Source: Octopus vulgaris | Taxonomy: Eukaryota | DNA length: 64,000 nucleotides | Direction of reading: 5' to 3' | NCBI GenBank assembly: GCA_951406725.2 | Contig: OX597837.1 | Location: 37,696,001 to 37,760,000, forward strand | Part shown: one piece after another, positions 1-64,000 of the stretch | How positions within the stretch are numbered: the stretch's first letter is position 1 | Layout: every line of letters starts with the position of its first letter | Made by a program: the position numbers and the translations under genes | The notes under the pieces: model-generated | What the model was told of the DNA's origin: nothing | Seen by the model: only the letters and a program-made list of their open reading frames with translations | The model's database searches: none

Positions 1-855
1 TCTGGCAATGTTTCTACGGCTGGATGCCCTTCCTAACGCCAACCACTCCATGAGTGCAGTGGTTGCTTTTTACGTGCCACCGGCACGAGGCCAGTCGGGG
101 CGGCACTGGCAACGGCCACGTTCGGATGGTTCGCTTACGTGCCACCGGCACTGGTATCTCAGCTGCAATTTCCATTGATCGATTTCGATTCTGATTCTGA
201 TTCTCACTTGCCTCAACAGGTCTTCACAAGTAGAGTAGAGTTTTGTGTCCCAAGAACGGAAGGTATGCATAAGTGGGCTGGCTACATCCCATCTAGAAGG
301 CCAATAATAATAATTTTGCTTTTGTATTTGATCTGCGAGATTCTTTATGTGAATTTGGGTGTTGAAGCATATTTTATTGTCTGGAGAGAGTCATTCTGTT
401 TTAATGCCTTATTATTAATTAACACATTCACCAGTTCGATATCCACTCATTTGCATATTCATATTTCCTAAAATCGCTTCATGCAACCTCTTCAATAGTC
501 TTTAATAATAATGCTTTTTGTTTATTTGCCACCAGGACAAAGAATGATGGGGACAATACAAAGACAGACATAAAGTGTTGGGGGTTTACATATAATGGAA
601 TGAAGAAAAAATGGAAGAGGCAAAGTATACACAGGGTACATTAACACATAAAGGGCGATGAGCCACAATTGTGGACATCAGGCACAGGTCAACAGGCCAT
701 GATCATGGCCCAGATAGGTGCATTTAATTTATAAGTGTTTGGTGAGGTCTAATGTCACTCAAACGCTCTGAGACCCCCCAGAATGCAAGAGGACTAATAG
801 CTCAACTAGTAACTTTTCAGATGATGTAAACCTTGTCACCATTATATACTAAAGT

Positions 856-1235
856 GGAGGCGCAATGGCCCAGTGGTTAGGGCAACAGACTTGCTGTTGT
901 AGGATCGCAGTTTCAATTCCCAGACCGGGCGTTGTGAGTGTTTATTGAGCGAAAACACCTAAAGCTCCACGAGGCTCCGGCAGGGGATGGTGGTGATCCC
1001 TGCTGTACTCTTTCACCACAACTTTCTCTCAATCTTTCTTCCTGTTTCTGTTGTATCTGTATTTCAAAGGGGCCAGCCTTGTCACACTCTGTGTCACACT
1101 GAATCTCCCCGAGAACTACATTAAGGGTACACGTGTCTGTGGAGTGCTCAGCCACTTGCACGTTAATTTCACGAGCAGGCTGTTCTGTTGATTGAGTCAA
1201 CTGGAACCCTCGTCGTCATAACCAACGGAGTTCCA
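856..1235 (+). mobile_element. tRNA-derived SINE (GGAGGCGCAATGGCCCAGTGG family)
   Basis: tRNA-like head with A and B boxes; reverse-strand copies at ~47350-47640 and ~48200-48470. Confidence 0.8.
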
Positions 1236-1642
1236 TGATATACTAAGATATTTTAACTATTTTTTTGTTTTTTTATATGTGTATGGTAGTCACATTTTCA
1301 TAAAAAGGGCTCACCAGTCCATGTAATGTAAGTGCAAACCCCAATGCATTATGGGTTAAAATAAGGGACACATACATCGTATATGACACTAAAAAAAATA
1401 AAATGTAATAGTGATGGGGGTCCTTTGGATAATCCTTTCTACTCTAGATGTGAAGTCGAAATCTTTGCGGGAGGGAGCCAAAATGGTTACATCAACCCCA
1501 GTGCATAACTGGTACTTATTCCATCAATCCTGAAAGAATGAAAAACAAAAAGGAATAATGACGACAACAACAACAACAACAACAATAATAATGATAATAT
1601 TTTTTGTTGTTATTAATATTGTCACATCATCCTCTTCCTAGC

Positions 1643-1666
1643 CATCATCATCATCATCATCATCAT

Positions 1667-1752
<86 letters not shown>

Positions 1753-1781
1753 CCACCACCATCATCATCATCATCATCACC

Positions 1782-1812
<31 letters not shown>

Positions 1813-1874
1813 CCACCACCATCATCATCATCATCATCATCACCACCACCACCACCACCACCACCACCACCACC

Positions 1875-1908
<34 letters not shown>

Positions 1909-1925
1909 CCATCATCATCATCGTC
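1643..1925. repeat. (CAT/CAC)n trinucleotide microsatellite
   Basis: Pure CAT/CAC runs; source of the poly-His, poly-Asp and poly-Gly pseudo-ORFs. Confidence 0.95.
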
Positions 1926-2116
1926 ATCGTTGTTGTCATCATCACCTTCATCATCCTGTTGCTCTATTCCTCCCCTCTTCCTCCTCATCCTCATCTTTAT
2001 TATTATCATTATTGTTGTTGTTGTTGTCATTATTGATAAATTTACTAATTAGCTACTTTCGGTCGGGTGAAAGTAAGGCATTCAACATCTGAAAGTATGT
2101 GATAGCTATTCTTTTA

Positions 2117-2118
<2 letters not shown>

Positions 2119-2195
<77 letters not shown>

Positions 2196-2560
2196 ATATG
2201 TCAGTGTGTGTGTGTATGTGCGCCTATGTGTGTATGTGCCTGTGTGTGTGTGCCTATTTATGTGTGTGTGTGCCTATGTCTGTGTATGTGCATGTGCGCC
2301 TATGTGTGTACGTGTGTGTGTGTGTGCATGAATGTGTGTGTGTGTGTGCCTATGTATGCATGTATGTATGTATTATGTATGTATGTATGTATGTGTGTGT
2401 GCATGAATGTGTATGTGTGTGTGCCTATGTATGCATGTATGTATGTATTATGTATGTATGTATGTGTGTGTGTGTGCATGAATGTGTGTGTGTGTGCCTT
2501 TGTGTGTATGTGTTTGTTTATGTCTATGTGTGTGTGTCTATGCATGTCTGTGTGTGCGAG
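2119..2560. repeat. (GT)n and derived low-complexity tract
   Basis: Direct inspection. Confidence 0.95.
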
Positions 2561-3086
2561 TGAAATTGCTGCATTTAACCCTCCCAACCCCATCCCACCC
2601 CAAACAGCATCATCATCATCATCATCATAATCATCATCAGCAGCAGCAGCACCAGCGTCATCAGCAGCAGCTGTCAAAGTAGGGTTCCTCTCCCACTTGA
2701 AACAGCATCAACAGGTTTACCATTCTCTACACAGATATTCAGGGATAACGTTGGTGCCTCTCCTTTTTGTGTGTGTGTGTGTGTGTGTACGTGTACGTTC
2801 CCAGGAGCTGAGGTAAGACAAACTATTTTCTTTTCCTCTTTTTCTTTTCCTTTTCGTTATAGATACCATCATCATCATTGTCATCACCATCATCATCATC
2901 ATCACCATCACCATCATCATGATCATCATGATCACTTTACCCGAGGTGCTATGTAGTGGGACTGAACCCACATCCACATGGGTCACAACCACATAACCAC
3001 ACTTTGTGTGTGTGTGCGTGTGTGTGTGTATGTGTGTGTGTTTGTGTGTGTGTGTCTATGTATACATGTATGTTTAAATATATGTA

Positions 3087-3145
<59 letters not shown>

Positions 3146-3175
3146 GTATATGTATATATATGCGTGTGTGTATGT

Positions 3176-3780
<605 letters not shown>

Positions 3781-4026
3781 GAAAGGTGGATAGATATTTG
3801 GCTGGTACATTATACTGTTACTTAGAGGATTGCTGTTGCCTGATTAGTCAAGTGCAAACTGCTGTTCCGTGTGAGTTATGACGTAAATCTACAACCAGAT
3901 TAGTTAAAATTTAACAAACTCCCATTAAAATCTCTGCAGTTGTAATTATGCAAAGTTACCTCCCCTGAAACAACTCTCTCACCAAGTTTTGAGTAATTTC
4001 AGCTAGAGAATTCTAGGTCAGGTATG

Positions 4027-4437
4027 GGATCTTTTCGGTTTGAACGGCAGTTTTTTCTAGTGGTGTCATATGAAATTGTCACCCATAATTATGACCCTAG
4101 TATCGATCTATCGCATTTCAATCTGTTTTAGGGTTAGGGGTGGGGGGAAGGGTATCTTTTTTTCTTCAGAAATGTAAATAAACCCAATCTGTTTCTTAAA
4201 CGAGGGACATATTCATACGGCACAGAATGTTTTTCACCTCAATAGACGTCATTGATTGGTTGAAATAGCAGAAATTGAAGAAAAAACCAGCGAACATCTT
4301 ACAAACTATAGAATTTTCTCAATAAAGCCAAGAGAAAAAGATGTTTTATAAACACATTCCACCAGTATACGAAGTTTAAAAGTGTTTTGTTACGTGGAAA
4401 TTATTTTTAAAAACTGCCGTTCAAACCGAAAAGATCT
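4027..4437. mobile_element. MITE with TIR GGATCTTTTCGGTTTGAACGGCAG
   Basis: Terminal inverted repeats and internal TTAGGG units; sister copies at 31136-31522, 39610-40034 and 48670-49012. Confidence 0.85.
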
Positions 4438-5749
4438 GGTATGTACGATGATGGGTGCAGAATACACACACACACACACACACATATGGCATTCCGTTGC
4501 TTATGACGACAAGGTTCCAGTTAAAATAGAAATAATAGTGATGGAATTATTGTGTATAGTGCTCAGGTGAACGACAATCAATAGAACAGCCTGTTCGTGA
4601 AATTAACATGCAAGGGGCAGACACGTGTACCCTTAACGTAGTTCTCAGGGAGATTCAGCATGACACAGAGTGTGACAAGGCTGGCCCTTTCAAATACAAG
4701 TACAACTCATTTTTGCCAGTTGAGCATGTCCCTTGGTGGCTGACAATATGTGCATCTCTAATCACAAGCAGAAATAGTTGGAGAGCATCATAGCCATGTG
4801 TTGAGAGGAATTCTTTGGAGCTTGAATAATTCACCTCAGGAAATATGGGTGTTTCGTTCAACATCCCTAGGTAATCCTTATTCAGTGACCTTTTGAGCGG
4901 AATGGGCTACTCAACCTGAAGAAAATTCTAACTGGGCCCCACCTGCAAGGTGATGTGCTGTTTATCTTGATATGAGATCACTATGTCGCGCACATATGGT
5001 TGTGATGCATGTGCCTGGTATACCCTTATCAGACGGGTAGTCATGATGTGTATACTGGGTTTTGCATATTTTACCCCAGTGTCACTTTGATGGCAAACAC
5101 TGCTCTCTCTCAACAATATACTATAAAACTTAAACTAAAAGGAAAAATCTTCTCAGTAATAAACCACAAGCTTGCAATCATTGAACATGGTAGAAATAAC
5201 CAATAGGACTGAGGAATGTTATTTCAAACACAAAAGTTGTAAACTCTATGACTACAACTGTTGTAATGGTCAAACATTTATCACACTTTCTCACTGTCTC
5301 ACTCTCTCTCTCACCATGCAGTTACAAGAAACAATTATAACCATTACATTGGTGGTTCTCTAAATGTTTGAGGGTGAAGATCCATTTGTTTGATCAGTTG
5401 TGTGATATAGCTTGTTTAATGTTCTTATTTAGTATCCTATTTATAGGACAGTGGGATTTAATGGGTTAAGGGAGGTGGGAGTGTATGGAATGGGTAAGTG
5501 TAAAACGGTAGTGCTGGGTTACCAGAGCAAAACCATCAAGGAACAAGGGAGAGTTTTGCTCTGGTAACTCATTGCTACCACCTTAGCTCTGTGTATGTGG
5601 CTGTGTGTGTGTGTGTTTGTGTGAATGCATTTTTATTTATGGAATTTTTTTTCATTTTTGTCTTTCTTTTTCTCCAGATCTTAACCAGGACACAGTAGAG
5701 AGAGAGAGAGAGATAAAACCTCTTGAAGAATCACCCCAATCTGGAACTT

Positions 5750-6352
5750 ACTTATTTCTTTATTGCCCACAAAGGGCTAAACATAGAGGGGACAAACAAG
5801 GACAGACAAAAGGATTAAGTCGATTATATCGACCCCAGTGCGTAACTGGTACTTATTTAATCGACCCCGAAAGGATGAAAAGCAAAGTCGACCTCGGCGG
5901 AATTTGAACTCAGAACGTAACGACAGACGAAATACTTATTTCTTTACTACCCACCAGGGGCTAAACACAGAGAGGACAAACAAGGACAGACAAACGAATT
6001 AAGTCGATTACATCGACACCAGTGCGTAACTGGTACTTATTTAATCGACCCCGAAAGGATGAAATGTAAAGTCGACCTCGGCGGAATTTGAACTCAGAAC
6101 GTAGCGGCAGACGAAATACCTATTTCTTTACTACCCACCAGGGGCTAAACACAGAGGGGACAAACAAGGACAGACAAACGGATTAAGTCAATTATATCGA
6201 CCCCAGTGCATAACTGGTACTTATTTAATCGACCCCGAAAGGATGAAAGGCAAAGTCGACCTCGGCGGAATTTGAACTCAGAACGTAACGGCAGACGAAA
6301 TACCGCTAAGCATTTCGCCCAGCGTGCTAACATTTCTGCCAGCTCACCGCCT
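5750..6352 (-). mobile_element. Tandem trimer of tRNA-derived SINE (GGCGGTGAGCTGGCAG family)
   Basis: Three ~185-bp near-identical units. Many other copies, e.g. 14993-15226, 22330-22710, 32055-32620, 44840-45073. Confidence 0.85.
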
Positions 6353-6399
6353 TATCTGCAGAAAGTTCCCAATCTGGAACTTTCAACTTTCTGCAGCTG

Positions 6400-7370
6400 C
6401 TAAATACTTTGACTAAACTGAACACATTTAGTGTGTAGGAGCTGAACCTCTGCTAAACATGTTGGCGTAATGGAGTCGATGCATATTTGTTTGATGGAGT
6501 TGAATGTTTTAATGTGATGAAAACTAAACACTTTTACTTGCTTCAACTAAAAACACTGTAGTCTGATGGGCAGATTAAACACATAACGTGCAGCAGAGAG
6601 AAACACTGATCATGTAAACAGCTATGTTGTATTGGGATTAAACACTTGTAAGTTTGTTGTATGCGTTTAAAATTTCACCTGATTTCATCTGATGGAGAAA
6701 TTAGATCTTTTAGCTAAACATCAGAGCTAAACACTTCATTCTGATGGGCAGTTTAAGAAATTTGGCTTACCAGAGCTAAATGCTGGTTTGATACGTAACT
6801 TACACACTATTTTTTTAATAACGAGCTAAAATTATCATCCTGATGGACAAGTTAAACACTTCGAATTTTCAAGAGCTAAACACTTCAATTTGATGATCAA
6901 ATGAACCATTTCAGTATTTTTTTGTGAGTTAAACACCTCAATCTGATGGACACATTAATTTTTTTCAAGAGCTAAACACCACCTTCTGATTGACAAGGTA
7001 AATACTTTTTCAATTACTGAACACCTTGATCTGATGAAGGAGTTAAACACCTGTGCTTTTCAAGAGCTAAACACCATGACAAATTAGATAAATTTCCAAG
7101 AACTCCGTACCTCAATGTGATGAACAAGTTAAACAGTTATTTTTTCAAGAACTAAACATCTTGATATGGTATACAAGTTAAACACTAGTTCCCTTTAAGA
7201 GATAAACACAAAAGGCTGAAGGGCAAGCTAAACACATCGACTTACCAGAGCTAAACACTTCAACCTGAAGGAGAAATTAAACACTTTGATTTAACGAACA
7301 AAACTGACAATTTGGTTTCCAAGAGTTGAGTTAAACTCTTTGACAATGATGGAAGAACTAAACATGTTTA
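6400..7370. repeat. Degenerate ~49-bp dimeric tandem array (GAGCTAAACAC / CTGATGGACAAGTTAAACAC)
   Basis: A (C/T)TAAACA(C) core recurs about every 24-25 nt; no open frame. Confidence 0.75.
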
Positions 7371-7915
7371 TGAATGGACCTGATGATCAATGCATTGTCA
7401 GGGTGGAAGGGAAAGAAATTAAAGCTGAACCAAAGAAGCCAATCGATCTCAGATTGGTTTTATAATGAAATGTTGCCATTGTGACTTTATAACCGACAAC
7501 AAGAAGTTGATAGTATTTGGACAGAAGTAATAGGGAGATTCTTCCCATCTTTATATCTCTGCAATTATATATCCACCTACTTAACCTGCTTATCTACCCA
7601 CCCATCTATCTATCTGTCTGTCTACCTGTCTGTTTATCTATTTATCTTTCTATCAATCCGTCTATCTCTATCTATTTATCTATCAATTTGTTTCTCTATC
7701 TATCCATCTCTCTATCTATCTATCTATTATCTATCTATCTCTTTATATATCTCTCTCTCTCTATCTATCTAATCTATCTCTTTCTCTCTCTATCTATCTA
7801 TTTATATATCTATCTCTTTATCTCTCTCTCTCTCTCTCTCTATCTAATCTATCTCTTTATCTCTCTCTCTCTATATCTATCTATCTTTATCTCTCTCTCT
7901 CTCTATCTAATCTAT

Positions 7916-7948
<33 letters not shown>

Positions 7949-8158
7949 ATCTGTCTATCTATCTATCTATCTTTCTAGCAATCTACTTATTATTTATCTA
8001 TCTATCTATCTAACTGTCTGTCTGTCTGTCTGTCTGTCTTCACCACTTTTATCATCATCATCATCTTCATCACCATCATCATCCCAGAATTCTAAGGTTA
8101 GTCTCTCACTTCCTACCGTCATCGTCTTCTGCCGAGAGGAACTTCTAACTAAAACAAA

Positions 8159-9148
8159 ATGGATGTCGACCAAGAAAAAGCAGAACTCAACAGCAGCGTT
8201 GCAATGAAGATGAACGGAACCCTTGACTCATTGGTCATTGTTTCGGCTTTACTCTCCCTCCTGACCGTTTTGATAAACCTTTTGGTCGGAATCTTGTTGT
8301 TTTGGAGCCGGGCTAATTACACAATATCTTTCCTTCTCTCAATCGGGAACTTTACCATCGCTAACTTTTTTTATGGATGCATCGGACTTCCAATCCAAGC
8401 TCAGCTGCTCTCTACAGGAAACCGATGGAACTATAGTTATTCATCCTGTCTGATTATCATGACTCTGACCGATATATTTGAAGATGTCTCAACGCTTAGT
8501 TTAATCCTTGTTAATCTCGACCAAACTGTATCATTGGCGAAACCAAACTGGTACAAAACTTCAAAGTTTAAAAAATTAATGTTGGTGTCCAGTGCAGTTT
8601 CATGGGCATTTCCGACAGCGGTTGAGTTATATCTCCACGTTAATGACTGGTATCGTATGGGTCATGTCTTCATTCATCTCTCCGATATCTGTGTCAGCAT
8701 CGTCAGTAAGTACCTCAAGATATACGGCTTTGCTTTTACGACATGTTTGTCCTTCCCTATTATGATATTCTTCATTTACTTGCAGTACATAAAACTCAGC
8801 AAAATCCACATCATGTCTCTCTACGGGTTCGATAAACTAATGGATATGATAACATTCATTCTTATGATTGATATCACGGTGATAATAACTAGATTTTTCA
8901 GTGGAACTTTAGTCGTTGCATGTCTTATTTTCGGCGCCAGCAATAAATTCCTTTCCGAGAATGCTTTTCCTACTTCTCTATACATATTTGCACTTTGGTC
9001 AAAAAGGACTTCTTTCGGAGCCCCAATGTTACTGCTGCTGTTAAGCAAGACAATCAGAAACAGCGTTAAACAATTGATCCATGGAGACAGAACCTACATC
9101 GTCCCATCAAACAGTGACAGTCAAATGGATGATATTAACATGGACTAA
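8159..9148 (+). CDS. Intronless divergent class A (rhodopsin-like) GPCR, 329 aa
   Basis: Uninterrupted non-repetitive ORF with seven hydrophobic segments. N-terminal NGT sequon; TM1 Asn (LINLL); ECL1 W..S..SC; TM3 C3.25...S3.39...L3.43...D3.49-Q3.50 (DRY replaced by DQT) followed by SLAKP; TM4 Trp (VSWAFP); ECL2 Cys; TM5 P...Y; helix-8-like SKTIRNSV. Confidence 0.85.
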   Translation: MDVDQEKAELNSSVAMKMNGTLDSLVIVSALLSLLTVLINLLVGILLFWSRANYTISFLLSIGNFTIANFFYGCIGLPIQAQLLSTGNRWNYSYSSCLIIMTLTDIFEDVSTLSLILVNLDQTVSLAKPNWYKTSKFKKLMLVSSAVSWAFPTAVELYLHVNDWYRMGHVFIHLSDICVSIVSKYLKIYGFAFTTCLSFPIMIFFIYLQYIKLSKIHIMSLYGFDKLMDMITFILMIDITVIITRFFSGTLVVACLIFGASNKFLSENAFPTSLYIFALWSKRTSFGAPMLLLLLSKTIRNSVKQLIHGDRTYIVPSNSDSQMDDINMD

Positions 9149-9173
9149 ATAAAAATACAAATTAATAAATTAA

Positions 9174-9570
9174 TCTATATACATAAAGCTGAAGTTGTCT
9201 GTGTGTGTGTGTGTGTGGCAGGTTTGGTAGCCTTCAACTAACACTATCTCCTCCGAGACCCTGTGGTGCAAACTGAGAGTATGATAGAAGAAGGCTTGCT
9301 CTTCATTCTGTAGAAGAAAATATTCAAATCGGACCATGTTAACACCAAAAATTATTTACATTAAAAAAGTGCTTTTTTTCTATGAAAATTCCTATTTTTT
9401 ACGATTTTTTTTACTACTGTGTCGCCATTTTTCGGTGTATTTCAACCAGAAAAATGTTCATTTAAAGAGAATAACAAGCTACAAAATGCAAAAGTTTTAC
9501 TTTTCAAAAATTCCAATTCTAAAGGGTCGAAAACAAAACAAACCCGAGCAACGCTGGGCTATACTGCTAG
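9174..9570 (+). mobile_element. Non-autonomous Helitron
   Basis: 5' TC, 3' hairpin CCCGAGCAACGCTGGG, CTAG end, inserted between A and T. Confidence 0.8.
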
Positions 9571-10348
9571 TACGTTAATAAACGAATAACCAAATTAATG
9601 ATTGTTTATTATTACTATTATAAGCTATCAATGTTTTCTACTTGTTTTTGCATAAGTCTAAGCCCTTTGGCAACTGGAAATAAGATTAGACAATTGTGGA
9701 GCTAATGACAGTTATTGAGGCAGGAACATGCATCTACAACTGTCTTCTTATCTCCACACAACAAGCTTGTTCTTTTCCTCAATGGCAAGTCAGCTTTAGA
9801 GAATCCTTGATTCCAGAGATTATCTCCCCTTCTCAAATGGAGCTGGTCTTGATTAATTATGGCATTTGTTAATTACGATACATCTTCTAGGTGGGGAGAT
9901 CGTTTTAATAAAGCAAGCATTTATGTTGTATGGTGTTTGATACACCTGTATTTGTCCATCTTGTTGAAATACAATGCCACCGGTCACTCTTAGATATTAC
10001 TCTTGGCTCACTATTTTTTTTTTATTTTGTTTTTATTTGTTTCAGTGATTTGACTGCGGCCGTGCTGGAGCACCACCTTGAAGGATTTTACTCAAACAAT
10101 GCGACCCCAGGACTTATTCTATTTGTCTATCTTTTGCCTAGCTACTAGGTTACAGGGATGTAAACACACCAATACCGGTTGTCAAGCAGTGGCAGGGACA
10201 ATCACAGACACACACACTTATTACAATGGGCTTCTTTCAGCCCAAGGCTATAGTAGAAGAAACTTGTCTAAGGTGCCATTCAGTGGGACTGAACCTGGAA
10301 CCATGTGGTTGGGAAGCAAGCTTCTTACCACACAGCCACTCCTGTGCT

Positions 10349-10412
<64 letters not shown>

Positions 10413-11227
10413 AACCTGCTGTTGTGGTAAGAAGATTTGCTTCCCAATCACATGGTTCCGGGTTCAGTCCCACAGCATGGCAACTTGGGCAAGCATGTTT
10501 TCTTTGTAAGTGGATTTGGTAGAGAGAAACTGAAAGAAGCCCATTGCATATATATATATATATATAACTCTATCATATATATATACATGTATATGTATGT
10601 ATATATATATAACTGTATCATATATATATATACATGTACATATATACACACACATACATATATGTATGTATATATATATGTGTGTGTGCACGTGCACATA
10701 TGTGTCTGTGTCCTCCACCATTGCTTGACAAACGAAGTTGGTTTTTTTACATCCCTGTAACTTAGCGGTTCGGCAAAAAGTGAGCAATAAAATAAGTACC
10801 AAACTTTAAAAAAACAGAAGAGCAAGTACTCAAGTTGATTTGTTCGGCTAAAAACTCTTCAAGGTGATGCTCCAGCATGGCCGCAATCTAACAACCGACA
10901 CAGGTAGAAGATAAAAGATAATATAATGGAAGTCTGTCGGGGTTCGAAAAATGATGTCAGTGACACCAGAGGTGGGAGCGGAGCCCAAAGATGGACACGC
11001 AGACGCGGCCACATGTTGGGCACGTAACAGCAGAAGTAGGGTTGGGGATCCTCTATTTTCGGGGGTTTGTCACTTCTGGTCCAGGCTCTTGAGGTGCTTT
11101 TCCTTGAACAGCTGGACACCAGGTGCCACGGTCAGAGGCAAGTGATTCCCAGCCATGGGCTGAAATGCCGCGGGCCTCAAGGGAAGACACAGGTAGAAGA
11201 TAAAAGATGCAAATATATAAATATATA

Positions 11228-11645
11228 GGCGCAGGAGTGGCTGTGTGGTAAGTAGCTTGCTAACCAACCACATGGTTCCGGGTTCAGTCCCACTGTGTGG
11301 CATCTTGGGCAGGTGTCTTCTGCTATAGCCTCGGGCCGACCAATGCCATGTGAGTGGATTTGGTAAACAGAAACTGAAAGAAGCCTGTCGTATATATGTA
11401 TATATACATATGTATGTGTGTGTGTGTGTATGTGTTTGTGTGTCTGTGTTTGTCTCCCTAGCATTGCTTGACAACCGATGCTGGTGTGTTTACGTCCCCG
11501 TCACTTAGCGGTTCGGAAAAAGAGACTGATAGAATAAGTACTGGGCTTACAAAAAAGAATAAGTCCCGGGGTCGATTTGCTCGACTGAAGGCGGTGCTCC
11601 AGCATGACCGCAGTCAAATGACTGAAACAAGTAAAAGAGTAAAAG
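11228..11645 (+). mobile_element. Full-length tRNA-derived SINE (GGCGCAGGAGTGGCTGTGTGG family)
   Basis: tRNA head, CORE-like CTTGGGCA box, internal (TG)n, GAGTAAAA tail. Many other copies, e.g. ~10040-10345, 19108-19505, 19611-20003, 35325-35690, 45730-46360. Confidence 0.88.
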
Positions 11646-13272
11646 AGAGAGAGTATACACAAACACAATGTTATAAATATATCCAGGTAAAAAACAAAAA
11701 AAACAAAACAGAAGAAAAAACATAACAACAACAAATTTCACACTTTTTATAAAATTTATTCAACTTCACAATAGGTAAATCAAATCGATTCATTAACTTA
11801 ACGAAGGTAATTTAAATAGTTTCCTTTCATTTTAGTCTTTTTTAAGACCAATTTTATAATAAATAATAAAAAAATTTTTTTGCCTTATTTATTTTCCTTA
11901 CTTATTTACATGAAGCACTTTCCACATGGATCTGGAAATTATTATTATTATTATCATCATCATCATCATCTTGTTAGTAAGTTGCCAGAATCATTAGAGC
12001 ATCCGACAGAATGCCTTGCTCTGTTTCTTTCCACTCTTCATGTCCTGGGTTCAAATCTCACTGAGGTGAACTCATCCATCCATTTTTTTCAGTGGTTGAT
12101 CATATAAAGCACGAGTCAAGCACTGCCAACGCCACCCCACCCCTGCCGCATAAAAAAGCTGGACCTTGGACATTTAAAAAATTATTCTGATTTGAAGGAA
12201 TGGAAGATGGTATAACATTCTTTCATATATATATATATGTGTGTGTGCACATACTTATATATATCTATAAATTTATATATATACACACACACATAAATAC
12301 ATATATAAACATACATATGCATATATTCATACACACACACACACATATATATACACACACATATACATACATATACATATGTATACATACATATATATAC
12401 ATACATATACATACACACATAAGTGTATATATATATATATATATACATACATATACACATACATACATATATATACATATACATACATATACATACATAT
12501 ACATACAAACATACATATACATACAAACATACATATACATACAAACATACATATACATACATATATATACATACACACACATACATACATATATATACAC
12601 ACACACACATATATATATACATATATATATACACATACATACATATATGTATATTTATTATACACACACACACAGAGAAATACTTCTATTTTTTATCTTT
12701 CTTAAGCCCTGAAATTCCTAAGGTCGTTTACTCAGTTTTCGTGGCAGACAAGTAATTGAGACCCCAGCAATCTCCCTAAATGGGACACCGGTTCACTGTA
12801 GGGTCCAAGGCGAGCAATTTCGAGGGGAAAGGGACAAGTCAATTACATCAACCGCAGTACTTGGCCGGTACTTTATTTAATCGGCCCCTGAAAGGAGGAT
12901 TTGAACTCAGAACGCAACAGGATTTGAACTCGGAACGCAAGAAGCTGAAACAAACGTGGCTCAGCATCTTTGCCCAAGGTGCTAATGATTCTGCCAGCTC
13001 ACCGCCTCGCATATAAATAAATACATTCACACACACATATATCTATCCATACACATATAAACACATACACTATACACACACACACACACATATATATATA
13101 CATAGATATATACATACATTTACGTACATGCATATATTTATAGCTAGATATAGATACAGCTATCTACGTATATATGCACACACACACACATAAATACACA
13201 CACATTCATTTACATACATAATACATACATACATATATACATACATACATACATATATATATATACTGTGTA

Positions 13273-13322
<50 letters not shown>

Positions 13323-13346
13323 ATTTAAAGCAGCAGAAAATTCAAC

Positions 13347-13394
13347 AAAATCTGTTACTCTGAGTTTCTCATTGCCGTTCATCAGACAGTTTTT
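13347..13394 (-). ncRNA. Minimal hammerhead motif, mirror copy in the perfect palindrome
   Basis: Exact reverse complement of 13411..13458. Confidence 0.68.
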
Positions 13395-13410
13395 GCTAGA
13401 CAGTTCTAGC

Positions 13411-13458
13411 AAAAACTGTCTGATGAACGGCAATGAGAAACTCAGAGTAACAGATTTT
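13411..13458 (+). ncRNA. Minimal type I hammerhead ribozyme motif
   Basis: AAAAACUGU-CUGAUGA-ACG[GCAA]UGA-GAA-ACUC[A]GAGU-A^ACAGAUUUU. Stem I CUGU/ACAG, GNRA-capped stem II (first pair A/A mismatch), GUA triplet with predicted cut after 13449. Confidence 0.7.
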
Positions 13459-13556
13459 GTTGAATTTTCTGCTGCTTTAAATAAAGCATATTACTCTACC
13501 ACTGGTATTTGAGTACTCTTTTTTTCCACCTTGTTTCACATTTATGTGTTTACTCC

Positions 13557-13602
<46 letters not shown>

Positions 13603-13774
13603 TACTAAATGAATAAATATTCAAAAATATTTATATAGATATTATTATTAATTATTATCATTAGTAAAATTAATAATAACCACAATAATTTAAGTGGCCA
13701 GGGAGCATAAGCTGATAATTGGCAAACCCCGAATTTTATAATTAATTTATAATTATAATAAGATACACGTTTAT

Positions 13775-13811
<37 letters not shown>

Positions 13812-14091
13812 GACGATTACTTTTCTTTCGTCAATAAAAACCAAAAACAATAATAATAATAATAATAATAACAGTAATACTTTCCACTAGAGGCACAAGG
13901 CCTGCAATTTTGGAGAAAGAGACTAGACGATTTCATTAACCCTAGTTTATGACTGGTACTTATTTCATCGACCCTGAAAGGATGGAAAACAAAGCTGACC
14001 GTTGCAGAATTTGAACTCAGAACGCAGACAGAGGAAATGCCACTGAGTATTAGTACCACCTGCTAACTCGATGTCTTATAAAATGTTAATG

Positions 14092-14126
<35 letters not shown>

Positions 14127-14286
14127 CCTTTGTGAGGAGGGTTCAATGCCTTTGAATTTCCTGGTTGATTTTATTGTGTCGTTATCGAGTAAGTAAGCAA
14201 AAAAGGAAAATAAATATTAATTAGTCTGAATATTCGTTATGCAAGTTTCTTTAAAACTCCGAAATTAAGAAAAAACCAAATGTAAA

Positions 14287-14317
<31 letters not shown>

Positions 14318-14527
14318 CGTTTTTTTAAATCCCAGGCTAGAAAAAAAAACAAAAAAAAAATCCAAAAAAAAACCAAACCCAACGTGTCATTGGGGGTTCC
14401 CCTTCCATTTTAATGAAGGGTGCCGCCTGCTTATGGAGCAATAATTCCAATAACAAAAAAAATTAAAGGGGTAGGATTCCCATGTCATTGAGGAGCGGAT
14501 GCGGAGTAGGAACGGCCCTGCTGGCGT

Positions 14528-14617
14528 TTACGTGATGACGGTGGGAGCAGAGCGTCCTGTCAGCTGGGGAAGCTGAGAAATCTTCAGAGCAATATCAATC
14601 AACGGCTTCAGAACAAC
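14528..14617 (-). CDS. PGM1: Phosphoglucomutase exon 10 (VVLKPLIDIAL...TGRSAPTVIT*)
   Basis: Acceptor CTTTTCTTTCCAG directly after a (TTA)n tract; TAA stop at 14528-14530. Confidence 0.94.
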   Translation of the reverse strand, partial: VVLKPLIDIALKISQLPQLTGRSAPTVIT

Positions 14618-14629
14618 CTGGAAAGAAAA

Positions 14630-14683
<54 letters not shown>

Positions 14684-15690
14684 TAATAACAATAATGATA
14701 ATAATAACAACAACAACAACAACAATAATAAGTACCCTGAGGCAGTGCCAGGCAGTGGCTCCCATGGCTTCTGATCTTAACTGATTGGAAGTGTTATCAT
14801 GTGCATTGTACACATACATATATATACAACAGGCTTCATATATATATATATGACGGGCTTCTTTCAGTTTCTGTCTACCAAATCCACTCACAAGGCTTTG
14901 GTCGGCCCGAGGCTATAGTAGAAGACACTTGCCCAAGGTGCCACACAGTGGGACTGAACCTGGAATCATGTGGTTGGTAAGCAAGCTACTTACCTATTTC
15001 TTTACTACCCACAAGGGGCTAAACACAGAGGAGACAAACAAGGACAGACAGATGGATTAAGTCGTTTATATCAACCCAAGTGCATAACTGGTACTTAATT
15101 TATCGACCTCGAAAGGATGAAAGGCAAAGTCGACCTCGGCGGAATTTGAACTCAGAACGTAACAGCAGACGAAATACCGCTAAGTATTTCACCCAGCGTG
15201 CTAACATTTCTGCCAGCTCGACGCCTAAGCAAGCTACTTGCCACACAGCCACTCCTATGCCTATAATCAATTTTCAAAATTAATTGAAAAAAAGGCAGTT
15301 TATTTCAACAGAACTATGGTAATGAAAGGGTTATCTGTTAAAGGGGTCAATGGCTCTAGCAATAATTGCTTCTCATTTAGGTAGGTGGCCAGTAATTTCT
15401 GAGGTGAAGGGGTGGGGGTGTTAGTCAGTGTCATTGATCTCAGTACTTGACATTTTATTTTATTGACTGTTCAGGAATCTGGGTTCAGTCCCACTGCATG
15501 ACACCCTGGGCATGTGTCTTCTACCATAGCCTCGGGCCACCCAAAGCATTGTGAGTGGATGTGGTAGACGGAAACTGAAAGATGCCCGTCATATATATAT
15601 ATGTATGATTATTAATAGTAGGGAATATAAAATTCTAAGGCAACAGGAGAAAACCAACTCAATTTAGTAATACTAAATCAAATTTCATGA

Positions 15691-15735
<45 letters not shown>

Positions 15736-15862
15736 TAAGCGACAGAACCTCCATCTAAGTAATTCAATTAACAGTGAAAGAAATTATCTATAATAAAATA
15801 TAAATTTAAATATATTATCAATAGTGTACTAAAAATTACTATACTAAATAATACACATTAAA

Positions 15863-15973
15863 TAGACGATGCGCGTTTTGTGATGATATATTCAAATTGA
15901 CAATATCAAAATTGATGATTTCAAAAATTAATATTAATTCGATCCTACGATACATAGCCACTCTTCAGGTCTA
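15863..15973 (-). ncRNA. Degenerate hammerhead motif with long stem II insert
   Basis: UAGAC-CUGAAGA-GUG...CAC-AAAA-CGCGCAUC^GUCUA. Stem I UAGAC/GUCUA is perfect; G12>A and ACGCGCGU>ACGCGCAU look like CpG decay. Confidence 0.55.
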
Positions 15974-17150
15974 AATAACATAAAATAAATTTACAACATA
16001 GATGAAAACATTATAATAAACTATACATTTTAGAAATAATCAATAAAATTTAACAGTAAAAAGAAAAGTCTCAATTGATGAGTACCAGTTAACTCCACAA
16101 ATTAAACATGGCTACTGAATAAATTATGTCCTCTATTTATATGATTTCCAATGTAGGGGAAATAATTCTTATTAATGAATACCAGTACTAAAGAAAATTA
16201 TATCCTCTATTTAAATGATTTCCAGTGTAGGGGAGATAATTTTAGAAAGACTAAAAAATGGGAAATATAGGACAAAAATATATGAAGGAAAAAATTAATT
16301 TACGTGGTTAATTTATTTAAATAAATGAGTAATCAGATAAAATTTAACAATATTTATGAAAAGTGAAAACATTATTTATCTTATTAATATCGGTTAAATA
16401 GAATTTTAGACAAACTGAAAATTAAACTTATAATTTAAAATTTATAATTGAATTTATAATTAAATCTATTTAATGTGTATTATTTAGTATAGTAATTTTT
16501 AGTATAATATTAATAATATATTTAAATTTATATTTTATTATAGATAATATCTTTCACTATAAATTGAATTACTTTGATGGAGGTTCTATCTCTTAATTCT
16601 ATGTGTGTCTGTGTGTGTGTATGTGTATATATGTGTGTGTGTATGTGTGTGTGTGTGTGTGTGTGTATGTGTTTGTGTTTGTCCCCACCACCATCGCTTG
16701 ACAATCGATGCTGGTGTGTTTACGTCCCCGTAACTTAGAGGTTTGGCAAAAGAGACTGATAGAATAAGTACTAGGCTTACAAAGAATAAGTCCTGGGGTT
16801 GATTTGTTTGACTAAAGGCGGTGCTCCAGCGTGACCGCAGTCAAATGACTGAAACAAGTAAAAGGAAACTGACCCTAACGACCTTAATTTGGTCTGTGAT
16901 ACTCATCAGCATCTTTGATTGCCATACTGATGCTGACCATTGGAAGAGGACCACCAAAATTGAAAGACAGGAAACAGTTTGATGCTTTACGTCAAAGATG
17001 CCTCTGAAAAATTCTGGGCATCAGATGAGGAGACAAAGCCACAAACGAGGGTGTGCTTCCAAGAGCCAATGCGCCACACAACGGCTGAGTCTTGTCATCA
17101 AGGGCGGAAGGATACAGGTGAAACCAGGTGGTTCGAAAACAAACTTCTTA

Positions 17151-17411
<261 letters not shown>

Positions 17412-17539
17412 CTAGAAACAAGCACAGAACGCTTTAAGTTCATCCTCATCATCATCATAATGCTTTCTTATTTCTTTACTGCCCACAAGGAGCTAAACAT
17501 AGACGGAACAAACAAGGACAGACAAAGGTAATAAGTCGA

Positions 17540-18008
17540 CATGCATAATGACATGCATAAGATCTGGACATCAAATCTAAGTAGAGACTTCAAACTTGAA
17601 CTCTTCAAAGCCACAGTCGAACCAATGGACGTTATCAAAGAAGCTTGAGAGGCGGTTGGATGGAACCTACACTCGCCTCCTTATGAGAGCTCAAAATCTC
17701 TCGTGGAAGCGTCATCCAACCAAAATGCAAATATATGGGAAACTACCACCTGTGTCATCTCTTGTGAAAGGTAGGAGAGTCCAGTTTGCTGGACATTGTT
17801 GTAGAGCTGAAAACGAGGCAATTTCTACTCTTCTCCTCTGGAAGCCATCTGCTCGCGATACCAGAGGGCGCACACTCTCCTACCCTGATGTAATCTCAAG
17901 GGATACAGGCATCCAGCAACAGGACCTCCGTAATGCCATGATGGACCGTGAAGTCTGGCGTAGCATGGTAAATTCCATTGTCTCGATCATGGACGAACAG
18001 TGATGATG
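17540..18008 (+). mobile_element. RTE-clade LINE 3' fragment
   Basis: ORF 17596-18003 has WTLSKKLERRLDG...W...QFAGHCCR...GR...DREVWR, the post-RT C-terminus; (TGA)n tail. Confidence 0.8.
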
Positions 18009-18767
18009 TTGATTAAGTCGATTACATCAACCCACGTGCATAACTGGTAGTTAATTTATCGACCCTGAAAGGATGAAAAGCAAAGTCAACCTTGGCAGAA
18101 TTTGAACTCAGAACGTAAAGACCGCTAAGCATTTCACCCGGTGTGCTAACGATTCTGCCAGCTTGCTGCCTTTCATCATCATAATGCTTTCTGCCACCAC
18201 CCTACTACTAAAACTACCACCACCGCCATCACCACCACTGCTACTACTAATACTCATAACACCACCACCACCATCACCACTACTACCATCACGCGCAACC
18301 AATGCCACAATCATTAGCAAACCACTTATGACACTACAACTACCAGCAACACTACCTCAGTGACTAATGCCACCACCACCACCACCACCACCGCCGCCGC
18401 CGCCACCTCCACCACTGCCGCCACCACCAAAACCATCACCACCACCACCACCACCACTGCAACCAGTACTAATATCACAAATACCATTTAATACAACCAC
18501 CACCACTACTACCAACAACAGTGCCACCACAACTACTTTTAATACCACCACCACCACCACCACCACCACCACCACCACCATCACCACCACCACCACCACC
18601 ACCACCACCACCATCACCACCACCACCACCACCATCACCAATACTACCAATGTCATCACCCCCACTCCAACCCAATGCTCCCAGATATCAATCATTATGG
18701 CCATCCGCTGCTGCCGCCACCAAGCCCAAGCCCAAGCCCACCCCCAAGGGGTGAGTGGGTAACTGAC

Positions 18768-18951
18768 CTGTTTCACGCTGACACTCTTGTCGATGGGGTC
18801 TGTGTAGGAGAAGTTGTCGGCTTTCTTCAGCTTGTAGGTTTTGCCGTGCTCCGTGAAGTCTTTGTCAATGTTGCATGCATCGCTGATGAAGGCAAACAGG
18901 ACCTCCATCATCTTCTCGGCCGGACCAGACTCGCACTTCTCGTAGTCGTAC
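18768..18951 (-). CDS. PGM1: Phosphoglucomutase exon 8 (YDYEKC...FSYTDPIDKSVSVKQ)
   Basis: Acceptor TGTGTTTAG, donor GTCAGT; RYDYE and YTDP.D.S motifs. Confidence 0.93.
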
Positions 18952-20029
18952 CTAAACACAAGGGAGACATTATCAATTGCACAACGTCGCTCTTTTACGT
19001 ATTCACATGCAGATGCACATATACATCAAGGCACATACACACACACATGCAGACACATACCACCACCATTATCTTCATCATCATCATTGTTGTTGTTGTT
19101 ATTTCCATACTCTTTTACTCTTCTACTTGTTTCAGTCATTTGACTGCGGCCGTGCTGGAGCACCGCCTCTAATCGAGCAACTCGACCCCGGGACTTATTC
19201 TTTTGTAAGCCCAGTACTTATTCTATCGGTCTCTTTTGCCAAACCACTAAGTAACGGGGACGTAAACACACCAGCATCGGTTGTCAAGCAATGCTAGGGG
19301 GACAAACACAGACACACAAACACACACATGCATACATATATACGACGGGCTTCTTTCAGTTTCCGTCTACCAAATCCACTCACAAGGCTTTGGTCGGCCC
19401 GAGGCTATAGTAGAAGACACTTGCCCAAGGTGCCACGCAGTGGGACTGAACCCGGAACCATGTGGTTGGTAAACAAGCTACTTACCACACAGCCACTCCT
19501 GCGCCTATGTTTACTTTTTCATGCTGGCATACTGAACAATGAACAATGGAGACATCTGGTGAACAAACACCCACAACAAATGACTGAGCAAACATAATGA
19601 ACAATACATAGGTGCAGGAGTGGCTGTGTGGTAAGTAGCTTGCTTACCAGCCACATGGTTCTGGGTTCAGTCCCACTGTGTGGCACCTTGGGCAAGTGTC
19701 TTCTACTATAGCCCCGGGCCGACCAAAGCCTTGAGTGGATTCGGTAGACGGAAACTGAAAGAAGCCTGTCGTATATATGCATATATGTGTGTGTCTGTGT
19801 GTCTGTGTTTGTCTCCTCAACATCACTTGATAACCGATGCTGGTGTGTTTACGTCCCTGTAACTTATTAGTTCGGCAAAAGAGACTGACAGAATAAGTGC
19901 TAGGCTTACAAAGAATAAATCCTGGGGTCGATTTGCTCGACTAAAGGCGGTGCTCCAGCATGGCCACAGTCACATGACTTGAACAAGTAAAAGAGTAAAA
20001 GAATACATGTATCTGGTGTACAATATATA

Positions 20030-20720
20030 AACATCTAAATGTATGATATATACATCTGGTGAACAATATATATGTTTGGTGAACAATACCCATGCTAGCA
20101 TGGAAAACGGACGTTAAACAATGATGATGATGTATAATATACAGATCTGCTGTATATTATAAACATCTGGTGAATAATATAAACATTTGGTGTATAATAT
20201 ATAAATATATGGTGAACAATATACACATCTGCTGAAAACTATATATATCTGGTGAACACTATATACATCTGGTAAACACTATATACATCTGGTGAACACT
20301 ATATACATCCGGCGAACACTATATTCATCTGGTGAACACTATATACATCTAGTGAACACTATATGCATCTAGTGAACACTATATACATCCAGTGAACACT
20401 ATATAATCTGGTGAACACTATATACATCTGGTGAACACTATATACATCTGGTGAACACTATATACATCTGGTGAACAATATAAATTTCTGATAAAAGCAT
20501 TCATAGAGAACATTGGACACATCTAGTGAACACTGTGCATGTTTATTGAACAAACACTCAGTGAACAATGAACATACATTGTGAAACAATACACTCATCT
20601 GATGAACAATCATACCATGAACAACAGACACAGCTGGTGAACAGCTTAAAGTTGCTTGGTGAAGAATCAGGACACTTAGTGAACAGATAGTGAACAATAA
20701 CGCATACACGGTGAACAAAG
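20030..20720. repeat. 20-bp minisatellite ATATACATCTGGTGAACACT in PGM intron 7
   Basis: Clean units at ~20240-20480, degenerate flanks, and a remnant near 19550. Confidence 0.9.
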
Positions 20721-20738
20721 GTAGACGGATAAACATAC

Positions 20739-20858
20739 CTGGTGAAGAAGTTACGGCCATACTGCTGCCAGTGGCTTTGTAAGATCTCCTCGACGCTCTG
20801 TTTGCGGTGGGCAAGGATACTGAGCCAAGCCATTGCGGCCCAGATTCCATCTTTCTCC
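20739..20858 (-). CDS. PGM1: Phosphoglucomutase exon 7 (EKDGIWA...YGRNFFTR)
   Basis: Acceptor TTTCATCTTAG, donor GTATGT; REKDG motif. Confidence 0.94.
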
Positions 20859-21549
20859 CTAAGATGAAACAAATAACAATCTACTATAATAACACTCGGG
20901 TGTTTTTCTCCGTCACAACATATGAATGAGAAAGGAAGGGGGTGATAGATGAATAAGGAAGGAAGGAAGGAAGGAGGGAAGGGGTGATGGCAAACTGGTG
21001 GTGGGAGCGTTTCAACTCTGTGTGAGTATGTGTGTGTATGTAAAAGGGAGGTCTATGAAGGAATGTGTGTGTGTAAGTGTGTGTGCGTGCAATGGAAGTG
21101 GGATGGTGAACATTCAATGCTGAAAAGAAAAATCAAACAGCGTTTCAACTCTGTGTCAGTATATGTGTGTATGTGTGTGTGTGTACAAGGAAGTATGTGA
21201 ATGTTTGTATGTGTGATTATTGCGTAACTTATATAAATATAAAATACTATGATTAGCCATCATTTTTGATGGCACAGAGCCAGCTAGTAATAATGATAAT
21301 AATAATAATAATCCTTTCTATAGTAGTGACAGGGCCAGCAATTTCTGGGTAGGGAATAAGTTGATAACATAGGCCCTAGGATGCAATTGGTACTTATTTT
21401 ATTGACCATGGACGGATGAAAGGTGAAGTTGACCCTGGTGGAATTTGAACTTCAGAACACAAAGATAGCTGAAATTTGCTAAGCATTTTGCCTAGCATGC
21501 TAATGATTCTACCAGCTCACCATAATAATAATAATAATAACAACAACAA

Positions 21550-21912
21550 CAAGAGCACTCAGAGAGTGCAAACCTCTGCCAAGGGAACACCAAGGTCCTC
21601 TCAATGATTAACTAGAGATAATTTTTAGAATGAGAATTTCTGAAATAAACTCGACTTCTCTCACAAACGAGAATACTAAAAATGAACCCGACCGCTCTCA
21701 AAAATTAAGTAAAAAAATAGGAAAAATAATCCAGAATCCTTGTCTGGTACTGGATCGATCCCCAAATCTAATCAGTTTGTGTCAGTCACGAGGCCAAACA
21801 TCCTTGAAAGTTTCATCCGAATTCTTCAAGCGGTTCTTGAGATATCTTGTACATGGACAATCTAACAAACACGATTGACAACAATACCTCTGCTTTTGCT
21901 CAGGCAGAAGTA
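21550..21912 (+). mobile_element. Possible Helentron/HINE-like non-autonomous element
   Basis: Inserted in an (AAC)n tract; subterminal ACCTCTGCC and 3' stem-loop TACCTCTGC...GCAGAAGTA. Confidence 0.4.
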
Positions 21913-22881
21913 CCAATCCTTTCTTCTATAGACACACGGTTTGAAATTTGGGGGAGGGGGATAGTCGATCACATTGGCCCAGTACATGACTGGTACTTAT
22001 TTTATAGACCCCAAAAGGCAAAGTCGATCTTGGCAGAATTTGAACTCAGAATGTAAAGACAGATGAAATACTGCTAAGCATTTTGCGCGGCATGCTAACA
22101 ATTCTGCCAGCTCACTGCCTTAATAATATTAGTAATGGTCTCAAATTTTACCACAAGGGCATCAAATTTGGGGGAGGGGATGAGTCGATTACATTGACCC
22201 TAGTGTTCAACCGGTACTTATTCTATTGACCCCAAAAGAATGAAAGGTAAACTTGACCTCGGTGAAATTTGAACTCAGAACAGAGCGATGGGCAAAATAC
22301 TGCTAAGCATTCCGTCTTGCATGCTAATGATTCTTATTTCTTTATTACCCACAAGGGGTTAAACATACAGGGGACAAACATCAACCCCAGTGTGTAACTG
22401 GTACTTAATTTCTTGACTCTGAAAGGATGAAAGGCAAAGTCGACCTCGCTGGAATTTGAACTCAGAGCATAAAGACAGACGAAATACTGCTAAGCATTTT
22501 GCCCAGCATGCTAACGTTTCTTATTTCTTTATTGCCCACAAGGGGCTAAACATAGAGGAGACAAACAAGGACAGACAAAAGGATTAAGTCGCTTACATCG
22601 ACCCCAGTGTGTAACTGGTACTTAATCTATCAACCCCGAAAGGATGAAAGGCAAAGTCAACCTCAGTGGAATTTGAACTCAGAACGTAATGGCAGACAAA
22701 ATACAGCTAAAAAAATATAAGGACACAGATCATGTCATATAGCCAGCTGGAGACAATGTCTCCTGGGGCTAAATAACAGCAACGTTCGTCCTAAACCAGG
22801 ACTGCCATGTTATGTTGGCAAACAATCTTTACTTAAAAAAAAAAGCATTAACAGAAAAAAATGAGCTCTGCTCGTTTATAC

Positions 22882-23013
22882 CTGACGTGATCAGAACCAG
22901 TTCCAAAACTCTCTTCTCCACAAAGAGACAAACGGCCGGCATCCATGAGGTTACCAAAGAATTTCCAACCAGTTGGAACCTCAAAGAATTCTTTCTTTTT
23001 AGCGTGAGCAACT
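22882..23013 (-). CDS. PGM1: Phosphoglucomutase exon 6 (VAHAKK...[14 protein letters not shown]...[13 protein letters not shown])
   Basis: Acceptor TTTTTCCACAG, donor GTATAA; GEESFG motif. Confidence 0.93.
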
Positions 23014-24809
23014 CTGTGGAAAAACGGAGATGTTTTAAGTAATTCCTCGCATTACAGAATTGTGCTAATTACTTAATTGCATTAATTAACAATATTTGGC
23101 ACAAATTAACAATTAAAATCAATTGAGATGCAGCTACAAGCCTACCCATCATCATCATCATCATCATTTAGCATCCGCTTTCCATGCTAGCATGGGTTGG
23201 ACGGTTCAACTGGGGTCTGGGAAGCCAGAAGGCTGCACCAGGCCCAGTCTGATCTGGCAGTGTTTCTACGGCTGAATGCCCTTCCTAACGCCAACCACTC
23301 CATGAGTGTAGTGGGTGCTTTTTATGTGCCAGACGGAGCTGGCAAACGGCCATGGTCGGATGGTGCTTCTTATGTGCCACCGGCACAGTGGCCAGGCGAG
23401 GCTGGAAACGACCACGATCAGATGGTGCTTTTTACGTGCCATTCCAGATGTGACCTTCCAGCCTTTTAGTTAGTGTCCCCTCCATACTGATATTTACAAG
23501 CAAACTCACCTCCACCCTTTTCCACTTCTCACTACATCTGCCTCTAGCCCTGTCTCTACCCGTCTGTCACCCTCCACCCATAATCTTATGAAATTACCCA
23601 CCGTCTCCTCCCCTCCTGATCCACATTCTGTGTTTCCTCTTACACTTACTTTCTTGTACTTTGAGGGTTCGCTCTGGTACCCTGTCACCACCACCTTTAT
23701 TTTCCTCCCAGCTACTCTCATCCACCCTTGCATAATACAGGGTAGCCACGTATTTCTTCTATAACAAGACACCAGGGCTTGTCTCCTCTCAACACTCTCA
23801 CCCTCCAGCCCCTCATAAAATCTTGCAAACCCACCCACTGATACTCACTTTGTGCTTTGAAGGGGTCACTTGGACACTTTGTCTCTACTACAGATCCCTT
23901 TACAGCTCCAATCGATCATTCTCTCCCCCCTCCCCTACTGAATGTGAGTGGCCATGCAGCTCCCCTTACACTATGTGAGTGACCGACCTGCTTTGCTACC
24001 CCTTCCACTACTTCTCTCATAATTTAACCCTTACATGGTGACCTCAATAGAGCCAGTGTCACAACTCCGTCTCCAAAAAAGCCACAACATTCTGTAAAGT
24101 GGTTGGCATTAGGGAAGGGCGTTCGGTCATAGAAACCATGCTGGAGCAGATAATGGAGCACAATGCGGTCCTTCGACCCACTGGGTCCTGTTAAACTGCC
24201 CAACCCTTGCCAGTATGGAGCAAAAAAGTGATAACGACGATGGTGATGATGATGATGATGATAATGACTATGATGTATTATGATGATGAAGATGATGACG
24301 ATGTTGATGATGGCGATAATGATGAGGATGCTATTGATGGTGGTGGTGATGGTGATGACGATGACTACGATGTATTATGATGATGATGATGGTGGTGATG
24401 ATGATGCTGACAGCAACTACAACGATGATTACGATGATGACAATTATGATGACGACGATAATGATGATGATGAGGATGCTACTGATGGTGATGATGATGA
24501 TGATGATGATGATGTTGATGATAGTGGTGATGATAGTGATAATGATGGTGGTGGTGGTAATGATGATGATGGAGGTGGTGGTGATGATGCTGATGATGAT
24601 GGTGATGGTTGTGATGACGATGATGATGACGGTGGTGGTTTGGGCAGATACACACCATGTGTTTGCTGTCAAAACATTTGTCAACCAGCAAAATGTGGTG
24701 GGAAGTTAATTTTTTCCAACATGTCATGCAAAATAAGGAGCGATTCTATGAAGCGAATCCAGTGAGGTGTGCCCTTAGCCCCTCCCCCCTTTGCCCCTCC
24801 TCCCTCTCA

Positions 24810-25136
<327 letters not shown>

Positions 25137-26012
25137 GTGGTGCCACAGCATGGCCACAGCTCGTGAGCTGAAACTAGATGAAAAATAATAATAATAATAA
25201 TAATAATAATCCTTTCTACTACTGGCACAAGGCCTGAAATTTCATGCGGGGGAGATAGTTGATTGCATTGACCCCAGTACTCAACTGGTACTTATTCTAT
25301 TGACCTCATAAGAATGAAAGGCAAAGTCGACCTTGGTGGAATTTGAACTCATAACACAGTAGCAGACGAAATACCGTTAAGCATTTCGCTCAGTGTGCTA
25401 ACGATTCTGCCAACTTGCCACCTTTAATAATAATAATAATTTCAAATTTTTGCCACAGAGGCAACTTGGGGGAGGTGGGGATGAGTTGATTGCATTGACC
25501 CCAGTGTTCAACTGGTACTTATCTTATCGACCCCGAAAAGATGAAAGGCAAAGTAACAACATGGCAACAATTTGAACTCAGTATAGTAGCGAACCGAACG
25601 AACATACCACTAAGCATAGTCATAGCGTGACAACGATTCTGCCAGTTCGCCACCTTAATAATGATAATGATGACGATAATAATAATAATCATCATCATCA
25701 TCATCATTTAGCATCCGTTTTCCATGCTAGCGTGGGTTGGACGGTTCTACTGGGGTCTGTGAAGCCAGAAGGCTTCATCAGGCCCAGTCAAATCTGGCAG
25801 TGTTTCTACGGCTGGATGCCAATAATAATAATAATAATAATAACAACAATAATAATAATAGTATAGTAACAACAACAACAATAATAATAGTATAGTAACA
25901 ACAACAACAACAACAATAATAGTATAGTGACAACAACAACAACAATAATAATAATAAAAAAGCCTGAAGAAAATTCTAGCTGGGCCCCACCTGCAAGGTC
26001 ATGCGCTGTTTA

Positions 26013-26396
26013 TCTCTCTATATATAAACGGCAGTTTGTCTGTGCGTGTTTCTGTGTGTCTGTTTTCTTGTACCTTCACCCTGACCACGGCTTTCAACCG
26101 ATTCTGATGAAACTTGACACACACATAGCCCAATGTCATAATTCAAAACTAACGCAGCGAAAATTTTGAAAAGTTCCCCCAGTTCTGAAAAAAATCGATA
26201 AATTCGACATGGGGTCGAGAATCAGAAACACAAATTGCAAACTGTCTAGGGGACGCAACTCCACCTTTTTTAACTAAAAAAAAAAATTTACCATAATTTT
26301 TTTCCATCTTTTTGCTGTTTTTTGGCTATAACTCTCTAAAAATGCTTTATAGTTATTTCCCTTACAAACCTGAGCAACGCCGGGCGATACTGCTAG
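26013..26396 (+). mobile_element. Non-autonomous Helitron nested in a SINE-like repeat
   Basis: TC...CCTGAGCAACGCCGGG...CTAG inserted at TTTA|TCTTGATA; the empty-site sequence is visible at ~4961. Confidence 0.82.
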
Positions 26397-26634
26397 TCTT
26401 GATATAAGGTCACCATGTCGTGCACGTATTGTTGTGACACATGTTCCTGGTGTACCCTTATCAGACAGGTATTCATGATGGGTATATTAAGGCTTTGTAT
26501 ATTTGTACCCCAATGTCACTTTGATGGCATGCATTGCTCTCTCACTCAATAATAATTTTGGCATTAACATGTGGTGCCAAAATGTGTGGCATTTTTATAA
26601 ATGAAAAAAAACAAATAAACGGCAAAAGACTTAC

Positions 26635-26825
26635 ACCGTCCCCATCAAACGCTGCACCAAATCCATGTTTTCCTTTCTTGAGTTCCTTGACGAGGTTAGC
26701 AGCGTAGGTTAAATTGGGATCAGGATGAAGGCCTCCAAAATCAGGCAAGATATTGCTATTCACACAGCTCTTTGGATCAACTCCGAGTTCATCACAGAAT
26801 ATTTTCTTTACATACGGTCCGGTGA
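26635..26825 (-). CDS. PGM1: Phosphoglucomutase exon 4 (VTGPYV...HPDPNLTYA...AFDGDG)
   Basis: Acceptor TTGTTGCAG, donor GTAAG; [11 protein letters not shown] and FDGDG motifs. Confidence 0.95.
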
Positions 26826-27102
26826 CTGCAACAAAAGCAAGAAATAAAGGTTTGCGTTTGATCTAAACCCACCCCGAATCTTTCCCTATAAAACAACCAG
26901 AATAAAAACTTGAAGCAGATTTTTCTTATTTTTTAAAGTAGGTGGCAGAATATTTGATGGGGATGGGGGAGAAATAAAGGTGGGAGTATATTAGAGACAT
27001 AATACTAGTCAACCAAATTCTGGCTAAAAAAAAAAAAAAAAGGAATAAAAAGCAAAAATAATGAACATGAACAAAAACTGATAACCAAAATGTGATTCTT
27101 AC

Positions 27103-27375
27103 CTCCGTGCATGGAGTCCAGAAGAATCTCCAACTTTGGACATCCGTCACCTTTTAAGAGTTTCTTGATGGAGTCGAAGTCAAATAATTCCTTCATATAA
27201 GAGACGTAATCAGCCACGGAATCAATGATTTCGACGACCATCTCGTGGCCACCAATTTTGAATTTACTGGAACCCATCTTTGAGAGATCCAATGCCAATT
27301 TCGGGCAGGTTTTATAGGTCTTGATATTCTTGGACATTTCAAATATTGCGTTTGTGACGCCTTCAGGAGCAGGAC
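27103..27375 (-). CDS. PGM1: Phosphoglucomutase exon 3 (GPAPEGVT...DSMHG)
   Basis: Acceptor ATACTAG, donor GTAAG; frame consistent with the neighbouring exons. Confidence 0.93.
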
Positions 27376-27435
27376 CTAGTATGGAAGTACAACAGAAAAA
27401 AAATGTGAGAATCTATGTATGTACATATGCATGCA

Positions 27436-27468
<33 letters not shown>

Positions 27469-28292
27469 TCACCCCCTCCCCACATATATATACATGTCTG
27501 TATAGATATGGAGACCCCTTCAGTCACGAATGACCATGAGATTGCACCTAGAAAGTTACCCTCTGAGGCACAAGTCCAGGCAAGGTTGTTTTTATGGAAG
27601 ACCAGCAGTCACCCATGCATACAAGCCTCTCTTCTCTGCACCACTGATGTTATCCAAGGGAGAGACAAAGGGGCCAATACAGCTTGGCACCAGTGACATC
27701 ACAACTCATTTCTACAGCTGAGTGAACTGGAGCAACGTGAAATAAAGTATCTTGCTCAAGAACACAACACGTAGCTTGGTCCAGGATTCGAACATACAAC
27801 CTGATGGTCATAAGTTCGATGTTCTAACCAATGAGCCATGTGCCTTCTGTATGGATATATATATATCATCACCATCATTTAATGTCTGCCTTCCATGCTA
27901 GCATGGGTGGAATGGCTTCACAAGAGCCAGCCAGGAAGAAACCTGTACCAGACTTCTGTAACTGTTTTGGCAGTTGGATGCCCTTCCTAACACCAACCAC
28001 TCAGCAGAGTGGACTTAGTGCTTTTTACGTGGCACAAGCACAGGCAAGGTTCAGCTTCTAAGCTGAAGGGAAGGCAGCATGTTCTTTGTCTATCTCAGTT
28101 ACCTTCTTGGAGATTTTAGGTAAAATTATACTAATGTGTCCATCTGTTTTAATTTAATTAAATTATATGTCTTTATGCAGCTGAGGACTGCTCTGCATTT
28201 TAATTGATGTAATGATTGCATTGTTCAATTAAATGGAGTTGCTTGAGAAGAGTGTACTGCACATATGATAGGCTTCTTTCAGTTTCTGCCTA

Positions 28293-28565
<273 letters not shown>

Positions 28566-28680
28566 TTAAACAAAAATAAAAAAGAACTAACGAGGCGCAG
28601 ACGTGATTAAGAAGTTTGCTGTCCAACCATGTGGCCTTGGGTTCCTGTTCAACTGAGTGTCACCTTGGGCAAGAGGCTTC

Positions 28681-28999
28681 GGATCTTTTCCTTTTGAACG
28701 GCAGTTTTCAACACAATTTCTAGTTAACTAAACACTTTTAAACTTCGTATACTGGTAGAATGTATCAAAATAAAACATTTTTTTCGCTTGGCTTTCTTGA
28801 GAAAATTGTAATTTGTAAGTTTAACGTAGTTTAATTTTTCGAATTTTAATCAATCGATGGCCTCTATTGAGCTAAAATCATTTGCTGCGTCTAAAACTGA
28901 GACAATATCCTGTCAGTAACCCTAACCCTAATACGAAGTTTAAAAGTGTTTAGTTAACTAGAAATTGTGTTGAAAACTGCCGTTCAAAAGGAAAAGTCC
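28681..28999. mobile_element. MITE with GG...CC termini and 8-bp TSD GAGGCTTC
   Basis: Long TIRs; TSD on both flanks; inserted into a SINE. Confidence 0.85.
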
Positions 29000-29299
29000 G
29001 AGGCTTCAGCTATAGCCTCGGGTTGACCAAAACCTCGTTAATGGTTTTGGTAGACGGAAACTGAAAGAAGCCCATCGAGCGCGCACGCATACACTTACAA
29101 ACATAGGTTAATGTTTTGCATCTTGACTCGGAAATGAAACTCCAAAAAATATACTGGAATGGGTGCAAAACAATGTGTAGGAAACGAATATGAAAAAAAA
29201 AAAAAAAAAAAAAGAATGCGCGCAAAGCAATGGGAGGGTGGAGAGAGGGCTTCGGAAAATTTACAAGATCCAAGCTTTTTTTCGTTTGTAACCTTTAGG

Positions 29300-29724
29300 G
29301 GCAATCTTTCGTCTCTAGTAGACCTTTCCGTCGATTTCCGTAAAAAATTTTTTTTTATATATGGGCTTGCGGGAACTTTTGAAGTAATGAGAGCGAAAGA
29401 GACTAAGAGAAAGCGATTGTATGACGAAGGAAGTTCTTTTGAAGTTACCGTTCATGGGGAGCATTGATGTACATGTGTGTGTGTGTGTGTGTGTTTGATG
29501 GGGTGTGGGAGACAGACAGTATGTTGTGTAAGTGAAGTGCTTCTGTTAGTGTGTGTGAAGAGACAGAGTAATGTGTGAAAGAAAGAGATAACTGAAATTT
29601 TTTACTCGGTGTATGTGTATATGTATGTATATTACTTCAAAAGTTCCCGCAAGCCCATATGTAAAAAAAAAAAAAAAATTTTACGGAAATCGACGGAAAG
29701 GTCTACTAGAGACGAAAGATCGCC
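29300..29724. mobile_element. MITE with ~90-bp TIRs and 8-bp TSD CCTTTAGG
   Basis: GGCAATCTTTCGTCTCTAGTAGACC...GGTCTACTAGAGACGAAAGATCGCC; nested in an older hairpin element (~29284-29900). Confidence 0.85.
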
Positions 29725-32700
29725 CCTTTAGGAAAATGGGGGGTTTTTTTTAAATGAAATTTTATAGAAATACCTTTCTATAAAGTCCTCTCGATAAAGA
29801 TTTTCCCCAGCATTTTCTTTATAATCGTAATATGCTGTTTGAAAGGTATTTCTGTAAAATTCCATTGAAAATAAATCCCATTTTCCTAAAAGTTCCAAAC
29901 ATTTATATGTGTCTTTATACCTGTTTCCCCACCTCCATCACCGCTCGATAACCGCTGCTGGTTTGTTTACGTCCCCGTATCTTGGCGGCTCTGTAAAATT
30001 GGCCAACAGAATAAGTACCAAGCTTAAAACAAATAAATATTAGGGTCGATCCGTTCGACTAAAACCCCTTCAAGGCTGTGCCCCCATATGGTCGCAGTCC
30101 AATGACTGCCACAAGTGAAATGCAAAAACTGGGAGATAAAACAAAGTCGGAAGATTGGGATGGGGCCAGGCTCGTGTAGGCATGCGGGACCTATTCTTGG
30201 TAGGACGAAAAGAAAAGGGCCCACATCACGTTTTAAACACCGGTTTTCGTCTGATCAACGATGTGGAGCAATGTGGAGCTTTTAATGCTTAAAAACGGGA
30301 GACATCGATCGATAATATTTATTTCTAATACTGTCTTCACCACGCTTGTTAAATACATTTCATAAAATAAGGGACATCTTAAACTCGAGGGACATAAAAA
30401 GTACAAAATTGATAATCAAAGAGAAACGAAGCCGGTAATATACAAAAATAGACGTGGCTAGCAGGAGTAAAGCGAAACGAACGAGTTAATGTTTATGAAT
30501 AAATTATTAAACGTTATTTTTAGACTTCAGTTATCATTTCTCAACGGCAACATTTAATAGCTTTTTGAATAGGAAAGTAGCACAATATGATAACTGCAAC
30601 CCAATTTAATAACCTTGATTTGCATTGTGTGCATTCAGCCGCAAGCATGCGCCCACACACACTAAGTTTCTTTGTCCCAAATTTCCGACACCATTGACAA
30701 TACCAAAACACATACCCACCCACCAACCTCTTGAGCATATTATAAGTTCAAGCATGTATGCACATATATGTTTATACACACATACACACCACATGCACAT
30801 CACCTGTGTGTGTGTGTGTATGTGGTTCAAATTTACAGAAAACAAACGACGAAGACAGGTGAGGGAACAACAAGCAGGTGTATTAGTTTAACGCTTGGGG
30901 GAAAATGGAAATGTCTTTGATGCTTCGAGCCTATGCTCTTCTTCTGTAAGAATTGAAAGGGGAAAAATGTGTAGGGATGACACACACGCCAAAGCCCTGT
31001 GAGTGGATTTGGCAGATTGAAACTGAAAGAAGCCCATTGTATATATATTTGTGTGTGTTTGTCCCCACCACCGCTTGAAAATAGGCGTTGGCTTTTTTAC
31101 ATTCCTGTAACTTAGTGGTTCAGCAAAAAAAACTGGGATCTTTTCGGTTTGAACGGCAGTTTTTTCTAGCTGTGTCATATGAAATTGTCACCCATAATTA
31201 TGACCCTAGTATCAATCTATTGCATTTCAATCTGTTTTAGGGTTAGGGGTGGGGGGAAGGGTATCTTTTTTTCTTCAGAAATGTAAATAAACTCAATCTG
31301 TTTCTTAAACGAGGGACAGAATGTTGCTTACCTCAATAGACACCATTGATTGGTTGAAATTGAAGAAAAAAAGCAACAAATATCTTACAAAGTATAGAAT
31401 TTTCTGAATAAAGCCAAGAGAAAAAGATGTTTTATAAACACATTCTACAAGTATACGAAGTTTAAAAGTAATTAGTTACCTAGAAATTATGTTAAAAACT
31501 GCCGTTCAAACCGAAAAGATCCAAATATAAGTACCAGACTTGAAAAAAAAAAGTTCTGGCAGCCAATTTGTTTCACGACACCCTTCAAAGCAGTGCTCCA
31601 GCATGGCTGCAGTCTAATAACTAAAACAAGCAAGGAATATATTCCATCGGGTGACAAGTTCAAAGAGGCTATGAGTGGTCACTTGGAATAAAGAATTCAA
31701 AGACAGGTCTGAGAGTGAATAAAAATAACAAATCCACATTTATTAGATCCTCAAAATATATTTTGTTTCACCTGGGCCATGGGTGAACAAAATATATTTT
31801 GTTGAACTAATGGTATAGAAAATCTGCCTCAAAACACTCCATTTGATGCATGCGAGCATGGAAAAGTGATGTTGAAATGATGATGATGAGGAGGAGGCAG
31901 AGGATAATGGTTATGGAATAAACGTTCATTCCCTTTCAGATCTATCTTGGAGTTCTTTATTCTCAGTGACCAAACAAGTGAATATGCACGGCTTAGTGGT
32001 TAGGGGGTTGCAATCACAAGGGCAATATCATGGTTTCAATTTCTGGATTGGACTAAGGTGGTGAGCTGGCAAAAACGTTAGCACGCTTGGTGTAATGCTT
32101 CACGGTATTTCGTCTGCTGTTACGTTCTGAGTTCAAATTCCGCCAAGGTCGACTTAGCCTTTCATCCTTTCGGGGTTGATTAAATAAGTACCAGTTATGC
32201 ACTGGGGTCGATATAATCAACTTAATCCGTGTGTCTGTCCTTGTTTGTCCTCTCAGTGTTTAGCCCCTTGTGGGCAGTAAAGAAATAGGCATTTCATCTG
32301 CCGTTACATTCTGAGTTCAAATTAAGTATCAGTTGCACACTGGGGGTCAATGTAATCAACTTAATCCCTTTGTCTGTCCTTGTTTGTCCCCTCTATGTTT
32401 AGCCCCTTGTGGGCAATAAAGAAATAAATGTTAGCATGTCGGGCGAGATGCTTAGTGGTATTTCGTCTGTCTTTAAATTCTGAGTTCAAATTCCACCAAG
32501 GTCAACTTAGCTTTTCATCCTTTCAAGGTCAATAAATTAAGTACCAGTAATGCGCTGGGGATCGATCTAATCGACTGGCCATTTCCCCCAAAATTTTGGG
32601 CCTTGTACCTAGAGTAGAAAAAATTTCTGGACTGGATTGGGCTGTGTTGTGTCCTTGGGCAAAACACTTCATTTCAGTTAGCTAGGATGTATTGATTTCG

Positions 32701-32948
32701 GTCACATATTTGCCACGGAACCAAACTGGTCCTATGAGTCCTAAGACCAAGATACAGCAACATCCCTACATAGCTTCTTTGAACTTGTCACTCCTGGAAA
32801 ATTATCTGTTTTCACCAACCACTTATTGACTGGTTCCTTCAAAACTAGCCCTCCCCCCTCAGATGAAGGGTCTTATCTTAAAAGTTATTTGATGACACAG
32901 TTCTATATTTATCTTAGGAATGAGAACCCAGGTTTGAAATTTCTGCAA

Positions 32949-32994
32949 GACACCTGATGAAGACTGGAGGGTATATCAGCCGAAACGTTGTGTT
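32949..32994 (+). ncRNA. Minimal hammerhead motif (tRNA-SINE-associated family)
   Basis: GACAC-CUGAUGA-A-GACUG[GAGGGUAUAU]CAGCC-GAA-ACGU-U^GUGUU; palindromic ACGU stem III. Confidence 0.7.
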
Positions 32995-33758
32995 AACAAC
33001 AAACAAGATGAGGACAAATATCCGTCAAATGTAAATAATATAAATAATTTGCTTGATGACCTTACTAGGGCTGGTGCACTCTGTAATGTAGTTTAGCATT
33101 AGGAAGGGCATTCTGCCACAGAAAATGCACCTTAGCAAATTCTGTTTAATCCATGCGGGGGATTAAACAGAAATAACTCAAGGTGGCCAGTAGAATAGAT
33201 ACAAGCAATGAAAATTAATAAATTTGCTTTAAATACTTGATTTGTTGAAATTATTTTCCCCTTTCAGGGAAGACTAAACAAATGTCTAGAGGCAATTGCA
33301 ATCAACTTCCAATGAGAAGGGGAGATAATCCTGAGAATAAAAAAAACATTATCTAAAATTAACATGCTTAAGAAAAAGAGAGTTTGATTGCTTTTGATTG
33401 GAAAGAAGAGGACATGTTTCTACTCCAATAGACATCATTAGCACATCAAGTGTCCTACATTGGAGAATGAGATTCTTGAGATTATCTCCCCTTCTCCTCA
33501 TGTATTGTTTTAACCCTTTATCTGTCCGGTGCGTCACATCTATGAAGGCGCATGGCTGAGTGGTTAGGGTATTTGGCTTGTGATTGTAAAGTCACGAGTT
33601 CAATTCCTGGTGATTCGTTGTGTCCTTGAGCAAGACACTTTATTTTACATTGCCCCAGTCCACATACATAATATACACATACAAATGAGTGTATATACCC
33701 ACTCTTGTATGGGTGTACCTCCTCTGATTTTCATATTTAATTTAGTTTGTTCTTCATA

Positions 33759-33885
33759 ATCTCTGAAGAGGCCTTGGGATATTTTTGTAAGTGTCTCATC
33801 TATAACTACATATTAACCTATCACACATGGCTAATATGAGCATAATGAGGCACCCATATCTGCATGGCTGAAACAGCTGTAAGAT
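33759..33885 (+). ncRNA. Hammerhead motif with ~90-nt stem II insert
   Basis: AUCU-CUGAAGA-GGCC...GGCU-GAA-ACAGCUGU-A^AGAU. All core nucleotides intact; perfectly palindromic stem III. Confidence 0.72.
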
Positions 33886-34801
33886 GTAGTTTATATTTAT
33901 ATTTATTTATATTTACTTATACATACTGTACTTATTGTATCTTATTACTCATTGATGTACATTGTTTTGTTCTATATTATTATGTTTGACCTTAATGTTC
34001 ATATGTAGTGGTTTAATAAATTATGTGATTGGGTATTATCTGGTAGTTGATTATTGATTTAGATGTATTTCTCCATTTCCTTATTTTGTATATATATATA
34101 TATATGACGGGCTTCTTTCAGTTTCCATCTACCAAATCAACTCATAAGGCTTTAGTTGGACCGAGGCTATAGAAGACACTTGCCCAAGGTGCCACACAGT
34201 GGAACTGAACCCGGAACCGTGTGGTTGGTAAGCAAGCTTCTTATCACACAGCCATGCCACACCTGCACCAAAGCCATCTTAAACTGTCTCTTCTAACAGA
34301 ACTGCCTGACCCATTGCCTGTCTTGTGGTTCACATAATTCCCTGGTGTCCATGCATCGTAGACATTCCCAGTTTTCTTTCATCCACCAGAGTGATTTGGG
34401 ACTCATGAAAGGGAAGATTTATAATACTCAGGACATATGAAACAAGGGCCAACTATAAGTCTGAAAGCAAACATGGACTTCTCGGACAAATTTATGATCA
34501 TGCCAGCATGGAAAACAGACGTTAAAATGATGATGCTGATGATGATGTTATATATATAAAGAAAGAAAAGGGAGAATTAGCTGGATGTATAAATTTTAAT
34601 TTATTTGTTTCAGTAATTTGACTGTGGCCACGCTGGAGCACCACCTTCAGTTGAACAACTCGACCCCAGGACTGATTCTTTGTAAGCCTAGTACTTATTT
34701 CGCTGGCATCTTTGGCCAAACTGTTAAGTTACGGGGTTGTAAACACACTAACATTGGTTGTCAAGCGATGGTGGTGGTGGGGGACAAACACACACACATA
34801 A

Positions 34802-34848
<47 letters not shown>

Positions 34849-35924
34849 GCTTCTTTCAGTTTCTGTCTACCAAATCCACTCACTAGGCTTTGATTGGCCC
34901 AAAGCCATAGTAAAATACACTTGCCCAAGGTGCCACACAGTGGGACTGAACCTGGAACCATGTAGTTGGGAAGCAAGCTTCTTACCACACAGCCACGCTT
35001 ATAAATGTTTTCCATTCTCTTGGTATAAGTCCAAGTATGTAAGACACCAGCTGTGCTGATGACACGCATTAGGGTAGAAACGTGCAACGACAGTTGTCCA
35101 TTTTTATCTCCAATTACATTGCATTTTCCTTAACGGCATAACAGTGTGGGAGAATTTGGGATTGCTGAGATTATCTCCCCTTCTCATCTGGAATTGGTTA
35201 AAATTACAAGACACATAGATATTTATACACACACACATAGATATATACACACACATGCATATATACACATACATGCATATATATATATATATATATTTAT
35301 ACATATACACGCACATATATATACTCTTTACTCTTTCACTTGTTTCAGTCATTTGACTGTGGCCATGCTGGAGCACCGCCTTTAGTCGAAGAAATCGACC
35401 CCCCAGGACTTATTCTTTGTAAGCCTAGTACTTATTCTATCGGTGTCTTTTGCTGAACCGCTAAGTTACGGGACGTAAACACACCAGCATCGATTGTCAA
35501 GCGACGTTGGGGGACAAACACACTCACATATATACGACGAGCTTCTTTCAGTTTCCGTCTACCAAATCCACTCACAAGGCTTTGGTCGGCCTGGGACTAT
35601 AACAGAAGACACTTGCCTAAGGTGTCACGCAGTGGGACTGAACACAGAACCATGTGGTTGGCAAGCAAGCTACTTACCACATAGCCATTCCTATATATAT
35701 ATATGTATAAAATTTAAAGGACTGACCACTATAAGTGGACAGTCAATATGCTAGATATAGACGTCAAAATCGCTATTTACCACGCTGTTATCTAGCATAT
35801 TGACTGTCCACTTTTAGTGGTCAGTCCTTTAAATTTGTATTTAAAAAATATTTTAATCTTTGGATTTTTTTAATATGCTAGGCCACTGGTTTTAATTGAT
35901 TAATATCAATTTCTACCCTTATTC

Positions 35925-35966
<42 letters not shown>

Positions 35967-37802
35967 CAACACATGATGCAGCACGGATTTTTGTCAGTGA
36001 ACAGGTCGCGGTCTAATAGCGACGAAAATATTTTGGCAAATTAAATTTAAATGTTGAAGTGAATCTAACGGTTTTTGGGTGTTGCTTAAATGGCTTATAA
36101 ACACCTTCCACGCTGCAAATGCTTTCGTTCCAGCACACGATCTCAGATCAGGTTACTTGCTATGCAAGTACATCGCTGTAATATATATATATATATATAT
36201 ACACATACACACTTGCATACACACATATGTACATACACGCATGCATACACACACATAAGTACACACATATTTACAGCCATTTATTCAAAGACCACCAAAT
36301 ATATTTGAAGTAGTAAAATGTAAACAAACAATCGCTAATAATCGGCAAGTGGCCCACAATGAGAGCGAAATTGAAAATTCCTGGTGTGAATAGGGCTTCA
36401 TATTTTAGCATCCAAATCTCCCCTTTAAATAGTATCAAATTAAAAATAAAAGGAACTACACTTTAGATACGGTTTTCTTGATTACATTCTGAAATATATA
36501 TATACAGGATAACCAAAACTGGATTGCCTCTAATCATAGGTCTACTGGGTCACGCAATGGCCTAGGGTTAAACAACATTGTCAAAATGGTGGATCGGTAT
36601 GTGGACGCTCGAATGCTAGACATAGCAGTTAAATCTTCAGATGCTGCTAAAAGTACAGTGTGGTCAAAAATGGGACGAAGGCAAAGAATATGCACACTCG
36701 GGTTGGGGTTAGGGTTAGGGTTTAGGGTCAGGGTTAGTTTTAGGATTAGGGTTACGCCGAAAACGGGTGGCGCCCGAATATGGAATGTCTTTGATCATAA
36801 GTGTGCTTGATCAGGATTGACCAAGGGCTAAACAGCGACTTCGATCATGTTAAATCATTGGACAACAGGGAGCCTTCTACGTGGTCATCTGAAGTGGTTG
36901 AAATAACAGCCAAATTCCATTTAAATTTCGCTTTATCGTCACATAAATAAATAAATAAATAAATAAATATAAGGACACATTGAATAATGTAGTCCTAGAT
37001 ACACATACGCTATAGTTGAATAAGAGGTGAGAAGGTCATAACTGAAGCGCCTTTCATCATAGGTCGGGGTAATCAGAGAACCGTCTTTGAGGAGGAATTT
37101 GTTAAACACGAACTACTACTACTACTACTACAGTTGTAAATAACTGTTAGGATGGTCACGGTGGGAACACATCTTTGATCATTGGTCTAAGAACAATTAA
37201 ATGCAGTCAAGTTAACAAGGGAACCTGTATGAGGACACTCGAGAGGCTAGAAATGGCAGCCAAAAATCGTCTTATGTCACAGTTAAAGGACATGTAACTT
37301 GAAGAATTCGGTCGTGCATTCTTTTGCTTGCATATAGGGAAATTATATGAGGTAGTCACATCTGGATTGTCTCTGATTGTAGTTTTGCTGCTATCGGAGA
37401 CGACCGAGATATAAATAACATTTAAAAACCGCACACACACAGACACACCCGCATATATATACATACATAAACACACGCACACATATGTATATACATGCAT
37501 ACACAGAGATGATTTATGCACACACACACACATCTATCTATCTATCTGTCTATCTACCTACCTACCTACCTACCTATCTATCTATCTATCTCTCTCTCTA
37601 TCTATCTATCTCTCTCTCTATCTATCTATCTCTATCTATCTATCTGTCTGTCTATCTATCTATCTACTTAATGATTAGGGTTCAGCAAAGATTTGCCTAA
37701 CCACATACCGAAGTTTAGAAATAGCAGCCAAAAAACGTTAGGGACTCCCTTTAAAAAGGGATTACTTCTTAATTAATTAATTTCACCCTCTGTTATTATT
37801 GT

Positions 37803-37852
<50 letters not shown>

Positions 37853-37907
37853 ATTTAATAAATAAAACATATATACATACATATATGTACATACCTACAT
37901 CTATATG

Positions 37908-37940
<33 letters not shown>

Positions 37941-38138
37941 ATATATACATACATACGTGTGTGAAACTGTGAACGTATGTGCAATATTATATATGTAAGT
38001 GTGACACACAGACACACACACATATATATATATATAATATGCACGTACAATAATGTGAGCGTGTCTCTGTTACATGTAATATACACGTCTAATATACAGT
38101 ATATAATATACAATAGATATACGTTGGTGTATACATAC

Positions 38139-38384
38139 ATCGTTGGCAGCACACATCTGGACGATCTTGAGGACAGCTTCTTTGACATAATATCGTCCAT
38201 CACCTCCAATGACCAGGGTGCAGTTTTTCAGTTTATCCCCCAGGGCCGCGGTCAGCATCGACTGTATAAAGTTCTCCGTGTAGTTCTCTTCCATATACAC
38301 CTTCACAGGTTTGCGGAGGCCGCTTGTTCCCGGTTTTTGACCGTCATACGGCTTGGTGATCACTGTTGAAACCTCCAGGGCCAT
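38139..38384 (-). CDS. PGM1: Phosphoglucomutase exon 1 (MALEVSTV...CAAND)
   Basis: ATG at 38384; PYDGQKPGTSGLRK and GGDGRYY motifs; donor GTATGT at 38138. Confidence 0.95.
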
Positions 38385-39609
38385 GTTGGGCTATTTCTGT
38401 GGTTTTTGAGGTGGCGGGGTTTTTTTAATGGTCTCTCTTGGAGTTTAGAGTCCCGACTTGTAGCTTGTGGTGTGGAGTGGAAGTATGTAAGCTTGGCTGG
38501 GAATTAGAACCGAAGAAAATGGAAATGAAACAAACCAAAAATAATGCTGATCTGAAGGAATTGGTAGAATCTTAACGGCCTTAATTCGACGCCGTTTCTG
38601 CGTTTTTTGGATGGAATTAAAGAGAGAGGAAGAAAGAAAGAGAGGAAAGTCTGCGACAGAAACAGACAAATTCCTTCTCGGTCGGTAGCGTGATAGATTC
38701 AGTTGAGATCTATCTATCTATCTATCTATGTATATATATATATATATATTTATGCGTGTGTGTGTGTAGATATATATATGTGTATATATATAGGTTAAGG
38801 TATGTATAAAATTGCTGTTATGACACTGTATAAGAAGGATAGAGAGAGGGGGAAGTGAGAGTAATAGCGAGAAAGCGAGGGCGGAGGAAGGAGGAAGAGG
38901 CAGAGGGAGAAATATGTAAGAAAGGAAGGATAGGCAGAGAGAGAGAGTGTACGCTTAATGGAGAGAGTGTCTGAGAGAGAGAGAGAGAGAGAGAGAAAAA
39001 CAAAGACAGGAAGAGACACAGAGAGAGAGAGAGAGTATGAGAGTAAACGAGAGAGAGAGGAGGAGGGAGGCAGAGGCAGAGGCAGGCGTGCTCTTATTAC
39101 CAACAATAGAAAGCGATCGACGGCGATGACGACCTTGAACCTAAACTCTCAAGGACGGTCACGCACGCACCCCCCTCCCTCATACGCACGCACGCGCACG
39201 TTAACATGGTTATTAAAGAATGTGTGTGTGTGTGTTTAGATGTGTAAATATATATTTGTATATATAAACGTTGTTGGAAGTTTGTTTAGATATGATAATT
39301 ATTAATAATTGTTAGGTTCAGTCAATGTCTGTTTTTAAATAGAAAAGGAGGTTCCCAGATTTTATTGTGTGCGTGTGCGCGCGTGTGTTCGTGTGAATCT
39401 TTACCTCCTTATCTGTCTCTCTGTGTGCTTTGTCTGTCTGTCTGCCTACCTGTCTGTCTGCCTACCTGTCCCTCTGCCTACCTGTCTGTCTGCCTACCTG
39501 TCTGTCTGTCTCCCTGGCTCTATCTTTCTATCTATCTATGTGTCGCGTTGCTCTCATGCAACTATGCCGTCCGGAGTCGACCTTGAGTGACTTCAACACA
39601 ACCAAAGCA

Positions 39610-40034
39610 AGATCTTTTCGGTTTGAACGGCAGTTTTTTAAAATAATTTCCATGTAACTAAGCACTTTTAAACTTTGTATACTGGTAGAATGTGTTTATA
39701 AAACATCTTTTTCTCTCGGCTTTATTGAGAAAATTCTATAGTTTGTAAGATATTTGTTGTTGTTTTTTTTCAGTTTCTGCAATATCAACCAATCAATGAC
39801 GTCTATTGAAGTGAAAACATTCTGTGCCGTATGAATATGTCCCTCGTTTAAGAAACAGTTTGGGTTTATTTACATTTCTGAAAAAAAAAAAAAGATACCC
39901 TTCCCCCACCCCTAACCCTAACCCTAACCCTAAAACAGATTGAAATGCAATAGATCGATACTAGGGTCATAATTATGAGTGACAATTTCATATGACACCG
40001 CTAGAAAAAACTGCCGTTCAAACTGAAAAGATCC
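39610..40034. mobile_element. MITE (GGATCTTTTCGG family) with 8-bp TSD CCAAAGCA
   Basis: TIRs, TSD at 39602 and 40035, internal (CCCTAA)n. Confidence 0.85.
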
Positions 40035-40054
40035 CCAAAGCATTCTATAGGGGA

Positions 40055-40915
40055 TTAGTGGAGGGGACGACTTTCAGGCCAGGGCCCATGGACAACTTCC
40101 AGAGATCCCTGGTCTGACAGTGCTACCAAGAAGCGCTACCCGGTTCTACAGACACGGTTCAAGAAACACGGGGCCGACCTGCCCGAGATGCGGTCAGAGC
40201 GACATATCCGTTCTGCACGCACTCGTGCAGTATCCAACAATTTCCAACCTGTGGGCTTATGTCGAACGACTGCTGTCACGTGTGGGACGAGTCGGTTTAT
40301 CAGCTGAGTCTATCGTCAATATTGTCACGCCTCCTTCCTTCAAACGGGAAGGAAGAGCTATTTTTATCATCCTTGTGGCTATGGCGAAAGAATGTATCTG
40401 GTGGACGCGTCTGAAAGGATTGGAGACAAACACTTCCTCTCTGGTCAATCTCTCATCAACTTCTTCAAGTACCACTTGAAAAGGAAAGTGAGAGTAGAGA
40501 GGCAAGTTTTGTCTAGCGAATGTTTCAAAAAAGATGGGTGAATGTAGCAAGGATGGCACATATGAATGACGAAGCCACCGTGAGCATAATCCTATGAACC
40601 TGGAAAAATTTAAAACAGAGGGTTACCTACTTGCAAACAAATGTGGTAACATGTAACATTATTGACCGAGGTTACTGTGGTCTTTTCCGTAGGCTTTTCT
40701 TTCCACAGATAAACCTTATCTGTTTCCCCTTTTACACTTTACATCATGACATTTCTGTGATACACAATCACTATTGATCGTTTTTTTTCTTTCCCTTTTA
40801 CGATCCCTTTTGATCGAAAACCTACCCAACTTTTTTTTTCTCTCCCCAAAAAGAAAAGCTCTACTTTGTAATCTGTCCCGTCTGTGTGCAGCCCTGTATG
40901 GCTAATAAAGAAACA
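40055..40915 (+). mobile_element. Tx1/L1-like LINE 3' fragment
   Basis: CPRCGQSDISVLHALVQYP zinc-knuckle remnant, AKECIWW motif, 3' UTR ending AATAAAGAAAC followed by (TATC)n. Confidence 0.7.
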
Positions 40916-40943
40916 TATCTATCTATCTATCTATCTATTTATC

Positions 40944-40974
<31 letters not shown>

Positions 40975-41113
40975 CTATCTGCCTGTTTCTATCTATCTAT
41001 CTCTTTCTGTCTGTTTGTCTGCCTGCCTACCTGTCTGTCTGTCTCTCTGTCTGTCTGTCTGGCTCTCTATCTGTCTGTCTGTCTGTCTATATATCTGTCT
41101 GTCCGTCTATCTA

Positions 41114-41206
<93 letters not shown>

Positions 41207-41254
41207 GGCTATCTATTCTATCTATCTGTTGTGTGTTCACACTGACATTACACA

Positions 41255-41892
41255 TCCAGTGGGTCATGCTAGCTTCATTTCTTCTGAGCCTACGCATGTC
41301 TTCAGCAATCACGGCCCATGTTTCACTGATGTGAGGCATGGCTGTTTACACTCATGCATCATACAATCTACCTTTTACTCTGAGTGAGAGTGAAGCTTTC
41401 TGAACTTTGCCCAGACTATTCTTATTCTAGTGGTAACACTCTCTGATCATCCAGCTCCATTACTAACTTGGTCACCTAGGTAGCAGAAGCTATCAACTAC
41501 TGCTAGTTTCTTCCCCTGGCATGTGATGGAATCTCTATTCTGAGCACCTTTGATGTTTATTGCCCCTGTGCATCAGCTGCGCACAAAAGCTATCTTCCCA
41601 GTTAATCTTCCTTTGATGTTGCTGCACCTCTTATGTGTCTATAGCTCAAACTGGATATATCTTATGGGGTTTCTACCTACACCTTTTCTACAGATCGAGC
41701 AGGGCCACCTATCGGAAGGAGTGTGTGATGTGTTTGCCTTCCTACTTACTAGAACTTTGGTCTTTGCGGCATTGACTCCAAGGCCTTTTGATTCTAAACC
41801 TTGCTTCCACACCTGAAATTTCTTCTCTAGTTCTGGTAGTGATTCTGCTATGAGGGACAGGTCATCAGCCTAGAGGAGCTTCCAGGGGCATA
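41255..41892 (-). mobile_element. RTE (BovB-like) reverse transcriptase fragment
   Basis: CPWKLL*ADDLSLIAES...FQVWKQGLESKGLGVNAAKTKV (decayed YADD). Confidence 0.75.
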
Positions 41893-42237
41893 TATCATCA
41901 TCATCATCATCATCGTTTAACGTCCGCTTTCCATGCTAGAATGGGTTGGACGGTTCAACTGGGGTCTGGGAAGCCCGAAGGCTGCACCAGGCCAGTCAGA
42001 TCTGGCAGTGTTTCTACAGCTGGATGCCCTTCCTAACGCCAACCACTCCGTGAGTGTAGTGGGTGCTTTTTATGTGTCACCGCCACAGGTGCCAGACGAG
42101 GCTGGCGAACGGCCACGCTTGGATGGTGTTTTTTATGTGCCACCGACACAGGTGCCAGACGAGGCTGGCGAACAGCCACGCTCGGATGGTGTTTTTTTAT
42201 GTGCCACGGACACAGGTGCCAGACGAGGTTGGCGAAC

Positions 42238-42306
<69 letters not shown>

Positions 42307-43084
42307 ATCAGCACCACCACCCCTGCCCTGATTGGCTCCTGTGCCGGTAACACATAAAAAGCACCATCCAAATGTTGCCGCTGCCAGTGCCACCTGACTG
42401 GCACCTGTGCAGGTGGCATGTAAAAAGCACCCACTACACTCTTGGAGTGGTTGGCATTAGCAAGGGCATCCAACTGTAGAAACAGTACCAGATCAAATTG
42501 GAGCCTGGTGCAGCCTCCTGGCTTGCCAGTCCTCAGTTAAACCGTCCAAGCCATGCCAGCATGGAAAGCGGATGTTAAACGATGATGATGATGATGATGA
42601 TGATGGGCTTCTTTCAGTTCCTGTCTATTAAATCCACTCACAAGGCTTTGCTCAGCCCAAGGCTATAGAAGACACTTGTCCAAGGTGCCATGCAGTGGGA
42701 TTGAACCTGGACCCATGTGGCTGGAAAGCAAGCTTCTTACCACACAGCCACATCTGCACCTATGTGTTAACAATTGTTTTAATACAATCCCTAATAATGT
42801 TTAATTATAAAAATATGACTTTGGGGTGGAGGGTGGGAGCATCTGAGTAAAATAGGAATCAAAGGGGTCCATAGATAAAAAAAAAAAAGGGCTGAGAACC
42901 ACAGGGTATAATAGAGGGACAAGCACAGGTATCTTTCCACAGTGGAGGTACATGGGTAGCCTGCATTATGCAAGGGTAGGTGAGATTGGGTGGGAGAGAC
43001 ATTAAGATGGTGGTGACAGGGTGCCAGAGCATACTCTCAAGGTACAAGAAAGTAATCATGCTGTTAGGGGTGGATATAGATTCT

Positions 43085-43780
43085 CCTTTGTGGCAGTGAG
43101 TCATGGCCAATGAGGGTGGAAGATATTAAGCAAATAGAATCCTTCGATCACCTCTGTCTACGCAGCATCCTTCGTGTCCGATGGCACCACTTTGTCTCCA
43201 ACAATTCGGTGCGACACCAGTGCAGAATCACCTCCTTCCGACAACTGACAAGTCATCCTAACAAGACGTCTGCATTGGCTGGGTCATGCCCTCCGTCGTC
43301 AACCTGGAGAATTCATCTACAAAGCAATTGCCCCATCTCCCCTTCGGGGTTGGTGAAACTTTGTGAGTGGATTTGGTAGACGGAAACTGAAAGAAGTCAA
43401 TCTTATATATATATATATATGTTTGTATATGTTTGTGTGTCTGTGTTTGTCCCCCTAACATTGCTTGACAACCGATGGCGGTGTGTTTGCGTACCCGTAA
43501 CCTAGCAGTTCAGCGAAAGAGACCGATAGAGTAAGTACTAGGCTTCCAAAGAATAAGTCCTGGGGTTGGACAACGAAAAACCTGGCTGATGACAGTCAAG
43601 GCTGATCTGGAACCCAACCTAGGCCCCCATATCTACGGTGTTTGAGCTGGAATAAGGAGTGGTTGGAGATCGTGCGGCCGTTAGCCTCAAATCACCAGGT
43701 CTGGTCAGCGTTTGTGAGAGATGCAGCATTGAGGATGAATGAAACCAGCTCAACCCACCCCGGGTGAATGCTGTCTCAAG
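43085..43780 (+). mobile_element. RTE-like LINE fragment interrupted by a SINE
   Basis: RVEDIKQIESFDHLCLRSILRVRW...; continues after the SINE at ~43350-43570. Confidence 0.65.
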
Positions 43781-46700
43781 GGGGATATAGCCTGTGGATC
43801 AGGAGGGGAGGACAGGGTGGGTAATTCATAAGATTATGGGTGGAGGGTGACAGATGGGTGGATATGGGGGCTAGAGGTGGTTGTTGTGGGAGGTGAAAAA
43901 GGGTGGAGGTGAGATTGAGGGTAAATACCAGTATGGAGGGAACACTGATTAAAAGGCTAGAGGGTCACATCTGGAATGCTTTTTAATGTCAGGATGGTTT
44001 GTAGTCATATATAAATTGATTTTTATTGTTAATTTGTGTGTGGGGGGAACAGGTGAGCTAGGGCTCAGGGTGGAGGAAGTGAGAAGCACAGGAGATGTGC
44101 AAGAGTAGGGGTATCATACATCCATGGAGAGATCCAAGAGTTGGAAGATGATGTGGAGGGTATGACAGTGGACAGGGAAGGAGGGTGACAAATGACACCA
44201 TTTCTTCAAACATTTCTTGAAGACGGGGCCCGAATTCTGAAATGCTGGTTTCAAATTTTAGCACAAGGCCAGCAATTTTGGGGGCAGGGGTTAAGTAAAT
44301 TACATTGACCCCAGTGCTCAGTTGGTACTTCTTTTATTGACCCTCAAAAGGATGAAAGGCAAAGTCGGAAATCGACATCAGTGGAATTTAAACTCAGAAT
44401 AAAAAGATGGATGAAATATTGCAAAGCCTTTTACCTGGCGCTGTGAAGATTCTGCCACCTCATCACTTTCCAACACTCTCTGTTGTGCACTTGCTTGATG
44501 GAGCTGGGATCTTCCCTGGTTAGTAGCCCCAGGTGTGTCATCGAGTGTAGAGCTGACCAAATCCACTGGTGACCCTCCCATTGGTAGACCTTATAACTCC
44601 GAAATATTGGCTTCAAATTTTGGCGCAATGTCAGCAATTTCTGGGAAGGGCTAAGTCAAGTACACTGACCCCCAGTATATAACTGGTACTTATTTTATGA
44701 ACCCCATTGCAGGATTACTCATTTTTGCCAGCCGAGTGGACTGGAGCAACATGAAATAAATTATTTTGCTCAGAACAAAGCGAGTCACCCAGTCTAAGAA
44801 TCGAAACCACAATCTTAGGATCATGAGCCTAACACCCTAACCTATTTCTTTACTACCCACAGGGGCTAAACACAGAGAGGACAAACAAAGACAGACAAAG
44901 GGATTAAGTTGATTACATCGACCCCAGTGCGTAACTGATACGTATTTAATCGACCCCGAAAGGAATGAAAGGCAAAATCGACCTCGGTGGAATTTGAACT
45001 CAGAACGTAACGCCAGATGAAATACCGCTAAGCATTTTGCCCGGCGTGCTAACATTTCAGCCAGCTCGCCGCCTAACACCCTAACCATTAAGCCATGCAC
45101 CTCTACAAATGAAAACCCATAGCCTTGGATATGAAAGCTGGGGCTTTCTCATTAAGTTCTCTGGTTACTTTCTGCAGTTTTTGACGTAACATTTACATCC
45201 ACCAGACACCTGGTCCCTAAAACTATGCATAAATTTTGCTCCTGTTTCCATAGAATAATCTTTTCTACTCTAAGCACAGGGCCTGAAATTTTCGGGGGAG
45301 AGGGCCAGTCAATTAGATCGACTCCAGTATGCAACTGATACTTAATTTATCGACCCCAAAAGGATGAAAGGCAAAGTCGACCTTGGCAGAATTTGATTGC
45401 AAAGACAGACAAAATAGCTTCCACAGAATAATATCTGGCTTATTGTGTTGACGTTTTGGTTTGGTTTTTTTTTTTGTTTTTTTTTTGTTTAATGGAATGT
45501 TCCACAAGTATTCTTTACTTATTTTTTAGTGTGTGGATACATCCTGGTTCTCACATGGCCAGGACAATCCTCCCTCCGAATAACATTGTAAATAGTTTCA
45601 GCGACAATGTCGTGTATCAAACGGACATTTTTCGGCAGCTGTTGATGGTTTGGATGTTATCTTCTTCCACTTCCACTCTGCTCTCGCACACTTGACCTTT
45701 TCTATCACAACTTGGACGTTTACTCTCTTTCTCTCTTTTACTTGTTTCAGTCATTTGACTGCGGCCATGCTGGAGCACCGCCTTTAGTCGAGCAAATCAA
45801 CCCCAGGACTTATTCTTTTGGAAGCCCAGTACTTATTCTATCAGTCTCTTTTGCTGAACCGCTAAGTTACAGGGGCGTAAGCACATCAGCATCGGTTGTC
45901 AAGCAATGCTAGGGGGACACACACAGACACACAAACATACACACACACACACATATATATATATACATCCGCTTTCCATGCTAGCATGGGTTGGTCAGTT
46001 TGACTGAGTACTGGTGAACCAGATGGCTGCACCAGGCTCCAATCTGATCTGGCAGAGTTTCTACAGCTGGATGCCCTTCCTAACGCCAACCACTCCAAGA
46101 GTGTAGTGGGTGCTTTTACGTGCCACTGGCATGGGGGCCAGTCAGGCGGTACTGGCAACGACTTTGCTCAAATTTTTTTACACATACACACATACACTTA
46201 TATATATATACATATATATGACGGACTTATTCTAAATCCACTCACAAGGCTTTGGTAGGCCCGAGGCTATAGAAGAAGATACTTGTTCATGGTGTCATGC
46301 AATGGGATTGAACCTGGAACCATGTGGTTGGTAAACAAGCTACTTACCACACAGCCACTACTTCGGTTGATCAACATTTGTTCTTTACAAAGAAATGCTT
46401 TTTGAAATACCTGTCTACACACCTGTTAATGTCTCTAAAGAGGATTCATAGTCCTTTCATTGAAACCTTCATGCTTCATCCATTTTCAAAGAACTGACCT
46501 GGAATATTTTCAAGCGTAGGCTTATATTCATCCAAGACTTGTATTTTGTTCAACATGGTCATGGATGGGTTGTTTTCTGTTGCTAAAAATATAAAATTTC
46601 TCTCACAAATTTTCCTGTCATAATAGTTACAATGCACTCAACTGACACAGAATTAGATTAAAGTAGCCATCTATGTATCATACTCAATAGCATGGGTATG

Positions 46701-46796
46701 TGGTAAGAAGTTTCCTTCCCAACCACATGGTTCTGGGTTCAAGTCCCATTGAGGCATATTCAGCTAGGAAATTGTAAGAAGCCCATTGTATGTGTA

Positions 46797-46838
<42 letters not shown>

Positions 46839-47233
46839 CAATAAGGGTTTAGCAACAAGTTGCTTGACCGCATACTGAAAATTTTAGAAATAGCAGCCAA
46901 AGGACTACTATTTCCTTTCTCTACAAAAATATGTCTCCACAGACAACAATATTTATAACTTACATATGGCAAAAAAAAAGAAGAAAAACAATGAAATCAA
47001 ACAGTCTTCGATTAATTATAAGGGGTAAATTTTCCTAGCATTTCTAGATTTATTTATTGGGATATTATGTTGATGAAGGAAATTAATCTTATGATTCTAA
47101 TCCAGAAACATACGTTCGTAATTAACCGAAGACTGTTTGATTTCATTATTTTTCTTCTTTTTTTCGCCATATGTGAGTTACAAATATTGTAACTATATGA
47201 GAGGCAACAAACCCAATCCAGGCTGAGAGTATA

Positions 47234-47274
47234 TGTTGCTGATGATGCCCAACCAAGCTGAAATGCATCTGGCA
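47234..47274 (+). ncRNA. Degenerate minimal hammerhead motif
   Basis: UGUUG-CUGAUGA-UGC[CCAACCAA]GCU-GAA-AUGCAU-C^UGGCA. Palindromic stem III; stem I is mostly G-U wobbles. Confidence 0.5.
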
Positions 47275-48497
47275 TTTTTGCTTGCTGCTGTTGCTGTTGA
47301 GCGAACGGTCTTCGTCTCAGAGCTCGCAAGATGGGAGAAGTCCAAAACGTGGTCCTTTGCTATTCGTAAGACCCGCAGAAGAGAAAGCAGGTCAACCCCC
47401 GACACCGAGAGCATCGACGGATGGATGAATGTGCATCCAGGCTCAGCGGTTGCGTAGGAAGTCGGGGAGGACAAGAAACAGGCAGAAAGAGTGAGAGAAA
47501 GTTGGAGCGAAAGAGTACAACAAGGGTTGCCACCCCCCCCCCCTGCTGGAGCCTCGTGGAGCTTTTAGGTGTTTTCGCTCAATAAACACACACAACGCCT
47601 GGTCTGGGAATCGAAACCGGGATCCTCCGACCGCGAGTCTGCTGCTGTTGCTGCTGAAATGATTTTTCATCACCTTCTGATATATCTATCTTTAATCTTC
47701 TATTTGTTTTAGTCTTTAGTTGGTGGCCATAATGGGGCAATGCCTTGAAGAATTTTAGTTGAATTTTAGTACTTTTTAAATTTTTTGAATGCATGGTAGT
47801 TATTCTCTTGATCTGTTTTGCGAAACTGCTGGGTTATGAGGATGTAAACATACCAACACTGGTTGTCAAGAGGTGGTGGGGAGACAAACACAGATACAAG
47901 GACACACACACCCACACACACACGTACACACACACAATGGGCTTTCTTTCAGTTTCCATCGATCAAATCCACTCAGCAAGCCTTGGTTGGCCCAAGGCTA
48001 TTGTAGAACACACTTATCTAAGGTGGTATGCAATGGAATTGAACCTGGAACCATGTGGTTGGGAAGCAAACAAACGAACACTTATCGTCAAGTGGTGATG
48101 GTGGTGGTGTTGGGGATAAACATGGCGGAAATGAACAAAAGAAGAAAAGTGTTAGTGTTTATATATATATATAGGTGCAGGAGTGGCTGTGTGGTAAGTA
48201 GTTACACATCGCTGGTCACAATGCGTTCGCATTGTTTTAGCCCTCGAATGACGCCACCCCGCTGGCTAAGCAAGCAGGCCAACAGAAGAAAGAGTGAGAG
48301 AAAGAGTGGTGAAAGAGTACAGCAGGGATCACCACCACCCCCTGCCGGAGCATCGTGGAGCTTTTAGGTGTTTTCGCTCAATAAACACTCACAACGCCCG
48401 GTCTGGGAATCGAAACCGTAATCTTGCGACGGCGAGTCCGCTGCCCAACCACTGGGCCATTGCGCCTCCACATATATACATAAATATATACATATAC

Positions 48498-48556
<59 letters not shown>

Positions 48557-49403
48557 CGAAAAAGTTTGTTACAGGTATAAAAATACAATAAACAAGTATA
48601 AAAATGGAGAAAAGATGTTAAAATCAAAATTGGATTTAATAGTTTTAATTTTTATTGGAAATTATTATTCGTATACTGGTAGAATGTGTTTATAAAACAT
48701 CTTTTTCTCTTGGCTTTATTGAGAAAATTCTATAGTTTATAAGATATTTGTTGCATTTTTTCTTCAATTTCTACCAATCAATGACGTCTATTGACGTGAA
48801 AATATTCTGTGCCGTATGAATATGTCCCTCGTTTAGGAAACAGATTGGGTTTATTTACATTTCTGAAGAAAAAAAAAGATACCCTTACCCCTAACTAACC
48901 CTAACCCTAAAACAGATTGGAATGCAATAGATTGATACTAAGGTCATAATTATGGGTGACAATTTCATATGACACCGCTAGAAAAAACTGCCGTTCAAAC
49001 CGAAAAGATCCAATGGTATATTTGGAAGAACCATTGCTGATTTTTTAAATGCTGCACCACTTTGAGTGTCACCAACAGCAGGCCTGCGTCCAATTCAAAG
49101 CTGTTTGATTTTTATCAATTAAGATCTTCCCAATATAATAGCAAACCTAAATAATGACATTTTCCTTTCCCATAATAATTAAAGCGTAACATCGAAATTT
49201 TTCTAATGCAAGGGAAATAATTTCTGAAAAGGATTTTCGTTGTCTTCTCGAACTTATCTCCCTTAGAATTAAAGGGAGACGAACTTAGAATTAAAGGGAG
49301 ATAAAAATACTTTTAATAACCAGATTAAATATACTGACATCCTGAATACTTAATAGAATAACTACTACTACTACTACTACTACTTCTACTACTACTACTA
49401 CTG

Positions 49404-49435
<32 letters not shown>

Positions 49436-49669
49436 GCTACTACTACTACTACTACTGCTACTACTACTACTACCACCACCACCACCACCTCCATCACTAC
49501 TTGGGCAAGTATCTTCTACTCTAGCCCTGGGGCCGACCAAAGCCTTGTGAGTGGATTTGGTAGATGGAAACTGAAAGAAGCCCATCATAACTCTTTACTA
49601 TCTTTACTCATTTACTTGTTTCAGTCATTTGACTGCGGCCATGCTGGAGCACCGCCTTTATTTGAGCAA

Positions 49670-50160
49670 GAATGTCAGTGGCTCAGTCGTGGTGAAGAGT
49701 TAGCCAGAAGTGGCCTGCATCCAAGAAGGATTCTTCTGAGTGTATGGTGGGATATGCGTGGAATAATTTATCATGAACTGTTAGATGATATTCCAACAAC
49801 AACAGCCAATATTTACTACCAACAGCTAACACATTTGGAAGAAGCTTCGCAGCAAAAGCATCCACCATTAACAAACAAAACAGGAGTCATCCTTCACCAT
49901 GATAATGCTTCACCTCACACTGCACAAAAGACCTAAGATATCTTTGAAAAATATGCCTGGAAAATTATGCATCACCAACCATATTCTCTGGACCTAACAT
50001 CTACAGATTATCCTCTCTTTAGAAGATTACAATTCCATTTGAGTGGATTAAGCCTTATTTCAAGAGCAATGAAATGATTTTCTTTTTCACTTTTAAACCT
50101 AAGGAATTTTATGATCTTGGAATTAAAAAGCTCATTGGCAGATGGAAAGGGACCGTGGAG
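49670..50160 (+). mobile_element. Mariner (DD34D) transposase remnant
   Basis: LHPRRILLSVWWD...HHDNASPH...QPYSLDLTSTDY with 34 residues between the last two Asp; contains stops. Confidence 0.85.
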
Positions 50161-50337
50161 AAGAATTTTACTTGAACAAATTAACCCCAGTACTTACTTT
50201 TTAAAGTCTGGTACTAATTTTATTGGTTTCTTTTGTTGAACTGCTAAGTGATGGGGATGTAAACAAACCAACACTGGTTGTCAACCGGTGGTAATGGACA
50301 AACACACAGACACACACACACACACACACACTCACGC

Positions 50338-50389
<52 letters not shown>

Positions 50390-50844
50390 GATGGGTGTCT
50401 TTCAGTTTCTATCAACCAAATCCACTCAGAAGTCTTTGGTCAACCTGAGCCTATAGTTGAAGACAATTTGCCCAAGGTGCCATGCAGTGGAACTGAACCC
50501 AGAATCATGTGGTTGGGAAGCAAACTCCTTACCACACAACCATGCCTGGCTATCAGGAAATAGAGAAGTGGGAAGCTTTTTGATGCTGTCACTCTGATTA
50601 TCAAAAATTTCACAAACACCCATAAAGTATCATCATCATCATCATCATCATTTAACATCCATTTACCATCCAGTCTATGGGTTGGATAGCTTAACAGGAA
50701 CTGGCAAAGCCAGGTGCTGCACTACATTCCATGACCTGTTTTGGCTTGGTTTCTACAGCTGGATGCCCTTCCCAATGCCAACCACTTTACAGAGTGGCAC
50801 TGGGTACTTTTTATGATGCACTATCACCAGTGCTTTTTATGATG

Positions 50845-52270
<1,426 letters not shown>

Positions 52271-52369
52271 TGCAGAAATGAAAATAACACTGACATCTCA
52301 TTTAACAGATATTTACTAAAATTACATTTAAAAATATCTTGAAATTCTAAGGAGTAAATTAATTCAATA

Positions 52370-53020
52370 AAATCACTATTGTTTTCAACCGAGGGCCTCC
52401 AGATGACTTCAGAATCTCCTGCAACTCTTCTGGACGGTCTCCTTGTTTAAGTTGGTGAATGCTGCCATAATCCTTGCCTTCAGTTCATCTTTGGTATTAC
52501 AAGTTTTGTTGGTCTCTTGCTCAACTGCACCCCACACATAATAATCAAGGGGGTTACTGTCTGGGGAGTTAGGTGGTCAGATGTTAGGGGTGATGTGGTC
52601 GTAGAAATTGTCTGACAACCATGACTGGGTTCTCCTGCTTTTGTGGCATGGTGCAGAGTCCTGTTACCAGACATAGGATCTTCCAGCAGCCACCTTCTTA
52701 ACCCAGGGCAGCACTACCTCCTCCAGGCACTTGATGTAGGTGTCTGTGTTGAGTCAGAGGCCTTGTGGGAAGATGAATAGAAGCATAACGTTGCCATCAT
52801 TTGTGATCACTCAAAACACTATGATGTTGACTGGATGTTTGATTTTTATCACTCTCAGTACATGTCCTCTGACTGCACTGTTCTCATATCGACACCCAAA
52901 CACTTCCAAATTTTTGGCAGAGTGAACTGTGTCATGGTGCTGTTTTCCTCACAAAATAAAAACAAACAATGCATGAAATTAAGAATATAAAATGGTGACA
53001 ATTTACCCATCCCAGCCTCT
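52370..53020 (-). mobile_element. maT-type (DD37D) Tc1/mariner remnant
   Basis: YVW*QDSAPCH...I*PPNSPDSNPLDYYVWG with 37 residues between the last two Asp. Confidence 0.8.
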
Positions 53021-53023
53021 ATA

Positions 53024-53985
53024 TATTGGGTCATCCCATAAATAATGTGGGTTTTTTTTTACACTTCTTTTAATTTTCAAAATTGAGTAAAACAAAGTTC
53101 TTTTTAAATTTAGAATATACTCTCCTTGATTTTCAACGATGCTCTTCCATTTATCTGGTAGACTTGCAATCCCCCACCACACTCTTCCAAAATTCGTTTG
53201 TCCGTGATGAAAAATACTCCTCCAGTACTTTTCTCATTTCATCTACAGAATTCATATTTCTACTGTCCAAATAATTTTGAAGACTGTGGAATAAATGATA
53301 ATCAAATGAGGCAATGTCCAGTGAATATAGTGGGTGGGGCATCGTTTCCCATTCAAACTGCTCCAGCCTTTGGAATGTCATCCTTGCTGTATGTGGCTGA
53401 GCATTATCCTGATGGAAGAAAACCTTTCATCTTGAAACCAAAGAGGGTCATTTTTCTTCTAGTGCTGACTTAAGCCACTCAAGCTGCTCACAGTAGATCT
53501 GCTTTGTTATTGTTTGGTTTGGGTTTAAAAGTTCAAACTGGACTAAACCTTTCATTTCCTACCAAACAGATAACAACACCTTCTTTAGCCTGGAGTACCA
53601 GTGTTTCTTCCAGGATGAAGCTTGTCTTCTAGGCTGTAGTTTCCAGTTTGGAATTTCTGGAACCCCCATTGACACTGGCTTACACTTATTGTCCAATCCC
53701 CATATACTGCATTAATATTCCTCACACTTTCCATTGTGATGTTGCCTTTATTGAACTCATAAAAGCAAAATATGCCGAATATGTTCCTTTGTCACTTCCA
53801 TTATAGCTTTGAAAAAATAACTGTTAAAATCGAACTGCACTCTTCAAAATTTGCACTAAGAATAAGGACAAGGTAAAATTACCACCTGTTTTTATAGCAA
53901 GTTGATGCAAGTAGTTTATCCTGTCCCCATCTGACTTTTATTTCATACAATTGAAAAATTTGCATTATTTATAGGAAGACCCAAT
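53024..53985 (-). mobile_element. Internally deleted mariner element with both TIRs
   Basis: TATTGGGTCATCCCATAAATAATG / CATTATTTATAGGAAGACCCAATA termini; HPLYSLDIASFDYHLFHSLQNYL motif. Confidence 0.85.
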
Positions 53986-53992
53986 ATATATC

Positions 53993-54050
<58 letters not shown>

Positions 54051-54302
54051 AAATGAGAAAATGAAGAAACATACACCTAAATCAATCATCAACCATCAGA
54101 TAATACCCAATCAATACTTTATTAAACCATTACATAACAGCAATGACATTATACATAATATATTGCAAATATAACTAGACATGGAAATAGAAATAGAAAA
54201 TACAATTACATCATATCTGACAGCTGTTTCGGCCGTGAAGACAGGTATGTCTCATTTAACCTATTAGCCTATTAGCCATATATTGAATAAAAGATCTTTT
54301 AT

Positions 54303-54342
<40 letters not shown>

Positions 54343-54396
54343 ATAAAAGATCTTTTATTCAATATATTCTGCACAATGATTCATAGTAATTATTCC

Positions 54397-54458
<62 letters not shown>

Positions 54459-54816
54459 TTATTAAACTTTCACTTTTATTATACTATGGAAGACCATAGA
54501 GAATAAAATGTATGACTTAAAGGTTTGGTTGCTGTTTAGTTACATATTTAGGAGTTGGTTATTGATTTACTTATTGAATTTATTTACAGATAATGTTGAT
54601 CATATGGTAAATGTGTTTGAAAGTTGTGGTTTCTTTGGTATGTTTGTTCCCAAACAACACTTATTTTAGTGCTGTTGACACCATCGGATTGAATGGTACT
54701 GCCCAGGTGTCGAAACCATAATGATATCTGTGGGGCAGCTGATGATGGACATATGTTGGATTGTTGGTATGGCTGTTTTTTGTACATGTGGAATAGTGTT
54801 ATAACACATCCTTCTG

Positions 54817-54853
<37 letters not shown>

Positions 54854-54856
<3 letters not shown>

Positions 54857-55123
54857 CCTTGCTGCAAGGGACTATATATTGGTGAAACAAGGAATGCATT
54901 ATTGGAACGCTCATGAGTCCACAGAAAACAAGTCCAGAACACTAATTTTTGCCAAATTCCATTGCGCAAACATATTGAAAAATATGATCAGAAAATGTTT
55001 CTAATTTTTCTTTCCCACAAGCTACAAGACACAAGTGAGGTTGGAGGAAAGATAAACATTTTTATTAAAATGTTCAAACCTGTTTTGAATGGAAATAACA
55101 ACAATAGTATAACAACCAGTTAA
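54854..55123 (+). pseudogene. Penelope-like element GIY-YIG endonuclease remnant (C-terminal half)
   Basis: One frame reads VPCCKGLYIGETRNALLERS*VHRKQ...LRKHI...FIKMFKPVLN with a single internal TGA; the 5' part is replaced by (TA)n. Confidence 0.7.
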
Positions 55124-55762
55124 TGATGTGGATTAGAAAATATCTTTAACATACGAATATAAACAAATTACAGAAGACTCCCACTGATTGAAACCAAGTT
55201 TGCTCACTCATAAAACCATTACATGTAAACCGCAAGCTAATTGGTTAAAACAGAGGTAGGGTATATGCCAGTAATATCAGTACATCCGACAAACTGTGAT
55301 GTTTAAGCTGCATGCAAATTGGTCAAAACCATATTCCAAAAACTCAGCTTGTTGGAACCAAGAGGTATAAAAAGGAAGAAGTCAGTGATTTTACTACAGT
55401 TGTCAAAAACTCAATTGTCTGTTAAATACATTTTGAAATCTGATGATTACTATAAAACATATGAAAACATTAATTGAACTTTATGAACATTACAAAATAT
55501 TTTTTTTAATGTTTAACACACTTCAGCCTTGTAAAAAAATTGTTTTTTTTAAAATACCATAATAAAAAACGTGAAAACCAGACCATATTGTAACTTTATT
55601 CATCTGATATATAATTCTATATATATTTACACAAATTTGGGAAAAAAAATTATATATATATATAGTTACTCCAAACATGAACAAAGAGAAAACACAACAA
55701 TGCAAGGACATGGAACAAGTATAGTGTTATTGGACACTCAGGAAAGGAAAGAAAGAAGGAGG

Positions 55763-55797
55763 ATTTAACGTTTCGAGTGGAGCTCTTCATCAGAAGC
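55763..55797 (-). ncRNA. Minimal hammerhead motif
   Basis: GCUU-CUGAUGA-A-GAG[CUCCA]CUC-GAA-ACGU-U^AAAU, inside a ~210-bp element flanked by (TA)n. Confidence 0.6.
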
Positions 55798-55873
55798 ATA
55801 GAAAAAGGAAAGGTCCAAGGAAGAGAAGACAGAGAAAAAAATCGCCAACGATGCACACGCAGTCACATATTGA

Positions 55874-55905
<32 letters not shown>

Positions 55906-56069
55906 ATAAATATATCAAACAATTTGATTCATTAATTCCAATGTTGAAGACTAGCATCATGCTTGAAACTCAGAGTACCAAAGAATTAGAATCAAACTGT
56001 TTTGTTCCATTCATGTAACTCCCAATAAATGGGTTGAGTGCACTTCTTTCATTTGCTTGCTTACTCATA

Positions 56070-56101
<32 letters not shown>

Positions 56102-56549
56102 GGCAAATAGAAAATTAAAAGTAACAAAAAATAACAAAAGTCAAAAGGATGTAGACATGGAATATATTAGGTTGGTGCTGAGTAAAAGTGGTAAAAACAG
56201 TAGGTGGATAATATTTTACGCCGTGACTCTTTGTCAGAAAGAGGAGAGACAAATGGTCCAGAGAAGGTAAAAACTTATATCTTGTGTGTATGTGTGTGTA
56301 TGTGTGTGTATGTGTGTGCGTGCATATACATATGCAGGCATGAATGGATTGATGGATGGACAGATAGATAGTTATTCAAATTTCTCAAATTATAACAAAT
56401 TGTAGTATGAACAATTGTATTTAGATTGTGACTGCAATTTGAACCCACATCCATAAAATTTGACAGAACCACTTGATTGAATTGTAATCAGTTGATATGA
56501 TGGCGACGGAGGAAAATGGCATAAGGTAACAATAAAAAGAAATAGCTAT

Positions 56550-56693
56550 ATATACATACACACACATACATATACATACATGCATACATATATATATATA
56601 TATATATACAAATATATATGTATATATGTATGCATATATATATGCACATACATACATATATACACACATATATATTTATACATACACACACAC

Positions 56694-56727
<34 letters not shown>

Positions 56728-57374
56728 GCACACATATACATACATTCATACACATACATTCATACACACACATACATACATACATATATATATACATAAA
56801 TACATACATTCATTCATATATATATATAGACATGCATACAAACATACATACACACACACACACATACATATGTATATACATACATACATACATACATACA
56901 TGCATACATATATGTTGTGTGAGAGAGAGTGAAAGAGAAAGTGTTGAAGTAGTAAAGCTTACAATGAGGAGTAGGAGGAGGTGGAGGTGGAGGAGGGGAC
57001 AAGGGGGTAGGAAAGTAAATCACAGTGTTTTAAGCAGTGTGGTGGTGGCGGTGGAAGAGAGGGCAATGGCCACTTAGAAAAGGAGAGGAGGAGATGGTGG
57101 AGGGGCAGTTAGGCAGGTATGGATGGATGTATGAATGTATTCACGTGTCTCTCTGTATTTATTTATATACACATGTATATAAGTATATGTGTGTGTGTGT
57201 GTGTGTTTGTGTGTGTGTGACATCTGTCTGCATGCATGTATATGTATATATATATATATATATGTGTGTGCGTGTATATTATACACACACAAGCATGCAC
57301 ATATATATACACACACATATCTATCAATATATATATATACATGCATACATACATACATATATACATATATATAC

Positions 57375-57408
<34 letters not shown>

Positions 57409-57440
57409 TTATACATACATATATATATACATATATATAT

Positions 57441-57477
<37 letters not shown>

Positions 57478-57478
57478 T

Positions 57479-57524
<46 letters not shown>

Positions 57525-58922
57525 CGGCTGGCTGCATGTATGTGTGTGTGTATGTATGTATGTATATATGTGTGTGTGTGTGTGTTTGTGTATATTATAC
57601 ACACTCATGCATCCACATATATACACACACATGTCTATCAATATATATATATACATGCATACATATATATATATATTTTTATATATATATATATATACGC
57701 ACACATGCATACACACACATATATATATATGCGCATGCATGCATACACACACACATACACATGTACACAGACCCCTCCCCCACATGACCACCCCTGTCAA
57801 TAAACTATATTCCACATTGCTCTCAATAATACAGAAAAACAATGATGTCATAACAACTGTTTAGCATCTCACGGGATTGGGAAGAGTGCGGAATGGTGGT
57901 AGTGGTGGTGGTGGTGGTAGTATTAATGCTGTTTTAAGTGGTGGTAGTAATGGCAATAGTGGTGGTGATGGTGGTGGTGATGATGATGATGATAGTGGTG
58001 ATGGTGGTGGCGGTAAGCATGGTGGTGGTGGCAGTGGCAATAGTGGTGGTGATGGTGTTGGTTGTGAAGATGGTAGTGGTGATGGTTGTGGTGATGGTGG
58101 TGGTTGTGAAGATGGTAGTGGTGATGGTTGTGGTGATGGTTGTGGTGGTGGTGGTGGTTGTGAAGATGGTAGTGGTGATGGTGGTAGTGGTGATGGTGGT
58201 GGTGGTGGTACTGGTGGTGATGACGATGATGGTGATAGTGGTGGTGGTTATTAAGATGGTGTTGGTTGTGAAGATGGTGGTGGTGGTGGTGGTGGTAGTG
58301 GTGATGTTGGTATTGATGGTGGTGTCGGTGGTAGCGGTGATGGTGGCGGAAGTCATTGTATTGTGGTTATAAGTGGCACTAGTGATGGCGAAACTGGTGG
58401 TGGTGGTAGTGGTAGTGGTGTAGTGGTAGTGGTGGTGGTAGTGGTGATGGTTGTGGTGGTGACAGTGGAGGAGGTTCTATTGTAGATAATAGCAGAGACA
58501 GGGATGGTGGCAGTGGTGGTGGTGGTAGTGGTGGCAGTGGTGGTAGTGGTAGTGGTGGTGGTGGTGGTGGTAGTGGTGGTGGTGGTGGTGGTGGTGGTGG
58601 TAGTCATGTTTTTTTTTATTTCTTGTTATTTATTATTTGCCTTTTCTCATCCATTCTATTGTATTGCATTGTGTGTGTGTGAGAATGTGTGTGTGTGTGT
58701 GTGTACATGTGAGTGTGTGTGTGTGAGAATGTGTGTGTGTGTGTACATGTGAGTGTGTGTGTGTGTGTGAATGTGTGTGTGTGTGTGTGTACATGTGTGT
58801 GTGTGTGTGTGAGAATGTGTGTGTACATGTGAGTGTGTGTGTGTGTGTGAGAATGTGTGTGTGTGTACATGTGAGTGTGTGTGTGTGAGGATGTGTGTGT
58901 GTGTGTGTACATGTGAGTGTGT

Positions 58923-58969
<47 letters not shown>

Positions 58970-59784
58970 AATGTGTGTGTGTGTACATGTGAGTGTGTGT
59001 GTGTGTGAGAATGTGTGTGTGTGTACATGTGAGTGTGTGTGTGTGAGAATGTGTGTGTGTGTGTACATGTGTGTGTGTGTACATGTGTGTGTGTGTGTGT
59101 GTGGTCTTGAGGGGAGGTAGGAAAGAGAGATTAGTGGAAGGAAGGAAGGGGGAGGAGATGATCAAAAAGAAGAGAATTAAAACATGTGAGGAAAGTGTGT
59201 GTGTGTGTGAGTTTATGTATGTGTGTGTGTGTGTGTGTGCATGTGTGTGTGTACATGTGTGTGTGTGTGTGTGTGTATGTATATATGTACGTATTTATGT
59301 ATTTATGTATGTGTGTATGTATGTATGTTTGTGTGTGTGTATGTATTTATGTATGTGTGTCTGTGTGTGAGTATGCATGTGTGTCTATGCAAGAATGTAT
59401 GTATGCATATATGTATTTATGTCTGTAAGTATGTATGTTCATGTGTGTGTGTGTGTGTGCGTGTAAATGTATGTATTTATGCATTTATGTATGCATGTAT
59501 GTATATGTGTGTACATGTGTGTGTGTGGTTGTGTATATATGTAAGTATGTATTTATTTATGTATGCATGTACGTATGTATGTGTGTGTATTTGTGTGTGT
59601 ATATATGTATGTATTTATGTATGCATGTGTGTGTACATGTGTGTGTGTGTGGTTGTGTATATATGTAAGTATTTATTTATGTATGCATGTACATATGTAT
59701 GAGTGTGTATATATGTATGTATTTATGTATGCATGTGTGTATGTATGTGTGTGGTGTATAGAGGTGTGTGCACTCACACACAAA

Positions 59785-59860
<76 letters not shown>

Positions 59861-61527
59861 CTTATATACATACATGCAAATGTATGTCCTGGAAAATAAA
59901 AAATGTGAAGATGAATGCATTGAGATATAGACAATGGTGAATAGAATGTTGAGGATGGGAGAGAGAGAGAGAGAGGGAGAGGGAGAGAGGGAGAATGAGT
60001 GAGAGTGGAGGAGTGGGAGGGACTGGGAAATAGACAGAGAAGAAAGAGTATGAAAGAAGGAGAGTGGGAAGGAGAGGGAGAAAGAGGAAAGAGAAAGAAT
60101 GAGATTAAAGGTGAGAGAGGTGAGAGAGAGACAGGAAGAAAAGGAAAGCAAGAGAAAAGGAGAGAGAGAGAGAGAGAGCAAGAGATAGAGAGAAAGAGAG
60201 AGAAGGAAAGAGAGGAGAAAGTGAGAAAAGACAAAGAGAAGAAACAAATAGATAAATATATATATATATATATATACACACACATACACACACACATATA
60301 TATATATATAAATATATATAGAAAGATATATAGAAGACAAATTGATAGAGTGAGAGGTTGAGATAGAGATAGAGAGAGCTGATAGATAGACAGAAAGAAA
60401 GAGTGAGAGAGAGAGAGGGGGGGAGAGAAAGGGGAAAGAGAGAAGTTGAGATAATATTCTGTTATCAGGAATCCAGAAATGCAATCTGTATATTTTTCCT
60501 TATTCTCTTTTGTGTCACTTTAGAATTGCCGGTTCTTTTGTGTGGTTCTGGTAAACCATTCTTCTCTCTCTCTCTCTCCCTTTCTCTTTTTCTTTCCTCT
60601 CTCTCTCTTTTTCTTTCTCTCTCTCTCCCTTTCTCTTTTTCTCTCTCTCTCTTTCTTTCTCTCTCTTTCTCTTTCTTTCTCTCTCTCTCTCTTTAATTGC
60701 TCCATACTTAAAGAATTCACCAGCTTCTCTCTCTCTCTCATTCTTGCCTTTGTCTCTTTCTTTTCTCTACATCTCTCTTGCTCTTTCTCTCTCCTTCATT
60801 CTATCTTTATTTCTCTCTCTCATTTTTTTCTCCTTCTCTTTCTCTCTTTTACTCTCTATTATATTTCTGTCTTTCTCTATATCTCTCTCTTTCTCTCTCA
60901 CATTTGCTTTACTATGTCTTTGCCTACCACTCCCTTGTTCTTTCCCTCATCCCCTTCTCTCCACCTCTCTCTCTCTCTATATATATATATATAAACGATG
61001 ATGATGATGATGATATATATTTCACTTAACTATGCCCCCTCCTCCCCCCTTTCAATTTCTCTCTCTCTCTTTATGATGTTTCCTTTCTCCATCTCCCTCA
61101 GTAACTCTCTTTCACACTTCACTATATCTCCTCCTCCTTCTCTCTCTCTCTCCGATGCACACACACACGCACAATGCTCAAAATTAGATTTTCTCTTCAC
61201 TCCTCCTCTTGAACACATAAGGTCAGATTCTCCATTACCAATGTTTATTATTTCTTCTTTGTCTTCCTCTTCCTCTTCTTCTTTCTCTGTAAACTCTTCT
61301 CTCTCTCTAAATATTTATGTATTAAAATATTTATGAATATATCTATCCAACTTTGTGTCCATCCATCCACTCATTCTGCCTGCCTATCTATCTATCTATC
61401 TATCTATTTATTTATCTATCTATCTCTTTCTATCTATCTATCTATCTATCTTTATCTATCTATCTATCTATCTCTCTATCTATCTATCTATTTATTTATC
61501 TATCTATCTCTTTCTATCTATCTATCT

Positions 61528-61615
<88 letters not shown>

Positions 61616-61680
61616 TTATCTATCTATCTATCTGCCAGACTGTCTCTACATACCTACCTACCTACCTATCTATCTATCTA
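56550..61680. repeat. Large compound microsatellite field: (TA/CA)n, (GGT/GAT)n, (GT)n, (GA)n, (CT)n, (TATC)n
   Basis: Direct inspection; source of the long pseudo-ORFs in this region. Confidence 0.9.
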
Positions 61681-61850
61681 TAGGTCCAAGTATGGCTGTG
61701 AAGATAAGAAGTTTCCTTCCCAACCATATGGTTTCAAGTTCAATTCCTCTGCATGGCACCTTTGGTAAAAAGCAGATTGACTCAGGACTTCAATACATTG
61801 TTTACATTATTTACATTTGACGGATATTTGCCCTCATCTTGTTTGTTGTT

Positions 61851-61896
61851 AACACAATGTTTCAGCTGATATACTCTCCAGCCTTCATCAGGTGTC
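61851..61896 (-). ncRNA. Minimal hammerhead motif (left arm of head-to-head SINE pair)
   Basis: GACAC-CUGAUGA-A-GGCUG...CAGCU-GAA-ACAU-U^GUGUU; same family as 32949. Confidence 0.62.
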
Positions 61897-62168
61897 TTGG
61901 GAAAATTTCAAACCTGGGTTCTCATTCCTAAGGTATTTTTCAATGTTATTATTATTTTTATTATTATTCAGGTCACTGCCTGGAATCGAATTCGGAATCT
62001 TGGGGTTAGTTAACCACTATGCCATATGCCCGTGGGTGTAGTGGTTAAGAGCATGGGCTACTAACCCCAAGACTCCGAGTTTGATTCAAGGCAGTGACTT
62101 GAATAATAATAATAATAACATCGAAAAATACCTTAGGAATGAGAACCCAGGTTCAAAATTCCCCCCAA

Positions 62169-62214
62169 GACACCTGATGAAGGCTGGAAGGTATATCAGC
62201 CGAAATGTTGTGTT
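62169..62214 (+). ncRNA. Minimal hammerhead motif (right arm of head-to-head SINE pair)
   Basis: GACAC-CUGAUGA-A-GGCUG[GAAGGUAUAU]CAGCC-GAA-AUGU-U^GUGUU. Confidence 0.68.
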
Positions 62215-62940
62215 AACAACAAACAAGATGAGGACAAATATCCATCAAATGTAAATAATGTAAATAATTCCTCATCTCTTGAATGTAGAACTGTCCCTTC
62301 AATATATTATACTATTATAGGATGGAACCAGTGGGAAAGGTAGACCCAGGAACACAATGAGATGAGGTGGTGAAGCATGATCTTCAGATGTCGGGCCTCA
62401 TGGAGGTGATGATATGTGACTGAGATCTTTGGTGCTTGAGAAGACTCGTCAAGCCAAGTAAAAATTGTAGTGGTGGCCATTGCCAGTTTTATGTAAATGG
62501 CATGTAAAAAGCACCCACTACATTCTTGGAGTGGTCGGCATTAGGAAGGGCATCCAGCTGTGGAAACCATGCCAAAGAAGACTGGAACCTGGTGCAGCTC
62601 TCCTGCTTGCCAGCTCTGGTCAAATTGTCTAAGCCAGTGGCTCCCAGACTTTTTTGGGCTGCCACCCCCTTGACACCCTTTCTGAAGCAAATTCAAACCA
62701 ACCGTATTTCACAAATAAAACTTAATCTCATGAACCCTTTATTTTGTTGTTTTTACATGAATCGCTACCCCATTATCTCCCCCCTTTTCTTCAACGCCCC
62801 CTTGGAACTTTCCACCTCCCTGTTACCTTAGGAATTTGTCCTTCTTGCAGTTAGAAAACATCATCTGCGGATCTCACTCTTCTTCCCTGCTACAAACTTC
62901 TGCAGGTTATGTAGATTGGCTGTTTGCAGGACTCCCCTAC

Positions 62941-63083
62941 ATCAGTTTCTGTCTGCCAAATCCACTCACAAGGCTTTGGTCGGCCCGAGGCTATAGTAGA
63001 AGACACTTGCCTAAGGTACCACACGCAGTGGGACTGAACCCAGAACCATGCGGTTGGTAAGCAAGCTACTTACCACACATACA

Positions 63084-63129
<46 letters not shown>

Positions 63130-63286
63130 AAACATGGGCTTCTTTTAGTTTCCATCTACCAAATCCATTCACAAGGCTTTGGTCGGCCCGAGGCTATAGT
63201 AGAAGACACTTGCCCAAGGTACCACACGCAGTGGGACTGAACCCAGAACCATGCGGTTGGTAAGCAAGCTACTTACCACACATACA

Positions 63287-63328
<42 letters not shown>

Positions 63329-63487
63329 AAACATGGGCTTCTTTTAGTTTCCATCTACCAAATCCATTCACAAGGCTTTGGTCGGCCCGAGGCTATAGTA
63401 GAAGACACTTGCCCAAGGTACCACACGCAGTGGGACTGAACCCAGAACCATGCGGTTGGTAAGCAAGCTACTTACCACACATACACC

Positions 63488-63523
<36 letters not shown>

Positions 63524-63730
63524 AAACATGGGCTTCTTTTAGTTTCCATCTACCAAATCCATTCACAAGGCTTTGGTCGGCCCAAGGCTATAATACAAGA
63601 CACCTGCCCAAGGTGCCACGCAGTGGGACTGAACCCGGAACCATATGGTTGGTAAGCAAGCTACTTACCACACAGCCACACCTACACCTATATATATACA
63701 CAAAACATGGGCTTCTTTTAGTTTCCATCT
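62941..63730 (-). repeat. Tandem array of ~197-bp SINE 5' halves
   Basis: Four units plus a partial one; the first three share the private variant GGTACCACACGCAG. Confidence 0.88.
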
Positions 63731-64000
63731 ACCAGTTTTACTCCCAAGGTATTGGTTAACCTGCAGCTAGAACACAAGACACCAGCCAACAGTATCAACA
63801 CAGAGGAATCGAACCCCTAATCTCATGATTCAAAAACAAACTTCTTAACCACACAGCCATGCCTCTACTTATTAACCCTTTGGCATTCAGGATTCCTTAC
63901 TCTTTTACTCTTTTACTTGTTTCAGTCATTTGACTGCGGCCATGCTGGAGCACCGCCTTTTAGTCGAGCAAATCGACCCCGGGACTTATGCTTTGTAAGC

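Follow-up and report, generated by a model that had tools for sequence, protein, structure and literature searches.

We analysed a stretch of 64,000 nt from the Octopus vulgaris genome (contig OX597837.1 of GCA_951406725.2, positions 37,696,001 to 37,760,000, forward strand), which we call the window, and all the coordinates below are positions within it. The locus of interest is a stretch of 2.3 kb that is cut by ten TA, TG or CA tracts; 75 TA tracts were found in the window. It contains the 3' end of a Naiad element, belonging to the Penelope-like elements (PLEs), a decayed fragment of a GIY-YIG endonuclease (EN) with its probable 3' flank, and three hammerhead-related repeats on the opposite strand (Table 1). 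PLEs are known in octopus and are still active there, with 336 recent insertions from 31 families in O. vulgaris (PMC13282606).

The rest of the window is rich in microsatellites and includes phosphoglucomutase exons (~18900-38390, minus strand) with matches to PGM_PMM I, II and III. An intronless ORF of 331 aa at 8153-9148 (+) is hydrophobic and GPCR-like by eye, with no Pfam match at E 0.001, and an inverted duplication of ~280 nt with matching translations on opposite strands was detected at 51251-51934. Five further open frames (49686-50200, 52412-52900, 53154-53470, 17581-18003 and 40051-40479) resemble Tc1/mariner transposases and LINE C-termini by eye, and are presumably fragments of such elements; none of them had a Pfam match at E 0.001.

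Table 1. Features of the 2.3 kb locus, with positions in the window
Feature	Position	Strand	Basis or remark
Dispersed repeat with half hammerhead (54215-54234, cleavage block and GAAA present), core missing	54050..54305	-	
Naiad PLE 3' terminus, ~360 nt, 5'-truncated, between (TG)24 and (TA)17	54457..54819	+	Matches the Naiad_Obim consensus end (PMC8557442 File S5) by eye
Non-circularly permuted hammerhead candidate	54640..54756	+	Descriptor match, folding, by-eye Naiad comparison
P0 of the candidate	5' 54640-54649 / 3' 54747-54756	+	
Hairpin Px of the candidate	54653-54676	+	8/9 pairs
Stem II of the candidate	5' strand 54677-54682 / 3' strand 54706-54711	+	6 bp
I-helix of the candidate	54685-54689/54726-54730	+	5/5 pairs
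Stem III of the candidate	54693-54697/54715-54719	+	5 bp
GUA cleavage site of the candidate	cut predicted after A54698	+	Sequence
Stem I of the candidate	54699-54704/54733-54738	+	6 bp
GAA and CUGAUGA of the candidate	GAA at 54712; CUGAUGA 54739-54745	+	
(TA)17 between Naiad end and EN fragment, likely a shared insertion target	54820..54853	.	(TA)n preference listed for octopus Naiad and Hydra families
Decayed GIY-YIG EN fragment, 5'-truncated, C-terminal-EN PLE type	54854..55126	+	Motif; by-eye comparison with PMC8557442 Fig. S2
Probable 3' flank of the EN element, with bare CUGAUGA..GAAA core (55440-55466), stems unsupported	55127..55650	+	
Short repeat between (TA)n tracts, with minimal type I hammerhead (core 55793)	55665..55872	-	
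Degenerate hammerhead-like remnant, mutated core near 56237, no GAAA	56102..56270	-	

The Naiad end was overlooked in the initial annotation of this DNA, though it lies directly upstream of the EN fragment. Compared with the final 237 nt of the Naiad_Obim consensus, it shows 16 mismatches and one gap (~93% identity, counted by eye), and self-comparison revealed no second copy of it in the window. An inverted RT-thumb fragment had been considered for 54460-54819 and was dropped once the Naiad 3' UTR had been recognised on the plus strand. Cephalopod Naiads have been reported as long inactive (PMC8557442). The same study describes Naiads as being without canonical hammerheads, with only cores or half-cores marked (Naiad_Ovul carries the label 'HHR_half_core'), and, as Naiads thrive without hammerheads, it raises the possibility that hammerheads are mere parasites of PLEs.

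Within this Naiad end we identified a candidate hammerhead whose parts are scrambled; it may be the ribozyme supposedly missing from Naiads. Its parts follow one another as the stem II 5' strand, the stem III 3' strand with the GUA, a stem I strand, one linker base, the stem II 3' strand, the GAA, the stem III 5' strand, the other stem I strand and CUGAUGA. All the hammerhead core bases are present, and the stem II strand is detached from CUGAUGA. Positions such as A9 and 10.1 are given in standard hammerhead numbering, and the cleavage triplet is described by the NUH rule. A9 is not joined to stem II here; Eckert et al. 2023 (PMC10085705) had assumed that no such arrangement exists. The block order S-G-C and the presence of an I-helix agree with type SGC; in that type, block C is unbroken and the stem II strand comes right after CUGANGA, whereas here the strand lies upstream and P0 takes up the bases that follow the core. 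The candidate would work like an SGC hammerhead, yet it is not classed as one.

A descriptor for this split order had one match in the window, with 6, 6 and 5 bp in stems II, I and III. None of 400 block shuffles gave a match as strong and 15 of the 400 gave any match at 4/4/4, a result that is post hoc because the descriptor was written after the site had been seen. When the loop and the arms were held open, the constrained fold recovered a scaffold of P0, Px, I-helix and stem III at -13.2 kcal/mol, to which the two crossing duplexes add -8.1 and -11.5. The unconstrained nested minimum-energy fold (-31.4 kcal/mol) is a rival, inactive shape that buries the strands of stems II and III. Nested folding, a method that cannot score crossing stems, showed none of the hammerheads of the locus (z-scores from -1.3 to +1.5).

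We then examined the Naiad sequences in the supplement of PMC8557442, where four core words were searched and the Naiad matches judged by eye; cores split by line breaks were missed by this search. File S5 comprises 54 Naiads, and many records showed no core near the 3' end. The core words occurred in 62 places of the Naiad file (19 CTGATGA, 16 CTGACGA, 9 CTGAGGA and 18 CTGAAGA), and 24 of these were judged to be core sites near 3' ends, while the other 38, located in ORFs or 5' regions or being duplicates, were set aside. By eye, 18 out of the 24 core sites were non-circular with compensatory stems: 11 had the split layout, 6 corresponded to type CSG and one to type SGC; no layout was assigned to the remaining 6. 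In particular, the split layout was found in Bfor, Amil, Aacu, Anas, Obim, Ovul and five further records, about 8 of the 11 being independent, and spans a ctenophore, cnidarians, cephalopods and the further records. The complete type CSG was found in the nematode copies Nbra-1, Nbra-2 and Nbra-3 and in three more records.

Compensatory letters were seen by eye in stems I, II and III across ~8 independent Naiads. In stem II, for example, GACACC/GGUGUC of octopus corresponds to GGCUCC/GGAGCC in Amil, so that the pairing is kept and the letters are changed. P0 and Px also recur by eye in other split-layout Naiads. The weak cases were the Beroe copy, whose stem I comprises just 2 bp, and two records with mismatches, Aacu and one other. 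Finally, in five Naiad 3' ends, probably from arthropods (File S5 parts 16-19), a local helix closes the core and a separate hairpin precedes the GAA, which is possibly another split layout.

The features and their pairing potential are what is observed at the candidate, and we infer its folding, cleavage and role as follows. The I-helix and stem III would form one long hairpin whose top loop presents the cleavage site and the GAAA. Its base would be flanked by two arms, one being the 5' strand of stem II and the other the stem I strand that carries CUGAUGA, and both would be held by P0 and Px. Docking of the loop on the base arms would then allow stems I and II to form, and the predicted cut after A54698 would fall ~120 nt from the end of the element. 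Such cleavage could trim tandem or read-through Naiad transcripts, a role already proposed for type I hammerheads in other PLEs. All three layouts (split, CSG and SGC) may be openings of one dumbbell, with the enzyme half closed by the I-helix and the substrate loop closed by stem III.

In several Naiad families the I-helix and stem III are nearly unbroken by eye, with linkers of 0-2 nt, and this tight geometry favours a dimer in which one pseudo-LTR copy docks on another. For PLE hammerheads, cleavage as dimers was reportedly described by Lunse in 2017. A monomer could act as well, since the same tight geometry has been noted in a few SGC ribozymes (PMC10085705). We tentatively propose, as an idea to which we give somewhat less than an even chance, that Naiad PLEs never lost their hammerheads and that many of these are non-circular, the first in eukaryotic genomes. 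The form found here would be opened between A9 and stem II into a rigid hairpin that hardly folds on itself. Cleavage would then require two pseudo-LTR copies, one offering its loop and the other the base on which this loop docks, and the RNA would act as a built-in sensor of tandem transcripts.

The scrambled parts in the Naiad 3' UTR could alternatively be a conserved structure without catalysis (e.g. a signal for RT binding or dimerisation) or a dead relic, a reading that we consider unlikely, though worth keeping in mind. The rival nested fold, the broken link between A9 and stem II and the many Naiad records without a core near the 3' end all fit it, as does the anole PLE, whose insertion in vitro did not need hammerhead cleavage (PMC11167929); by analogy, cleavage may be dispensable for insertion. 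Against it, the core letters and the NUH triplet are kept in exact register across phyla while the stems vary, and the copies from nematodes are of the complete CSG type, for which cleavage has been shown. Indeed, cleavage in vitro is known for both the SGC and the CSG non-circular hammerheads (PMC10085705).

If the permuted forms are active, as in the tentative proposal above, ribozymes are spread across the Naiad clade too and were overlooked because the descriptors assumed a circular order. The natural examples of type CSG would rise from 2 to at least 8, and animal genomes would contain non-circular RNA permutations, including a topology that was excluded when non-circular hammerheads were first searched for. 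Non-circular hammerheads had reportedly not been found before in eukaryotic genomes. No report of permuted hammerheads in Naiads was found among the titles, abstract beginnings and passages of the open-licence PMC and bioRxiv literature. One paper (PMC13725137) mentions hammerhead variants 'with additional helices', citing another reference, and the split topology may already be described elsewhere.

Downstream of the Naiad end, the EN fragment reads in the frame at 54854(+) just as the initial annotation had it, and indeed starts directly out of the (TA)n tract. Its YIG lies at 54875, a single TGA interrupts the frame at 54914 (codon 21) and two stops follow at 55121-55126. From the PLE endonuclease signature that had been claimed, we found YIG..R..H and I..P..LN, and also a second His, in the right order; however, the cysteines are adjacent (CC) and do not form the spaced pair C..C, and the GIY half has been lost by 5' truncation. 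Both His and the terminal Asn are kept, and there is no conserved catalytic Glu at the expected place in frame, which is compatible with decay. The copy is truncated at (TA)17 and comes without an RT.

The spacing from the YIG to the Arg and His agrees with the rows of Fig. S2 in PMC8557442. Compared by eye with the same alignment, the C-terminal segment is the short I-x4-P-x-LN, like the Nematis and Poseidon rows and unlike the longer YPxGLN of Naiad and Neptune. The stop directly after the Asn indicates a C-terminal EN. The Hydra clade was considered for the fragment and rejected, as that clade has no CCHH and has a CxxC before the Glu, while the fragment has two His and no such CxxC. Since no profile or database match was obtained, the PLE status and the clade of the fragment rest on the motif and on by-eye comparison; at the level of the motif, which is unique in the window and has the published spacing, the claim of a decayed PLE GIY-YIG endonuclease holds. 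We therefore regard 54854-55126 as very probably a decayed PLE endonuclease. No second copy of the EN element was detected in the window by self-comparison.

The initial annotation had also pointed to a weak hammerhead-like element at 55437-55470, where a pseudo-LTR would be expected. CUGAUGA (55440) and GAAA are present there. The stems, by contrast, are at chance level, with a relaxed type I score of 2.77 of 4 that was matched or beaten by 65% of core-keeping shuffles, so that the core is at best an unrecognisable remnant of a hammerhead and a pseudo-LTR hammerhead is unsupported. Self-comparison found no relative of 55127-55650 elsewhere in the window.

The cluster of hammerheads that had been reported at 54215, 55763 and ~56230 was recovered in part. 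At 55793-55764(-) lies a minimal type I hammerhead that is nearly intact and scores 3.35, with stem I as its weak part; at 54215 there is only a half hammerhead, and the core at ~56230 is mutated and has no GAAA. The 56102-56270 remnant resembles the 55793 element by eye, and blastn detected no similarity. The 54050-54305 repeat matches a second copy at ~33755-34089 (81% and 74%), and this copy, on the plus strand, still has a type I hammerhead, whose loop II measures ~95 nt. Perfect inverted arms of 28 nt around (TA)16 occupy 54278-54367, at the broken end of the same repeat. None of 54215, 55793 and ~56230 passed a strict type I descriptor, which in the window was passed only by 62174. No hammerhead was found among the 32 Rfam matches in 54040-56290 (E up to 10), nor was a hammerhead family among the best 150 of 182 Rfam matches over the whole window.

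Other hammerhead-like sequences were also observed. Three copies at 32954(+), 61891(-) and 62174(+) make up one family with a minimal type I hammerhead. At 13315-13490 a hammerhead repeat forms a head-to-head inverted pair with arms of ~85 nt and cores at 13385(-) and 13420(+), in which stems I and III are intact and stem II is weak. Further hammerhead-like cores lie at 35056, 47239 and 51585 (+), with relaxed scores of 3.1-3.55 of 4.

According to the initial annotation, the EN fossil was a candidate mobilising partner of these elements, i.e. an autonomous element mobilising its hammerhead neighbours and carrying its own pseudo-LTR hammerhead at 55437. PLEs as mobilisers and origin of animal retrozymes have already been argued for (bioRxiv 10.64898/2026.07.22.740005), and C-terminal-EN PLEs bear type I hammerheads in their pseudo-LTRs (PMC8557442). 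The bare core also lies on the same strand as the fossil, ~315 nt downstream, its CUGAUGA..GAAA pattern arises in only 372 of 20,000 shuffles of 55127-55650 (1.9%), and it has the ctgatgat..tgaa form seen in Hydra-clade rows. Against these points stand the chance-level stems of that core and the excess of hammerhead-like cores across the window (15 versus 6.0 +/- 2.4 expected), which also contains the 75 TA tracts. Moreover, in a blastn self-comparison neither the fossil nor its 3' flank shared sequence with any of the window's hammerhead families, the three neighbours are all on the minus strand and the fossil is on the plus strand, and (TA)n tracts lie between the pieces. With no common sequence, opposite strands and (TA)n separation, the partner role is unsupported, and we consider it improbable. 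A preference for (TA)n is listed for octopus Naiad and Hydra families, and such a shared taste would explain the cluster of hammerheads without any partner relationship.

That the translated motif arose by chance, with no endonuclease relic behind it, is very improbable, in spite of the database searches. In Pfam, the EN frame and 12 flanking frames gave no GIY-YIG or other relevant match (the best scores, Borrelia_orfA with E 0.012 and Peptidase_S9_N with E 0.009, were taken as noise). Two word-seeded protein database searches found neither longer nor near-length relatives of the fragment, a type of search that requires exact 5-mers, of which a decayed copy may have none, and two five-residue motifs had 0 matches in the supplement of PMC8557442. 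On the other side, the short motif Y[IV]G[EQKM]T-x3-[LFIV]-x2-R-x3-H, built on columns that are conserved in the PLE alignment of PMC8557442 (Fig. S2), had a single match (54875) in ~128,000 six-frame positions of the window. It is expected 0.0002 times per window and was found in 0 of 600 Markov-3 simulated windows. A longer pattern that adds the upstream Cys, the second His and I..P..LN also had one match in the window, in the same place, and thus further residues follow in the correct order.

Least probable of all is that the EN fragment belongs to the adjacent Naiad as the N-terminal EN of a tandem unit following a pseudo-LTR: the two pieces are on the same strand and 34 nt apart, and Naiads do form partial tandems and have N-terminal ENs (PMC8557442), but the 3' UTR is ~93% identical to Naiad_Obim while the EN has motif residues alone in common with the ENs of Naiad_Obim and Naiad_Ovul, its C-terminal segment is not of the Naiad type and its stops are immediate, whereas the Naiad_Obim EN continues into a long ORF. 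Assignment of the fragment to Naiad was likewise rejected when its clade was considered, as it does not run on into KR-rich, CxC and RT regions and does not match the octopus Naiad EN.

It is likely, to judge from the sequence, that the locus consists of independent retro-insertions piled into TA/TG microsatellites, namely a dead copy of a C-terminal-EN PLE and a Naiad_Obim 3' end bearing the non-circular candidate hammerhead. The region 54854-55650 would be a 5'-truncated, long-dead PLE copy, placed by target-primed reverse transcription and with no present function. The candidate Naiad ribozyme, which is well supported by sequence, outweighs this EN relic in importance; the fossil on its own is probably ordinary.

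With the C-terminal GIY-YIG ENs of PLEs (Nematis, Penelope/Poseidon and Neptune; CDD cd10442 as named in PMC8557442), the fragment shares the YIG-x-T-x3-L-x2-R-x3-H spacing, the second His, the terminal Asn and a stop soon after it. It differs from them in that the GIY and the linker are cut off, the Cys spacing is altered, the catalytic Glu is missing in frame, an internal stop is present and there is no RT. The repeats at 55793 and 54215 and the 32954/61891/62174 family are of the same kind as the type I hammerheads of PLE pseudo-LTRs and non-LTR retrozymes, with no link to the EN fossil, and most copies are decayed. Naiad_Obim and Naiad_Ovul share with 54457-54819 the 3' end and the (TA)n target; Craig et al. 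2021 (PMC8557442) resolved no hammerhead structure in them. Finally, the candidate shares with the type SGC and CSG hammerheads (Eckert et al. 2023, PMC10085705) the block order of site, GAAA and CUGAUGA, the short linker between stems I and II, the extra helix joining the other sides of these stems, the same core letters and an I-helix placed almost directly on stem III. It differs from those forms in that its stem II 5' strand has no direct connection to CUGAUGA and is placed upstream, with P0 and Px filling the gap.
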